From Rebecca billardiae RCC1528 (lineage: Eukaryota > Protista > Haptophyta), in the NCBI GenBank assembly GCA_965240325.2, contig OZ251246.1, positions 372,001 to 436,000 on the forward strand: DNA of 64,000 nt, read 5' to 3'. Below are positions 1 to 64,000 of this stretch, one piece after another (the first letter of the stretch is position 1; each line of letters opens with the position of its first letter). Under the pieces are notes generated by a model that made no database searches, was not told where the DNA came from, and saw nothing but the letters and a program-made list of their open reading frames with translations. Both the position numbers and the translations under genes were made by a program.

Positions 1-128
1 GGCACCCCGGGCAAAGTAGTCAGCACTACGTAGCTACCTAGTCCTGGAACCGAGTGAAGTAGTGATGGCTACTTACGCAACTACTAGCTTAGTAAGTAAA
101 GTAGGTTTATGATACCTACCATGCCCTG
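1..128. mobile_element. Possible right end of a hAT-like DNA transposon (runs off the window)
   Basis: AT-richer stretch of repeated CTAC/GTAG motifs ending ...CCTACCATGCCCTG (reverse complement CAGGGCATGGTAGG, a hAT-like terminus). The partner TIR is not in the window. Confidence 0.2.
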
Positions 129-250
129 CAGAGCGGTAAGGGTGTGTATCGGCCAGGGTTAGATGCACCTGGGAAGAATCCGATCCGCATACAGTATCTC
201 GCCTGCCTTCAGACCCTTGCTTCAGAGCTGGTCGACGACGTCAGGTCACG

Positions 251-1552
251 ATGTCGGCGTGCGCCCTACTTGGCGTGATCGCGATGGTCGGTCCTCGTGA
301 GCCCCCAGCCGTGAGCGGCGGCATGAAGCGCGTGCTGGCGAGCACGCACCTGCGCATGCGCGAGGAGCTGGTCGCGCTGCGGACGCGTGGCCACAGCGCG
401 CGCCGCCGGCCGGCAGTCGGGCTGATCGTGAGCGGCCTCGCTCGCAACTGCAACCTCCCTGAGGCAGCGGCGAACCTGATGGAGGATTGTAATGCGGGCG
501 TGGCCAGCCTCGCCGTGCTGCTGCAGCACTACGAGCCCGGCCGCTTCCCCCTGGACGAGCGCTGGGTCGCGCCAAGCCGCCACAAAAACGAGAGCCTGCC
601 GTTTGCGTGGGGGGCGTGCGCGGCCACGCTGCTGCGCGCCGCCAACGAGTCGTCGTGCGAGCTGGTGCTCGGGCGGCAGTGGTTCGAGGCGGACGAGCGG
701 GCGCAGGCGCTATGTGACGGGCGCGCGCGTAACGTCGGGCGCGCGGTGATGCAGGCGCTTGCCGCCGGCCGCGCGTACGAGTGGCACGGCCACTTCCTCG
801 GACGGCCCAGTCCGGGCGCGCCGCCGCACGCGTATGTGCGCGGCCGCCTCGACGGGGTGCTGTGCGCGCCGCACACGCCGGCGGCGACGCTCGCCGCGCT
901 GCGCGGCGTGCTCGTCAGCTCGAGCGTGCAGGACGACGCGCTCACCGGCGCGCAGTTCATCGGCGACATTTACGGCATGATGAGCGCAGACGTGGCGCCC
1001 GCCTACTTTGGCGCGTGGCGCTCGTGGCTGCCGCTCAACTGCTCGAGCGTGTGCTACGCGGGGCAGGGCTCGAGCGCGGTGGACGTGATCAAGCCGGTGC
1101 TGTCGAGGTCGTGCACGGGCGAGATCCCACTCTCGCGCTACCTGATCGGCAGCGGCGTGCGCGCCAGCCACCGCGCCAAGTACCGCCAGCAGCCCGTCTT
1201 CTACTTCAGCAGGAGGCCTGGCGACGAGACCGCTGCGGGTGTGCCCAAGCTCGCGGCCGCGTACCGCGCCTTCCGCGCGCAGATGTGCGCGCCGTGCTGG
1301 CCGGAGTGCCAGCTGCCGGCGCTGCGGGGGGAGAGCGTGCCGCGCTACGCGTGTGGCCGCCGCCGCCGCGTCGACCGATGCGCCAAATACGAGAGCATGC
1401 GGCCCAAGCTGCGGTGCAGCAGCGCGTGGTCGTACCCCCCGGCGTACTGCATGATGCAGAACGCAGAGCGCACAGCTCTGCCGCCCGGCATGAACTGGAG
1501 CGCGCCCGGGCGCATGCCGCTGCTCCGGCCACCATCACCGCCCCATCGATGA
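251..1552 (+). CDS. Hypothetical protein, possibly secreted or membrane-anchored (433 aa)
   Basis: Intronless ORF with host-like GC3 codon bias, hydrophobic N-terminus (MSACALLGVIAMVG), Cys/Trp-rich, followed by an AT-rich 3' region. Confidence 0.6.
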   Translation: MSACALLGVIAMVGPREPPAVSGGMKRVLASTHLRMREELVALRTRGHSARRRPAVGLIVSGLARNCNLPEAAANLMEDCNAGVASLAVLLQHYEPGRFPLDERWVAPSRHKNESLPFAWGACAATLLRAANESSCELVLGRQWFEADERAQALCDGRARNVGRAVMQALAAGRAYEWHGHFLGRPSPGAPPHAYVRGRLDGVLCAPHTPAATLAALRGVLVSSSVQDDALTGAQFIGDIYGMMSADVAPAYFGAWRSWLPLNCSSVCYAGQGSSAVDVIKPVLSRSCTGEIPLSRYLIGSGVRASHRAKYRQQPVFYFSRRPGDETAAGVPKLAAAYRAFRAQMCAPCWPECQLPALRGESVPRYACGRRRRVDRCAKYESMRPKLRCSSAWSYPPAYCMMQNAERTALPPGMNWSAPGRMPLLRPPSPPHR

Positions 1553-2106
1553 ACGCGTCGCCGTTCTTGTCCCTGGTCAGCCTTTGGCAGCGCACGCAGC
1601 GCAGACGATCGAATCGAAGAAGCATTGATCAGAAGTTATTATTTGTATGTCGTATATATATATATATATATATTGAAAAAATAATGATGATGACGACGAC
1701 GAAGTCGATCTAAGATTCATCATCGAATCGCGATATATTCGAATTCATCTGGAAACCCAACTGCACAAAGCGGAGCGACTGCCGTCTGGGGACCCGCAGC
1801 CGCCTTCGCACGGCCCTTTATTGAGGTCTGATTGAGGATGATAATGATGATGATATGACTGATCTGATGAGGCCCGATGAGGGACATCAAGAAAATATCG
1901 TGCGTGGATACATATACGGGCCGCCCATGGCAATAAATAATGCCTACGACCCGCCGACATGCGAAAGTCGCTCGCTGATCGAAGAGATGATCGACCGCAT
2001 CATCAATACGCATCACATTCACTCGCTGCCGTGTGCGGTCTGTGCGCGCGGACTAGTGATGCAAATGACCCTGCTCATCACTGCTTATTATATATATATA
2101 TATGCA

Positions 2107-4011
2107 TTACCACGATAGTCGTGCGCTAGACGCCGCGATCCGGTAGAGCCGGGCGAACGCGTCGCACTCCACGGTCTCGTTGCGCGCGCATGGCTCGGTG
2201 CTGTACGTGAAGAGATGCGCGACGCGCTGCCCGTTGCGCTGCAGCCGGCGCCACCACGGCCCACCGGCAGCCCGCGCGAGCCGCGTCGCCCACGCCCCCG
2301 ACGTCGTGTCCTCGGCGCGCCGCGCGTCGAGCACGACTGCGAACTGCGTGTAGTCGAGCATCTCCGGCACGAGATTGGCCACCTCCGCGGCTGCGCGGCC
2401 GCCGTCGTCGGTCGTCAGGTCGGGGTCCGCGCGCCACGGCCACCACGTCGTGTGCGAGTACTGGGGGTGCCCGCCGTCCCAGATGACGGGCACGCAGCCG
2501 CTGAGCAGCGCGAGCGAGAGGTGCGAGCGCGTGGGCGTGTCCCCGGGCGGCTCAGCGCAGAAGGCGGAGCGCAGGCTCACGTTCCACGGGTCGGACCAGC
2601 CGCCACCACCGCACTGCGAGCGCGCGCCGGAGCGCGCGCACACGTGGCACCGCTTGGAGTCGCACGTGCCGCCAGCGGCGCTCACGCCCGCGCGCAGGTC
2701 GTCGCGGAGCCGGTTGTTGCCCACGACGCTATTCGCGCCGCGCGACGGGTTGGCGTCGAGCGAGATTGCAATCTCCCGCGCCGGCGCACCGAACGCGCCT
2801 GACGGCTCGTCCCAGCGAGCGCCCGCGGTCAAGCCGACGGTGTACGGGATCGCGACGAGGAGCGGGCCGCCTCCCACGGCCGGCACCGCGCTGCCACCCG
2901 CGGCAACTGCGCCCGGGGGCAAGGCAGCAGCAGCGAGCGGCGAGCTGCTGCTGCGGTTGCCGCTGCTGCTGACTGCGGCGCGCGCGCGCGCAGCGGCAGC
3001 GGCAGCATGTCTGCGCCTCCGAGCGAGCTCTAGCGGAGGTCCCTCGTCCCAGCCCGCGCGGCGCCACGCCGCCGGCAGCGCGTGGAACGTCCTCGAGCGC
3101 GAGGCCAGGTCCATGATGCCTCGGCTGGGCAGCGTGCTGTACAGCGACGTGGGCAGGTTCACCTCGATCGAGGCGATCATGACCCGCTCGACGAAGCCGG
3201 GCGGCTGCGTGCTAAGGCTACCTATCAGATGGGAGACACAGGGATGCAACGGCTGATACTCGCTGTGTACGAGCACGAGCGGCGGGCGCGGCCGCCCGTC
3301 GTACACCCGGCGGCGCACCTCGCTCCAGTACTCGTCCCGCATCGGCGTGACCACGCACGTCGTGGAGGCCAGCGGGTGGTAGTGCGGGACCATCGTCTGA
3401 TCGCGCATGTAGCACAAAGCGAAGATGGAAGGGACGACGACGAGGTCTGGCGCGTCGCACGCGCGGACGAGCGCCGGGTCGGCCCGCCCGCCGCTGGCTC
3501 GGTGCGCGGCGCACGCGGAGGACGTCGCGCCGCCAGCCGCGTGCGCGAGCCGCCACCAGCGCGCGAGGGCGACGCGCTCCGCTGCGTTCTCGTCGAAGAG
3601 AGCGACGCCCCTCGCGAGCTTTGCCGAGGGCAGCCGATAGGCGTTCGCGACGTGTTTGAGGTTGCCCGGGAGGCGCAGGCAGTACGCGCGGGGGGCGACG
3701 CTCGCCTCGACGAAGCCGTCGTCGCCAGCGCACAGCCGCTCGGCGCCGTACACCGCCGATCCCATCTCCGGGATGCTGTTTGCGAGCCGTTCGCCGCCGC
3801 CGCGATCCGCGCCGGCAGCCTTTGCCGTCGCAGCCTTTTTATTCATCTTCTTGCTGCCGAGGCCGGCGAGGATCGACGGGGGTGCGCAGCCGGGCATGTC
3901 GTCGATGATGTGGACGATGGGCCCGTGCTCGCGCGCCCTCGCCATGTGCACCGACACCGCGAGAAACGCCGCCATCGCGACGCATGCCCGCCCACAGTCC
4001 ACGACCGGCAT
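2107..4011 (-). CDS. Exostosin-family (GT47) glycosyltransferase, paralogue A
   Basis: C-terminal exostosin motif SAFCAEPPGDTPTRSHLSLALLSGCVPV. Signal-anchor-like N-terminus MPVVDCGRACVAMAAFLAVSV; start chosen by alignment to paralogue B (PIVHIIDDMPGC vs PVVRVVDDLPTC). Confidence 0.75.
   Translation of the reverse strand: MPVVDCGRACVAMAAFLAVSVHMARAREHGPIVHIIDDMPGCAPPSILAGLGSKKMNKKAATAKAAGADRGGGERLANSIPEMGSAVYGAERLCAGDDGFVEASVAPRAYCLRLPGNLKHVANAYRLPSAKLARGVALFDENAAERVALARWWRLAHAAGGATSSACAAHRASGGRADPALVRACDAPDLVVVPSIFALCYMRDQTMVPHYHPLASTTCVVTPMRDEYWSEVRRRVYDGRPRPPLVLVHSEYQPLHPCVSHLIGSLSTQPPGFVERVMIASIEVNLPTSLYSTLPSRGIMDLASRSRTFHALPAAWRRAGWDEGPPLELARRRRHAAAAAARARAAVSSSGNRSSSSPLAAAALPPGAVAAGGSAVPAVGGGPLLVAIPYTVGLTAGARWDEPSGAFGAPAREIAISLDANPSRGANSVVGNNRLRDDLRAGVSAAGGTCDSKRCHVCARSGARSQCGGGGWSDPWNVSLRSAFCAEPPGDTPTRSHLSLALLSGCVPVIWDGGHPQYSHTTWWPWRADPDLTTDDGGRAAAEVANLVPEMLDYTQFAVVLDARRAEDTTSGAWATRLARAAGGPWWRRLQRNGQRVAHLFTYSTEPCARNETVECDAFARLYRIAASSARLSW
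2129..2598. repeat. 470-bp near-identical inverted repeat arm (partner 5729-6198)
   Basis: The reverse complement matches 5729-6198 with only a handful of substitutions; covers the 3' ends of both GT47 genes. Confidence 0.9.
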
Positions 4012-4084
4012 CGAACCGCTTCGAGCCCCAGCCGCGCCGGAGCCCAGCTCGGAGTGCCAGGCACACAAATACCGCGCCGTGATC

Positions 4085-6286
4085 ATGGCGGCCGCGGGCT
4101 CGGCGTTGGCGGCCATCGCGCTCCTCGCGCTGGGCCCAGCCGAGCCCGTGGTCCGCGTCGTCGACGACCTGCCGACATGCCCGTACAAGACTGATGGGCT
4201 CTCTGCGCTCCTCCGCTCGTCGGCGCCGACGAGCCTCAGTGTCGCGAACATCACGATGGAGTCGGTGTATTCGCCGCGCACGCTGTGCGCGGGCGACCCG
4301 GGCTTTCTGTCCGCGCGCGTGGCGCCTCGCGAGTACTGCCTGCGCCTGCCGGCGCACGCGGCGGGCATGTCGAACGCGTACCGTCAGAAGGAGGACCCGA
4401 GCTTATTGCGCGCTGACGGCCCCGTGATGTACGACGAGAACGCCGCCGAGAGGGTCGCGCTCGCGCGGTGGCAGCGCCTTGCGGCCGCGACGCGCGCGCG
4501 CGGGCAGCAGTGCGGCACGCCGCCGTGCGACGCCGACATCGTCGTCGTGCCGTCGCTGTACGGCCTCTGCTTCCTGCGCGACCCGACCCCGCTCGGCGTC
4601 GTGCCGCGCGCGGCCGCCACGTGCATGCTGTCCTCGCTCCGCGCTTCTTACTGGGATGAGATTCGCCGCCGCGTGTTTGAGGGGCGCGCGCGCCCGCCCG
4701 CGGTCATCGTCGTCCATGCTGATTGGCCATTCGTGCACCCGTGCATCGGCCACCTGGTGAGCTCGCTCGCCTCTCAGCCCGCGGGCTTCGTCTCGCGCGT
4801 GCTCATCGCCGGTATCGAGGCCAACCTGCCCCGGAAGGCTCTGCCAGTGCCGAGCCCGCAGGCAAGTCCAGGCGGCAGCAGCGCTGGCGGGAGCGCTCAG
4901 CCAGCGGCGCGGCGCAGGGCGCGCCGGCGCAGGCTGGCACAGCACGGCGCCTCGTCTGCGGCGGTCGTGGCGGCATCGGTGGCTGCGGCCCCGAACACGC
5001 GGGGCCGTCGGCTGAGGTGGAAGCGTGCGGGTGGGCACAGCAACCAGTCGTCGTGGAGGCGGCCACCGTTCTCTGCTGCCCCCGGCTGGCCTACTAGCGT
5101 TACAAAGGCCCTGCCGTGGGCAGGCGGCCGCGCACCGAGCGGCGCGGGGGACGGCTCCGTGATGGGCGCTGGTGGCGGCCCGGAGCGCGAGCCCTCGGCT
5201 GCGAGTAGCGGCATCAGCGCGGCGCTCCCGCTGCACACACGCCTGCCGTCTGCGTGGGCGCGCGCCGGATGGGAAGAGGGCACAGCACGGGAGCTGGCCC
5301 GGCGCCGCCGCATGGTGATCCCAGGGTTCCTGGCAGCGCTCACCGGCACGCCTCAGTCCAACAGCAGCGAGCCCGCGCCGGTGGGCGACGCGGAGGCCGG
5401 CGAGCCGCCGCCGGCCGGCCCGCTGCTTGTCAGCATCCCCTACACCTGCGCCCTCACCGCCGGCGCGCGCTGGGACGCGCCCTCCAAGTCCGGGACTTTC
5501 AGGGTCCGGCCGAGGCCGTTCGCGCTGTCGATGAGCGCCGACCCCTCCAAGGGGAAGCAGTTCATGGGCGTCAATCGGCTGCGCGACGGGCTTCGCGACG
5601 GCATGCGCGCGGCGGGCGGCACGTGTGGCGCCAAGCTGTGCACCGTGCACACGCCAGCGGCCGCGCTTGCGCGACGCGCGGGCGGCGCGCGCGCGCTCAG
5701 AGACGGCGGGACCGCTAAGTCGGGGCGCTGGTCCGACCCGTGGAACGTGAGTGTGCGCTCCGCGTTCTGCGCCGAGCCGCCCGGGGACACGCCCACGCGC
5801 TCGCACCTCTCGCTCGCGCTGCTCAGCGGCTGCGTGCCCGTCATCTGGGACGGCGGGCACCCCCAGTACTCGCACACGACGTGGTGGCCGTGGCGCGCGG
5901 ACCCCGACCTGACGACCGACGACGGCGGCCGCGCAGCCGCGGAGGTGGCCAATCTGGTGCCGGAGATGCTCGACTACACGCAGTTCGCAGTCGTGCTCGA
6001 CGCGCGGCGCGCCGAGGACACGACGTCGGGGGCGTGGGCGACGCGGCTCGCGCGGGCTGCCGGTGGGCCGTGGTGGCGCCGGCTGCAGCGCAACGGGCAG
6101 CGCGTCGCGCATCTCTTCACGTACAGCACCGAGCCGTGCGCGCGCAACGAGACCGTGGAGTGCGACGCGTTCGCCCGGCTCTACCGGATCGCGGCGTCAT
6201 TCGTCCTCAAATCGTCGCGTCATCGGCACAGCAGCACGTCTAAGCACGGTGGCGCAATACGGCACTCTGGTATCGCCGCCTCGTGA
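4085..6286 (+). CDS. Exostosin-family (GT47) glycosyltransferase, paralogue B
   Basis: Same exostosin motif. Signal peptide/anchor MAAAGSALAAIALLALG. Shares blocks with paralogue A (APREYCLRLP, DENAAERVALARW, GPLLVSIPYT). Confidence 0.75.
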   Translation: MAAAGSALAAIALLALGPAEPVVRVVDDLPTCPYKTDGLSALLRSSAPTSLSVANITMESVYSPRTLCAGDPGFLSARVAPREYCLRLPAHAAGMSNAYRQKEDPSLLRADGPVMYDENAAERVALARWQRLAAATRARGQQCGTPPCDADIVVVPSLYGLCFLRDPTPLGVVPRAAATCMLSSLRASYWDEIRRRVFEGRARPPAVIVVHADWPFVHPCIGHLVSSLASQPAGFVSRVLIAGIEANLPRKALPVPSPQASPGGSSAGGSAQPAARRRARRRRLAQHGASSAAVVAASVAAAPNTRGRRLRWKRAGGHSNQSSWRRPPFSAAPGWPTSVTKALPWAGGRAPSGAGDGSVMGAGGGPEREPSAASSGISAALPLHTRLPSAWARAGWEEGTARELARRRRMVIPGFLAALTGTPQSNSSEPAPVGDAEAGEPPPAGPLLVSIPYTCALTAGARWDAPSKSGTFRVRPRPFALSMSADPSKGKQFMGVNRLRDGLRDGMRAAGGTCGAKLCTVHTPAAALARRAGGARALRDGGTAKSGRWSDPWNVSVRSAFCAEPPGDTPTRSHLSLALLSGCVPVIWDGGHPQYSHTTWWPWRADPDLTTDDGGRAAAEVANLVPEMLDYTQFAVVLDARRAEDTTSGAWATRLARAAGGPWWRRLQRNGQRVAHLFTYSTEPCARNETVECDAFARLYRIAASFVLKSSRHRHSSTSKHGGAIRHSGIAAS
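5729..6198. repeat. 470-bp near-identical inverted repeat arm (partner 2129-2598)
   Basis: Reverse complement of 2129-2598 with only a handful of substitutions. Confidence 0.9.
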
Positions 6287-6734
6287 CGCGACCGCCGCCG
6301 TCCGTCACGACTACCGCGCAGCCCACATTGTCATGGATCCGTGATCGTCAGTCAGCCACACTCACGGTCTGTGGGGTCCTACGACGGAACATCATACCGC
6401 GCGTCTGCACCGTCGCATGGCATGCGCTAGAGCACTCAGTAGAGCAGCATGGAAGGTGTTCTCTTCCAACGGTCGGTCGGGAGCCGATGTTGGAGTGGAC
6501 CCCCAAATTGTGAGATTCAGAGGAGATTGCAATCCTATCCTTGAAATAATGGGCTAAAGCAAACTGTACAGTTTATTATGTTTTAACGTGCACACTTGGT
6601 TAAAGCGTGATATCAATATGATCATGGATTTTAAAGCGTGGACTACCCATGTTTTTTCGTCAATCGTTCATCGCTCGTCATCGGTGCACGCTCCCCGTGC
6701 CCATCGCGCACGACCGGCGAGCGAGCGCGGCGCG

Positions 6735-8522
6735 ATGAAGCGGCCGGCGCGCACGCTCGTCGCGCTGCGCGCGGCGATCGACGCCGCGCGCCTCGACTTC
6801 GCCGCGCGCGCCCTCGTCGACGACGACGTGTCCGACGCGCTCGAGCTCGTGCGCGAGCTCTCAGCGCTGCTGACTGCCGCGGCCGAGCTCAGCCCGCAGC
6901 CGCCGCCGCGCCACGGCGGCTCTGGCGGCGCGGTGCGCGAGCGGCCGGTGCAGCTGGCTAGCATGCCCGCCGACATCGTCGAGCGCGTCCTCTCGCATCT
7001 CGAGCGCTGGGAGGACATCGCGGCGGCGAACGCGGCCGCGCGCCTCTTCCGTGGCGCGCCTCGGCCACGCTCGGCGGTCGAGCGCGTGCTGCGCGCGCGC
7101 GTCGCGGCGCGCGGCCACGAGCCGGCGCTGCCGGCGGCGCTGCCCGTGCCGATGAGTACCTGGACCGAGCTCCTCTTCGAGCGCGAGCGCGTGCTCAGCG
7201 GCGCGCGCCGGCACGCGCTCGTCGCGTCAGCGGGCGGTCTGCCGTGCCTCACGAGCGCTTTCGTCGGCGGTAACGGCTCTCTCCTCACGTGCGGCGAGGC
7301 GCGCGTGCAGCCGGCGGGCGGCGCGGCGCGGGAGGAGGCGCATCCAGCGCTCGGCCACGGCGACGCGCCGCCGCTCCCCGACCCCGACGCCGACGCAGAC
7401 GCGCCGCCCGTGCCGCCGCACGTGCCGCCTGTGTGTCGGCCAAAGGTCGTGAGCTCCTTGAGCGCGGTGCGCATCGTCGCGGTCGCGACGGGCGGACGGC
7501 ACCTGCTCGCGCTGAGCGACGCGGGCGGCGTGTACGCGTGCGGCTCGAACGATACCGGCCAGCTCGGCCTCGGCGACGCCGAGCTCGTCCGCGCGCCCGC
7601 GCGCGTGCTCGGCGCCCTCGGCACCGAGCTCGTGGTCGGAGTGGCCGCGCGCGCAGAGCACTCGCTTGCGCTGACGGCGGCGGGCACGGTGTACAGCTGG
7701 GGATACGGCGCGGGCGGGCGGCTGGGGCACGGCTCGGAGGAGGCGCAGCGCGTGCCCAAGCGCATCGAGGCCCTCGCCGCCTCCGCGCGCGTCGCCGCCG
7801 TCGCGGCGGGCGAGGAGCACTCCGCGGCGATCTCGACCGCCGGCGCGCTGTTCTGCTGGGGCTACGGCCGCGATGGTCGGCTCGGCCTCGGCTCGTCCGA
7901 GGCGGACGCGCGCACGCCGAGGCGCGTGCGCGCGCTGGGGGGCGTGCGCGCGGTGCACGTGAGCGCGGGCTGGGCGCACACCCTCGTCGTCGACGACGCC
8001 GGCCGCGTGCACGCCTTCGGCTCGGACGCATCCGGCGCGTTTGGGACCGCTGGGGACGACGAAGTTGCGGCCGCGCTGCCCGCGGGCGCGCCGCGCGTCG
8101 TCGCGCCCGCGCTCGCAGCCGCCGCGCGCGTCGCGGCGGGCGCGTCGACGAGCTTCGTCGTCGACGCGGCTGGCGGGCTGCACGCGTGCGGCGCGCCCGA
8201 GCACGGCCTTCTCGGCGGCGCCACCGCCACGGCGCACGCGCACGCGCACGCGCGCGTCGGCGGCGCGCTGGCTGGCGTGCGCGTGCGCGCTGTCAGCGTC
8301 GGCTGGGCACACGGCCTCGCGGTCGGCGAGGACGGCGCCGCGTACGCGTGGGGCGAGCCGTCGGCGGCGCTGGGGCTCGGCCTCTCCCGTGCCGACGCGG
8401 CTGGCGGCCCCGTGCTGCCCCGCCGCGTCGAGGGCCTGCCGCCGCTCCGCGACGACGAGCCATGCGGCACGCGCGGCCGCCACGATCCTCACGATGACGA
8501 TATCGGCGCGATGGCCGAGTGA
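6735..8522 (+). CDS. RCC1-repeat (beta-propeller, UVR8/HERC-like) protein with N-terminal F-box-like motif
   Basis: Repeats VATGGRHLLAL..G.VYACGSNDTGQLGLG, VYSWGYGAGGRLGHG, LFCWGYGRDGRLGLG, VSAGWAHTL. F-box-like LASMPADIVERVLSHL. Confidence 0.8.
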   Translation: MKRPARTLVALRAAIDAARLDFAARALVDDDVSDALELVRELSALLTAAAELSPQPPPRHGGSGGAVRERPVQLASMPADIVERVLSHLERWEDIAAANAAARLFRGAPRPRSAVERVLRARVAARGHEPALPAALPVPMSTWTELLFERERVLSGARRHALVASAGGLPCLTSAFVGGNGSLLTCGEARVQPAGGAAREEAHPALGHGDAPPLPDPDADADAPPVPPHVPPVCRPKVVSSLSAVRIVAVATGGRHLLALSDAGGVYACGSNDTGQLGLGDAELVRAPARVLGALGTELVVGVAARAEHSLALTAAGTVYSWGYGAGGRLGHGSEEAQRVPKRIEALAASARVAAVAAGEEHSAAISTAGALFCWGYGRDGRLGLGSSEADARTPRRVRALGGVRAVHVSAGWAHTLVVDDAGRVHAFGSDASGAFGTAGDDEVAAALPAGAPRVVAPALAAAARVAAGASTSFVVDAAGGLHACGAPEHGLLGGATATAHAHAHARVGGALAGVRVRAVSVGWAHGLAVGEDGAAYAWGEPSAALGLGLSRADAAGGPVLPRRVEGLPPLRDDEPCGTRGRHDPHDDDIGAMAE

Positions 8523-8785
8523 TGCGCCCATCTGAGGAGTGCTCGGTGACTCGATGTGACGCGCGCGTCAGGCCGAGCCGACGAGCACAGCGCATCATTA
8601 TTGGGGGTGACTGGCCTGCGGGTGCACCGCCGGGCACCGCCGGGCCCGATCGCGCCATCGGGCCGTCATGCAGCCAACGTGAACCGTTGCTGCGCGTGCG
8701 TCGGTGTGGACTGCGTGAATGAATCGTAGGTAATGAATATGGCACCACCCGTCCCAGAAAGCCCCTGAGCCCGTCTTCTGCTCAG

Positions 8786-8826
8786 CGGGCTCAAAACCGA
8801 TGCCGACGGCATCGGTTTTGAGCCCG
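8786..8826. repeat. Perfect palindrome with 20-bp arms and a 1-nt spacer
   Basis: CGGGCTCAAAACCGATGCCG-A-CGGCATCGGTTTTGAGCCCG. Confidence 0.9.
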
Positions 8827-9041
8827 TCAGTGCAGCAGTGACTATGTTAAATAATGAAATAATGGCAACGACTATGGCTGCTGGGTATTTTTCAATATAC
8901 CAGGGCGGAGCCTTGATGTAGGGGGCTGGGACGGGTGGCAGAATGTGATGCGGTGTCGGTGATGCCCGCGGGAATCGGCCTAGCTACAGGCGCTACTGAC
9001 AGTCTGCTGTGACTCAGTAGTCAGTACAGACGGCACCGCGG

Positions 9042-11969
9042 CATAGGGGGGCCAAACCGCTCATTTATAATAAAAAAGAAAATCAAAGCCGCGGCGCATT
9101 TTCGCTCCTCCCTCGGCCTTTTAGGGTGGCGCGGAGCCTTTTTCTCGGACCCCGCTCGAAAATCGAGCTCCGACGCGTTCGGCGCTCAGAGAGTCAGAGC
9201 AAGGGGGTTCAGTCAACTCAGAGCTCGGTTCCGCTCGAGCACGAGCGGCCGGAGGCAGTGGACCGCCGCGCGCTCGCGTCCCATGATACGCCGAGATGGT
9301 CTCGGGAGCGCGCGCGCGTGACCCTGGTGGGCGCTTCTGACCCTTGTCTTTGCGCCACCAGCGGCTCACCACCCGGTTCTTGGCCACCTCGCGCCGTGCG
9401 CGGCGCGCGTCGGCCGGCTTGAATTGCTGCGCTGCGTACGCCCGACACGCTACCCCTCCTTGTGGCTCAAGATCAACTCGCCCCGGCGAGATCGATGCTC
9501 GCCCCAAGTGTTCATGTGTATCCGTGGATGCCCAGCTCGCCTAACCTGCCCTGCTGCGACGGAATCGCCGTCAGCAGACCGGCGCGAGCTCGCGCGCAAC
9601 ACCTCCGCGGAGCCCGCAACTGTCATGTTCCGCTCGTAGGGCCCGTGTTTGCACCTGCCGTGGCACTTGCGATGGTCAGCACGTTGGGTATGGGTCACGC
9701 GTGCCCCCAGATGGCGTCGGGGCGCCTCCCACTCGCCTCTCAGGACGTCGCGGACGTGCTCGCAGGCAGCGGATGGCTCATTCGACAGGTCCGACGTGCA
9801 CTCGACCGTGCCTACAAGCGCGCCCCTGTGACGCGCATGCCTACAGAAACAGACGCAGATGGGCCTCAATACACCGTGGTGCGCCCAAGACCGGCGGGAG
9901 CGTCAGAGACCGTCTCAATCTTGACACCTTGCACACGCCGGCGCTTGCCATTGGGCTCCGCGCAGCCAGACAGGAGCGCCGAACAGCGCCGGATCAGCCT
10001 CTGTAGGCCGAATATCCGCCCCAACGCCCAGGAATAGCGCGGAACAGGGTACGGCGTACATATATGGACCGATCCCATCCGGCCTGGTTTGGTGCAGAGA
10101 CGCCAGCCACCACCTGGAGCAGGCGTTTGCTGCCGAATCGCATGCTCGGCACTGTGCCGCACTGCGACGACGACAGATTTGACCTGCCTCGTAGGTCTCG
10201 GCCATGGAGCGGTGACGGTTGGCTCAAGTGACTTTAAACCTTGATTATGACCGAGAGTACTCCCGGGCTGAGGACATGGGGCCGGTGCTTTGGGTCTACT
10301 ATGTCTGCAATACGCCGTACGCATGGCCGTATACACAGTCTGAAAACGTATCTCGCGGCTAGAGATCAGACGAGACTGTATTCATCAGCATGGCGTCTAT
10401 ATACACGGTGGGTATGTAACGACCAGTGGCTTCCGGGAAACTACGTGTTTGACAGCCTGCCAGTACACAGCCTATATCGCATGTTGGGACCTGCTGCTGC
10501 TGGGGACTCAGAACGACCTCGCCGAGATGCTCTATCAAAGTGAAGTCGACATGGTCTATGGGTCGATTTATTTGGCCATCTCGCGCGCCGCCACGCCCCT
10601 CTCCGCGTCTGCCGCGCGCACACGCAGCGATTGCATTTGGATGTTGCATTCTTGCGCATGCTTGCGCGCCACGTTGCGGGACGAGAAAAAGCGTCATGCG
10701 GTTAGGTTTGGCAGTTTGAGATGGTTCAGATGATGTTGTGACAGGAACTGGAAGACCTAACCGCATGACGCCCTTCATGCGCGCGCTACACGCATCACGT
10801 GCTCTCCGCGCAGGTGAGCTTGAAAATTTGAAGCTGCTGCTCCTCTGCGAGGCCATCGAGGCGAGCGGCGGCTAGCATGATGCAGCGCTCTCCCCAGCTG
10901 CCACGGCCAGCCACCTGCACCCGGCTGTGCTCGCACTCGCCTTGAGTGTGTGCACGGTTGACACGTCGACGGTGCTTGGCGGTGTGTTTTTGACTGCTGG
11001 TTGGTACGCACGCATCATGGGCCCACAGTGGAGTTGGGGTGCGTGCCGTGGCTGTGGCGCGCACGCGATCGACCCATACTACACACGCACAGCGCAGCTC
11101 GGCATCGTTACGGGCTTCAAACGTCGGCCAGAGCTTGTTTGCTATCCGCGTGCTGCGATCGTCGGCTCCGAGCAATCCACGAGGATGACAACAGGCGGTG
11201 CGTGCGCTGTTTGAAGGCGTTGGGCGCGGCGTCTGCTGGCTGTGCAGTCGCGCCTGGGTACGGCTCGCATGCTACGCAGCGGCGGATACCAGTCTGATGC
11301 GGTTTGACGCACGGGCAGTCATCTGCTTTGCTCTGCACGCGTGGCCGGCTGATCATCCTTTCGCAACGCGTGTCTGCGCGTGCGGTGACTGCTCCCAGAT
11401 GGGCTCGACGCGAGGCAAACGCGTGCGAGACTCATCGATACGGAGCTCCCCTCCAGGCAAGCGAGCGTTTGAGCGCGCTCACCTCACTCATGCCTACCCA
11501 CGCGCATGTTTGCGCGGCCCACTGGTTCGAATGATGCGACGAGGTCGGTGCGGCGTGCTCGTGGGCAGGAGTGCGCGCTCAGTCGACGGTCAAGACGCGC
11601 GCCACGAGGAGCAGTCATGTGCCCAAGGTCGCTCGACCAGCGCGCGACCAACGGCACCCGCGTAGGGCAGCGCAGGAGCTCGCGTTTGACACAGTGGAGC
11701 GCCACTGGGGCGGACGGGCGCCATGGGCGCCCATCGGCGCTACCAGCCCTCCCGTCGTCATGCGGTCATCCCGTGCGCCGAAGCCAAAAAAATCGATTCA
11801 GGGTATGTGCACCTGATTTTTTTAATTGGCTGGCCCAGACCCCTCCAGAGGGCATATGTCTGATATCATATGATCCAGCCCCAATTCAGCGCTAATAAAC
11901 ACTCGCTAGGACCAGCGCTCGTAGCCGTCAGTCACGTCACAGACACAGTGCCACTTTGGCACTCATAAA
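9042..11969. mobile_element. Non-autonomous TIR DNA transposon family A, copy 1 (P- or hAT-like termini)
   Basis: Begins CATAGGGGGGCCAAA and ends in degenerate TTTGGCACTCATAA. Highly similar to 41457-43171, which ends TTTGGCCCCCCTATG. No intact transposase ORF. Confidence 0.75.
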
Positions 11970-12168
11970 TGGCAGGCCCCGCCCTACGCGGCACTCTCCG
12001 CATAACCGTACCGTATAACTCATATAAGTATTATTATTTATAATTAAGTTCCGGGGCATTGCGGCACGCGCGGCCGCGCGGTACCGACCCGGTACGCGTC
12101 AGTCGAAGTGAGGGCCCCCGCGGCGAGGGCTCTGCCACGCTACGCGCTCCGCCCTGCACCGCGGGCCA

Positions 12169-13365
12169 TCAATCATCGGAGGATGATGACAGATCGGATG
12201 CCAGGATCACTGTCCAACGGTCAGACTCGTCATCAACGTAGTCTGTGTCTGCACCGTGTGGCCGCAGTCGTGAATCCGCTCCGAGGTTGCCTCCGCTCTC
12301 GAGTCTCCCGACCAGCGGCGGCGGTTGGGGCAGCTGTGGGGCGGCGTCCGAGTCAGTGGCGATGCTGCTGGTGCGTGTGTGCTGTCGCTTCGCTGAGCGC
12401 GTGCCCTGGTCGCCGGTGCCATGCTCCAGCCTACGCTTGGAGACGGCGAGCCGAGTGTTCACCATGCCGGCCAGCTTGTGCGTAGCGCACCGGCTGAAGC
12501 GCGCGTCGCCCGGCATGCCGAACGAAGGCAGCTTGGTGCAGCCCGCGTGATCGCACATGGGGTTCCTCACATTGACCATGCCGGCCAGCTTGTGCACAGC
12601 GCACCGGCTGGCGCGCGCGTCGCCCGGCATGCCGAACGAAGGCACCTTGGTGCAGCCCGCGTGATCACACATGGGGCTCACCACATTGACCATGCCGGCC
12701 AGCTTGTGCTCAGCGCACCGGCTGGCGCGCGTGTCGCCCGGCATGCCGCATGACGGCTGTTTTGTGCAGCCGGCATGACCGCACTTGCGGTTCACCACAT
12801 CGACCATGCCGGCCAGCTTGTGCGTAGCGCACCGGCTGGCGCGCTTGTCGCCCGGCATGCCGAACGAAGGCTGCTTGGTGCAGCCCGCGTGATCGCACAT
12901 GGGGTTCCTCACATTGACCATGCCGGCCAGCTTGTGCTCAGCGCACCGGCTGACGCGCTTGTCGCCCGGCATGCCGCATGAAGGCCACTTGGTGCAGCCC
13001 GCGTGATCGCACATGGGGTTCCTCACATTGACCATGCCAGCCAGCTTGTGCTCAGCGCACCGGCTGCCGCGCGTGTCGCCCGGCATGCGAAATGAAGGCC
13101 ACTTGGTGCAGCCCGCGTGATCGCACTTGGGGTTCACCACATTGACCATGCGGGCCAGCTTGTGCTCAGCGCACCGGCTGCCGCGCGTGTCGCCCGGCAT
13201 GCCGAATGAAGGCCACTTGGTGCAGCCCGCGTGATCGCACTTGGGGTTCATCACATTGACCATGCCGGCCAGCTTGTGCTCAGTGCACCGGCTCGGGCGC
13301 GTGTCGCCCGGCATGCCGAATGACGGCTGTTTTGTGCAGCCGTCATGACCGCACTTGCGGCTCAT
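12169..13365 (-). CDS. EsV-1-7-like cysteine-rich zinc-repeat protein 1 (8 x 38-aa repeats + NLS-like and acidic tail)
   Basis: Tandem 114-bp units encoding CxHAGCTKxPSFGMPGDxRxSRCAxHKLAGMV(N/D)V, matching the EsV-1-7 C-x4-C...C-x2-H motif. ATG at 13365 (MSRKCGH). Confidence 0.8.
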   Translation of the reverse strand: MSRKCGHDGCTKQPSFGMPGDTRPSRCTEHKLAGMVNVMNPKCDHAGCTKWPSFGMPGDTRGSRCAEHKLARMVNVVNPKCDHAGCTKWPSFRMPGDTRGSRCAEHKLAGMVNVRNPMCDHAGCTKWPSCGMPGDKRVSRCAEHKLAGMVNVRNPMCDHAGCTKQPSFGMPGDKRASRCATHKLAGMVDVVNRKCGHAGCTKQPSCGMPGDTRASRCAEHKLAGMVNVVSPMCDHAGCTKVPSFGMPGDARASRCAVHKLAGMVNVRNPMCDHAGCTKLPSFGMPGDARFSRCATHKLAGMVNTRLAVSKRRLEHGTGDQGTRSAKRQHTRTSSIATDSDAAPQLPQPPPLVGRLESGGNLGADSRLRPHGADTDYVDDESDRWTVILASDLSSSSDD

Positions 13366-15484
13366 CGAGTAGCTCGTGCTTGAGCGTCCGTGTACCCTCG
13401 GCTCGGTGGCTCCGGCCCGGGCGGCAGCAGGGACTCGCGCTGTACTGTACGGTGTGCCACCCCGCGGCCCGCCCTCCCGCTCGGTTGTTGTGTGTCCGAT
13501 CCGGATCGGGGGGATAGTCCGGTAGACACCCCAGGAGTCCGGATGGGTGCGATCGACAGCGGACAGCACCGCGCTGCGACGCGCGAGCTGTAAGGCCGCC
13601 GCCCGCCGCCATGGACCTCAGCTTCATGGACCAGCCCTTCCCGTTCGGCGCACGTGACGAGGATGCTGAGGCGCGCGATGGGGGCCTCGACATGCTCGGA
13701 GGCGATTTGAGTTACCTGGTCCACCCCGGATTTTCGCCAGTGAAAAAGCCTTTTTCGGATTTTGGGCGCCTCATTTCTCCCGATTTTTCTGCTCGTAAAA
13801 AATCGCCACCGGCCGTCCGACGGGCGACGGCTCGCCGCGACGAAGGTCGGGAAGGGGCTCGAGAGCCTCGACTGGACGACTGCGCCGCCTCATGTCAGGT
13901 GTAGTGCTGGACACATCGTTCGGGTGCCCCGGCGGTGTGCGTGCACACCTTGAGCGACATGTCTGCGTTGCTTCCGCCGCCCGCGGTCCGTCGCCAGGTC
14001 GAGTTCTCGCCCGACGGCGCGCGTCGAACGCTCAGCTGCTGGGTTCCGCCGCGCCTTCGAGACGGGCCACCTCGGGTAATATGCGGGCCACGCGACGGCT
14101 CGTGTGGGCCACCGCCTTCCCCTAGCATGTATTCGATGCCACCACCAGCGTTGGGCGCGCTGCGCATCGCCAACGCTTCATCCGGCCAGTCCCGTCACGT
14201 TCGAGCATGGGTCGTCCTGAGCGGCGGCTGTCGATTTGTGCTCCTCGTGGAGCTGTATGACGGGCTGGTGGCGAGCAGGATGGCTCGCCTTGCGGGGCTG
14301 GGTGTGTGCAGTCGCAGTGTAGTGGCTGCCGGCTGACTCCCATCGCCTGGGTGCTGCTTTACCGTCATGGCCTTTGCTGCGAGCACAAGGTCGAGGATCG
14401 TACCGCGGTCTGCGAGGCAGAAGAGTCGACGGAGTCGTCGCTTGAAGATGGTTGAGAGCGCTCATACGTCTTCCTTGGTGTCGTGCGGCTACTCCAGCGC
14501 GCAAGGCTCGCGCTCTGGCACGTGTTTGGTGTCCATGGGTGGCACATTGTGCCATTCGGGTGGCTCGGAAGCACGTGCTCGGGTGTCTTTCCCGTTTACG
14601 CGCGGTGGGCCAAGTCACCACGCACGGCCAGAGCATGTCATGTCACGCAGAGGGTGACCATGAACGATCCCCACCCCGGTGGTGGCCGTAGGCGCACTCG
14701 AAGCGGTCGCATCGTCACCCGCGGATCACATCAGTCCGCCGTTGAGGCTGTCGGGCGAGCAAAGACGTGTGATCTGACCCTTGGACGGGCAGCTAGAACC
14801 GCGATTATGCCTCATCTGAGGACGCACATGTCGTCGCTGTAGGCAGTACTGATGCCCCAAGTGAAAGGGCGGGCGTGGCACGCGACTTGACAGCTTGAAT
14901 GACTCGATGCACGCCGCCATGGACACGCGATCCGGATCCGTTGCGAACCTGCCGTGTGGCTCACGGCGGCGCGCGTTGTGCCGCAGATCGGCCAGTCGCC
15001 ACGCAGGAGATGGTCTCCAGACCAGGTCCAGCACCTGACCGACTGCCGCACGCCTGGCCGGGTGGGAGTCCGGCCCTCTTCTTGTCTGCAGGAGTGCGCG
15101 GAAGGCCAGGCGGAGCCTCGTCCGACCGCTGCACCCAGAGCGCCGCACTAATCCGTAATCGTGCAGCCTGGGACAGCTACCCACCTGTGGCGAATATGTA
15201 ACGGCATGGTGGCATTGTAACTGTACAGGTCCAGACCGCATATTTATGCGGGTACATTGTCCATAATATGCGGGCACAAGTGGGTAATATAGTCGATCTT
15301 GCCGCTGCAGTAGTATTGAGTACGGCCACTTGCTGCACAGACCACAGCCCATCCTAATGGCCTGTACCAAGGTTCATGCTCGGCATTGCTCGCCTCGACG
15401 TACGCCAATAAGTAGGTTCGTGCGTTTGGGCTCATTTCGGCTAAGTACTTACCCATATCATTCAGACTGACGATTCTCTATGTG

Positions 15485-15982
15485 TCCGGCTCGGGCTCCG
15501 GTCCACCACCCCCAGCTCCGTTACGTCTTGGCCCCGCCGCCGAAGTCAACCAAGCGGACCATGCAGCAGAGTCCCTTCCGACCCCCGGGCCCGATTGATG
15601 ACTTCAACGAGAACTGATGTCGCAGATCCGACCACCTCCCAATAGGTTTAGACTCTATTTTACTATGTCATTACCCGTCCCTTACTCAGATTTCAGCACA
15701 GTCCGGGATTCGTTCCGAACACCTGTATACATTTGCGAAAGTGTCACCCGGATTGGGTATTTGATTATAGAAAATAGAGTCTGAACCCATTGGAGGTCGG
15801 GCTGATGATCCACTGTCGTCTGGCCGTAATCGGTAATATCGGACATCCAAGGGACCGCTTGGGGTGGTCTAGGAGCTAAGCTAGTGTAGATCATCAGAGG
15901 CAGCGATCCCGCCGATTGCAGTGTCAAGATGTAACGCTCCAGTGACCGGACTGGGGGGGCGGGTGGACCGAAGCCGGAGCCG
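15485..15982. mobile_element. Degenerate MITE-like element with imperfect ~40-bp TIRs
   Basis: CGGCTCGGGCTCCGGTCCACCACCCCCAG at the left end vs the reverse complement of CTGGGGGGCGGGTGGACCGAAGCCGGAGCCG at the right end; AT-richer non-coding interior. Confidence 0.4.
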
Positions 15983-16235
15983 TCCGTGACCGTAGCAGTT
16001 CGGTCCTCGGCGCGCGCACGGCACGCTCAGCACGACGTCGACGACGGGCCGCGGACGATGCGATTTTCAAAGGCCGAAGTTACTTTTATTGCTCCGCCCG
16101 GGCTGATGGGCCCATATCATTTGTTACTTATATATTATACGCTGTTTCCGGGTGTGAGCGCGTGCCTAGGGGCCCGCATTCATTTTGCGATAAAATCCCC
16201 GAAAGTGCTCCAGTGCGTTTGGACCAGGCTCAATA

Positions 16236-17610
16236 TCAATCGTCATCGGAGGATGACAGATCGGATGCCAGGATCACCGTCCAACGGTCAGACTCGTCAT
16301 CAATGTAGTCTGTATCAGCACCGTGTGGCTGCGTTCGAGAATCCGCTCCGAGGTTGCCTCCGCTCTCGAGTCTCCCGACCAGCGGCGGCGGTTGGGGCAG
16401 CTGTGGGGCGGTGTCCGAGTCAGTGGCGATGCGGCTGGTGCGTGCGTGCCGTCGCTTCGCTGCGCGCGTGCCCTGGTCGCCGGTGCCATGCTCCAGCCTG
16501 CGCTTGGGGACGGCGAGCCGAGGGTTCACCATTCCTGTCAGCTTGTGCTCAGCGCACCGGCTGGCGCGCGCGTCGCCCGGCATGCCAAACGAAGGCTGCT
16601 TGGTGCAGCCAGCGTGACCGCACTTGGGGCTCACCACGTCGACCATGCCGGCCAGCTTGTGCGTAGCGCACCGGCTGGCGCGCGCGTCGCCCGGCATGCC
16701 AAACACAGGCCGCTTGGTGCAGCCGGTGTGATCACACTTGCGGTTCCTAACGTCGACCATGCCGGCCAGCTTGTGCGTAGCGCACCGGCTGGCGCGCGCA
16801 TCACCCGGCATGCCAAACGAAGGCACCTTGGTGCAGCCCGCGTGATCACACCTGGGGTGTATCACGTCGACCATGCCGGCCAGCTTGTGCGTAGCGCACC
16901 GGCTGGCGCGCTTGTCGCCCGGCATGCCGAACGAAGGCAGCTTGGTGCAGCCGGTGTGATCACACTTGGGGCTCACCACGATGATGAACATGCCGGCCAG
17001 CTTGTGCGTAGCGCACCGGCTGGCGCGCGCATCACCCTGCATGCCGAACGAAGGCACCTTGGTGCAGCCCGCGTGATCACACCTGGGGTGTATCACGTCG
17101 ACCATGCCGGCCAGCTTGTGCGTAGCGCACCGGCTGGCGCGCTTGTCGCCCGGCATGCCGAACGAAGGCACCTTGGTGCAGCCCGCGTGATCACACATGG
17201 GGTGCATCACGTCGACCATGCCGGCCAGCTTGTGCGTAGCGCACCGGCTGGCGCGCGCGTCGCCCGGCATGCCAAACACAGGCCGCTTGGTGCAGCCCGC
17301 GTGATCACACTTGCGGCTCCTGACATCGATCATGCCGGCCAGCTTGTGCGTAGCGCACCGGCTGGCGCGCTTCTCGCCCGGCATGCCGAACACAGGCTCC
17401 TTTGTGCAGCCCGCGTGATCACACTTGCGGCTCCTCACGTTGACCATGCCGGCCAGCTTGTGCGTAGCGCACCGGCTGGCGCGCTTGTCGCCCGGCATGC
17501 CGAACGAAGGCAGCTTGGCGCAGCCGGTGTGATCACACTTGGGGCTCACCACATTGACCATGCGGGCCAGCTTGTGCTCAGCGCACCGGCTGCCGCGCGT
17601 GTCGCCCGGC
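16236..17610 (-). CDS. EsV-1-7-like zinc-repeat protein 2 (9 full repeats + 5' half repeat; 5'-truncated, in-frame ATG at 17561)
   Basis: Same 114-bp repeat and a nearly identical C-terminal tail to gene 1. Repeat homology stops abruptly mid-repeat at 17610; the frame stays open. Confidence 0.75.
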
Positions 17611-20610
17611 AGCGTTCCGCACACGTGCGTCCGCCCGGCCCGCGCCGGCAGCGGTGCCTCCACCGGATCCACACCAGCGTGATTATGTATGCGGGCCCGG
17701 AGGGCCCGTGTACCAAACCCGCGAGCGCGAATCACGATGGCGGCGCATACTGGTCCAAGGAGTTTGTCCGGAAATCGGCTGGCCTCGTTAGTTACAACTT
17801 CGACTTCTACTAGAAAAATGTCTACTTTCAGATACACGATTCGAATTATTCTTATTGGGCGCAAACGAAAACGATTGCCGGATTTGGGGGGCGAACCGGA
17901 CTCAACCGGCCTACGGTGAACCGCCAACCGTGATTTAGGTGGGTCCCTGGCGATTTTCCAGCGGTCTTTTAAACATTTACCGGGTTTTCTGGCCTGATTT
18001 CTTTTCGCGCGGGGCGCGGCTCGGGAAAATCGCCGGACCGCCGGCCGAGGTCGATCTGAACGCTCCCGACGATGTCGGAGCGCCTCTCCAGCGCGACCGA
18101 GCCGCCGTGTGTCGGGTAGCCCACAGCCAACACCTATCGCGCGCTCCAGCGCTTTGCGCGTGCTCACGGATGGGATCCGTGGTCACACATCCCCCGCCTG
18201 GCACGTGCCCGCATGTTTGACTCTCGCCCGGCTAGACGCGTACAGACAACTTGAATCGATCGGCGGGTGTTCGACCCGTGCCTTCGAGCAGGGTCAGTTT
18301 TTGCCACATGCGGGTCAGGCGACGGGAGGCATGGGTCAGTGTCGTGCACGGGCATGCTCTTGACGCTCCCGCCATCTTGAGCAGCTCAACGCACCGTGAA
18401 GGTGACATTTGGGCTGTGCGCAAGCTGCTCGTGAGAACGCACGACAGCCAGCCCCGGGCTCTCGGGGAGCCATGTAAGCGATTGGCGACTTCCGAGAGGG
18501 CGTGTTTGGTGGGGGTTGGTACCAATCATCGACCAGCAGGCCTAGGATGGGTGCACTGAGGACTTGGGATGCTGAGAAGCCGCCGCGATGTGCGGCGAGC
18601 ACGCCGACTTGCCATCCGTGTGCACGATCCAGCGCCAGGAAGATCAGCAGGGCCTTTGACAGCGGCAGCAGGCGCTCAGCGATCCTTCCCTATGCCGAGT
18701 GTGGGCATAGCCTGTGGTGCTCGAGGGTGGTCGCAGGATATGGGTCCATTCTTGACAGAACGCGGTCGCGTTGACAGGCGCGGGTGCCACCCCACGCTGT
18801 TGCTTCTGCCATTGGGTGGTCCCACTCGTTCCGCTTGTGGTCTGCGAAGACTCGTACTCAGCAACTCTACGGCTAGGCGTAGTAGACCCCTCAGACGCAT
18901 GTCTGATGATCGCCCGGCACGTTCTCGTCGTCACGTTGGGTGTACTTGAGCGAGCGGAAGCCGCAACGTGATGGCTAGGCCAGCAGCTCAACCATCTGAC
19001 GTCTCGCCGGCCAACTGGCTGAGTGCTCTCAGCCTAGCAGCAGCGTCGGTGAACCTATCGTATTGCTGCCTGGCGAGAAGATGGTAGGAGGCATCGTCGG
19101 CGGCATGGGCTGCAGCTGCGGTAGTCATGGACTGGTGGCGGCCTCACGCGGGTGGGCATACGACGACCGGTGACACGCGGAGTACGAGCACGGAAGCCGC
19201 CGAACGCGGCAAGCTCCGGCGGTGGCGTTGGCTGATAGTCCAGCCTCGACGGCGGAGGGCTCCCGTGTGACGACGGTGGCATGCTCGGTGGCGGGCGATG
19301 GTGTGTGCCTCGGCACGCAGCCCGCCACAAACACTGCCACTCGCAGGCAGTCCGGTTGCGGCCCGGGTTGCCAATGCCTGTGTCCGCGTCGCTCGGCGCC
19401 TATTCGATGACCCAACAAACGTACCCACATATCGGAACGAATTTGAATATATAGTGAAGCGCATCCACGGTCAATATAAAGTGGGTACCATACATACTAT
19501 ATACGGGTAAGTGGCTATATATGAAGTGGGTAATATGCTCGATCTTGCTGTAGTTTGTTGGAGGTATCAGCGCACAGCATAGAGCCCCACTCTTTGCTTC
19601 ATAAAATGGTTCGGTCGGGTGTCAACGGTTGTCAATAAGTAATTCCGATCGCATGTCGCCATCTAGCCACCATAACCATGAAGTGACGCTTCGCAAAATC
19701 TCTATGTGACACTACTGGCGCGGCGCGCGCGCGCTCGGCCGCGCGACGGCACGCGGAGTAGGTTTTGAGGTCGAAACTTTTGCTCCGCCCCGATGGGACG
19801 CATTTATGGCGTCGATTCTGGGTGAGAGACAAAATCTAGGACGTCATCCTGAGTGCGCCAGAATATCGCCCCAGTGGGGAGGGACCCACCTACCGGGGTG
19901 ATTCGTGAACTCGGTGAAGTCGCCAGCCTTGAGATGGCACCGCAGACCGCATTACGCGATTAATTCGAAGAGGCACCTGGAAGAGAAGCAATAAAATGCA
20001 TAGCTCGCGGCGGCCCTCCCGCTCGGCAGCTCTTTGTTTGAGAGCTGTTCATGAGTCGTGTCGCGAACGCGTCTGGAGCTTATTGCTCGCACGGGCCGCC
20101 GAGGGCTCCGCCGTGAGGCGCGCCACCCGGGCTGCTGTCTGTGCCTGTGGCCACGATGCCCGTCGGGGGGAGGCGCGTCCGCGGCGCAGTGCATGAGGCC
20201 GTCGCGCGCTTCTTGCCTCGCGCCAAGCTCTGATTGCGTCTCTCGCCCGCCGAGCTCGCCGCTAGCCGGCCGATGTCGTCACGATCCGCGGCATCAAACC
20301 AATCACCGCACACAGACCGCCAAGCCCGAAGCCGCGCGGTGACACAGTAAGTACGTGCGGAGTGAGCACAGAGCAGGCGCCTGAGCGCGACACGCGCGAA
20401 AGATGGTGCGGTCACGCCCCTGCACGACTGGTCGACCGCTTACTTGCCCGCTCGGCGCGTCTCAAGAACCCCTCGTGCGCGCGTTTCACGCGGCGGAGTG
20501 CAACGAACGAACAATCACGGACCTGCGGTCGCGAACGACGAGGCACAGTGCTCGAGCTGCGCGATAACACAGCGCGTGTGCACACTGTGACTGAGTGAGC
20601 AGACGCCTGA

Positions 20611-21956
20611 GGGTGAAAATCCCATTTTCTGGCCTGTCCGGGCGGAAAATCCGGCTGCTCAGATCTGACCGGACCGGGACCCGGACAGCACAGTAATCAG
20701 TATCTTAAGGGACCAGACACTTAATTACATCTTCGTTCTCTTCGGATTTGAGCATGGGGCGGCGCCCCATTTGCACAGTCAAAAGACCGCGGGTGTAAAA
20801 GCAACCGTTGTCGAGTTCGATGTAGCGGCTGGGCGAATTAGTGAATTAAAAAAACAATTCACGAGACACTTGCGCCCACGGCCGCGATGGCGTGCGCCGT
20901 CCACCCACGACGGAGTCGTGGACGGACATCGCTACACAGCCTACGCGACAGGCGTTGTCGTGATCGAGGTGCCCGTGCCCGTTGTCGATAGCCAAACGAT
21001 TGGCACGACGACCTGGCACCACATCCGCGTCAAAGCGTGGCGAGGCCGTGGTCCAGCGCGTGTGCGGCAAGCTGGCCGATGTGCGGACGGCGTCGCGTGG
21101 CGCAGGGGCTCCTGCCGATGCTACCTGGCGGCTGCTGCGGAGCCTGCTGCCGTGGTCGAGCCTGAGGCAGAGGGTGAGTCAACCGCGGAGCAGCTCAACG
21201 CTTCCGAGATCGAGCTGCGCGCGGTCGGACCAGATGACGGCCCGCGGCCTTCCAAGCGCACACGCAAGGACGCCTGAGCAGACGCGTTCAGTCCGAGCAA
21301 AGCCTGGTCGGCGTACGAGCGCGAGTCAGCTCAGACACGGCACGAGCGCACGCATGACGGCTCGTACGATGAGCTCGTCGGCTTGGTCACCGGGCTGCCG
21401 TCGCTCGTCGCTTCGCTTGTCACGTCACACTCAGCTGAGCAGAGACATCACTCCCGCCGTTCAGCTGATCGACGAGGACGAGGCGGCCAAGACGGCGGCG
21501 GCTCAAACGCCTGGAGGAGGAGCGCAGGAGGAGGAGGAGATCCCAACGCTGAGCCTGTGGGGCCGCGCCGAGGCCAGGCACCGCGGCCAGCGGCTGCAGT
21601 AGCGGGTGGCGGCCGGACAGCAGCTCGGTGGCACACGCTCAGGCTCATACGTCGATCCTCTTGCTCGAGAGTCGAGGCGGCGGGCAAGGTGCAGGCAGCA
21701 CGCGAGCTTGCTGAGCGCGCGCAGGCCGAGCCGCAGCTGAGCCCCGAGGGTGCTCGGGACGCCGCGTGCGCAAGCAGGCCGCCTCGCAGCAAATGGTGCT
21801 TCGCATAATAACTACGCTGATACATTACCCGGAAAAAATTTCGTCGCACTGCGTGCGCTTTCTTCTCTTTCTTATTTAATTCCATATTCGCGTATTAAAT
21901 GCCGCTTTTCCGCCTCCCCAGTGCAGAAGTGCGCCAGAAAATGGGAATTCCACCCC
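20611..21956 (+). mobile_element. PIF/Harbinger-like non-autonomous element family B, short (internally deleted) copy
   Basis: TIRs GGGTGAAAATCCCATTTTCTGGC / GCCAGAAAATGGGAATTCCACCCC, flanked by a 3-bp TSD TGA. Homologous to 31715-34626 in inverted orientation. Confidence 0.8.
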
Positions 21957-23240
21957 TGAGCGCTGCGACGTGCAGTGACGTGCACTCGATACGATGCGGC
22001 CACGCCCCTGCCAATCGCTCGACCGCCGCAACACGAAGGGTGCCGGCGCGGTTCCGGGAATGAGCCTCGGTCGACCGCTGCTTGGCTTTGCTTGCGGGAC
22101 CACTGATAGTTGCATTCATTGAGGCCGTTGCGCAGCTCGGTCGGCGCTTGGCGCGCGGTCGCACTCACTGCTCCGCGCGGACCAAACAAAGCCGACAGCC
22201 GACTATATGGTGGTTGGCACCACGCGGTCCAGCGCGCACGCAGCGCGCCGCCCGAGGCTGTCCCGTGTCCGTGCATGACCCGCGACCTGAACTCGGTCTG
22301 TGGGCCGGCTCCGAGTCCGAACGCGCGTCGGAATCCTGGTCGGCGAGGCATCCGGAACGCGGTGGTGCGGGTCGGACGCACTCGCCGCCCCGAGTCGTCA
22401 GACACATGCTGTAACTAGTATACTGCGGCAGTCCGCGCGCGAATCGCTATACCGTTGCACAGACAGATTGCGTCAGCACGGCCCACCACGAGTCGCTACC
22501 CCGGGCCCGCTCTCCCAATAGGCGACAGGCCGTGTTATAATTATTATAATTACAAGATGCTTCGTCAATGCAGATGGGGTTTCATCACCCGCCATTAGCC
22601 AGCGTTGGAGCGGAATTGTATGCCTGCCGCGGTGCCGCCGCACGCTTAAGGAGCACAGGCTTCTCTTCTGCAAGATCGACAAGGTCGCGAGCCAGAGCTT
22701 CCTGCAGCTCTTCTGTGCGGTCCGCACGCCGCACGACCCGGCGCTGCGCAAGCAGCTGTTCGTGCAGTACACCAACACGCTGCGCTACTTCGGGATGGGC
22801 GTGGAGGACGCCGCGGCGCGGCTGGTCGACCTGACGCGGAACGCTGCCGTGTTCTACAGAGAGCCCCTCGAGCGCTTCGCCTCGGCGTCTAGATGGAGTG
22901 CTATCTGGTACCCAAACGGGGTGCTCTTTAGTTCCCGGGCTCTTTTGCACCCCAAAACGTGCAATTGGTGACCCAGCGCAGAAGGCCACTCAAAATGGTG
23001 CACTTGAGGAACCCAAACCCTCTTTTGTAACTCACACCCCACGACGGAGCCTCGAATGGTTGGCAACAAACCAAAAGCGCTGGGTTCCTGGGCCACGCGT
23101 CGAATATCGACTACCCAACCGAACCTTCATTCATGAACCCACAGTTTCGCGATACCTTCGGGCGAACATTTCGGTCTACCCAGATACTGTCGTGCGCGCT
23201 GGTTCCCAGATTTGAAGATACACACAATGCCCTGCTCACC

Positions 23241-24336
23241 AGCAAGGGCCCTTGTGCCAAGGGTGGTTGCTCAGGGTCGCCGATCCAGCGGAGTCCGGCG
23301 CCGGAGCTTTTCCATGATGGCAGATTTTTGGAGCGGAGCGGCCGCGCGGGGCCGCCGCCACTGTGGCGGGCCGCTCGGGGCGTGCACGGCGTGGGCTCGT
23401 GCGGCCGCTGCTGCGCACGCCGGGCGATCTGGCGCGGTCTCGCGGCTTGTTGATGGCCTCGCGCGCCGCAGCGCGCCGCGTGCCTTGCCTGGCTTCGCCG
23501 TTCTCGCGCATCGGCTGCCGTGCACGCATGCTCCGCCAAACCGCAAGCTCGGCATACCTCTCAGCCGAGCGCGCACGTGCCTTGCGCGACGCGACGCGGG
23601 CATTGCCGCCGGGCGATGTACGCGTAGTGTGAGCGTGCGCCGTGAAGCCTCTGCACGGATCGAGAGCAATGAAATGATGCCGCGTGCGCGCGTGGACAGT
23701 CTGTGCGTTGAGCAGTGCTGAAAGCTTGACGACTGACTCTCTTGCCGGGGCGATTGTCACGCCGCATCGTCACGCAAGGCCTGCACGCGCGTCATAATGG
23801 CGTATGTCTTCATGGCTACAACGCTCGACTAGTCTTCACGAGTTGCAACGTCGCGATAGCCCTTCGTTCAAAGGAGGCCAGTGATGTCCATTGGTGGTTG
23901 GTGCCGTCAGCAGTTGTCGACAGCCGACCGAGACGTTGAAGACACTCTCGATCCGCGCCGAGGCTTCACGGCGCGCGTTCACACTACGCCTACATCGCCC
24001 GGCGGCAATGCCCGCGTCGCGTCGCGCAAGGCACGTGCACGCTCGGCTGAGAGGCACGCCGAGCTTGCGGTTTGGCGGCGCATGCGTGCATGGCGGCCGA
24101 GGCGCGAGACAGGTGAAGCTAGGCAAGGCGCGCGGGGCGCTGCGGCGCGCGAGGCCATCAACAAGCCGCGAGACCGCGCCAGATCGCTCGGCGTGCGCAG
24201 CAGCGGCCGCACGAGCCCACGCCGTGCACGCCCCGAGCGGCCCCGCGCGGCCGCTCCGCTCCAAAAATCTGCCATGGAAAAGCTCCGGCGCCGGACTCCG
24301 CTGGATCGGCGAGACCTGACCCGGGCGGCCCTTGCT
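23241..24336. repeat. ~400-bp inverted duplication (23241-23666 vs 23945-24336) inside the Pack element
   Basis: Both arms encode SPIQRSPAPELFH..RFLERSGRAG...HAPPNRKLG on opposite strands; spacer ~280 bp. Confidence 0.85.
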
Positions 24337-24419
24337 GACAATGCTTCCGCTTGGCCCGGATGGCGCAATCCGATTTTTTTCGCGCGGCCGGGCGGCCGCG
24401 GTGTTGCGTAGCGCGTCAC

Positions 24420-26630
24420 CGCAGGTGAGCGCGGCGCTCGGCGGTTCGGCCGCCTCGCCCTTCGTCACCAACCAGGGCCTCGACGCGCTCCGCCAGCTCG
24501 AGCTCGAGCCGCTGGTGCAGGGCATTGTGGCGTCCATTGGCATTGCTGCGCACGCGCGAGCGGCGCGCGCAGGCGCGGCGGCATGCGCGGCGGAGGCGGA
24601 GGCGGAGGCGGCGGGGGCGGCGGCTGAAAGGAGCGAGGGCGGTGGTGGCGGCGCGGACGAGGGAGGCGCGCCGGACGGCATGTCCGTCCTCACCTTCGCT
24701 GGCGGCGGCCGCCCGCGCGCCGCCGCCGCCGGTTCGGCCGCCGCCGCCGCGCCGCGCGCCAACGGCGTATCTACGCTGGCAGTGTGCTGCTGTGCTCGCT
24801 GTGGGCCATGTGGGCAGTGCCAGGTGATGCGGCCGGACGCGCCGACGCTGCGCGCGTACGAGGTGACGCAGCTGCTGCTCGAGGTGATCGCGCACTGCGC
24901 GCTCGACCCTGCCGAGTCCGACGCGTGCGCCACCCTCTCCGCAGGCTGCATCGCTAATCTGACCTACCGGTCAACAGGCCTCTGTCTGCGCTCGCACCGC
25001 GCGGCGGCGTGGCGCGCGGCCGATCGAGCGCGGGAGCCTGGGCGGCGGCGGGGCACGTGATGCCCGAGCGGCTGGCTGGCGCACTCGCCCAGCGCCGCCG
25101 CGCACACTGCCGCCGACCTCGCGCGCACGCCCTCCGTCACCTCCTCCGTCGGCGGCGGAGGGAGCGTCGCCTCGCCGCCCACGCTGCCGCCCAGCCAGGG
25201 TTTGTCATCCGCGAGCGCTCGCCCGCGCGGCGCGGCGGGGCGGGTCGGAGGCAGCGGCGTGAGAGTTCGGCGTCGAAGGGCGGCGCGGAGGGCGGTGGCG
25301 CGCCGCCGCCGCCGCCCGACGGGCTGCCGCCCTCGCCGCTCACCGCCGCGATCGCCGCCGACGACGGCGGCGACGGCGGCGGCTGGTCGCTCGAGGCGGC
25401 ACGCGCGGGCGGCGCAGCGCGCGCCGGCCCCGGGGCGCCGCCTGGGTGGTGAGACCGGCGCTGGGGGGCGGGGCGGGCGAAGGCTGTGGCGGAGGCGGTG
25501 GCGGTGGCGGAGGCGGACGCGGACGTCACGCAGTCCGGGCTGCACTGGCTCGTCCACCTCCTCTCCGCACTCGACCCGCCGCCATCGCCGACGACGCAGC
25601 AGCCGGCGACGGCGCGGCGGGCGCGGGCGCGTCCGACCGAGGCGGGCGCGCGCCGCGCGCACCGCGGCGGCGGCGCGGAGCGGCGGCAGCTGAGCGGCGC
25701 GCTGCTGCACACGCAGTGGCACTGCGCGTGCGCGCTTCAGAGGCTGCGCGAGCGCGCCACCGCCGACGCCGTCGCGCCGCCGCCGCCCCCGCAGCACCGT
25801 GCCGCCGTCGCAGAGGCCGCGCTGCAGTCGGTAGACGCGCGCGCCGCGCCGCGGCCGCGTGCGAGCGCCGCGCGCACGCGGCCGCCGCGGCCGCCCTACC
25901 GCCACCGTCGAGATTCAAGATCAGCGCGGGCGTGCGCCGCGGCTCGCGTAACGCGCCGCCGCCGCCGCCGCCGCTCCCCCTGCCCCCACCCGCCCTCCTG
26001 CCCGCCCCGTGCGCGCCTCGACGGCGCGCGCCTCCAAAATAGGCGCACCTCTGCACCGCGCCCTCGTGGCGGACGGCGGCGCACGCGGCCGTGGCCGTGT
26101 GGGCGCTGGCGCGCGACCCAACGTACGCGGGTGCGCTCGGCCGCGCGGGTGCGCTCGCGCGGCTATGGGGCTCGCTCGAGGGCGCGCTGTGCGCGCTCGC
26201 CGCACCGCAGCTGCCCGCGCCGCCGCAAGCCGCAAGCCGCAAGCAGTGCGCGCGCCGCGGCCGCAGCCGAGGCGGGCGGCGGCGGCGCGCGGCGCGGAGG
26301 CGCCGCCGCCGCCACCGCGCGCGGCGCAGCGGCTTCTCGCGCAGTGGGCGGGCGCGGCGCTGTGGCTGCTCTGCGCGCAGCGTGGCTGCGCACACAACGC
26401 GCGGGCGAGCTCGCGTGCACCCCCAGCGCCGCCGCCCTCCTCGTCGCCTTCGCCCGAGGAGACTCACCGCTGCCGGCGCGCGGCGGCGGCGGCGGCCCAC
26501 CATCGCCAGTCCCCTCGTCGGCCCCTCCCTCCCCCTCCTCCTCCCCAAACTCGTCGTCGCTCGACTCCTCCAGGTTGACAAGGGGCTCATCCTCCTCGTC
26601 CTCGACGTCGTCGTCCTCCTTGGCATAGTG
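24420..26630 (+). pseudogene. Captured, frameshifted fragment of an ARM/HEAT-like helical repeat gene
   Basis: Segments YEVTQLLLEVIAHCAL..LSAGCIANLTYRS, QSGLHWLVHLLSAL..HCACALQRL and AVAVWALARDPTYAGALGRAGAL lie in different frames. Confidence 0.4.
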
Positions 26631-28444
26631 TCCACCGGCCGCGGCAGTACGATCAGGAAGGGGATGAGGGGGGCAATCCGCTCCAGCGCCGAGCATGCCG
26701 TTGGCGTTCGTCGAGTCGTGAAGGGCAGCCCCCTCGCCCGGGGCTGCACCCTCCATGCCCTACATCCGCTCGCGCTCGCGCCAACCGGTCCCGCCCGCGA
26801 CACGCTGTGGAGTGTGGGTTGTCCGTTGTCGTGGCTGGGTAGCTACAAAGTGAGTCGGTGTGGGTAGCTCAACTGCCTGGGGCATCTTGGCGCGTGAAGC
26901 TTGGGTTGCGCTCCTCCTTGGGGCCCTCAAACTAGTCTTCGGCTGGGCAACGCTTCGGCGTGGGAGCTGTGAATGACAGTATTGCAGGACATTCGTTGGA
27001 TGATTCCTCTGCTTGGGTGACCTTCTGACACCTTGTCTGGTCAATTATGTGGTTCGTTGTTGAGCAGGCTACCAGTTCGCACCTCGTTGGGCGCGAAAAC
27101 GCCCTGGAACTGGATTGCACCCCGTTTGGGTACCAGATAGCACTTCATCTACGCGTCCAAGTGCACCGCGGGCCGTGACATGGACGGCGCGCGCCATTGC
27201 TCGGAGGCATTCGGCGTGTCGCGCCCCAGCTTCGACGAGGCGGCGGCAGCGCTCGGGCGAGGGCGCGTGCGCAACAGGCACTGGCTGCGGCAGTCTGAGC
27301 ACCGCGGCGGGCTCAACGCCACCCTCGGCGCGTACAAGGACGATCGAGCGCCTCGAGCCGACGCGCGCGCGCTTAGTCAGCCGTCGAGCGCATGCTGCGC
27401 GCGGTCGGGGTGGACGTGCGCCCGCTGGTGCCCGAGCTGGAGAAGCTGTTCCCCAACGAGCACGCGCGCGCGGCGGTGCTGCGGAGCGCCGAGCCGGGTG
27501 GCCACGCCCCGCGCATGCGGCCGGCGCCGCAGCCTGCGGAAGGGTGGCGGCGTGCGTCGGCGAAGCGGCGTGCGCGCGCCGCGCTCGAGGCCGAGCGCGC
27601 GCGCGCCAAGGAGATGGCGCTGCAGGCCTTCTCGACGATCTCGTACCACGGCACGGCGTTCGGCCCGCTGCGCACGCTGTACGACGGCGGCTCGTGGCCG
27701 GACGGCCGGCCGCTCACCGTCGGCGATTCGCCGCCACCGCACCGCACCGCTCCGCGCCGCACAGCACGCCTGGGCGGCGAGGGCTTGGTGGAGGAGGTGG
27801 ACCGTGGGGGCTCGCGCCGTCGCGCGAGGGCACCGCCGAGGGCGTCTCGCGCTCACGCGAGGCGTTCCACCGCTCGTGGGCCGCGGCGAGGAGCACGCGC
27901 TCGATCGCGCAGGCCAAGATGCACCGCGCGCGCATCAACACGCGCAAGTCGACGCGTCTGCCGGCCCTGGCAAGCTTTTCCCGGTCGCGTCCTAGACGCG
28001 CTGTGTTCGACCAGCCCCACCGGGACAAGGCCGCCAGGCCCCCGCAGTTTTATTCGTCGCGTTTCAACATACACCGAGGACACGCGGCTCCCGGCCGCGC
28101 TGCTTATTGAGCCGCCGTTAGCTGACGGCTGACTCCGTAGTGTATGACGACGATATAGTAGTAGCAGACGACGACGACGAAGTCTTATAGTTATATGATT
28201 CGATACGACCGAGTACCGGACCAGAATATTGCGCGCGGAATAATATAATTAATATATTATCAACGTTCACGTAGCGCGCGGGTCAGCTCAGTCGTAGAGC
28301 TCCGCCACCGCAGGACCGCCCTGGGACTCCAGACAGAGTCGCACTCGCTCCGAATAGCTACTGAGTCACTCACTAGTCATACAGTAAGTCAGGAGCCTAC
28401 TAGACTTAGGTAGCCGACGCCACGCCGCGGCCTCGCGGGCCAAT

Positions 28445-29390
28445 CTAGCCAATCGGGCTGACACGCTGACCCCGGGGTGCGTTCGGTCGCAGGTCCGGTT
28501 CAGCTCGGACGTGCCGCTCGATTGCATCGTTGATCATCTTTGTGACCTGCCAAGATGTGAGCGGTGGTCGTGCACACGCAGGGTGTGCGCGCACAGTCAC
28601 TCAAGCGGGCGTGGTACGTGACGCAGCAGGGACGAGTGAGCGCGCGATCAAATATTGTACGCCCCACAAGTGGTGAAGGGCACGCACGCAGCCGCACCTC
28701 ATTCGCCATGTCCTTCAGCACGTGGTGCTTGTCGGGGTGCCACTGCAGCCGGAGCGCGTTGAGCTTCTTCCGACGCTCAGACTCCGGCAGCGTCGCGGCC
28801 TCCCGCACCGCTTTCTCGATGGCCTCCCGCGTGTGCTCCAGGCCGAAGGAGTCTTGCTCGTGACTGCGCTCCGGGGGGCGCTGAGCGGCCTCGGCGCCGC
28901 GGGTGGCCCATTCGGCGAGGAGGAGCTCCTCCAGTTGCGCCACCTTGTGCCGCAGCAGCTTCACGTAGTCGAGCGAATCGGCCAGCATCGCCTGCGCAGC
29001 CTCTTTTTCGAGAGCATCTGAAAGTACTGCGTCGCGCTCGGCGAGCGCGCGGTTGGCAACTTGCTCGGCGAGGTCGACCGCCTGCTGCTGCTCGGCGATC
29101 GTTCGAACCAGCCGAGAACGCTCGTGTTGAAGCTCGTCGAGCTCGGCCAGGAGCATCCCCACGGTGCTGGACTCGAGTCGTGCATGCGAGACGGCACGGG
29201 GCGCGGCATCCATGCTTGCAGGAAAGTCGTCGTAGACGTCGTCAGGCAGCCGGGGGTGCCCCACCGGCACCGATGAGAAGCGTCGCAGCGGTCTCCGCGC
29301 CGGCCCACGCGAGGCGTGGTAGTCATCGTCGGCCGTGGAGCCAGCCGCGCCGAGCGCCAGATCGCTCGGGAGGAAGCGCTCGAAGTCCAT
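28445..29390 (-). CDS. Coiled-coil protein with C-terminal J-domain-like (HPD) segment; exons 29390-28698 and 28546-28445
   Basis: KKLNALRLQWHPDKH..MANEVTKMIN is restored by removing a GT-AG intron at 28547-28697. Confidence 0.7.
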
Positions 29391-29802
29391 CGCGCGATTC
29401 GTGAAAACCGTTATCACGCCGGTCGTCTTTGGTCGTACGCTGTACAGTTACGAGCCGGGGCGGCACCCCGATCGAGATCGAGACGCGGGCGCGCGGCTCG
29501 GCAGAATCCGGAAGCTGGTCGATCCGGCGGTGCAAAGCCGGCAGCCGGCGGCAGGTGCATGTCAGACACAAAGAAATAGAGGGGCGGGTCAGACATGTCC
29601 GCGCGCGCGGCTTTTTCTGAACGTGATGTCATTGTGCGAACGGGTTTTTGGCGCGAAAAACGTCAGACAACAGACTTGATGGAGCGGCCTGGGCCGAAAG
29701 AAAGACTGGCACCGACAACTCACAGCCGCTCAAACGTCCCATCCCGCCCGCCGCCGGCCAGACCACTCCTCTCCGCCTCGCGCACCACCGACAACCACCA
29801 CC

Positions 29803-30674
29803 ATGGGCCTCGTGATGTCTCGCCTGTACGACCGCCTCTTCACGCGCGAGACGCGCGTCCTCATGCTCGGCCTCGACGGCGCGGGCAAGACCACGCTCCT
29901 CTACAAGCTCAAGCTAGACGAGCTGGTGCAGACGATCCCGACCATCGGGTTCAACGTGGAGCACGTCTCGTACCGCAACCTGGTGATGAGCGTGTGGGAC
30001 ATCGGGGGTCAGGACAAGATCCGCACGCTCTGTGCGCGCGCGCACACACACGCATGCGCCCTCGCGTGACGCGGGCGCTCCGTGCGCTTGCTGACACGTT
30101 GCGCGCCCGTCGCCCGCCGCGCTGCAGGGCGCCACTACTACCACGGCACGGACTGCCTGGTACGGTCCCCACTTGTCGCGCGGTCGACGCGCGCTTCAAG
30201 CCCGTGCACCTCGGCTGCTCTGACCGCTGCACTGTACCCTGTGCCTTGCGCCCGCCCTCCGCGCCCCGTGTGTTGCAGATCTTTGTTGTCGACTCCAACG
30301 ACCACCAGCGCTTGCATGAGGCCGGGTCCGAGCTGCACGCCGTGCTGCGTGACGAGGCCCTTGGCAATCCGATTGTCCTGGTCTACGCAAACAAGTGCGT
30401 AGAGCGCCACCAACCCGCGCAGTGGCGTGCGCGTGCAAACGCAATTTGGGATGACACGTGGGGCTGCCCGCGCACGCGCTCCCGCCTGCGCAGGAGCGAC
30501 CTCCCTGGCGTGCTCACGCCGTCAGCCATCGCGGACGGCCTCAAGCTGCACTCCCTCCGCCACACGTGGTACATCCAGCAGGCAAGTGCCGTTCGCGGCG
30601 AGGGCATTTTTGAGGGTCTTGAGTGGCTGAGCGCGCAGATCAACAAGCGGCCCACCAAGACGGCACGCTACTGA
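29803..30674 (+). CDS. ARF: ADP-ribosylation factor (ARF) family small GTPase; exons 29803-30031, 30128-30159, 30279-30394, 30494-30674
   Basis: Myristoylation start [40 protein letters not shown] and NKSD; three GT-AG introns restore the frame. Confidence 0.92.
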
Positions 30675-30979
30675 GGTCAGATGATTGTCGGCCACTCAAG
30701 ACCCGCTGGCCCCGCTGCGGCCGCGAACCAGCCGAAGCGCCGAGCGGGGCGCGGCCTGCGGCGTCAAACGGCTGCAACCCGGTAGGACACAGCCTGCTAG
30801 TCGATCGGTATACTCTCGTCTGCTATGTTTCTATTCTAGGAATCTAGCAGCTGTGTTACTCCAATTGGCGGACAGACGCGCGCAGTAGATCCATAGTAGC
30901 GCTACTAGCTCAGAAGATGATCGATCATATTGTCATCATCATCAGACGTACGAATAAGGACGTACGTACAACACTACAG

Positions 30980-31132
30980 AGTACAGTCGTATCGAACTAT
31001 AGCAGTCGATCGTACTGAATGGCGCGCGTCCGTCCGCGAATATCGTCATGCAACTGATGAAGCAGAGGCCCGACCGCACTGTCTGCCCACCGACGGTGAC
31101 GCTGCCGCTGTCCGGCGCCACTTGAACAGTCT

Positions 31133-31135
<3 letters not shown>
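30980..31135 (+). mobile_element. Possible 3' remnant of an RTE-like non-LTR retrotransposon
   Basis: IAVDRTEWRASV resembles the A.DR..WR..V C-terminal motif of RTE ORF2 and is followed by a (CA)n tail. Confidence 0.3.
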
Positions 31136-31188
<53 letters not shown>

Positions 31189-31220
31189 CACACACACACA
31201 CACACATGTGTGTGTGTGTG
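31136..31220. repeat. (CA)n microsatellite abutting an inverted (TG)n
   Basis: About 35 CA units followed directly by about 7 TG units. Confidence 0.95.
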
Positions 31221-31714
31221 CGGTGTTATTGACGAATAATAACTGAACAAGGGGGTTCCTTGAACTGAGCACGGTGTGTACGAGCTGCATGACGGAGGGG
31301 CTCGCAGTGAGGCCTCTGCACTCCACTTACCTGTTTCGTCGCAGCCGCCCTCGCAGAATTTCATGACTCTTCTGCGGATACTGTACGCCGCAGGTGCACG
31401 ACCAAAGTGCCCTGCCAGAGCGGCGGAGCCAGCCATGCTGCTGCCGGGCATTCGGCAAGTCATCGTCGCGAGCGCCGCCTCGCTTCTCGAGCAGCGAGCT
31501 GGGTATCGGCAGCGCACAACCTGAGCGCGCCAGATACCGCCTCTCGCCTCGTCCTTCGACCAGACAGTCTGGACCAGAGGATGCCCACCATCTACTCGGC
31601 GTCTCAAGCAAGTCGTCCCTCGGCTGCGTCCACGTGCACCAACCATGCAGCAGCGCACGGCACAGCAAATGACCAGCGCAGCTGCTTACAGAGAGACGGA
31701 GAGAGAGAGCCAGA

Positions 31715-34626
31715 GGGGTGGAGTTCCCATTTTCGTCTGGCGCACTTCCGCACTGGGGAGGCGGAAAAGCGGCATTTAATACGCGAATAAGGAAAACTCT
31801 GCCCTGGCGGGCGGGGGGGTCGGCGGGCCGTGCCAGTGCTGTCGCAATGTATCCTCTGCGGGTTCGCGTCTTTCCACATTCTCTCGTGGCCGTGGGTGAC
31901 GGACAGTCGAGTGCAAGGACCAGTGACACGTGAAGTTGGCTCCCCTGAACGTGTACAAGAACAAGTCTCAGTCTGTACTCTAGTATGCGCATCAGCGAGG
32001 CCCACACCCACGAGGGAATGTGCAGCACGCGGGGCGGGACGCGGGGTAGCCCGTTGCTCCGCGCGAGCGCGGGTACGCGCTGTATGTGCCGCATCTCGAC
32101 CGCGATGGCGTAATCGAGCGCCGCGCCGCCGACGAAGCCGCCAGAGTAGATCATGTGCATGTCCTCCTGCCGCCAGCCGAGACGGAGAGCGGTCGCCGCG
32201 AGGATGCTTGCCGATGTCCGCTCCAGGCACGATGGGCTCGGCGCAGGTCGCGTTGACGTCGTACACGGCCGCCACGCTGAGCACGAGCGCGTTGACGTTC
32301 AAGCGGTCGTCGCTCTTCGCATCTTCGACAGGTCTGGCGCCCGCGTGCTCGGCGGCACGAGGAGCTGTTGGTTGTGCGCGCGCGCGCGCACAGCGACAGC
32401 GTGTGCCACTCGCGATCGAGAGTGGGCAAGCGCTGCTCACGCGAGCACACCAATCGCAGCGCATCCGTCACCGGCGTGACGACTTCCGCCTCGTCCCGCA
32501 GCGCCTGCGCCATGGACGAGGCCATGGCGCGGCGATGTTGCATGCTCGACGTTTCATCTGTCTGCGGATGGCATCACGGGCTTGTCTGTGTCGCGCTGCG
32601 GCGAGGGTCGCCAACTCGCGATGACGCGGTTGCTGCCACGGCGACAGACCCGGGAGGTGCGTCCGCTGCGCGTCGTACGCCGTTGGCGCTGCGCTTCCGT
32701 CGCATTGGTCACCGTCGACGCCATGCAGGGGCTGCCGGACGTGGGCTTCCGGGCTGAGGGACCGGACCGCGAGCAATGACTGAGTCCGGTGCGCGGATTC
32801 CGGCGATCGAGTTCAGAAGGCCGCGCCAAATCTTGCGTCGCGTGCGATGGCGCTTCCCGCCCGCGAGACGCCTCGTGATGAGGGCTTTCTCGCACCGAGC
32901 CCGACGCGCGACGGTGGATCGCGCGAGGCGGTCATCGTGCGCAGCGCATGATGCTACGGCCGGTGCGAGCTTTCGACGTGCACGTCGGGCGAGGATCGCC
33001 CCAGGTCTCACGATCGTGTCGACGCGCCGAGCGTACCGCTCCAAACGGGTCGATTTAGCCCCCGTTCGACCTGCACGCGAGACGACGAGGGCAGCAATCG
33101 CGAATCGGGCGAAAACCCCCCTCGGGAGTCCTCTCACGATGTCCGCGCCGGCGTTGGATTTGGCGCGCGCCGCCCACGCGCTCCGCGCCATGGGCGAACC
33201 ACTTTTCGGCCGAGCGTCCCCAGTGGGAGCTGCGAGGGCGCCCGGTAACTAGTGAGCGAAGCGATTTTCTTTTCTCTGCGAGGCGATTTTCCTTTTTCCT
33301 TTTCTTTTTCTTATCTTTTCCCCGGGCACTACAAGGGGCGGACCTACGGCCCGCCATAAAATAATAATGGGAATAAAGCGCACGCAGTGCGCAGAAATTT
33401 TTTTCGGGTAAGTAGTATCAGCGTAGTTACTATGCGAAGCACCATCTGCTGCGAGGCGGCCTGCTTGCGCACGCGGCGTCCCGAGCACCCTCGGGGCTCA
33501 GCTGCGGCTCGGCCTGCGCACGCTCAGCAAGCTCGCGTGCGGCCTGCACCTTGCCCGCCGCCTTGACTCTCGAGCAAGAGGATCGACGTAAGAGTGAGCG
33601 TGTCAGTGTGCCGCCGGCAGCTGCTGTCCGGCAGCCATCCGCGACTGCAGCCGCTGGCCGCGGTGCCTGGCCTCGGCGCGGCCCCACAGGCTCAGCGCTG
33701 GGAGCTCATCCTCCTCCTGCGCTCCTCCTCCAGGCGTTTGAGCCGCCGCCGCCTTGGCCGCCTCGTCCTCGTCGATCAGCTGAACGGCGGGAGTGATGTC
33801 TCTGCTCAGCTGAGTGTGACGTGACAAGCGAGGCGACGAGCGACAGCAGCCCGATGACCAAGCCGACGAGCTCATCGTACGAGCCGTCACGCGTGCGCTC
33901 GTGCCGTGTCTGAGCTGGCTCGCGCTCGTACGCCGACCAGGCTTTGCTCGGACTGAACGCGTGTGCTCAGGCGTCCTTGTGTGTGCGCTTGGACGGCCGC
34001 GGGCCGTCATCTGGTCCGACCGCGCGCAGCTCGATCTCGGACGCGTTGAGCTGCTCCGCGGTTGACTCACCCTCTGCCTCAGGTTCGACCACGGCAGCAG
34101 GCCCCGCAGCAGCCGCCAGGTAGCATCGGCAGGAGCCCCTGCGCCACCCGACGCCGTCCGCACATCGGCCAGCTTGCCGCACACGCGCTGGACCACGGCC
34201 TCGCCGAACTTGACGCGGATGTGGTGCCAGGTCGTCGTGGCAATCGTTTGGCTATCGACAACGGGCACGGGCACCTCGATCACGACAACGCCTGTCGCGT
34301 AGGCTGTGTAGCGATGTCCGTCCACGACTCCGTCGTGGGTGGACGGCGCACGCCATCGCGGCCGTGGGCGCAAGTGTCTCGTGAATTGTTTTTTTATTCA
34401 CTAATTCGCCCAGCCGCTACATCGAACTCGACAACGGTTGCTTTTACACCCGCGGTCTTTTGACTGTGCAAATGGGGCGCCGCCCCATGCTCAAATCCGA
34501 AGAGAACGAAGATGTAAAAGTGTCTGGTCCCTAGATACTGTGCTGTCCGGGTCTCGGTCCGGTCAGAGACAGATCTGAGCAGCCGGATTTTCCGCCCGGA
34601 CAGGCCAGAAAATGGGATTTTCACCC
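31715..34626 (-). mobile_element. PIF/Harbinger-like element family B, long copy (2.9 kb)
   Basis: GGGGTGGAGTTCCCATTTTC ... GAAAATGGGATTTTCACCC with 3-bp TSD AGA. Contains ~1.6 kb absent from the 20611 copy; ORFs decayed. Confidence 0.8.
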
Positions 34627-35100
34627 AGAGTCAGAGTGAGACTCACTGAGAGAGAGAGAGAGTCAAAAGTCAATAAAGCGGATATCGATCGTCGAGAAAG
34701 AGAGACGAGCTCGTCGATCGGCGGAACCAGTTTTCGACGAATTTAATAATCAGCTGCCCACAGTGTCACTGTCCGAGTCGGACAGGGTGACTCGGACAGC
34801 TCAGACGATATATATACTACTATATATACGTAGTATCGGATTCATCACTCTTCGGGCAAAAATCGTGAGAGCACTTGAGCAGACTGCAGAGTAGCAGTAT
34901 AGAGTCTACTGCTGTATTACGGTCTAGCGCAGATCAGTAGTTCAGTAATAAGTAGTAGTACTGCACGGACCGGAGGCCCCTGGGCCTGGACAGCACCGTG
35001 CGGCGTGAGTCATTCATTACTCAGCACTCAGTGATAGATGCATGCTGTGGGGGCACTGCACAGCCATCCGCGACACGACCGCCCTCCGCTGTAGGGGGGC

Positions 35101-35471
35101 TGACAAATCGGATGAAAACCCGTTTGCCGAGCGAGCTAAATCGGCTTGCGCAAGCCGATTTAGCTCGCTCGGCAAACGGGTTTTCATCCGATTTGTCATA
35201 ACCGAGGTCACCTGGGGACACCCCGCGAGGGGCTGTTGTCCGTCCCAGTCTACCGACTCCGGATTTGTTGACGAGGTTGTTCCTTCCCCGCCCGGTCTGT
35301 CCCGGGTGTCCGCCCTGCGTGCTCGTCTGCGCTGTGTGGCTTCGTAGAGGCTCCGGCTTCTGTGTGCGTGTGGGCGGTGAGCCCTTCTGCGGCTGTGGCT
35401 TCTTGAGGCTCGTTGTTGTAGCGTTGTTGTTGACCCGGGTGTGACTCGCCCGGGGGCTGCGCTTCTCGTGG
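35101..35471. repeat. Left 371-bp terminal inverted repeat, starting with a perfect 98-bp palindrome (35101-35198)
   Basis: Reverse complement of 41086-41456 with no mismatch seen; palindrome has 49-bp arms and no spacer. Confidence 0.95.
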
Positions 35472-35605
35472 AGCCGTGCTCGTCTTCTGTCGGCGGTGGG
35501 TCGTTGTCCGATTTCTGTTCGATTCTTCGTCGTCTCCGGCTCGTCTTCCTCCCCCCGGGCCGTAAGGCTCTCGCGGGGAGCCGGAGAGTGGGCAAGAACT
35601 TTTTG

Positions 35606-35631
35606 TGGCACGTCGGTAGTGGGATTCGAAC
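35606..35631 (+). promoter_or_regulatory. Primer-binding-site-like sequence complementary to a tRNA 3' end
   Basis: TGG-CA-CGTCGGTAGTGGGATTCGAAC; the reverse complement GTTCGAATCCCACTACCGACG reads as T-loop, T-stem, acceptor strand and G discriminator (Ser-like). Confidence 0.65.
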
Positions 35632-35689
35632 AGGCGACTTTAGTCCTGACAAATCGGATGAAAACCCGTTTGCCGCTTCACCCTTTGAC

Positions 35690-38600
35690 ATGGCGGAGCC
35701 GCCGGGTGGCGACATGCGTGACCAGCTCCCGCCGCGAGCTCTCGTCCTCAAGCCGCAGGACCTCCGCACGGCCATCTCCGTTCTTGTGGTCATGGTCACG
35801 TCGAAGCCGGACATGGACGTCGCGCTCGCGTTCTCCAACCCGTCCTCGCCCCTCGAGCCGGGCAAGGACGATACCGGCGCGGACAAGCCCATCGTCTGCC
35901 CCCCGTCCACCGCCGCCGCCACCATCCAGGCCAAGCAGCTGCGCACGCAGGCTTTCATCGTGCAGTTGCTTCTCAAGGCGGTCGCTCCTCGCATCCTCGA
36001 CCCGATCATCGCGCAGTTGCAGCACTCGGGTCTCGGGCTCGAGCTGTCTCATCTCGTCAACGCGCTCAACGTGCGCTGCAACAGCTCCCGCCCCTCCTCG
36101 CTCGTCGCCAAGCTGTACGCCCTGCTCTCGATCAAACTGTCGCCGAGCGAGAGCTTCCACGCCTTTGCTGCCCGCGTGATGTCCAACGCCACGGAGCTGC
36201 GCGGCGTCGAGATCAAGGACGACATCTTCACGCTCGTCGTGATCCTCGTGAACCTCTACGGCCGCAACCCGTCCTTCGTCAGCTCGGTGATCGCGACGAT
36301 GAACGACCAGCCCATCTCGGTGGAGGATCTCATCGAGCGCGTGCACGATCTCGACCGCGTCGCCGCCGCCGCCAACGGCACGAACCCCAACCGCCAGGCC
36401 GTCAACGCGCTCACCTCCAAGGGCCGGCCAGGCGCATCCATGCCTCCTACCCCGTGCAAGTACTGCGGCGGCATGCACTGGAACCGCGACTGCCCGAACC
36501 GCCCCCAGACGTCCACCTCGCGCTCCTCGGGCGCGACGCCCGCAGCCGACGCTCGCTCCGGCGGCGCGCGCCGCCCGACTCACAAGTCCAACAAGCTCCA
36601 GCGCGTGCCCTCCGCGCCCTCGCAGTCGCAGCCGCAGCCGACGCCGCAGCGGGCGAAGCCGTCGGCGACCACGACGCGCGTGCGGCTCATCCAGGACGGC
36701 ACGCCGACGCTCAACGCCATCTCCATCTCGGGCTCGGCGTCAGGCCCCAACTCGCAGCCGGCGGCGACCGACGCCGACGCGCCGCCGCCGCCGCCCGCCA
36801 ACTCGCAGCCGCCCGCCGACTCGCCGCTGTCGCGGGCGCGCTTCAACTCGCTGCCGACGCTCGTCCTCACGCCGTCGTCGCGGCAGCCCGCCGGCGCGCC
36901 GCCGCCGCCGCCGGCGCCCGCCAACTCGCCGCCGCCCGCCGACTCGCAGCTGTCGCGGGCGCACTCCAACTCGCAGCCGGCGCTCACCAACACGCCGCCG
37001 CTGCCGCCGCCCGCCGACTCGCAGCAGCCGGCGCTGTCGCTCATCGACCAGCAGCCGGCGCTCTACTCGCCGCCGCCGCCGCTGTTCGACCCGCCGACGC
37101 AGGCCAGCTCGCCGCCGCCGCCCTTCGGCCCGCCGTCGCCGCCGACGCAGGTCGACTCGCCGTCGCCGCCGGCGTCTGAGGCCGGCTCCCCGATCCAGCT
37201 CGCGACGGCGGCCGAGCTCGAGCGCGGCCAGAATGTGATCATCATGGCGTTGCGCCAGTCCATCCGCAAGCCCGCCTCCTACGAGCCGTTCCACCTCAAG
37301 CCGTTCCGTCTCGCCAACCCCCCGGACGACCGCGACGCCTCCGCCTCCGACTCGGCCTCGGAGACGGACGATGAGCTGCCGGACCTTGTCCCGTGCACTC
37401 CCTCGTCCACGACCTCGGCTTCGGACGCGGCCTCGGACACGTCCGACGACTGCCCCAGCCTGGACGACGTCTCCATCGCGGGCAACCACACCTACCCGCT
37501 CGGCCACCTCGGCCAGCTCGCCGGAGAGCCGCTCACGCTCAGCCCGTACGAGTTCCTCGCCGCAGCCGCCGCGGCCGAGGCCGAGATCCATCGCGCACGG
37601 TCTTTCGGTGACGCCGGCGCCTACATCGATGACCTGATCGTCCGGTACGAGCCGCCGCCGCCGCGGTTCAAGCACGAGGGTCGGCTCCGCGCGCTCTTCA
37701 AGTCCTCGCACGGTGCCTTCCTCTTCCTCGTCGCGCTCGCCGTCCTCGCCATCATCTCGATCCTCACCGCGGTCACCTGCTGCGCCCGCACCGGCCCGCC
37801 CATCATCTGCGGCGTCTCCCGCTCGTTTGACCCGATCAACCCGACCTGCATCCAGCAGCCGTTGCTCGCCGATCCGGAGGAGATTGAGAACGTGCACTCG
37901 ACGATCTCCTTCGCCATCGGCACGCCGTTCACAGGCGACATCGCCCAGGCGAGCATCTCGATCATGATCGACACCGGCGCGGACACCACCATCGCCTCGA
38001 CCGCGTTCTCTCGGTTTGCCGCCAAGTCCTTCCGCCAGTTCTCGGAGGCGCGCGCGGCGAACGGCACGCGGATCAAGATCAACACCTCGGCCTCGTTCGC
38101 CCTCGGCATGCGCTCGATCGACGGCGACCTCATCACGCTGCCGCTCATGGACGTCCCGCTCTCTCCAGACGTCCCGGGCTTCTACATGAGCGACACTTGG
38201 CTGACCCGCCTCGGCATCTCGTTCATCTCGCTCGCGGCGCCGACCACCTTCATGTCCGGCGCCACCCCGATCCACGCGCAGGGCGGCCGGTACCTGCTGT
38301 ACGGCGACAAGCTCGTTCCTCTGCACGGCCGCGATCTCGCATGCGCCGTCTTCATCCCGGACGACGACTCGCCGTCGCCCACCATCGCCGCGTCCGGCCT
38401 CCACGTGCCGCCCGCCCCGCTCCAGTCCTCGCTGCCGCCGCCGCCGGCGCAGCCGCCCACGTCCGACGGCGCTCTCGTCATCGTGACCATGGACCAGGCC
38501 TCGCAGACCGCCGACCTCGCGCCGGACGACGACACGTTCTGCGACGAGTGCTGCGTCGAGTTCAAGGACACCGACGAGCTCTCGCGCGTCGCTCACCTCC

Positions 38601-41600
38601 GGCTCGGCCACGCTCACGCAGCTGCCGTCAACCGCACGCTCGCCGCATCCAAGCACCTCGGCGCGCGCAACCTCAAGTCGGACTGCTCGTGCGCGCTCGC
38701 CAAGATGAAGCGCAACTCGTTCACGTCCACGTCGCCCCGCTCGGAGAAGGCGTTCGTGCTCGTCCATGTCGACGTCGCCGGCTACGTCGACGGCAAGTTC
38801 ATCGTGAACCCGGACGATTTTGCCAAGTTCTACGTGATCGTGTTTGTCGACGACTACACCCGGGCCGGCTTCATCTACTTCCTCGACCGCCGCTCGGACG
38901 CACCGGAGGCGATGCGACGCTTCATCGACGACATGTCGGTCTACGGCCACACCGTCAGCCGCTTCCGCGTCGACGGCGCCCCCGAGCTCAACTCGACCGA
39001 CTGGGAGGGCATCTGCCGCGCCCACGGCATCGCCCCCAACCAGGTCACGCCGCCCGACACGCCGCAGCACAACCCGATCGCCGAGCGCTTCATCCAGACG
39101 CTCTTCAACGCGGCGCGCTCGATCCTGTTCCACTCCAAGCTGCGCATCGACGCCTACGCCAAGGACGCGCTGCGCCACGCCGCGTACATCATCCGCCGCA
39201 TCGCCACGCCGGTGACGTTCGACAAGACGCCGTTCGAGCTGCTGCGCGGCTTCCCGCCAGATCTCGCTCAGCTGCGTGTCTTCGGCTGCGTCGCCTACGT
39301 CGTGCCGCCGAACACGCACTTCAAGAAGCTCGACCCGCGCGCCGTCATGGGCGTCTACGTCGGCCACGGCGACGACGGCCACATGGTGAACGTCCCGCCC
39401 AAGAACCGCACGCGCTACACGAAGGCGATCATCGTACGCGTGCCCGGCGACGGCCAGATCGTCCCGGACATGTTCATCATCTCGCACCACGTGCGCTTCG
39501 ACGAGGACACGCTCTACGTCGACCACCCCGACGCCGCTCACATCGCGCGCGACCCGCTCGCCGCCGCGCCGCAGCTGCCGCCGACGTCGCCGCCGCTCGA
39601 CCTCCATGCTGCCGATGTGGGTAATGGGGGAAGTTCCCACGGCGCCGTCCGGCGCCGCGATGGCGCTGGCGCATTCGGACACGCTGAGCGGGTGGGGGAC
39701 GCACCGCACGCCTACGTCGGAGACGCTGACGACGACGCCGCCGGCGCCGAGGACTCCCTCGATGTCGGCAACGCGCTCAACGACGACGACCCGCCCTCAT
39801 CTCGCACGCGCGCGCGCGCACACGTCAACTCGGTCGCGTCGCCGACTTACTCCAAGCTGCCGCGCATCTACGCGCTCCTGCTCGCCATCGGACTCTCGGA
39901 CACGCCGACGGCGGTGCAAGCACTCAACGGCCCGCATGCGACGCAGTTCGCCGCCGCTCTCGACGCCGAGTACGCCTCCATCCTGGCCAACGACACGTGG
40001 GTGGAGGTGCCGCGCAAGCCGGGGATGCGCACGCTGAAGGCGGCGCCCGTGTTCAACATCAAGCGCGACAAGAAGGGCAACATCAAGCGGTTCAAGGCCC
40101 GCGTCGTGGGCAAGGGCTTCACGCAGATCGAGGGCATCGACTACGACGAGACCTTCTCCTCGGTCGTCCGCTACGAGACCCTCAAGATGATCATCGCCAT
40201 CGCCGCGGCCAAGCAGCGCCGCCTCTTCCACGGCGACTTCACGACGGCGTACCTCAACGCGCCGATCGACTACGAGATCTACCTCGAGCTGCCGCTCGGG
40301 TACAAGCCGAAGAAGAAGGGCGACGTCGTGCTGCGCCTCCTCAAGAGCCTCTACGGTCTCAAGCAGTCCGGCCGCAACTGGCGTCTCATGATCGACGACT
40401 GGATGAAGGAGTACGGGTTCGCGCAGAGCCAGGCCGACCCGTGCCTCTATGTCCTCAACACGCAGTCGGGCATCATCGCCGTGTGCATCTACGTGGACGA
40501 CATGCTCATCCTCGACGACAGCGACGACCCGACCGCCTGCGACCACTTCATCTCGAAGATCACATCCTCGTACAAGATGACCATCACGGCCGACATCGAC
40601 GGCTACCTGTCGGCCACGCTCACGCGCTCCAAGGACGGCATCATGGTGACCGTCACCAAGAACATCCTCGAGCTCCTCGAGAAGACGGGCTTCATGAACT
40701 GCAACACGTCCGACACGCCGATGACCGAGGGCCTCAAGCTCGGCCCGTGCTCCGAGTCAGACGCGCTCGACGCGGAGACGACGACGTTCTTCCGCTCCGT
40801 GGTCGGCTCGCTCATCCACATCACGCAGTTTCGCCCGGACATCGCCTACGCCGTCGGCACGCTCACCCACTTCATGTCCAAGCCGGGCAAGAAGCACCTC
40901 GAGGCTGCCAAGCGCGTCATCCGCTACCTCGCCGGCACGCCGAACCACGGCCTCTTCTTCCGCTCGGGCTCGGACGTCACGCTCGTCGCGTACGTGGACG
41001 CCGACTACGCCAACGACCTCCACGACGAGCGCAAGTCTGTCACCGGCTACGTGATGCACCTCTGCGGCTCGACGGTGAGCGGCCGCCACGAGAAGCGCAG
41101 CCCCCGGGCGAGTCACACCCGGGTCAACAACAACGCTACAACAACGAGCCTCAAGAAGCCACAGCCGCAGAAGGGCTCACCGCCCACACGCACACAGAAG
41201 CCGGAGCCTCTACGAAGCCACACAGCGCAGACGAGCACGCAGGGCGGACACCCGGGACAGACCGGGCGGGGAAGGAACAACCTCGTCAACAAATCCGGAG
41301 TCGGTAGACTGGGACGGACAACAGCCCCTCGCGGGGTGTCCCCAGGTGACCTCGGTTATGACAAATCGGATGAAAACCCGTTTGCCGAGCGAGCTAAATC
41401 GGCTTGCGCAAGCCGATTTAGCTCGCTCGGCAAACGGGTTTTCATCCGATTTGTCAGGGGCCAAACCGCCCATTTAAAAATGAAAAGCAAAGTCGCGTCG
41501 CATTTTCGCTCCGCCCTCGGCCTTTTAGGGTGGCGCGGAGCCTTTTTCTCGGACCTCGCTCGAAAATCGAGCTCCGACGCCTTCGGGCGCTCAGAGCTCG

Positions 41601-41659
41601 GTTCCGCTCCAGCACGAGCGGCCGGAGGCAGTGGACCGCCGCGCGCTCGCGACCTTTGA
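35690..41659 (+). CDS. Copia Gag-Pol polyprotein, RNase H truncated at ~41085 and read through into the inverted repeat
   Basis: Zn knuckle CKYCGGMHWNRDC (36455); protease IDTGA (~37968); integrase HLRLGH, HVDVAG, FVDDYTR, VDGAPE, HNPIAER; RT KARVVGKGFTQ..GIDY, LYGLKQSGRNW, YVDD (40490); RNase H start YVDADYA..RKSVTG. Confidence 0.92.
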   Translation: MAEPPGGDMRDQLPPRALVLKPQDLRTAISVLVVMVTSKPDMDVALAFSNPSSPLEPGKDDTGADKPIVCPPSTAAATIQAKQLRTQAFIVQLLLKAVAPRILDPIIAQLQHSGLGLELSHLVNALNVRCNSSRPSSLVAKLYALLSIKLSPSESFHAFAARVMSNATELRGVEIKDDIFTLVVILVNLYGRNPSFVSSVIATMNDQPISVEDLIERVHDLDRVAAAANGTNPNRQAVNALTSKGRPGASMPPTPCKYCGGMHWNRDCPNRPQTSTSRSSGATPAADARSGGARRPTHKSNKLQRVPSAPSQSQPQPTPQRAKPSATTTRVRLIQDGTPTLNAISISGSASGPNSQPAATDADAPPPPPANSQPPADSPLSRARFNSLPTLVLTPSSRQPAGAPPPPPAPANSPPPADSQLSRAHSNSQPALTNTPPLPPPADSQQPALSLIDQQPALYSPPPPLFDPPTQASSPPPPFGPPSPPTQVDSPSPPASEAGSPIQLATAAELERGQNVIIMALRQSIRKPASYEPFHLKPFRLANPPDDRDASASDSASETDDELPDLVPCTPSSTTSASDAASDTSDDCPSLDDVSIAGNHTYPLGHLGQLAGEPLTLSPYEFLAAAAAAEAEIHRARSFGDAGAYIDDLIVRYEPPPPRFKHEGRLRALFKSSHGAFLFLVALAVLAIISILTAVTCCARTGPPIICGVSRSFDPINPTCIQQPLLADPEEIENVHSTISFAIGTPFTGDIAQASISIMIDTGADTTIASTAFSRFAAKSFRQFSEARAANGTRIKINTSASFALGMRSIDGDLITLPLMDVPLSPDVPGFYMSDTWLTRLGISFISLAAPTTFMSGATPIHAQGGRYLLYGDKLVPLHGRDLACAVFIPDDDSPSPTIAASGLHVPPAPLQSSLPPPPAQPPTSDGALVIVTMDQASQTADLAPDDDTFCDECCVEFKDTDELSRVAHLRLGHAHAAAVNRTLAASKHLGARNLKSDCSCALAKMKRNSFTSTSPRSEKAFVLVHVDVAGYVDGKFIVNPDDFAKFYVIVFVDDYTRAGFIYFLDRRSDAPEAMRRFIDDMSVYGHTVSRFRVDGAPELNSTDWEGICRAHGIAPNQVTPPDTPQHNPIAERFIQTLFNAARSILFHSKLRIDAYAKDALRHAAYIIRRIATPVTFDKTPFELLRGFPPDLAQLRVFGCVAYVVPPNTHFKKLDPRAVMGVYVGHGDDGHMVNVPPKNRTRYTKAIIVRVPGDGQIVPDMFIISHHVRFDEDTLYVDHPDAAHIARDPLAAAPQLPPTSPPLDLHAADVGNGGSSHGAVRRRDGAGAFGHAERVGDAPHAYVGDADDDAAGAEDSLDVGNALNDDDPPSSRTRARAHVNSVASPTYSKLPRIYALLLAIGLSDTPTAVQALNGPHATQFAAALDAEYASILANDTWVEVPRKPGMRTLKAAPVFNIKRDKKGNIKRFKARVVGKGFTQIEGIDYDETFSSVVRYETLKMIIAIAAAKQRRLFHGDFTTAYLNAPIDYEIYLELPLGYKPKKKGDVVLRLLKSLYGLKQSGRNWRLMIDDWMKEYGFAQSQADPCLYVLNTQSGIIAVCIYVDDMLILDDSDDPTACDHFISKITSSYKMTITADIDGYLSATLTRSKDGIMVTVTKNILELLEKTGFMNCNTSDTPMTEGLKLGPCSESDALDAETTTFFRSVVGSLIHITQFRPDIAYAVGTLTHFMSKPGKKHLEAAKRVIRYLAGTPNHGLFFRSGSDVTLVAYVDADYANDLHDERKSVTGYVMHLCGSTVSGRHEKRSPRASHTRVNNNATTTSLKKPQPQKGSPPTRTQKPEPLRSHTAQTSTQGGHPGQTGRGRNNLVNKSGVGRLGRTTAPRGVSPGDLGYDKSDENPFAERAKSACASRFSSLGKRVFIRFVRGQTAHLKMKSKVASHFRSALGLLGWRGAFFSDLARKSSSDAFGRSELGSAPARAAGGSGPPRARDL
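41086..41456. repeat. Right 371-bp terminal inverted repeat, ending with the perfect 98-bp palindrome (41359-41456)
   Basis: Reverse complement of 35101-35471. Confidence 0.95.
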
Positions 41660-43198
41660 GACGCCGAGATGGTCTCGGGTGCGCGCGCGCGTGACGCTGG
41701 TGGGCGCTACTGACCCGTGCCTTTGCGCCACCAGCGGCTCACCACCCGCTTCTTGGCCACCTCGCGCCGTGCGCGGCGCGCGTCGGCCGGCTTGAATTGG
41801 TGCGCTGCGTACGCCCGCTACGCTACCGCACGGTGTGGCGCATGATCAACTCGGACCAATGAGATCGATGCTCGGACCAATCGTCCATGTATGTCTGTGA
41901 ATGCCCAGCTCGCCTAACCTGCCCTACTGCGCCGGAATCGCCGTCAGCAGACCGGCGCGAGCTCGCGCACAGCACCTCCGCGGAGCTCGCAACTGTCATG
42001 TTCCGCTTGTAGGGCCCGTGTTTGCACCTGCCGTGGCACTTGCGATGGTCAGTACGTTGGGTATGGGTCACGTGTGCCCTCTGATGGCGTCTGGGCGCCT
42101 CCCATTCGCCTCTCAGGACGTCGCGGACGTGCTCGCAGGCAGCGGTTGGCTCATTCGACAGGTCCGACGTGCACTCGACCGTGCCTGCAAGCGCGCCCCT
42201 GTGACGCTCATGCCTGCAGAAGCAGATGCAGATGGGCCCTCATGCACCCTGGTGCGCCCAAGACCGGCGGGAGCGTCAGAGACCGTCTCAATCTTGACAC
42301 CTTGCACACGCCGGCGCTTGCCGTTGGGCTCCGCGCAGCCGGCCAGGAGCGCCGAACAACGCCGGATCAGCCTCTGTAGGCCGAATATCCGCCCCTAAGC
42401 CCAGAAATAGCGCGGAACAGGGTAGTGCGTACCTATGTGGACCAATCCCATCCAGCCTGGTTTGGTGCAGACACGCCAGCCACCGCCTGGAGCAGACGTT
42501 TGCTGCCGAATCGCATGCTCGGCACTGTGCCGCACTGCGACGACGACAGATTTGACCTGCCTCGTAGGTCTCGGCCAGGGAGCGGTGACGGTTGGCTCGA
42601 GTGACTTTAAACCGTGACTATGACCGAGAGCACTCCCGGGCTGAGGACGTGGGGCCGGTGCTTTGGGTCTAATATGTCTGCAATACGCCGTACGCGTGGC
42701 CGTATACACAGTCTGAAAACGTATCTCGCAGCTCGAGATCAGATGAGGCTGTATTCATCAGCATGGCGCCTATATACACAGTGGGTATGTAACGATCGGT
42801 GGCTTCTAGGAAACTACATATTTGACAGCCTGCCAGTACACAGCCTATATCGCATGTTGGGACCTGCTGCTGCTGGGGACTCAGAACGATCTCGCTGAGA
42901 TGCTCTAACAAAGTGAGGTCGACATGGTCTATATGTCACATATAGGACGACCGTTACATGTCGTTTCCAATAAGTTCAGGCTCATTCTAATAAGTAAATA
43001 TGCTAGCCGTTACGCCCTATATTCAGGGTATGTGCACCTGATTTTTTTACATGGCCGGCCCAGACCCCTCCAGAGGGCAAATGATCCAGCCCGAAATCAG
43101 CTCTAAACACTCGCTAGGACCCGCGCTCGTGGCCGTCAGTAACGCTACAGTGCCACTTTGGCCCCCCTATGACCGCTGCCACGATTGCCCAACGAAGC

Positions 43199-43834
43199 TC
43201 ACGCGGGCTGCTGCGGGTGCTCGCTGACGGGTTGCGGCGCTCCGTACAGGGTGGCGCACCGTGACTTGAACGCGCCAACCTGCTGCGCCGTCACCTCGGG
43301 CAGAACGTGCTCGATAATTGGTTGGTAGAGCGGCGACGAAACCGCAAAGTCGATGGAGAAGTCGAGAACGCACGTGCCCGGAGCGGGCCCCGGCTTGAAC
43401 TTCCAGTCCGACGCGAGATGCGTGAACAGATCCGACTCGATCGCAGCCGCATGGATATGGAACGGGCGCGAGACCGTGACGCGCGACGTGTATCTCTCGA
43501 CAACTTTGAAGAACTGGATGGCGAGCTCCGCCTCGAAGTCCTCGCCGTCGAGGCGACGGATGACGCGCGAGTCGGAGCAAAATGGCACGAACTGCGAGTA
43601 CTTCGCCACGTCTGCGACCACGTCGAACATCTGCTCGGGGCTGAAGCCGAGCACCTGCGTATCGGCGAAGCTGCTCCTCGTCGAGCTCGCGCTGTCCCAG
43701 CCGCGGCGACGCCCCCCGCCAAAGATGTGTCGCCTGTGCTCGCAAGCCAAGGTGGCGGCGCCAGCCCGCAGCCCGCTGCCGTGCGCGTGGAGCGCCGTCG
43801 CGCATCTGGCTAATTGGGCGCGCTGCAGCAGCAT
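43199..43834 (-). CDS. COQ10: Coenzyme Q-binding protein COQ10 (START/polyketide-cyclase fold), mitochondrial
   Basis: FSPEQMFDVVADVAKYSQFVPFCSDS, ERYTSRV, LFTHLASDWKF; Arg-rich, acid-poor presequence. Confidence 0.85.
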   Translation of the reverse strand: MLLQRAQLARCATALHAHGSGLRAGAATLACEHRRHIFGGGRRRGWDSASSTRSSFADTQVLGFSPEQMFDVVADVAKYSQFVPFCSDSRVIRRLDGEDFEAELAIQFFKVVERYTSRVTVSRPFHIHAAAIESDLFTHLASDWKFKPGPAPGTCVLDFSIDFAVSSPLYQPIIEHVLPEVTAQQVGAFKSRCATLYGAPQPVSEHPQQPA

Positions 43835-44125
43835 GGTGGCTGGCGTCGATCCGATCCGAAGAATCGTGTGGCAGGTGCGCGCGCTCGCAAGGAGCTCGTC
43901 CGGTGAACCAAGCGCGTGCGTCCTGCTCACGAACGAAACCGGACTTCGGTTCACGCCTTTTACATTTTGGGTCCTGGAACCGGCTGGAAGAGCTGGCCAG
44001 GGCCCAGCGGCAGGGCGGGCGGGCGGGCGGGGTGTTCCGTTTCACGACCCAAATGAAACGAACATTTTGTTGGTTGTGATGTTCCGGTTCGATCACGAGT
44101 CACGACCTCCAGTTACCAGCCCGGC

Positions 44126-44605
44126 ATGGAGCTCGACCCGCCGCTCGCGCCGCCGCAGTGGCAGACAAGCTCAGAGGCGTACTATGGCCGACGCGCGCCA
44201 CCGCACACATACCCACGCCGAGGCCTCGCAGGCCTGGCCTTTGAGTCGCATGTTGGTGGATACGGCTCGCCGCCCAAGTCGATGCAGCTCGGCGCAGCAT
44301 ACAACCCCTGGGCGCGCTCGTCTGATGTGATTGGAGCACACACTCGGGGCGCGTCTCCGCCGCGAGCAAGGGCACACCGTACAGCGACCGAATCGCCAGC
44401 AAACACGCCAAGCTCGGCCGTCGATGCGCTCGGCGCAGTCGATCTCGATGCCGAGCGGGCGCGCGCCGCGCAGCGCGTGACCCCCGCTCTGACGAGCGCG
44501 TCAGATGATTTTGATCCGTCGGTGCTGCGGCCGGACACAGCTGTCAGGGAGCACATTCAGAACCCGCACGTGCTCATCACGCGCTCCATCTACAACCCCA
44601 TGTGA
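44126..44605 (+). CDS. Hypothetical protein (159 aa)
   Basis: ATG-initiated ORF divergent from COQ10 with host-like codon usage; no recognised domain. Confidence 0.5.
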   Translation: MELDPPLAPPQWQTSSEAYYGRRAPPHTYPRRGLAGLAFESHVGGYGSPPKSMQLGAAYNPWARSSDVIGAHTRGASPPRARAHRTATESPANTPSSAVDALGAVDLDAERARAAQRVTPALTSASDDFDPSVLRPDTAVREHIQNPHVLITRSIYNPM

Positions 44606-44986
44606 CGCCGCGTGCGTCGTCTGATGAGCACCCTCGCCCTTGCGGCTTTTCGAGGCTGGCGAGCACCCGCCGCAGGCAAGGCACGCAGAGGACGGGCAAG
44701 TGGCGCCATCACGTGCCCTGCCGGCCGCGCAGCATGTGCCTTGCCGTCCTCCACACGGCCCGTCTGGTCAGCACCGCTATCGATTGCGTGGTGTCGGTCG
44801 GTGATCTCCCATCCACGCGCTTGCCGCGAGCAGCGCACTTCTGGCGGCACGGGTGCATCAGGCCCACGACCGTGCACGGCCACGGCGTGCCGATCCTAAG
44901 GCTGCTGCATCACGTCAGCGCCATCATGCTCATCACCCGCGGCCGAACCAGCCGCGGGCTGTGGCACTGTTTGCCGGCAGCAGCAT

Positions 44987-45086
<100 letters not shown>

Positions 45087-45242
45087 CTTAAGATACTGCT
45101 ACTATATGCGATTGCGAGTTGCGACGTAGCTTAGTGACAATAAATTATATTTAATATTTAATCTGAGTCCAGTCGATTCCGCGCGTCCCGGTGGGCGTAA
45201 CCGTGCGACTGCTCACTGTCGTCGGCCGTCATGCCGACTCAC

Positions 45243-46621
45243 TAGCGTCTTAACCCCTATTGTGGAACGGACCCCTATTGTGGAACGGCGCCAGTTTTTC
45301 TTATGTAGAGCTCGGATGTCGCGGAGGCGATGAGATCGGCGGCTACCGCCGTGTGCGCCTGGCCAAGGCGCGTCCAACGAGCCCAAGAACGTCGCCATAG
45401 CCCCGCCCCAGCGCCGTCCGCAGCCGATCGTTTGCTGGAGTCAGAGCTGAGAATCTGGTGTGAAAAAATGGTTTTCGGCTTCTGTAGGCCGAAGCTTCGG
45501 CCGGGAGGGCGCGCACGGTACTTTTGGGAGCTCCCCGAAAGCAGCCCGGGCAGGGAATCAAGCCGGCTTGCCGCTGCCGCACTCGTGGTGGAGCGCGAGT
45601 GACACGAATTGGGTCAGGTCAGCATGGCTGATTCCTGGTTTGGAGGGTCGAGGACGCCCCGCCGCGGCGGGGGGCGGTGCGGCGGCGCGAGCTGACTGGT
45701 GGCGATGACGAACGCGTAGCCGAAGGTACCGGACCGTCAGGCGACGCCCAACCCCGCAAAGCAGCTTCATCGCCTGCCGACCGCGCGAGAGCCGCGCCGC
45801 ACGAAGCGGCTGGGCGCGAGTGGACTACGACCCGCCGGATGCAGCCATCAGGGACTGTGTGTAGAGTGGGGAGCTGCGTGAGGGCACAGCTGTCGCCGAC
45901 TTCGGCTCATACGCCGTGACAACGGGCCACGCTCTGTCGGATGGTGAAGGACCCGACCAGCCCGTCGAGGCCGCTGGGGCTGAAGCCGCGGCTGAGCGGC
46001 TGTGAGTGTGACGGTCGAGCAGATGCACACCAACTGGGTCGCGGAGATAGCGCTACTCGGCTTCGCGCCGACCACGCGGCAGGTCTGCATCGATGCGGCG
46101 CTTCTCTTCCTGCGTAGCGGCGCGCCCTTCTCGACGCTCTCCAGCATGCCCTGGAAGCGGTGGTGTCGGCGGCGGCTCAGGCGCCACGCGAAGGCGAGCG
46201 AGCGTCGATGACGGACACGCTCGTCGACCGCATCACTCATTGTGGAGAGGGTTCGCGCGGGCAAGACGTGCCCCCCGGCGGCTGCGGGGTCGAGGGCGGG
46301 TGCCCACACCACCAGCACGCCGGCGAGCGCCAGTGTGCCGACTGCGAACGCTCAGGAGCCAGCAGTGGCACCGTCCTGAGCGAGGAACCAAAATCGTTCC
46401 ACAATAGGGGTCAGTTGACCCGTCGACGCACCCCGCGGGCGCGCGCGCGCGCGCGCGCGCGCGCGGGCGAGTTCCGAGCTCCGCACCCTCAGAGGTGTAT
46501 GGTCCCTTCGGTAGGACCCATGGCCAGTACCTGACACCTTAAGATCGCTCGCCGAGCCGCACTACCTCGCCCTAGGGGCGGAAAACCCGAAAATCGTTCC
46601 ACAATAGGGGTTAAGACGTTA
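45243..46621. mobile_element. Non-autonomous TIR DNA element (1.38 kb)
   Basis: TIR TA(G/A)CGTCTTAACCCCTATTGTGGAACG. The 17-bp core ACCCCTATTGTGGAACG occurs twice at each end (45253, 45271; inverted ~46395, ~46595). Confidence 0.8.
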
Positions 46622-46854
46622 CTCAGTGCACTGCTGCGCTGACGCCTGTCCGTGGTCCGTGACTCAGTCTCCGTGACATAGACGAGTCAGACCGTGCCCG
46701 TGCCCGTGGGGCCGTGCGGCAGTGCGGCACCGGGGCCACGGCCCGCCACGGGCTCGGTCCGGGCGCGGAACTAACTATAAAGCGGTGGATGCGCGGGGCC
46801 CCGGGCCGGGATCTGATACGACGTCCGGACGCCGTTGTTCGACGCGGCCTACGC

Positions 46855-47508
46855 TTAGGCGCCTGTGGCCTCGGAGAGAACATCGCCTGGCATCGTGTCC
46901 AAGAAACCCTGGACTGCCGCTGATGCGCTGGCCAGTGAGCGCCGCAGGTCAGCGTTGGCCTCGGCATCATCGGCGCCGCGATCGGGCTGGCCAACGAGGT
47001 AGTCGAGCGTGGCACGCGCATCATCGGCAGCCGACCACGCCTCGTTCCGCCGGCCAAGCTGTTCCGATTGCCGCTCGAGCTGTGGGTCCACGTCCTCCCG
47101 TGTGCCCAGGCGCGCGCGTCCTGGGCCGTCGAAGCCCTGGGTGTAATACACGAGAAAGGCATTCTGATCTTTGAACTTGGTCTTGTAGCTCGTCTTCTCA
47201 GCGGAGGCGTCGAAGACGGCCTTGAAGGCCTGCTCGCTCGCGGGCAAGCTCGCCAGCGCGCGCCGGCACGCGACGAGATCGCCCGCGTTCGCCGCCGTGC
47301 TGGCCGCCTTCAGGGCACGCTGCACCTCGAGCACGGCTGCCAACAACGGAGCGTCCCCAGCTGCGTGTGCGAGTGGTGGCCGACTTGGGCCAAGTGCCAC
47401 TGCCGCACCTGCAAGGCCTGTGCGAGCAACAGCCATTCGGCGCGGAATCGGCGCCGCCGTGCGGACCCGAGTCGGCGTAACTATGAGCAGCAGTAGTGTG
47501 CTCAGCAT
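46855..47508 (-). CDS. Predicted plastid thylakoid-lumen protein of unknown function
   Basis: Signal peptide MLSTLLLLIVTP, twin-Arg RRMAVA plus hydrophobic stretch and AHA cleavage site; mature region contains KFKDQNAFLVYYTQGFDGPGR. Alternative start at 47532. Confidence 0.6.
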   Translation of the reverse strand: MLSTLLLLIVTPTRVRTAAPIPRRMAVARTGLAGAAVALGPSRPPLAHAAGDAPLLAAVLEVQRALKAASTAANAGDLVACRRALASLPASEQAFKAVFDASAEKTSYKTKFKDQNAFLVYYTQGFDGPGRARLGTREDVDPQLERQSEQLGRRNEAWSAADDARATLDYLVGQPDRGADDAEANADLRRSLASASAAVQGFLDTMPGDVLSEATGA

Positions 47509-47631
47509 GGCCCGTGCTCCGCCAGCCGCCATCGTGTTCGGCTTGGAGTGGTGCGGCCGCCTGTGCGCGCTGCGGTCGGCCTGCTGGTCGCGTACTCGCG
47601 TCCGTCACGAAAGCGCTTGGTCGACGCGCAC

Positions 47632-48858
47632 ATGGCGCCCACCGGCACGGCGGCCGCCTCGCTTGCCCTGCTGTTTTGTGCAGCGGGGGCGTCGCCCGCT
47701 CTCAGCGCCACTGCCGGCGAGCCCGCGCCGGCCCTCGTCGGGCTCGTCACAGGGGCAAGTTCCGGCATCGGGTTCGAGACCGCCGCACAGCTCGCGGCGT
47801 CAGGCAGATACGAACGCGTGATCCTCGCGTGCCGCACCGTCGCCAAGGCCGCCTCCGCGCGCACCAAGCTCGTCGAGCGCGCGGCTCGGCTCTCTGGCCG
47901 GGGCGTCAACGCGAGCGTGTTCGAGCTGCTCGAGGTCGACCTCTCGAGCATCGAGTCTTCGAGGCGTGCTGGCGCGCAGCTCGCGGCGCGCTCAATCGGT
48001 GGTGCTGGCCGCCACGATCGTATCCATGGCCGTCGCCGCATTGACACCTTGATTCTGAACGCGGGCGTGGCGACGGCCTCGCTCGAGCGCTCGGTAGACG
48101 GACTTGAGCTCGACCTCGCCGTGAGCGTCGTGGGCCACCACGTCCTCACGACAGAGCTCCTGGGTGCCGGCGCGCTCTCGCCTCGGGCGCGCATTGTGAT
48201 CGCCGCCAGCGACGTGGCTCGAGACGTGTTCGTGCCAAGCGCGCCGAGCGCCGAGCGCGAGGGCTCGGCGCGTGCGCGTGCGCGTGCGCGGTCGGGCCGG
48301 CACGACATGGACAGCTTCTACCGCGGCGCCACGGCCGCCGCGGCCGGCAGCCTCGCCAAGGCGCTGGAGCTCATTGCGCGCGGCGAGTACCCACGTGAGT
48401 ACGATGCCTATTCGGCGTATGCGAACGCCAAGGCTTGGGCGGTGTGGTGGGCGCAAGCGCTCGCGCGGCGCGTCCCGCCCGACACGGCGGTTTTGGCTGT
48501 CTCGCCCGGCGCGGTCGGCGGGACGGACATCGGCCGCGCCGTGATGCCCAAGAGCGTGCGCAAGGGCCTCATGTCGCTGGCGCGCTTCGGGCCGATGATC
48601 GGCCTGGGAACGGTCGAGCAAGCAGCGCGCCGATACCTTGACGCCGTGCGCTTTGCCGACGCCAGCCGGCACGTGTCCGGCACCTTCTGGGCGAGCCCGG
48701 CAGGCCGATACTCGGGCAAGCTCACGGAAGTGACGGAGGCGCGCGCGAGCCCGCGCTACTCTGAGTCTGTCTGGCAAGTGCTCACGACGAGACTGACAGA
48801 GCCGGTGCTGCTTGCAACGAGCACGACTCAGCAGTCAGCTGGTTCGGCGGGGGCCTGA
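47632..48858 (+). CDS. Short-chain dehydrogenase/reductase (RDH/WWOX/POR-like) with N-terminal signal or anchor
   Basis: LVTGASSGIG, ILACR, VDLSS, LILNAGV, GHHVLT, catalytic YANAK, AVSPG. Confidence 0.85.
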   Translation: MAPTGTAAASLALLFCAAGASPALSATAGEPAPALVGLVTGASSGIGFETAAQLAASGRYERVILACRTVAKAASARTKLVERAARLSGRGVNASVFELLEVDLSSIESSRRAGAQLAARSIGGAGRHDRIHGRRRIDTLILNAGVATASLERSVDGLELDLAVSVVGHHVLTTELLGAGALSPRARIVIAASDVARDVFVPSAPSAEREGSARARARARSGRHDMDSFYRGATAAAAGSLAKALELIARGEYPREYDAYSAYANAKAWAVWWAQALARRVPPDTAVLAVSPGAVGGTDIGRAVMPKSVRKGLMSLARFGPMIGLGTVEQAARRYLDAVRFADASRHVSGTFWASPAGRYSGKLTEVTEARASPRYSESVWQVLTTRLTEPVLLATSTTQQSAGSAGA

Positions 48859-49468
48859 AAGTGGCGGCTGGCGCGCGTATGTGACACTGCGCGCGACGCT
48901 GGCAGCGACGACGAGTGACGGCGTCAGACTACTTATATATACCGCAATATAATGCCATAGTCATACGCCGCCGTCAGTACTCGCCTACTCGGCGACTGTA
49001 GTACGACGTACTCGGTCACTACTCGGTTCTCATGCAAGGTTGGCCACGAAGTCTGTTACGCCTTACGGAGTGAGTGAGTTACGGGCCGCCGTGATGCAGC
49101 CACCGTGACGCGTGCTCCTGTTGACAATGAGACCGACCATCAACTATCAAGTACCAACCGTCGTCGTGATCCCTACAGAGCCGAGGCGCGAGCGATGCCA
49201 AGTCGCAGCGGGGTGCCGCACGCGTCACGTGACGTGACACGTACGTGACACGTCGCGTGTGCGGGTGGAGTCCTCACTTATTCCTCAATAAATCCTCTAA
49301 TCCTCAGCTCAAGAACTGGGTCCGGAGGAGCCTTGATCCGGAACCGCTTCAATCTCCACTGACGACCGCTCGCCGAGCGCCTCGCCCGGGTGCGGAGCCG
49401 GTGAGCAGCGTGTGCGCCGTGTCGCCGTCCCTCATCCGCTGGCACAGCCGCACGGTCGTCTCAGCTCG

Positions 49469-51331
49469 ATGCATCCGAGCGCCGCGGAGGCGCTGCTCAC
49501 CGAGGCAGACGCTCGGGCGTCGAAGCTCCGTCACACGCGGCTCGACCCCAAGGCGGTGGAGACGCTCCTCGCCGCGCTGCGCGCCCGGCGTCCGGACACG
49601 GAGGCGAGGATCGCGGCGCTCGTCCCGTTCTGCGTCGAAGGGGGCGGCGGCAAAGTAGACGTGGCCACGGAGGCGATCATCCGATCGCAGGCTCTGCCGA
49701 AGCTGGTGCAGCTCCTCGCGCCTGCGCGCACCGCTGAGGTTCAGCTGGCTGCGATGACAGCCATCTTTGCTCTGGAGGATGCCGACGATGGTACTGTGAT
49801 GGATGCACTGATCGAGTGCGGCGTCGTCCGGCCGCTGCAATCGCTGCTGGGCTCGGCCGAGGAGTGCGTGCAAGCCCGGGCAGCAAATCTGCTCGGCTTG
49901 ATTTCCGTCTACTATGAAGAAGCTGACGTCGCAGAGGCGCGCGCCAGCATGCCGCAGATCATCCCGCTGCTGCGCTCTGCAAGCGAGATGGTGCAAGGTG
50001 ATGCAGCACATGCCATGGGCTACTTCGCTATGACGCCCAGGCTGCTGCGCGAGAGCACTCTGGACGATGCCATCCCGCCGCTCGTGTCGGTGCTGGGGGC
50101 TGACGACGCGCGCGCGCAGCTTGGGGCAGCCGGTGCCATAAGCTCACTCGCTTGCATCTCGCGGCGCCACACGGCATTGATGGACGAGGGCCTCTGCGAG
50201 CGCATGGTGCAGCTGCTGCTGGCCACGTGGGAGGGCTCTGGCCATACCCGTCTGCGGTCCGAAGCAGCGGGCCATGCTGCTGTAGCGCTGCGACGCATCT
50301 TCGAGAATAGCGCCAAGCATCGCGCATCCATTGCGCGCACGCCTGGCCTTGTCGGCGCGCTGATGCGCATTCGGCACAGCTCTAAGGAGAAGGTGGGGCG
50401 CGATGCTGTATCGAAGGTGGAGAAATTGCTCGACGTCCTGCTGCGCTGCGACCACAAGGACGTGCCCCGCCTTCTGCTCGCCTCAGCAGGCGAGTCACTC
50501 GCACAGCTCGCTCACAGCGAGGCCGAGCTGCGCGGTGCGCATGCGCGGCTGCATGCCAAGCTGAGCGCTCTGGCCGATGCGGTGGGCGAGCCCACGCGGC
50601 AGCACGACGTGGTGCTGCGGTGCGCGGACGGCACCGAGCTTGGCGCGAGCCGGCTGCTGCTCGCGCGGCACTCCGAGTACTACGAGGCGCAGCTGGGCGG
50701 CGGGCTGGCGGAGGGCAGCCAGCGCGAGGTCCGGGCCGACCCGGACTTCTCCGGCACGGTGCACGAGGCGCTGCTGCGCCAGCTGCACTCGGCGGGGGAG
50801 GTGCCGCTGCCGGCCGAGCCGTCGGTGCTGCTCGAGCTGCTGCGGCTGGCGAGGAAGCTGCAGCCGCCAACGCCGCCAGCAGCTGCGGGCTCGGAGAATG
50901 CGCCTGCCGCGCAAGCTGAGGGCAATGTGCTGGCGGGCGTGGCGCGTCGGTGCGAGGACGCGCTGCTGGCTGCTCTGGACGTGGACAACTGCCTCGACCT
51001 GCTGCGGCACGCCAAGGCGGCGGGCGGGTGCGCTCGGCTGGTAGAGGGCGTGCGCGCGCTGGCGAAGCAGCAGATCAAGGTGATCGTGAAGCAGGAGCGC
51101 TGGGCAGCGTACGTCCGCGACGACCCGGTCGAGGCGTGTGCGCTGATGCAGGCGCTTGCCGTCGATTTGGCCGACGACTACGAGCGCGCGTCCAAGCGAC
51201 AGCGCGTGCAGGATCAGGACGATGACGAGGACGACGACGACGGCGACTCCTCAGTCGGCTCAGACTCAAAGTCTGAGGCAGACGACTCCTCGGTGGCGGA
51301 CGATTCTGAGTTAGCAGACAATGCTGAGTGA
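49469..51331 (+). CDS. Armadillo-repeat + BTB/POZ-domain protein (ARIA/ABAP1-like architecture)
   Basis: ARM repeats (ALPKLVQLL, GVVRPLQSLL, AIPPLVSVL); BTB HDVVLRCADGTELGASRLLLARHSEYYEAQLGGGLAEG; LDVDNC; acidic tail with KRQR. Confidence 0.8.
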   Translation: MHPSAAEALLTEADARASKLRHTRLDPKAVETLLAALRARRPDTEARIAALVPFCVEGGGGKVDVATEAIIRSQALPKLVQLLAPARTAEVQLAAMTAIFALEDADDGTVMDALIECGVVRPLQSLLGSAEECVQARAANLLGLISVYYEEADVAEARASMPQIIPLLRSASEMVQGDAAHAMGYFAMTPRLLRESTLDDAIPPLVSVLGADDARAQLGAAGAISSLACISRRHTALMDEGLCERMVQLLLATWEGSGHTRLRSEAAGHAAVALRRIFENSAKHRASIARTPGLVGALMRIRHSSKEKVGRDAVSKVEKLLDVLLRCDHKDVPRLLLASAGESLAQLAHSEAELRGAHARLHAKLSALADAVGEPTRQHDVVLRCADGTELGASRLLLARHSEYYEAQLGGGLAEGSQREVRADPDFSGTVHEALLRQLHSAGEVPLPAEPSVLLELLRLARKLQPPTPPAAAGSENAPAAQAEGNVLAGVARRCEDALLAALDVDNCLDLLRHAKAAGGCARLVEGVRALAKQQIKVIVKQERWAAYVRDDPVEACALMQALAVDLADDYERASKRQRVQDQDDDEDDDDGDSSVGSDSKSEADDSSVADDSELADNAE

Positions 51332-51600
51332 CAGCTGACGTCTGGAGTGACTGACGATGCCACTCGGATGTCGTCCGGATGACGTGATGAGCACTGTACG
51401 TCGGAGCTTGTACGGGCAGTAGCAGTCGATCTTATAATATTATTATGATGGCTGTACCGTCTCAGACACGGAAGATCCGGAATAATTATTAATACACATA
51501 TATATATATAAATGGTCATATCGATCTATCTGATCATTCGTCGTCGTGTGAATAATAATAAAGATATATATCGACGAGTGACGACACTTGATCAATAAAC

Positions 51601-53979
51601 TCAAAGCCGGATCAGCCGTGTGTTCATCGTGCGGCGCTCATGGTTTGCGTACATGCCGGTGTCCGACTCGGCGTAGGTGTCTCCGCCAGAGCCAATGTCG
51701 CCGACTGCGATCGCCTCGTTGATCGCGACGACCCACGCCTTCGCGGCCGAGCCGAACTCGCAGACGAAGATCATGTCGGGCTTGGGCTTCTCGGTCCTCT
51801 GCTTGGGCGCCGCCGCCGTCGCCGCGCCACTGCCGCCGGCCGCCATGTCGTGCGGCGGCTTGAACTTGACGACCACGGTGCGATCGGCGCGCGTCTCGGC
51901 GGCGAGGACGGGACCGACCGGGTCGCCGTCGACGCTGGGAACGAAGAGGCCCACGCCGTACGACTTGGCCGAGTCGTTCGACACCCTGCGCGGCCCGACG
52001 CCCGCGCCCAGCGCCGCGCGGTCGGCGCCCTCGTCCTCATCTGGTGGGTCGGAGAGCAGGTGAGCACTCAGGAGCCGGCTCGCAGGGTAGCGCTTGCGTA
52101 GCGGGCGGCGGGTGGGGTTGAGGCCGGGCAGGCGCTGGATCATGAGCCCCTCGCCCGTCGTCACGCGGAGCTTCACGCGGACGTACTTGGGCGGAAGCAC
52201 CCCGCCCATGCGCGGGACCACCTGCCGCAGACCGAGCTGGCGCAGCCTGCGGGCGCGCGGCGCGCGATTCGCCGCGAGAGGCGGCAGCGGCGCGCGCACA
52301 CACGCGCCATGGGGGCAGGGGCGGGTGAGCGGACGCGGCGCGCGTGCGATCGCGCGCGCGCGCTCGCGCTCCCGCCCTCGCGCGGAGGCGCGTGCGAGGG
52401 CGCGCACCAGGTTTCGTCGCGGAGGAGGTCGGCCTTGTCCGTCCCCGAGGCTGAGGGCTCGAAGGAAGAGACCGCGCGCGCGCCTTCTCCCTGCGCAACC
52501 GAGCGCTCGACCGGCGCGGCGCGCGCGAGCGCGCGCTTCTCCTCCAGCTTGTCGAGAGCGTCGTGCAGCGCCCCGCGCCGGAGGTCCACGCCCGAGACCC
52601 AATCAGACATGGCCCCCGCCAGTGGCTGCGGGCGGCGCGGCGGCGCGTGAACGGAGGGTGATGCACACGGCGCGCGGCGCGGCGCGTGCGCGCGCGGCGG
52701 GCACCGCGCGAGGGGCGTTGGTAGTCAGCATGATGGCATACGCGTCCGGCTGCGCACGGCGCGCGCCGCGCGGGCTCGGAGCCGCGGCTGTCCCCGCGCG
52801 CGCACGCCATGCCGGCGCCCGCCGCGCCGAGCGCCCCATCCAACGCGGCGCGCGCACGCGCGTCGCGAGCACGGCTGCAATTACTCCGCAGGGGCGGTCG
52901 AGGTGGCGGCCCTGAGCCCGCGCCGCACGGCGCACCGCCGCGCCGCACGGTGCATCCCGCGGCGCACCCCACGGCGCACTGCCGCACCGCGCGGCGCTAC
53001 CCGCGGCGGCGCACCCCACGGCGCACCGCCGCGCCGCGCGGCGCTCCCCGCCGCGGCGGCGCACCTCCACAGCTCGCAGATTCTGCGGCAGCAGCAGCTC
53101 CAGTGGCAAGTCGTGACGGAGTGCGGTGGAGAGGTCCCGGACTATGTGGCGCATCACCGCCTCGACCTCGGCGGCGACGCCGCCGGTGTGGTCCTCCTCC
53201 GCCTCGCCGGCCTCATCGGCACCGTCGCGCACCGCGCCCAGCTGCTTCTGCGTGCCCGGCCGCGCCTCGTTCCTCCGCAGAGGGCCGCGGGGAGTCTTGC
53301 GCGAGAACACGAAAGCAAACTCGCCGCGGCCGCGGTGGAAGACGCGCGTGCGGATGCCCTTGACCGTGAGCGCGCGCACGCGGGACTCGACGCCGGGGAT
53401 GCTCAGCACGCGCAGGCTCGACGCCAGCGGCGCCGCCTCCGTGTAGTAGGGCATGTTGGGCGCAGTCTCCCGCAACACCGCACCGGTCAGCATCACCGCC
53501 GCGAGCTGCCAGCAGCGCTCGCCGATGGCGGAGAGGATGTGCAGGTCGCAGACGGAGACCGCGACCTGCACGTCCTTGCCGCGAATCTGCAGCTGCTCCA
53601 GGTGCATCATCAGCGCCGACTCGTTGTCCAGCAGCGTGTCCACATCGAGCCACAGCGCGGCCGAGTGGTCGGCCGGCGTGCGCACGGCGAGGCTCCACTC
53701 GACGCGCGTGTGGTCGATGGTGTCCTCGACGCGCTCGAGCCGGCGCAAGAGGTTATCGGGCGTGCCGTCGTTCAGCTTGATCTGCCGCTCCGCCGCCATC
53801 TTGCGCCAGCGGTCGCCCAGCATCTTCAGCTCCGCCATCTGCCGTACGAGCGTGATGTCCGTCGTGACGTATGCCTCAGTCTCGGAGAGCTGCACGGCCG
53901 CGGAGCGCTGCATGTCGCGCGGGTCGACATGGCCGCGACGGAAGACCGAGTTGTAGCACCGCGTCACCGCGGCGAACAT
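51601..53979 (-). CDS. Multi-exon hypothetical protein with C-terminal PH-like domain
   Basis: Coding blocks 53979-53065, ~52750-52706, ~52626-52408 and ~52247-51601, separated by GC-rich introns; PH-like end MIFVCEFGSAAKAWVVAINEAI. The 5' end may extend upstream. Confidence 0.55.
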
Positions 53980-55040
53980 CTGCCCTCACGTGCACGCGCT
54001 GGCGGGCTCGCCTGCCGGCACCAGGATTCGATGGCGCACACGGGCTGTGCGCGCAAGCAGCGCTCAACGCGCCTGCCGCCTGGTGATGAACCAATTATTG
54101 AGAGTGAACGATGATGACGGTTTTTGGCGTGCGCTCATTTTTGCCCGTGCATGTCCGGACGCACGGCACCGGACGCACGGGTGCCGATTGAGGGTTGGGC
54201 AGCTTCTCCAGCAGCGGAGCAGCCGGCGCAGCCAGCGCACGGCTGTACTCATGAGCGAGTTGTCGTGATCAAGAGTGGCAACTTCCATGACACTGGTGAG
54301 CAAGCACGGCAACATGGCCACGAGCTCGGTTGAGGCGAATGGTATGCCGAGGCCTGCAGGACCGCTCACGCTGCCGCGAGCCGTCGTGCCGTGCGAGCAG
54401 GACCTCCTAAGACGCCATGTGTCTTCTCAACTGGACTGTGAGTGATGAGCCGTGTGACGGTGCAAGCGCTCACGCGCAGCCGATCGTGCGCTCCACGCAA
54501 GTGTGCCCGGCTTATCGCTCCGTCGTTGGCGCTCGACCGCACGGCGCGTGGCAAACAAATTCTGGTTGTGGTGCCGGGCGGCGCAATTACAAGTGTCATC
54601 AGGTCCGTATCATGCTGTAGTAAAAACCGTCCTTCGCGTTGGCAGCACGCGGCGTTGATGTTGAGTAGCATCGTAACTCACAAGTCACAGTCGGACATAT
54701 ACCGAAGACGGTGTGCGTCAGCAAAGCGCCTCGGCTGTTGATGGTGGGCAGTGCCGTGCCGTCATCACAACACATGGTCCGAGTCGTCTGTACAAAATGG
54801 GCAACACGACGACTCCGTCTTCAACGATTCATCATGAGAAGGATGTGTACTCTGACAGCTGCCAAGCTGGCATGAGTCAAAACTGATGCATGGCGGTGCT
54901 GCGCTGGCATCTTCCGGCGGGGCAGTCAGCCGGCGTCGACACCGGCCGCCGATCACACGAACAGCGCATACGCATGCACGCCATGGACGTGCACGGAGCA
55001 CGCGAGAGGCTACGGCCGCGCACGGCCGTGCATGCTGCTG

Positions 55041-55643
55041 TCAGTCACTGGAGGACGCGCCGATCTGCAGCCACGAGACGAGTGCATGCAGGCTCTGAGG
55101 CACGATGTGCGGTGCGTGCGTGCGATGCAGCATGCTCGCGTCCATGCTGATCGCGTCTGCCAGCGGCACGGCTTGCATGAACAGGCCGCAGTCCACCTCG
55201 GGTACGCGCGTGTGCTCGTGAAGCATGCGCTTGAGCTCGCGCTCCGCGCGCGCCTCAAGCTGAGCGATGGCGACAGGCGCCACAGCAGCCTGCTGCTGCA
55301 TGCGCGTCACGTCCAGCATGGCGTCGACGACCTGCTCAACGCCGTGGGCCGGAAGGACGAGGACGTTCGATGCCTCCGCGGGTATCGTCAGCTGCACCGT
55401 GCTCAGGTGCTCGAGCGGGCAGATCACGACGGGCAGGCGGAACGTGCGCGCGAACTTGGACACGTCGAGGTGCGGCTGATCGGTGTCGCAAACGATCACG
55501 CCGATGCCGTGCTGGAAGATGACGTCTGCGGAGAGGCTGGGCGTGCCGACGAAGCGCGTGCCATGCGGCATGGCACGCTCGAGCGTCGCGTGCAGATCTG
55601 AGTGGAGGAGCGCCTCCCGGATGACGATCGGTTTGATCGTCAT
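55041..55643 (-). CDS. ERCC1/XPF-fold protein resembling SPO16 (SCRE/C1orf146) or FAAP24
   Basis: PIVIREAL..LE...H..R......VIF..GIG....DT ... SKF ... NVLVLPAH..Q.VDAM parallels my recollection of vertebrate SPO16; helical C-terminus may be HhH-like. Confidence 0.5.
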   Translation of the reverse strand: MTIKPIVIREALLHSDLHATLERAMPHGTRFVGTPSLSADVIFQHGIGVIVCDTDQPHLDVSKFARTFRLPVVICPLEHLSTVQLTIPAEASNVLVLPAHGVEQVVDAMLDVTRMQQQAAVAPVAIAQLEARAERELKRMLHEHTRVPEVDCGLFMQAVPLADAISMDASMLHRTHAPHIVPQSLHALVSWLQIGASSSD

Positions 55644-56538
55644 CGTGGCCGGCAACGTCCAGCAACCGGCTCCCCGCGAGCGGACCACGCACGCGTGCGG
55701 CACGCCGCGCGCACGCGTGGCGCCGGCCATTTTTATTTTTTCGTCGTCAGTACGTAATGCGTCGTTGGCTTAATTAGGCTGCTCACGACACCGTCACCGT
55801 GAGCCCGCCTCGAAGTACGCCGCCGAGAGAGATGCGGCCGCACATGGTGGCGGTGTGCCACCATGTGCGGCAGCTCGTGCAATAATGTGCCACGGGCCCG
55901 CTTCCTTGAGCCCCACGTGGTGCCACGACTGAGCGTCAGCGTCGATGCGCGGTCGCGCTGCCCACGGCACTGGTCGGCCGCCTGCGCCAGCCAGTCTGAG
56001 CCAGAGACGCCCAGACGGCACGGAGACCGGAGTCAGCACCGAGTGCCGCGCGGACCATCACGACAGCCAGGTGCCGATCCGAGCGTTGCGCTGCCCGGAC
56101 GCGCGCTGTGCACAGGCACGCGGCGGCGTGCGCGCGGCGTGCACACCGTGGCAGCCGCGCGTTCGCGTGCCCGCACTGATGCGAAGCCCGGAGCGCTCTG
56201 GCGGACCGCGGTCCGCGACAGCCGCGGCGCGCGTGCGCGCCGTGCTCCTGCCAGCTCGGAGTCAGTCGTCGAGCACGCAGGCCGCGCGCGCCGCCAGCGC
56301 GCGCGGTGCCGCCAGCGAAGTATGCCAATCGTACGGCTGGCCGCAGTGGCCGTGGCGCGAGCGCGAACGTCCGCGGGCGCACGGGGCTGGGCCCGAGCCA
56401 GGCCGTCGTGACAGTTGGGCGCGCGTCTGCCAATTGCGCCGCCGGGCGCAAGCGCCGGCGCGGCGGCAGCGAGCGCCAGCGAGCGAGCGCGCCGGCGCGG
56501 CTGCGTGGCGGTGGCGGTGGCGCGTGCGTCGTGGGGCC

Positions 56539-57557
56539 TCAGCACCCCGTCGGCGCCGGCCCGTTGCTCATGCTGCCCCCCGGGTATAAATCCTGCGGCG
56601 TGAGGCTGATCGTCCCATACATATCCTTCTCGAGAGTGATTAGGAATTGCATAAAGCCGCTATTCGGCTGCACGAACCGGCACGAGTCGACGTGGTGCAG
56701 CGAGCGCTTGAGGGTCCACTTTTTGGTGACCATCAAGTAGCCAATCACAATGGTCGCGGAGCGCGACATCCCCGCTCGACAGTGCACGAGCACGCGACCG
56801 CCCGTTTCCCTGCGCGGCGCGGCGCGGCGGCAGCGGCGGCGGCGGCGGTGGCGGTTCCGAGGGCGGCGGCTGCGGTGAGCGCGGGCGCGCGGCTCGAGTG
56901 CTGCACGGCCAGGCGCGGGCGTGGCGCGGGCGGCGCGGGCGCGGTGTGCCGTACGCGCGCGCACCTAGCGCGTGTGATGAACTCGCAGGCCCCCGCGAAG
57001 TGCTCGCCGATATTCGCGTCTATACGGTCTTTGACCGCACAGCGCTTGTAGGTGAGCCTCCGCGGCATATCGCCAACGTCCTTGTTCTCATAGAAGTTGG
57101 GGATGTCCTGCGTCACGTTGAGCACGTGTGTGACGCCGAGGCTGTTGAGCCGGTCTGACTCGCCCGCGGTCATGCGGTCGCCGAGATAGAGGAAGCCGGG
57201 CAGGATCTCGCCCTGCACAGGCGGCGCGCACGCAAAGCGCGCAGCGCGTCACGAGCGCGAGCGCGGCGCGCGCGCGGCCGCGCGGCGTCGGCGCCGCGCG
57301 CGGGCGGGAGGGAGGCGAGCGCGTGCCTTCCACGAGTCCTCCATCACGTGTGGACCTCGCGGGCTCGAGCCCAGCTCGAGCGAGAGGCCGCCAATCCGCG
57401 GGCTGCGTGACGAGGAGCACTCGACTGTCAGCGCATGGCTCTCCTTCTCCTCCGTCAAGCCGTCGAGGTTCAGGCTCATCAGCGCCGGGGTGGGGCGTTT
57501 TATCGACGGCTTGGCCGGGATCCCGGGCGGCTTGACCGCCGGCTGCGTGTCCGTCAT
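56539..57557 (-). CDS. Dual-specificity protein phosphatase (MKP/DUSP-like); exons 57557-57327, 57212-56965, 56809-56539
   Basis: EILPGFLYLG, VTHVLNVT, catalytic VHCRAGMSRS, QPNSGF. First intron GC-AG, second GT-AG; last exon boundary uncertain. Confidence 0.85.
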
Positions 57558-57961
57558 CGCGCCTGCGTGCCGAGCGCGGGCGTGGGCGGCGGGCACTCCC
57601 CAAGGAGGGCCTTGGCCCCACTATGACTCCGAGCGACTGTCCGGGCGCGGGGGCGCGCTTGCGCTGCATCCGCGATAGATAGATACGTCCGGACCGAGCC
57701 GGACCAGTAAAAACGTCGGTAAATGCCCAACGCTTACTTATGAGAATGGAGTGAGATGTGATGGGCGAGACAAGGCGAGATGTTCGCTGTTTTCATATAA
57801 TCATGCACACCGCAACCAGTGGCTTCCGCCCGCCCGATGAGTATGATGGGACGAATGACGGATGCTACCCGCCATGGATAGTAAAGAGATACGAGTGGGC
57901 AATCTGCCAATCTGCGATGAAACCGATGATGAACAGGCCTCGTCAGCAGATTTCAAAAACG

Positions 57962-60900
57962 ATGGCGACCCCGTGCGCGCCGGCCATCTCGGCCTCGCCG
58001 CTGCTCCGCCAGGTCGAAGCCCAGCGCGAGGTGGCCGACGCCTCGCGTGAGGGCCAACGCTCGCAGGCCGAGCTCCGCACCGCCGCCTGGCGCGAGGAGC
58101 TGCGGCGCTCGCGCGCCCTGGCAGGAGTGCCTGTCGGCGCGCGCTTGCCCGCGGGCTCGCCAGATACGCCCGAAGTGCGCCGAGCCGAGGTGCGCACGCA
58201 GGCGCACGGCGCCGAGCCGCAACGCCCGTCGGTGCAAACGGCCCATATATAGCCCCCGTGGCTTCCCCTGCGCCCCGTGCCCGTCGGCGCACTTCGTGCC
58301 GCGCGCGCAGGCCATGCTCGCGGGCTTCGCGCAGCCGCATGCCCGGGCTCACAATTCGCCGCCATCGACACCGACCGGCGCGGAGACGTCCTCGTCCTCG
58401 TCTCTCGGCACATCGACGGATTCGTCACGCCCGTTCGCGCCGTCCTCAGCGACGCCGTCAGACCCCGTGGCGAGCGCGGGAGGCGCAGAGACGTCGAATG
58501 AGCGCGGCGCGGGCACGGCGGCGAGCGCGGCCGTGCCCCGCAGGCTGGACGACGTGGGGCTCAGCTCGCCGGGTGCGCGGCACGCGATGGCGGCCATCAT
58601 CGATCTGCAGCGGCAGATGCTCCAGTTCCACGAGGAGCGCCTGCGCGAGCGCTCCCTCGCGGCGGCCGGCCCCCAGCCGCCGGCTGCTGAGGCGGCGCGC
58701 GCGCCGCTCGGCTCGATCTCGCTCAATCTCGCCGACCGTTACGCCGGCCGTTACGAGGTGGAGGGCGCGCAGGGTGGCGCGGGCTCCGCAGGCGGCCAGG
58801 TGGTCGTCACCAAGGGCGCCTGCGCGCGCGGCGGCGCAGGCGAGAACGACGCACGCGCCGGCCTCGCGGCGCAGGAGGCGCGCGCACGCAGCAGCCAGGC
58901 GCAGCCGGCCGGCGTGAGCGCAAGCGGCGTGCCAGCAGCTGAGGCCACCGCGCTGGTCGGTGTGGCCGACCGGCCACCGCAGCGCCCGCCGCACCATGAG
59001 AGGGTGGCCAGGCACATGCAGCGGCACGCGGCCTCCGTGTGGCTGCACCAGAGCGGCCTGCTGCCGAACGCGTGCGCGCAGCAGCCGCACGAGCGGCCGG
59101 CGCCGCGCGCCGACGTCTGCACCCTGGGTCGGCCGGAGCCGACTGCGGCGACTGGCGTCGATTCCCCTCCCGCTCGGGCGCCCGTCGCCTCGCCTCCGGA
59201 CCGAGGGGTCGGCGGGACGCCGGCCCTCGCGATGGCGCGCGGCGACGAGGCGCGGGCCTCCGCCGCGCGCGAGGCGCTGCTACAGCGCACGCCCCACGCC
59301 AGCCGGCTGGGCGCGATGCCGCCGTCGGAGCTGGCGGCCCTCGCGCTCGAGCTTCGAGAGGCGCTCGCGCACGCGCACTCGAGCCTGCGCGCGCTCGCGC
59401 AGAGCGTGGCCGAGAGGGGGTCGAGGGGCGGGCCGCCGGTTGCGGCGGCGGCGCACGCGGCACGCGTGCGCGGGGACGCGCGGCACGGCGCACCTGAGCC
59501 CGAGCACGGCCCCACAGCCACGGCCGACGGCGGCGCACCGGACTCGCCGCCACCGCTGGCGCGCGGCAGTGCCGCAGCAGTGAGCGGTGGCGGCGCACCG
59601 GACTCGCCGCCACCGCTGGCGCGCGGCAGCGGTGGCGGCGGTGGTGGCGGCGGCGCCGATGCTGCCGCGACGCATCGGGACGGGCAGGAGGCCGTCGCCG
59701 CCGGCGCGGAGTCCGGCAGCCCCACGCTCGTGCGCAGCCGCGCGGCCGCCGTCGTCGCGAAGCGGTTGGTGGCCTCAGTGCAGGTGCGCTCGGCTCACCG
59801 CGCGGCGCACGCACTGCGTGCCGAGTGCTGCCGCGTCGTGGCGTGTGCTGCTCACCGCGCGGCACTCCAGATACATGTGTGTGTCGCACGCCTGCCCCAC
59901 GGCTTGCTCCGTCGCTCGCTCTCACGCGTGTCACCCACCGCCCTCGCGCCTTCGGCACACGCCTGCCCTGTGCGTGCGCTGTGCCCGCGCTGATCCCTCC
60001 TGCTCCCGCCGCTGTATCATGCGCATTCGACCTGCTACCCGCTGGCGGCCGCCGCCCTTTTCTCTCTTTTTCGAAACTGCCTTTCACGGCCTCCTCGGCA
60101 TGCACATTCACGCGCCGCCGACTGCGCCTGCGCGTGCCGGCGCGCGCCGCCGCGCGCTCGGCCAGGCGGAGAAGAAGGCTGCGGACGCGCGCGCCCGCGC
60201 GCGGATCGGCGCGCTCGAGTCCCAGCTCGCGGATGCGCGCTCGGCGCTCTCCGACGCCCAAGCTGCCGCGTCCAGCGCGCACGCGGCCGTGGCGGAGGAG
60301 CGGTGGGCGGGGCGCGCGAGCGCGCAGGTGCTTGCGCTTGAGATCGCATCGCTGGAGGGGCGCGAGGCGCAGGAGCTGCGGTGCAGGCTCGAGGCGCTGG
60401 AGGATTCGCTGACTGTGCTGCAAGCCTCGGCGCACCGCCGGCGCGCGGGCGCGCCGCCCGCTCCGTCCGCCGCTCACGGCGCTGCCTGGCTGAGCCAAGC
60501 TGAAACTCAGCCGCCGCTCAGTGCCGCGGCCGTGCCGCAGCCCGGGGCCGCCGATGGGCCCATCGGTCAGGGCGGCTGGTGCGAGCCCCAGCCGCACGCC
60601 GGTGTTGGCACGAAGCCCGCCTCGCGAGGCCCTGCCCCCTTCGAGGCCGCGCCCGCGCCGCTCAGCGCGCACTCGTCCGCCGGCGGCTGGCACGGCAGCG
60701 CCGCGAGCCACCACCGAGCTGCAGCGGAGCCGGCGGGTCTTACTGTTCCGGGCAATTTTCCATCCTTTCCCGCCGGCGAGAGGCATCATCTGGAGAGCCT
60801 TCACGACCGCCCCCGCGAGTCGTCGTCAAGCAGGGGCGGCTCTCGCGCGCGCGCACCCAGCAGCGGCAGCGGCGAGGCTCACGCTGGAGGCGGTGGTGCG

Positions 60901-61533
60901 CACCGCCCCTCGGCGCGGGCCGCGCGCGCGCACGCGCGGCCCGCGGCGCCGGCGCCGGCCGCGCAGCCGGGTGGGCTTGCCAGCGCGCACGCGCGCAGTC
61001 TCAGTGTCTCGCCTATGCCCACGGGCGGCCGCCTGCCGGCGCGCGCTTCGGCGATGGCCTTGCCCAGCGCAGAGCAGTTGCACACGGCGCGCGCCGCCGC
61101 CGGCGGCACCGGGGCGTCATGTGCGGCGGCGGCGGGCGCGCGCGGGCGCTCGGCCGCAAGCGCGCGCTCGCCATGGCGCGCGCGACGCGCGGGCGGTGGC
61201 GACGCGTGGCTGCACTCAGGAGCGGCGGCCCACGGCGGCGAGATTGACTCCGAGATCGCCGCGCACGCGCCGCGACCGAGCGCGTACCCGTTGCACGCCG
61301 CCGAGGCGCAGCAGCGCCGCGGAGCGCCGAGCAGCGCGTCCTCTGGTGGCGGCGGCAGTGGCGGCGGCAGCCCGTTCAGTGACGACGCGCAGGCGGCTCT
61401 GGCGCGCGTCGCGGCGCGCGAGCGAGACCTGTCTGCGGCGCTCTCGCAGTCGCACGCGCTCGTCAGCGACCTGCATGCGCGCCTGGCCGCGGCGGAGAGC
61501 GAGGTGTCGGGCGCAGCCTACAATTATTATTGA
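57962..61533 (+). CDS. Large low-complexity/coiled-coil hypothetical protein (probably 3 exons)
   Basis: Coding blocks ~57962-58189, 58311-59783 and ~60166-61533 bounded by GT..AG; coiled-coil heptads (IIDLQRQMLQFHEERL, IGALESQLADAR). Confidence 0.55.
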
Positions 61534-61748
61534 AGTCGCGCTGCCGCCAGTCTCAGCCATGCAGTGTCAGTAGTAGTAATAACGTAGTTGTCGTAGTCGT
61601 CGATGCGGCGATGCCTACGTAATCACTGAATCGAAACTATCACTGACGACGATCTGCTGATGATCAAGCTGACAGAGTCTCATACTACTACAGTACTGAG
61701 TTCACGCACGCTGATCGCATCGCTGTTCATGACGGGCTGACAGATGTA

Positions 61749-64000
61749 CAGGTCGCTGCTTCAACTTTCGGACCCGATTGCTGTTCACTTTTTGTGCACG
61801 ATGGCGGCGGCGCCCCCGGGGGTCTGCGGCGCTCGAGATCGCGTCTGGCGGCACCCCCAGGGTGTGCCTGAGGTACAACCCAGCGGGTATGTACCATTTA
61901 GACGACTTTGTTCCACTACCATGTGCCCCACGGACGCCACGAGGTCCACGACGGGGCCGCCGACGGCATGCTTCAACTTTCAGACCCGCGGGCTCTCAGC
62001 GCGCGCGCCGAGTCAGAGCCGCTGGCCTGTTTTATTTCTACCAGATTCCATTTACTATGTCACGGCGACAAACCCGTGCTCGCCAGTGGGAATCGGTGTC
62101 ACGCTCCGTTGGGTGTACCTCTCACGGCCGATGGCGGCCCCCACGTGCGCAAGGAATGCGATTCGTGCACTCCTCGGTGACCGGTGAGTGCACGAATCCA
62201 GTTGCGGCGCTCGTCCGCCTCGTCGTTGTCGCACACGAGGTACACCCAACACCATGGGTCGGATCCCAGAACTCTCCGCGCGCTCGCGCCTGCGCGGCAC
62301 TGGCAGGCTTGTTCTCATCATCTTGGCCAAGACTGCAGCCTGAAAGATGCGCGAGGACGCGTGTGCACGCCTTTCCGCGCGTCATGGGTGCGCGTGGCAC
62401 GCACCTTGTAATATTATACGCCGAGGAGGCCTGAGCATCCGGCCTACTAACCTTCCGCGATCACGTTCAAATGCAGGCAGCAAGCTGCAAGCAAGCGCAC
62501 GCCGAACGGAAGCATCTCAAGCTCGACAAGGTAGTGGCGGCGGAGCGTTTAGAGCTGGTGGCGATTGCAGTCCATCTGGCTGTGAACTGGTCGCTAACTG
62601 ACACGGGTGCGACGCAGCAGCCAAGGCAGAGTGCTTGCAGCTTGCAGAGGGCCTCCAGCTGCAGCGCCGGTTTGCCGCCGCTCGCCGCCGCTGCATCGTG
62701 CACACTGCCGTGCACCGCGAGTGACCCCTGTGTCAAGGCGAAGCACCACGGCAAGGCGAATCAGCATGTCTGACAACATCCTTCGCCACAGCGCAGCGCC
62801 TCAACACGAGAATGCGCGAATGACGTGCCATCACTTCTCCGGACTAGCTCCGGGGCCCGCACCAGCGGGCAAGCCGCCATTGTACCGCGTTTTGGCGAAT
62901 GTCGCCTTTGGGCTCTCGTAGAAATAAAACAGGCCCGCTGTCTGGTGAGCCGTGTGAGTCGGGCTAACGGCATCATGCACTCTAGATACCACATACATGC
63001 AGCAGACCACCTCAGGGATTCACTAGGCTTCCGCGCCACCGCCAGCCGGCGCTGCGGCTGCGCGGCCAGCACGGTCGACGACGACAGCTCATACTGACGC
63101 GGCGGTGCCCGGCGCGGCCGGCGCCGGCGCCGATTGCTTGCGAGCTTCCGAGCACTCGGCCTTCTTGCACAGCCACCCTCGGAGATCGATCTTCTGGCAC
63201 GTCGGGCAGCGTCTCGCCTTCGCCATCGGGCAGGGCGACACGCCGCACGAGCAGGTCTGGTGACAGCGGTCGAAGCTCGCCTCGAGCTCAGCAGCAGCTG
63301 CCTCCGCCTCCGCCTTCTTCCGCGCACGCTCGGATGCGGCCGCCGCCTTGCGCGCCGCCTCGGCCTCCTTCTGCGCGGTCTGCGCGGCCTTCTGCGTGTT
63401 GATCTCACGCAACGACCACGAGCCGTTTTGGCTGTCGAGCCGCGTGTTGTCCGGCTTCGGCGCGGCGAGCTCCACGGCGGGCACTGGAAGGACACCGAGC
63501 TGGTCTGCGAGCTCACCCGGGTCGAACCTCACCTCCTTGCGCACCGCGGCGAGCTCGGCGTCGTGCTCATCACGCTCGCGCACGAGCTTGGCGGCCTGGC
63601 GGCCGGAGTACTCCTTGGCGAGCTCGAGCTTGGCGCGGAGGGCTGGAGCAGTGTTCGAGCGCATCCCCGCAGGCGTGGCTGTGAACGCACTAAACGTAGG
63701 TGATGCGTGCGCGCCAGAGGGCTCGCCGTCGTCGGCCGAGCGCGCAGCCCCGCGCTCCGGAGTGCTTGGCGCCGCTGCCGGCGCCGCCGCCGCGAGCGAC
63801 GCGGCATCGGCCTCCTCCTCTTGCCGCCTGCGCTCCGCCTTCGCCTGTGCGGCATCGAGACGATCCACGAAGTCCTTCCTGTTGATCTGGTCCGGGTCCA
63901 ACACGTTGCCCGTGATGCCCACCTTGCGCCACGCGTTGATGATGTCAAAGGTGTCACACCACGAGAACCACGCACCCGGCGTGGACAGCTCCTCACAGCC
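61749..64000 (-). mobile_element. Tc1/mariner-pogo superfamily DNA transposon, 3' part (continues beyond the window)
   Basis: TA|CAGGTCGCTGCTTCAACTTTCGGAC terminus; minus-strand ORF with the pogo/DDE_1-type C-terminal motif IINAWRKVGI. Confidence 0.6.
63089..64000 (-). CDS. Pogo/Fot1-like transposase C-terminus with coiled coil and Cys-rich tail (partial)
   Basis: DIINAWRKVGITGNVLDP, Ala/Lys/Glu coil, CHQTCSCGVSPCP..CPTC..CKKAEC. Confidence 0.6.
   Translation of the reverse strand, partial: GCEELSTPGAWFSWCDTFDIINAWRKVGITGNVLDPDQINRKDFVDRLDAAQAKAERRRQEEEADAASLAAAAPAAAPSTPERGAARSADDGEPSGAHASPTFSAFTATPAGMRSNTAPALRAKLELAKEYSGRQAAKLVRERDEHDAELAAVRKEVRFDPGELADQLGVLPVPAVELAAPKPDNTRLDSQNGSWSLREINTQKAAQTAQKEAEAARKAAAASERARKKAEAEAAAAELEASFDRCHQTCSCGVSPCPMAKARRCPTCQKIDLRGWLCKKAECSEARKQSAPAPAAPGTAASV

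Follow-up and report, generated by a model that had tools for sequence, protein, structure and literature searches.

Two paralogous EsV-1-7 repeat genes of the alga Rebecca billardiae combine a conserved Cys/His scaffold with a rapidly changing position

The tandem C2H2 arrays of PRDM9 and the KRAB-ZFPs undergo concerted evolution, with positive selection acting at the contact residues. TALE repeats, in contrast, are metal-free helical hairpins of 33-35 aa with two adjacent variable residues (12/13). The EsV-1-7/IMM family (PF19114; Macaisne et al. 2017, as cited in later work) is found in algae and giant viruses and consists of tandem units with a C-x4-C-x16-C-x2-H pattern and a period of about 38 aa, encoded by genes in tandem clusters. 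In the literature, the motif is described as a possible novel zinc finger. In the literature searched, there is no report of an expansion outside the brown algae and their relatives, or of a hypervariable position.

We analyzed a window of 64,000 nt from Rebecca billardiae RCC1528 (GCA_965240325.2 OZ251246.1:372001-436000; all coordinates count from the window start), which contains two genes, referred to as genes 1 and 2 hereafter. They share the Cys/His pattern, the period and the tandem units with the EsV-1-7/IMM family. However, their units are far more alike (78% aa identity versus a family median of 49%), they carry an orphan tail of 94 aa, and their host, a GC-rich alga, lies outside the brown algae. 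The IMM-specific N-terminal domain, which precedes five repeats, is absent from both: gene 1 starts 4 residues ahead of its first unit, and gene 2 starts inside a unit. The features are as follows.

12169..13365, minus strand: gene 1 CDS, 398 aa, 8 EsV-1-7 units and tail (ORF list, Pfam)
12454..13353, minus strand: gene 1 array, 8 units of 114 bp (TRF and HMM scan)
13327-29, 13213-15, 13099-101, 12985-87, 12871-73, 12757-59, 12643-45, 12529-31, minus strand: gene 1 column-9 codons, Q W W W Q Q V L
12172..12453, minus strand: gene 1 tail, 94 aa, with a basic first third (KRR-x13-KR), a Pro stretch and an acidic end, DTDYVDDESDRWTVILASDLSSSSDD
16236..17561, minus strand: gene 2 CDS, 441 aa, 9 units and tail, first in-frame ATG to TGA
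16521..17537, minus strand: gene 2 array, 9 full units (TRF and HMM scan)
17511-13, 17397-99, 17283-85, 17169-71, 17055-57, 16938-40, 16824-26, 16710-12, 16596-98, minus strand: gene 2 column-9 codons, L E R V V L V R Q
17538..17612, minus strand: gene 2 half unit, LPGDTRGSRCAEHKLARMVNVVSPK
16239..16520, minus strand: gene 2 tail, 94 aa, 20 of its 282 nt differing from the tail of gene 1 (pS 0.106, pN 0.058)

The membership in the EsV-1-7 family claimed by the original prediction was borne out by Pfam, in which both genes scored far above the gathering cut-off of 25 for PF19114 (EsV_1_7_cys): gene 1 gave 392.4 bits (E 2.5e-120, 8 stretches), and gene 2 gave 446.6 bits (E 1e-137, 10 stretches). 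A six-frame HMM scan of the window placed 8 units in gene 1 and 9 units plus a further half unit in gene 2, with no units outside these genes. TRF likewise reported a 114-bp array of 7.9 copies with 90% matches in gene 1 (12461-13366) and one of 9.5 copies with 87% matches in gene 2 (16528-17611). The predicted counts of 8 and 9.5 repeats were confirmed. The predicted length of 114 bp holds in general, but one gene 2 unit (16965-17081) is 39 aa long owing to a 3-bp insertion; an unusual MFIIVV linker is also found in gene 2. A 459-bp higher-order period considered for gene 2 was rejected, as it scored no better than the 114-bp period.

By inspection of the sequence, gene 1 starts at the first in-frame ATG (13363-13365), directly preceded by a Ser codon (13366-13368), and stops at TGA (12169-12171). 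In gene 2, the first in-frame ATG (17559-17561) encodes a Met inside the half unit; the ORF remains open upstream to 18167, and this extension contains neither a family match nor an ATG. The half unit matches the 3' half of unit 2 of gene 1, including the otherwise unique 'LARM', and the first 1.5 units and the start codon of gene 1 are absent from gene 2, the homology ending within a unit. Because the homology to gene 1 stops at the half unit, gene 2 is a 5'-truncated copy that has lost the 5' end of its ancestor. At the other end, the homology between the loci ends one base beyond the stop codon, and it is limited to the coding sequence. Long antisense ORFs over the arrays (e.g. 16323-17813, plus strand) are by-products of the GC-rich repeats. 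The GC and GC3 of the genes equal those of the surroundings (GC3 of gene 1 is 0.81, the same as in the host), and the neighboring genes encode GT47, RCC1, Arf, SDR and ARM-BTB proteins; a viral insert was rejected on the basis of this host-like composition, the host neighbors and the lack of viral markers. Genes 1 and 2 are a pair of host paralogues that belong to the EsV-1-7/IMM family of cysteine-rich repeat genes.

The C-x4-C-x16-C-x2-H pattern is present in all 17 full units of the window, and C1, C6, C23 and H26 are invariant, as they also are in 548 units of the family. This pattern suggests that the units bind zinc. The most variable position is column 9, with an entropy of 2.47 bits, followed by the linker columns 35-38 (1.6-2.1 bits); further variation falls on some of the columns 11, 18, 20, 24/25 and 35-38, and columns 25 and 33 differ by unit subtype, that is, by descent. 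Column 9 takes six residues in the 17 units, encoded by CAG, TGG, GTG, CTG, GAG and CGG, and the residue strings predicted to follow GC(T/A)K were found exactly as claimed, together with their codons. The prediction had also described the scaffold as almost invariant even at the DNA level, which does not hold (mean unit-to-unit identity, 85% nt and 78% aa; pS 0.20), although its contrast of a conserved scaffold with a hypervariable residue stands. The W-W-W units of gene 1 are 94-95% identical, reflecting a recent triplication. The arrays grow and change through unit duplication and conversion; to this extent the term 'reshuffled' used for them is apt, but beyond this the units group mostly by gene. 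The proposed rule that E or R at column 9 always goes with PVF applies to all three such units in the window, two of which are 95% identical duplicates. Family-wide, however, V11 occurs in 4 of the 130 units with a charged column 9 versus 33 of the 418 others, with no positive association. The pairing is thus local to the window.

A clear contrast is seen between the scaffold and column 9 with regard to selection. Among the window units, purifying selection maintains the zinc scaffold (pN/pS 0.22), and pN is 0.565 for column 9. On a tree of the units from which column 9 was left out, this column requires 12 nonsynonymous steps against a neutral expectation of 3.1 (p = 9e-5), and the fastest synonymous site on the same tree requires 4, these counts being approximate, based on parsimony and ignoring conversion between units. 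Across 120 relatives (548 units), the entropy within proteins likewise peaks at column 9, which also has the highest omega-like value (1.7; Fisher p = 0.025) in five independent arrays for which DNA was available. In a set of 16 non-redundant arrays from viruses, in which synonymous sites are saturated, it again takes first place (1.54; pooled p = 2e-5). Since it is the fastest column in these 5 and 16 independent arrays as well, its rapid change is a property of the family. Position 9 changes faster than synonymous sites, the excess of nonsynonymous change being seen in the window as well as in the independent arrays.

The two tails are identical at 85 of 94 aa, and both contain the predicted KRR-x13-KR, a Pro stretch (PQLPQPPP) and an acidic, aromatic end, DTDY(V/I)DDESDRWTVILASDLSS. 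No relatives of the tail were found in a word-indexed, region-restricted protein search or among the 120 array matches, and no Pfam match was obtained. At the motif level, LIR-like (ESDRWTVI) and SIM-like (VIL followed by an acidic/Ser run) segments are seen. For the array itself, an AF2 model (pLDDT 85, pTM 0.47) contained, by DSSP, short strands and no helices. This model had no solved match (best E of 0.9 by Foldseek against the PDB; Z 2.1 in a wide VIA search), and a profile search of the PDB sequences with the array gave no match.

The relatives of the arrays provide a clue to their role. In 88 of the 120 nearest array matches, a conserved C-terminal domain of about 190 aa is found, with the motif RRPD..ExDE.QH..RFNPD, in which PD..ExDE..H is invariant; this domain comprises 3032 representative clusters, and searches of Pfam, NCBIfam and PHROG gave no above-threshold match for it. 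Its AF2 model (pLDDT 88, pTM 0.85) was best matched by Hjc, the R2 RLE domain, Bax1, McrC and restriction enzymes in Foldseek (E of about 1e-3) and by a DUF559-like endonuclease (Z 7.9), BpuSI (7.2), I-Bth0305I (6.7) and Vsr (6.4) in VIA. With all Z values below 8, these moderate structural matches point to a nuclease-like domain of the Vsr/PD-(D/E)xK type. In 64 of the 80 IMG/VR giant-virus loci examined, many of them GVMAG, the domain is encoded with 1-9 units in the same ORF, and a few members without units have C2H2 fingers in the place of the array. Viral array relatives share the architecture of natural proteins that join a targeting module to a PD-(D/E)xK nuclease (the R2 retrotransposon protein with its zinc finger/Myb and RLE, the Vsr-like homing endonuclease I-Bth0305I and type IIG/IIS restriction enzymes), and their C-terminal domain matches these nucleases in the modeled structure. 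In one relative, the array is combined with a PTM/DIR17 Tudor domain, and an Ectocarpus Tc1/mariner transposase has gained an N-terminal EsV-1-7 domain (PMC12477816). The window genes differ from the fused relatives: the nuclease-like domain is absent from both, and their tails are unrelated to it. No close relatives of gene 1 were found in IMG/VR.

Because most relatives fuse their arrays to a domain of the DNA-cutting type, module-by-module reading of nucleic acids is probable; for the window genes, which lack the nuclease, this argument works by analogy. The predicted nucleic-acid recognition is supported indirectly by these fusions, including the few cases with C2H2 fingers instead, by the basic character of the arrays (pI 9.4-9.6, about +3 charge per unit), and by the family-wide preference at column 9 (Q > R > H/T/S), where D or E occurs in only 3 of 548 units. 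As in PRDM9 and KZFP arrays, tandem zinc modules are homogenized within genes with a nonsynonymous excess at a small set of fixed positions, paralogues differ in the number and order of their units, and the place before the same nuclease-like domain is occupied in some relatives by C2H2 arrays. The modules differ, however: C2H2 fingers are beta-beta-alpha units with C-x2-4-C-x12-H-x3-5-H, and the window units have another spacing, no predicted helix and no Pfam C2H2 match. TAL effectors of Xanthomonas also have near-identical tandem repeats, a hypervariable site, and a basic segment and an acidic end after the array; in the window tails, RR-x13-KR and the acidic, aromatic end resemble an NLS and an acidic activation domain by motif only. 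There is no relation in sequence or fold and no TAL Pfam match, and TAL effectors are secreted bacterial proteins, whereas the window genes are host nuclear genes. The predicted likeness to TALEs in fold or in a one-repeat, one-base code was not upheld: the model has no helices, and the units are 38-aa Cys3His modules in which a single column dominates the variation and about eight others vary less. The analysis likewise lent no support to the predicted NLS function, activation domain and antiviral or anti-TE role. Overall, we regard nucleic-acid targeting as the best reading, with slightly better than even confidence, the arrays appearing to evolve like those of PRDM9 and KZFPs, not like TALEs.

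Against this reading, hydrophobic residues (W, V, L) predominate at column 9 in the window, in contrast to the Q/R of the family. Such residues fit protein contacts, and the arrays might be scaffolding zinc modules, namely LIM/PHD-like adaptors acting, for example, in developmental signaling, as IMM does, with position 9 as the most exposed site diversifying against protein partners. LIM and PHD tandems do occur among the weak Foldseek rows for the array, the LIR- and SIM-like motifs of the tail are typical of protein-protein hubs, and IMM, the sole characterized member of the family, has no known biochemical activity. However, the LIM/PHD rows are far from significant (E > 0.9), and protein binding would leave unexplained why a nuclease-type domain, which in other proteins follows C2H2 fingers, has the arrays as its main partner on the N-terminal side, why a transposase acquired the domain, and why the units are basic and almost devoid of D/E at column 9. 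We therefore consider it unlikely. The same hydrophobic and aromatic residues could stack on bases, as would suit arrays that guide a PD-(D/E)xK-fold domain to transcripts, the fused domain being a RAP-like RNA-processing module as in FASTK or OPR/HPR proteins. The VIA matches include the FAST-RAP module of FASTKD4 (Z 6.4) and Toxoplasma mitoribosomal proteins (Z 7.2 and 4.8). RNA reading nevertheless seems quite improbable, given that the best matches of the domain are DNA enzymes (DUF559/Vsr, BpuSI, I-Bth0305I, Hjc, R2 RLE), that its alternative N-terminal partners are C2H2 fingers, and that the EsV-1-7 domain is carried by a DNA transposase.

It could also be asked whether one or both loci are relics without a function, with gene 2 as a 5'-truncated pseudogene; in that case, the variation would stem from relaxed constraint or from a mutational hot spot. 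The missing 5' part, the insertion and the unusual linker of gene 2 would fit such a decay, as would the tail pN/pS of 0.55, a value obtained from only 20 differences, and the change of CGG to TGG or CAG at column 9 is a CpG transition. On the other hand, both frames are open over 1.2-1.3 kb, the scaffold is constrained, and the homology between the loci is confined to the coding sequence. A CpG hot spot was rejected as the cause of the column-9 variation, because, of the 14 CpGs in the consensus unit, the majority persist in most units; moreover, AT-rich viral arrays lacking CpG codons also change fastest at column 9. We judge decay to be very unlikely.

Under nucleic-acid targeting, each unit would provide a few contacts through position 9 and its neighbors around the zinc site, with DNA a more likely target than RNA. 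The string of units would therefore set the target specificity, in the evolutionary manner of the PRDM9 and KRAB C2H2 arrays. In the window proteins, the nuclease would have been exchanged for the short tail, basic and then acidic, which may recruit nuclear partners. It is a bolder and rather doubtful proposal that EsV-1-7 units form an undescribed class of modular sequence-specific readers, in which specificity would be set by column 9 together with 11, 24/25 and 35/36, and that giant viruses use them to aim a nuclease, while the alga may have domesticated them as a large family of nuclear regulators or defence sensors. If so, natural arrays could be decoded and re-ordered like C2H2 or TALE arrays. 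Because the window arrays are so homogeneous that nearly all unit differences sit at few columns, these arrays and their nuclease-fused viral relatives form a natural test set for the ligand. Few gene families have expanded as much in brown algae as that of the EsV-1-7 domain, which is also found in the developmental regulator IMM and in giant viruses. If its binding is sequence-specific, it would provide a new modular recognition scaffold and a handle on gene exchange between marine algae and their viruses.

Two genes on the minus strand carry arrays of the 38-aa EsV-1-7 unit. The frames of the ORF listing and the other features of the window are as follows.

12169–13569, minus strand: open frame of gene 1
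16236–18167, minus strand: open frame of gene 2
12421–12753, plus strand: antisense open frame of 110 aa
16323–17813, plus strand: antisense open frame of 496 aa
9504–10559 and 11796–11936: dispersed repeat, copy immediately downstream of gene 1
41877–42932 and 43021–43144: dispersed repeat, copy right after the Copia element
31136–31206: pure (AC)35 microsatellite
44989–45083: pure (AT)47 microsatellite
Elsewhere: host genes (GT47 exostosin, RCC1, Arf, short-chain dehydrogenase, ARM-BTB) and the Copia element

[quoted passage not shown] The 8 and 9.5 repeats of 114 bp counted there were largely recovered, as 7.9 and 9.5 copies by TRF. A six-frame unit-HMM scan counted 8 units in gene 1; in gene 2 it counted 9, together with one half unit, and it found no further units in the rest of the window. 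One gene 2 unit, however, has 39 residues. This unit (16965–17081), with a 3-bp insertion and the linker MFIIVV instead of MVDVV, is the least typical of either array. The first in-frame ATG of gene 1 (13363–13365) lies 4 codons ahead of unit 1 and gives a protein of 398 aa; the protein queries for this gene spanned 12169–13368, i.e., one extra Ser codon. In gene 2, the similarity to gene 1 starts mid-unit at 17612, and no likeness to gene 1 or to the EsV-1-7 family was found upstream of this position, so that gene 2 is a 5′-truncated copy, which may or may not be expressed. Its half unit corresponds to the 3′ half of gene 1 unit 2, including an "LARM" that is otherwise unique to unit 2, and its first in-frame ATG (17559–17561), the Met of the half unit, gives 441 aa. 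The homology between the two genes is restricted to the coding sequence and stops one base beyond the stop codons.

The window is eukaryotic DNA of 60–78% GC with ordinary host genes. The GC (0.66–0.67) and GC3 (0.81–0.82) of gene 1 and gene 2 are the same as those of the surrounding DNA; therefore, they are resident host genes, and a fresh viral insert is ruled out as their origin. The frames antisense to the arrays gave no family match and appear to be by-products of GC-rich, stop-poor repeats. The copies of the dispersed repeat are 93.5% identical over 1057 bp, with a further piece at 82%, and probably represent a transposon family.

The residues following GC(T/A)K (column 9 of the unit), their codons and the linker alternatives were as predicted when reread in the sequence. 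The scaffold had been called almost invariant at the DNA level, but the units average 85% nucleotide and 78% amino acid identity, with a pS of 0.20. Column 9 has the highest entropy of all columns (2.47 bits). In Nei–Gojobori counts between units, which are approximate and ignore conversion, 29 scaffold columns gave a pN/pS of 0.22, indicating purifying selection, while column 9 gave a pN of 0.565 against the array-wide pS and columns 35–38 a pN/pS of about 3. Neutral evolution of the variable site, named beforehand as an outcome that would speak against the prediction, was not what we found: parsimony counts on a unit tree from which column 9 had been left out gave, with the same reservations, 12 nonsynonymous steps at this column, where the synonymous rate would predict 3.1 (Poisson p 9e-5), and no synonymous site changed more than 4 times. 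Units 4 and 6 of gene 2 are 97% identical yet differ at column 9. CpG decay was rejected as the cause, since, of the 14 consensus CpGs in a unit, most are retained in most units. Common descent accounts for other patterns. The W-W-W run of gene 1 is a recent triplication, of units 94–95% identical, and two unit subtypes, set apart by columns 25 and 33, follow descent. The pairing of E or R with PVF does occur in all three such window units, but two of these are 95% identical duplicates and no such pairing was seen in 548 family units; it thus reflects ancestry and not a rule.

Because the window counts are approximate and ignore conversion, other arrays were used to retest column 9, by then a hypothesis fixed in advance. 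Within-protein entropy was highest at this column among 548 units of 120 relatives, and it also stood out in independently homogenised arrays. In the DNA of five array loci, it had the most nonsynonymous changes and the top omega-like value (1.7; Fisher p 0.025). Among 16 non-redundant giant-virus arrays, in which synonymous sites are saturated and only the ranking is to be trusted, it was again at the top (1.54), with columns 24, 11 and 25 next in order. The position-specific selection signal is therefore reproducible, and the hypervariable residue is real; it belongs to the family as a whole and is not peculiar to this locus. Across the family, Gln and Arg predominate at column 9, which is acidic in 3 of the 548 units; in the window, the column is mostly W, V or L.

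Most of the nearest relatives (40–57% identity) are metagenomic and viral proteins without a name; brown-algal and green-algal proteins also occur among them. Several of the closest have in common with the window arrays an unusual "SRC" signature, in which column 22 is Arg, and these proteins terminate in a conserved domain of about 190 aa, found in 88 of the 120 relatives matched. This domain (3032 representative clusters) has invariant PD..ExDE..H and RFNPD motifs. Among four members scanned, no Pfam or PHROG match was found, and one gave a sub-threshold NCBIfam match to Hjc (13 bits; cut-off 70). Its AF2 model was confident (pLDDT 88, pTM 0.85). Foldseek returned Hjc, R2 RLE, Bax1, McrC and restriction enzymes (best E 1e-3, probability 0.99), and VIA returned a DUF559-like endonuclease (Z 7.9, rmsd 2.7 over 92/94 residues), BpuSI, I-Bth0305I, Vsr and a FAST-RAP module. 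These lists, of moderate scores, agree and consist almost entirely of restriction-endonuclease-fold proteins, so that the modelled domain appears Vsr/PD-(D/E)xK-like. At least 563 IMG/VR loci carry it, many in GVMAG giant-virus bins. Its usual N-terminal partner is an EsV-1-7 array: 1–9 units lie directly upstream in the same ORF in 64 of the 80 loci fetched. Among members of the domain family that lack such units, at least four have C2H2 fingers there (one with six or more), and others have different N-terminal Cys/His-rich segments (20–27% Cys+His). Of the nuclease-fused relatives, the one closest to the window arrays lies on a densely packed JGI metagenome contig of 15 kb, where it adjoins the gene for a ribonucleotide reductase small subunit. 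The 66% GC of this contig equals that of the alga, and the contig may belong to a virus of a GC-rich host. Another metagenomic relative joins ten units to a PTM/DIR17-type Tudor domain (34.6 bits; cut-off 27.2), which hints at chromatin association.

The predicted 94-aa tail is indeed common to both proteins. The two tails differ at 20 of 282 nucleotides (pS 0.106, pN 0.058, ratio 0.55), and no relatives of it were found among the 120 array relatives or in the protein-collection search. It begins basic, with RR-x13-KR at slightly more than the classical bipartite spacing, and ends acidic. The acidic end is a possible activation domain; it can also be taken for an Atg8-interaction motif (an acidic run ahead of W-x-x-I) or for a SUMO-interaction motif (VIL ahead of a Ser/Asp run).

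In the literature searched, the EsV-1-7 motif is described as possibly a new kind of zinc finger, of unknown function; the family is said to be expanded in brown algae and to have a likely viral connection. Our search found no report of a hypervariable column, of a fusion to a nuclease or of an expanded family in any haptophyte-like alga. Judged by all sequence features of membership, gene 1 and gene 2 are additional members of this known family; without an N-terminal domain, they do not count as orthologues of IMM. The likeness to TALEs holds for a conserved scaffold with a hypervariable residue but not for fold, repeat length or variable-site layout. The units differ from C2H2 fingers in spacing and fold; the mode of evolution is that of PRDM9/KZFP arrays.

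The original observation was thus confirmed, and its interpretation is partly supported. The AF2 model of the array (pLDDT 85, pTM 0.47) contains short strands only, and no match was found among solved structures. The predicted ligands of one zinc would have columns 9/11 and 24/25 beside them, and these columns would then probably sit close together. The window arrays are basic (pI 9.4–9.6, about +3 per unit), but their proteins have no nuclease domain and their column 9 is mostly W, V or L, so that for them the argument runs by analogy with the relatives. In relatives, the arrays occupy the place of C2H2 fingers before the nuclease fold, as expected of a target-recognition module. The case for modular nucleic-acid recognition is coherent but indirect; given the nuclease-fold and Tudor fusions, the basic arrays and the rarely acidic column 9, nucleic-acid targeting is the best reading of the arrays.

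Follow-up and report, generated by a model that had tools for sequence, protein, structure and literature searches.

During reverse transcription of LTR retrotransposons, minus-strand strong-stop DNA comprises R-U5 only, and plus-strand strong-stop DNA has its 5' end at nucleotide 1 of U3. In vitro, two separate donor ends are paired in the standard concerted-integration reaction, and self-priming has been described for Gypsy-type elements of the Tf1/sushi group. The Ty1 integrase inserts any fragment with TG...CA ends, generating a 5-bp duplication (PMC2939329). Template-switch complexes of Copia and Gypsy elements are head-to-tail fusions with three direct LTRs, formed by a switch between two packaged RNAs (Sabot and Schulman, 2007; PMC1950507). 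Inverted termini are found in DIRS elements, which rely on a tyrosine recombinase and do not generate such a duplication (PMC7192593), and in Ginger DNA transposons, which contain neither gag nor reverse transcriptase (RT) and move by cut and paste with a transposase akin to Gypsy-type integrases (PMC2836005).

The element studied here occupies positions 35101-41456 of the analyzed window, a stretch of 64,000 nucleotides. It has no pair of direct LTRs, and its sole long terminal repeat is inverted: the two arms (35101-35471 on the plus strand and 41086-41456 on the minus strand) are 100% reverse-complementary over 371 nt (371/371 identical), whereas shuffled sequence yielded nothing comparable. 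The element termini are TG...CA, with TGACA at the start and TGTCA at the end. Repeat comparison and direct reading thus bear out the initial annotation, which had reported exact 371-bp reverse-complement arms with such ends. The left arm represents nucleotides 1-371 of the 5' LTR in native form, since it passes uninterrupted into 35472-35690 and gag. In the right arm, the same LTR segment stands in inverted orientation, taking the place of approximately 116-120 RNase H codons together with the 3' UTR, polypurine tract, and 3' LTR. The possibility that the right arm is in its native orientation was rejected: its last bases, GATTTGTCA, differ from all three ends considered for the 5' LTR, so that it is not a native 3' LTR. 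There is no purine run upstream of the right arm, the polypurine tract and the 3' LTR being absent from the element. The outermost 98 nt of the arms also score as a direct repeat, solely because they are palindromic.

The insertion target is preserved on both sides. A 5-bp sequence, GGGGC, is read directly at 35096-35100 and again at 41457-41461, and is present in a single copy in an uninterrupted paralogue of the target at 9044-9060 (TAGGGGGGCCAAACCGC). The interrupted sequence is a "family A" DNA element of ~1.7 kb, whose left terminal inverted repeat begins at 35088 and whose body and right terminal inverted repeat lie at 41457-43169; the right flank (41462-42932) aligns to 9053-10559 at 90.6%. 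The empty site contains six G followed by CC, the left side of the insertion six G followed by C, and the right side four G followed by CC, counts from which GGGGC is recognized as a true 5-bp duplication. The clean duplication described previously in this target is therefore confirmed by its empty-site paralogue. The exact ends, the duplication, and the paralogue together also support the earlier proposal that the molecule with inverted ends was integrated as a unit by a DDE integrase.

A single open frame of 1798 intact codons (35690-41097, plus strand; gag ATG at 35690) runs from the Gag CCHC motif (36455-36493) through the protease DTG (37961-37990), the zinc finger (HHCC) and DDE of the integrase (38594-39091), the SH3-like domain (39248-39412), and RVT_2 with its YVDD (39992-40726) into the N-terminal part of RNase H (40988-41097). 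Proline-rich tandem repeats with a 123-nt unit occupy the C-terminal region of Gag (36747-37190). Pfam E-values are 4.9e-51 for RVT_2, 1.7e-11 for SH3_retrovirus, and 2.7e-06 for rve, and the order of domains, with rve and the SH3-like domain upstream of a Copia-type RT, is the PR-IN-RT-RNase H order of Copia Pol; motifs and Pfam thus uphold the uninterrupted Gag-PR-IN-RT frame of the initial annotation. Two features had escaped it, the palindrome described below and the truncation of RNase H. The right arm cuts this domain in the middle, homology ending at 41086-41097, so that only the first third is kept and three of the four catalytic positions are removed, while the homologue P0250 extends 116 residues beyond the join and other Copia proteins ~120. 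The frame stays open across the right arm, reaching its first stop at 41659, inside the flank. Neither a tyrosine recombinase nor any other extra domain was detected by Pfam in the main frame and eight other ORFs. As had been proposed earlier, the insertion is probably recent, judging from the identical arms and the intact frame.

At the inner join, positions 41086-41097 (plus strand) belong at once to the inverted LTR (nucleotides 371-360) and to the RNase H frame (H-E-K). The codons here are CGC CAC GAG AAG CGC, and the aligned codons of the related elements L002 and L003 are C(A/G)(C/T) CGC GAG AAG CA(A/G). The occurrence of CGC GAG AAG CA in relatives at exactly that codon position indicates a join on 7-12 nt of microhomology (CGAGAAGC), whose presence in the parent copy is deduced from relatives having 55-61% protein identity.

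Among the sequences retrieved, the nearest relatives of the element are two from uncultured metagenomes, L001 (JGI Ga0400656_006191) and L002 (Logan SRR23617239_287031), with 60-61% identity in the RT-RNase H protein and 72% in RT DNA. L001 possesses direct 225-nt LTRs, a 5-bp duplication (CAGAG), a polypurine tract (GGGCGGGGG), and a primer site (TGGTGGACC). In L002, RNase H is complete, and there are a polypurine tract (GGGAGGGGG), an LTR starting with TGTCAT, and the same primer site as in L001. In both, the polypurine tract is G-rich and the primer site is of the TGG type, and their architecture, as read from these sequences, is that of conventional Copia elements. Apart from one 12-mer, the LTR of L001 has no significant homology to that of the studied element. 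Within the window, blastn of the element returned only the self-match. The terminal 22-mer had no matches in metagenome and viral contigs, protein searches with IN-RT and with RT-RNase H, and one of a 50% representative library, gave 61% as the best match, a search for related loci in metagenome, viral, and genome contigs yielded relatives at 31-44% identity or none, and an exact look-up of the ORF product returned no record. A host RCC1 ORF likewise has a best relative of only 45%. These collections therefore do not include the host genome, and the lack of a second family copy in them is uninformative with respect to copy number.

The 5' LTR itself is inferred to extend over 35101-35690 (plus strand), although its right boundary is not fixed, as the second LTR is absent; position 35690 was chosen by analogy with the relatives, and 35594 and 35651 are the alternatives. 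At the proposed boundary, ...TTTGACA is followed by TGGCGGAGCC and the gag ATG straddles the junction, as it does in L001 (..GTATCA followed by TGGTGGACC) and L002. Two candidate primer sites lie nearby. The first one, TGGCGGAGCCGCC at 35691-35703 (plus strand; TGGCGGAGCC at 35691), is placed by its position, which is that of TGGTGGACC in L001 and L002. The second one is a stretch at 35606-35631 (plus strand) that begins with TGGCAC... and resembles the complement of a tRNA 3' end (TGG...GGATTCGAAC); it is possibly a relic or an alternative primer site. No tRNA was called in the LTR by ARAGORN or the Rfam tRNA model.

The extreme tip of the LTR (35101-35198) is a perfect palindrome of 49+49 nt, so that the outer 98 nt of each arm are palindromic by themselves. 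This palindrome dominates the predicted RNA fold and has no counterpart in the LTRs of L001 and L002. The only Rfam matches of the LTR were sub-threshold miRNA hairpins over the palindrome, of a kind generic to any perfect hairpin. The terminal 29-mer (TGACAAATCGG...GCCG) is present in five exact copies against none expected, including an internal third copy at 35647-35675 (plus strand) that is perfectly complementary to 35170-35198 over 29 nt; this internal copy of the terminal 29-45 nt spans 35631-35675. An LTR start at 35194, where TGTCAT occurs as in the relatives and beyond which the outer 93 nt would have been added on, was rejected as the main model, as no polypurine tract precedes 35194 and the 20-nt center of the palindrome has no source elsewhere.

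We estimate a probability of roughly one-half that the locus represents a single defective member of a Ty1/Copia family that is ordinary in other respects, produced by an error within one round of reverse transcription that was followed by normal integration. Taking as given the directly observed anatomy, duplication, truncation, and normal architecture of the relatives, we infer the template and the order of steps as follows. The native part of the molecule comprises the 5' LTR (35101 to ~35690), gag, protease, integrase, reverse transcriptase, and the first third of RNase H. The plus strand under synthesis would, at ~41086-41097, have left its minus-strand template and re-annealed through the 7-12 nt of CGAGAAGC to a single-stranded LTR of plus sense, in the simplest case free plus-strand strong-stop DNA. 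This template would then have been copied back to its 5' end, i.e., U3 nucleotide 1 as defined by cleavage at the polypurine tract, giving a cDNA with a U3 tip at either end in inverted orientation (5'-TGACA...TGTCA-3'). The integrase would have joined the two U3 ends to a single target at its customary 5-bp stagger, since Copia-type integrases require little beyond TG...CA ends, and any branches would have been trimmed by host repair.

The arm terminates exactly at LTR nucleotide 1, as expected for run-off on a template with its 5' end at U3 nucleotide 1, and the identical arms and intact frame are as expected for one recent cycle. Copia complexes that arose by template switching and bear a 5-bp duplication provide one precedent (PMC1950507), and the acceptance of TG...CA-ended fragments by the Ty1 integrase provides another (PMC2939329). 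The captured aberrant cDNA that the initial annotation had listed as one of two options is thus supported, with a correction. The right end had been equated with minus-strand strong-stop DNA, which has R-U5 only, whereas the right arm complements LTR nucleotides 1-371 from the U3 tip, so that plus-strand strong-stop DNA is the more fitting template candidate. Neither the 98-nt palindrome at the LTR tip nor the multiple copies of the 29-mer are explained by the template-switch model. Having no complete RNase H, polypurine tract, or 3' LTR with R, the copy cannot replicate again by the normal route.

A less likely origin, which nevertheless deserves real weight, is that the U3 ends of two separate cDNAs were paired in the intasome and joined to one target, and that their inner ends, one resected to the middle of RNase H and the other to LTR nucleotide 371, were then joined by the host through microhomology-mediated end-joining. 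Such a pairing, standard in vitro, would yield the same duplication, two U3 tips, identical arms, and 7-12 nt of microhomology, and the sequence alone fits RT template switching and host end-joining equally. However, two cDNAs per complex would be required, one of them would have to lose everything except 371 nt, and the chromosome would stay broken until repair; no sequence feature prefers this course over the template switch.

An assembly artefact, either a chimeric 41085/41086 join or chimeric arms, is improbable. A mis-join could resemble perfect repeats with a short shared word at the join, but a fold-back chimera is symmetric about its join, whereas the right arm copies a region 5.6 kb off, and a collapse of k-mers needs more than the 12 shared bases. 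The right end moreover adjoins the correct flank with the correct 5-bp duplication, and faking this would require a true insertion in the opposite orientation at the same site.

We see very little chance that a normal insertion underwent chromosomal rearrangement afterwards, whether through fold-back switching during replication or through an inversion combined with a deletion, even though microhomology at the inner join is typical of replication-based rearrangement as well. Fold-back synthesis past LTR nucleotide 1 would read on into the left flank in reverse complement (GCCCCCC...), whereas the arm halts exactly at nucleotide 1, and the next bases, GGGGCCAAACC, are those of the proper right flank and its duplication, so that a second switch at the LTR tip would be required; inversion plus deletion requires two precise breakpoints.

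The other option of the initial annotation, a hitherto undescribed Copia lineage in which inverted terminal repeats are the normal architecture, is just as hard to credit. The clean ends, identical arms, and intact frame from gag to RT would suit such a lineage, and the internal copy of the terminal sequence (35631-35675) is loosely like the internal complementary region of DIRS. This option is unsupported, however, given an RNase H that is broken mid-domain at a microhomology with the loss of catalytic positions, the missing polypurine tract and 3' LTR, and the conventional make-up of the nearest relatives (L001 with direct LTRs, and both with a polypurine tract and a primer site). The frame running open through the arm into the flank and the lack of a recombinase or other extra domain also count against it, and we know of no route by which the transcript of an inverted-repeat Copia element would be copied. 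Slighter still are the prospects of a working Copia-derived architecture in which the integrase moves a unit bounded by two U3 tips between sites, and we give equally little credence to its being a living transitional form that links LTR retrotransposons to Ginger-like TIR DNA transposons encoding an integrase, in which the palindromic tips and the 29-mer would act in end recognition or priming. Autointegration, which would link the LTR tip rather than LTR nucleotide 371 to an internal site and give a circular product, and two nearby opposite insertions followed by deletion, which conflict with the contiguity of both flanks in the empty-site paralogue, were both rejected.

The inverted-end copy looks like a one-off replication accident rather than a new kind of element, and the known picture of Copia replication is unchanged by it. 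If the template-switch reading is right, the locus is a natural record of phenomena otherwise known mainly from bench systems, a Copia-type integrase can perform full concerted insertion of a molecule with a U3 tip at both ends, and the genome receives errors of reverse transcription besides head-to-tail fusions. Annotation tools based on direct LTRs would overlook such copies or assign them to the wrong class. With its perfect 371-bp inverted repeat enclosing 5.6 kb, the locus could also give rise to hairpin RNA and be locally unstable.

Among the known systems, DIRS elements (e.g., DIRS-1; PMC7192593) share with this locus the inverted terminal repeats and an internal stretch repeating the terminal sequence, whereas the present element has a DDE integrase, a 5-bp duplication, and a Copia-type RT; with no recombinase found by Pfam, a DIRS identity was rejected and the comparison drawn earlier with this group fails. 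Ginger transposons (PMC2836005) likewise have TIRs with retrotransposon-like tips around an integrase-family gene and a short duplication, whereas here the Gag CCHC, the protease, and RVT_2 are all in frame and there is no sign of excision. The likeness to Tf1-type self-priming lies in the perfect complementarity between 35170-35198, near the presumed transcript start, and 35647-35675 just upstream of gag; in contrast to that system, a candidate TGG primer site is also present here and the relatives carry tRNA-type sites. With Ty1/Copia (Pseudoviridae-type) elements, the locus has in common the Gag-PR-IN-RT-RNase H order, RVT_2, TG...CA ends, and the 5-bp duplication, and it differs in having no 3' LTR or polypurine tract, only the first third of RNase H, and inverted LTR nucleotides 1-371 as its right end. 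Like this copy, the Copia and Gypsy complexes of Sabot and Schulman (2007; PMC1950507) arose abnormally within one cycle of reverse transcription, have outer repeats that are identical, and were inserted by integrase as a unit with a 5-bp duplication. The flanking duplication and the near-identical outer repeats (371/371) of such complexes are found here, whereas an internal third LTR between two direct cores is replaced by one core with an inverted repeat, the switch in this case having presumably gone onto a plus-sense LTR strand to leave an inverted, truncated arm.

The Copia copy at 35101-41456 is a defective insertion, rare but explicable, whose entire structure follows from one abnormal join at 41086-41097. 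The initial annotation had described exact inverted terminal repeats of 371 bp, TG...CA ends, and a 5-bp GGGGC duplication in the terminal inverted repeat of a DNA element, and all of these features hold. The exact reverse complementarity of the left (35101-35471, plus strand) and right (41086-41456, minus strand) arms, 371 nt each, was verified by script, and a blastn comparison of the element with the window is concordant. The repeat finder extends the arms to 372 nt (35100-35471 and 41086-41457, 100% complementary), the outermost base pair being flank sequence. The element starts with TGACA and ends with TGTCA, and copies of GGGGC adjoin it at 35096-35100 and 41457-41461.

The target is family A, a non-autonomous DNA element of ~1.7 kb, whose interrupted copy occupies 35088-35100 and 41457-43169. 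Its terminal inverted repeats are TAGGGGGGCCAAA; the Copia insertion point lies 13 nt inside the left repeat, and the other repeat is located at 43153-43169. The uninterrupted empty site, TAGGGGGGCCAAACCGC, is found in the same window at 9044-9060, in a paralogue (9044 to about 11960) that is 90.6% alike to the interrupted copy (right flank 41462-42932 vs 9053-10559). At the empty site, a run of six G precedes CC, whereas at the filled site the left side carries six G and a single C and the right side four G and CC, which demonstrates a true 5-bp duplication. Just left of the insertion lies one copy of a 1.3-kb inverted repeat (33356-34626 and 20611-21880, 94.5% identical). Elsewhere, the window contains two long minus-strand ORFs with 8-10 EsV-1-7 cysteine-rich motifs (12169-13566 and 16236-18164; Pfam 2.4e-120 and 2.7e-137) and host-type ORFs (2107-8519 and 47548-51328) encoding GT47 exostosin-like, RCC1 repeat, short-chain dehydrogenase, and ARM + BTB proteins.

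A single open reading frame starts with the ATG at 35690, in agreement with the uninterrupted Gag-PR-IN-RT frame reported initially. It encodes the Gag CCHC knuckle (36455-36493), the protease DTG (37961-37990), the integrase zinc finger and D, D, E residues (38594-39091), YVDD (40487-40507), and the first aspartate motif of RNase H (40988-41017). Pfam matches in this frame are rve, SH3_retrovirus, and RVT_2 (4.9e-51), and the order of domains, with integrase upstream of RT, is that of Copia; neither a tyrosine recombinase nor any further family was found in the main frame or the other ORFs of the element. The internal region is longer than in the relatives, partly because of proline-rich tandem repeats in Gag (36747-37190; 123-nt unit, first two copies 85% alike).

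In an alignment with eight Copia polyproteins and the closest relatives, the RNase H homology extends to ...RKSVTGYVMHLCGSTVSG and then ends. Beyond this break, the other Copia proteins contain the blocks ...S(S/T)TEAEY..., ...DNQ..., and ...AD..TK..., and in the nearest relative, P0250, a further 116 residues follow the aligned lysine. The copy thus lacks about 116-120 RNase H codons, together with its 3' untranslated region and polypurine tract and all of the 3' LTR. The pol frame remains open through all of the inverted arm and a further 200 nt, up to a stop at 41659 in the flank, only because the sequence is GC-rich. A transcript through 41098-41659 would encode a 190-residue tail without homology.

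The nearest relatives are P0250 (61% identity; DNA contig L002), P0111 (60%; L001), P0251 (55%; L003), and P0101 (50%). In L001, a complete element, the LTRs are direct (about 141-364 and 4962-5180, TGTCAC...GTATCA) and the 5-bp duplication is CAGAG; its 3' LTR is preceded by GGGCGGGGG, the polypurine tract, and its 5' LTR is directly followed by TGGTGGACC, which overlaps an ATG. In L002, the pol stop is followed by GGGAGGGGG, an LTR starting with TGTCAT, and TGGTGGACC. L002 is a circularly permuted short-read contig; its ends (1-22 and 5444-5465) share 22 nt, the pattern expected from the collapse of two LTRs in such an assembly. The architecture of L001 and L002 indicates that the lineage is conventional. 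The truncated RNase H and these relatives both contradict the headline of the initial annotation, a true inverted-repeat Copia lineage. No further copy of the family was found in the searched collections: metagenome and viral contigs contained no match to the terminal 22-mer of the element, three collections scanned with degenerate patterns yielded nothing close, and exact look-up gave no record of the ORF product. These blanks are uninformative on copy number, since the RCC1 ORF of the window also has no relative above 45% identity in the searched collections.

The left arm is continuous with gag by way of 35472-35690. Judging from L001 and L002, the native 5' LTR probably has its end at 35690, with ...TTTGACA, and TGGCGGAGCC comes next; 35594 and 35651 are possible alternative ends. 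The right arm was considered as a native 3' LTR and rejected, as its terminal GATTTGTCA differs from all three candidate ends.

At the join, (H/R)REKQ directly follows ...ISA in the three nearest relatives, and the codons are in register (CAC CGC GAG AAG CAA in L002, CGT CGC GAG AAG CAG in L003, and CGC CAC GAG AAG CGC in the window). The arm boundary was set by identity to the left LTR, which places 41086 at the third base of the first CGC codon of the window; 41086-41097 is consequently compatible with both the inverted LTR (nt 371-360, counted from 35101) and the RNase H frame. Judging from relatives of 55-61% protein identity, the parent probably shared 7-12 nt between the two sites, at least GAGAAGC. 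In L003, a 1-nt frameshift (about 1500) directly follows the REKQ codons. The L001 LTR contains, in forward orientation (310-325), CACGAGAAGCGC, the 12-mer opening the right arm (41087-41098); 4 of 200 shuffles score equally, and the match is probably due to chance.

Since the right arm ends precisely at LTR nt 1, next to the correct duplication, the inverted-end molecule probably predates integration. A template with its 5' end at U3 nt 1 would be offered by plus-strand strong-stop DNA or by any polypurine-tract-primed plus strand. In the proposed template switch, a growing plus strand would leave the minus strand within RNase H, pair via the shared bases with a plus-sense LTR strand at nt 360-371, and be extended until synthesis runs off at LTR nt 1, so that both duplex ends would carry ...TGTCA-3'. 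The initial suggestion of a captured aberrant cDNA is essentially right once the template is corrected; the minus-strand strong-stop DNA, with which it equated the right end, fits less well, being without U3. Any fragment with TG...CA ends is a substrate for Ty1 integrase, which generates 5-bp duplications (PMC2939329), and abnormal Copia template-switch products with a 5-bp duplication have been described (PMC1950507). The same sequence would be expected if two cDNAs had integrated by their U3 ends and had then been joined through microhomology, and this rival cannot be separated from the template switch. A later fold-back in the chromosome would continue into the reverse-complemented left flank (GCCCCCC...), and the arm does not. 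A fold-back read chimera would give symmetry about the join, and none is present.

The LTR opens, exactly at nt 1, with a perfect palindrome of 49+49 nt (35101-35198; also 41359-41456), which has no counterpart in the L001 or L002 LTR. Six AAATCGG heptamers lie in 35101-35690, four of them in the palindrome, while the whole window contains 13 vs about 4 expected; this enrichment, seen in a single copy, may point to a built-in feature of U3. At 35606-35631, TGGCACGTCGGTAGTGGGATTCGAAC is similar, but for two extra bases, to a complemented tRNA 3' end up to and including the T loop; neither ARAGORN nor Rfam tRNA called a tRNA there. The terminal 29-mer of the element is repeated at 35647-35675, where it pairs perfectly with 35170-35198 as part of a 45-nt inverted repeat (35170-35214 and 35631-35675; 29 nt perfect, 87% overall) whose pairing encloses the entire 5' leader in the RNA fold predicted. 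This leader layout is reminiscent of Tf1-type self-priming, which to our knowledge is known only from Gypsy-type elements.
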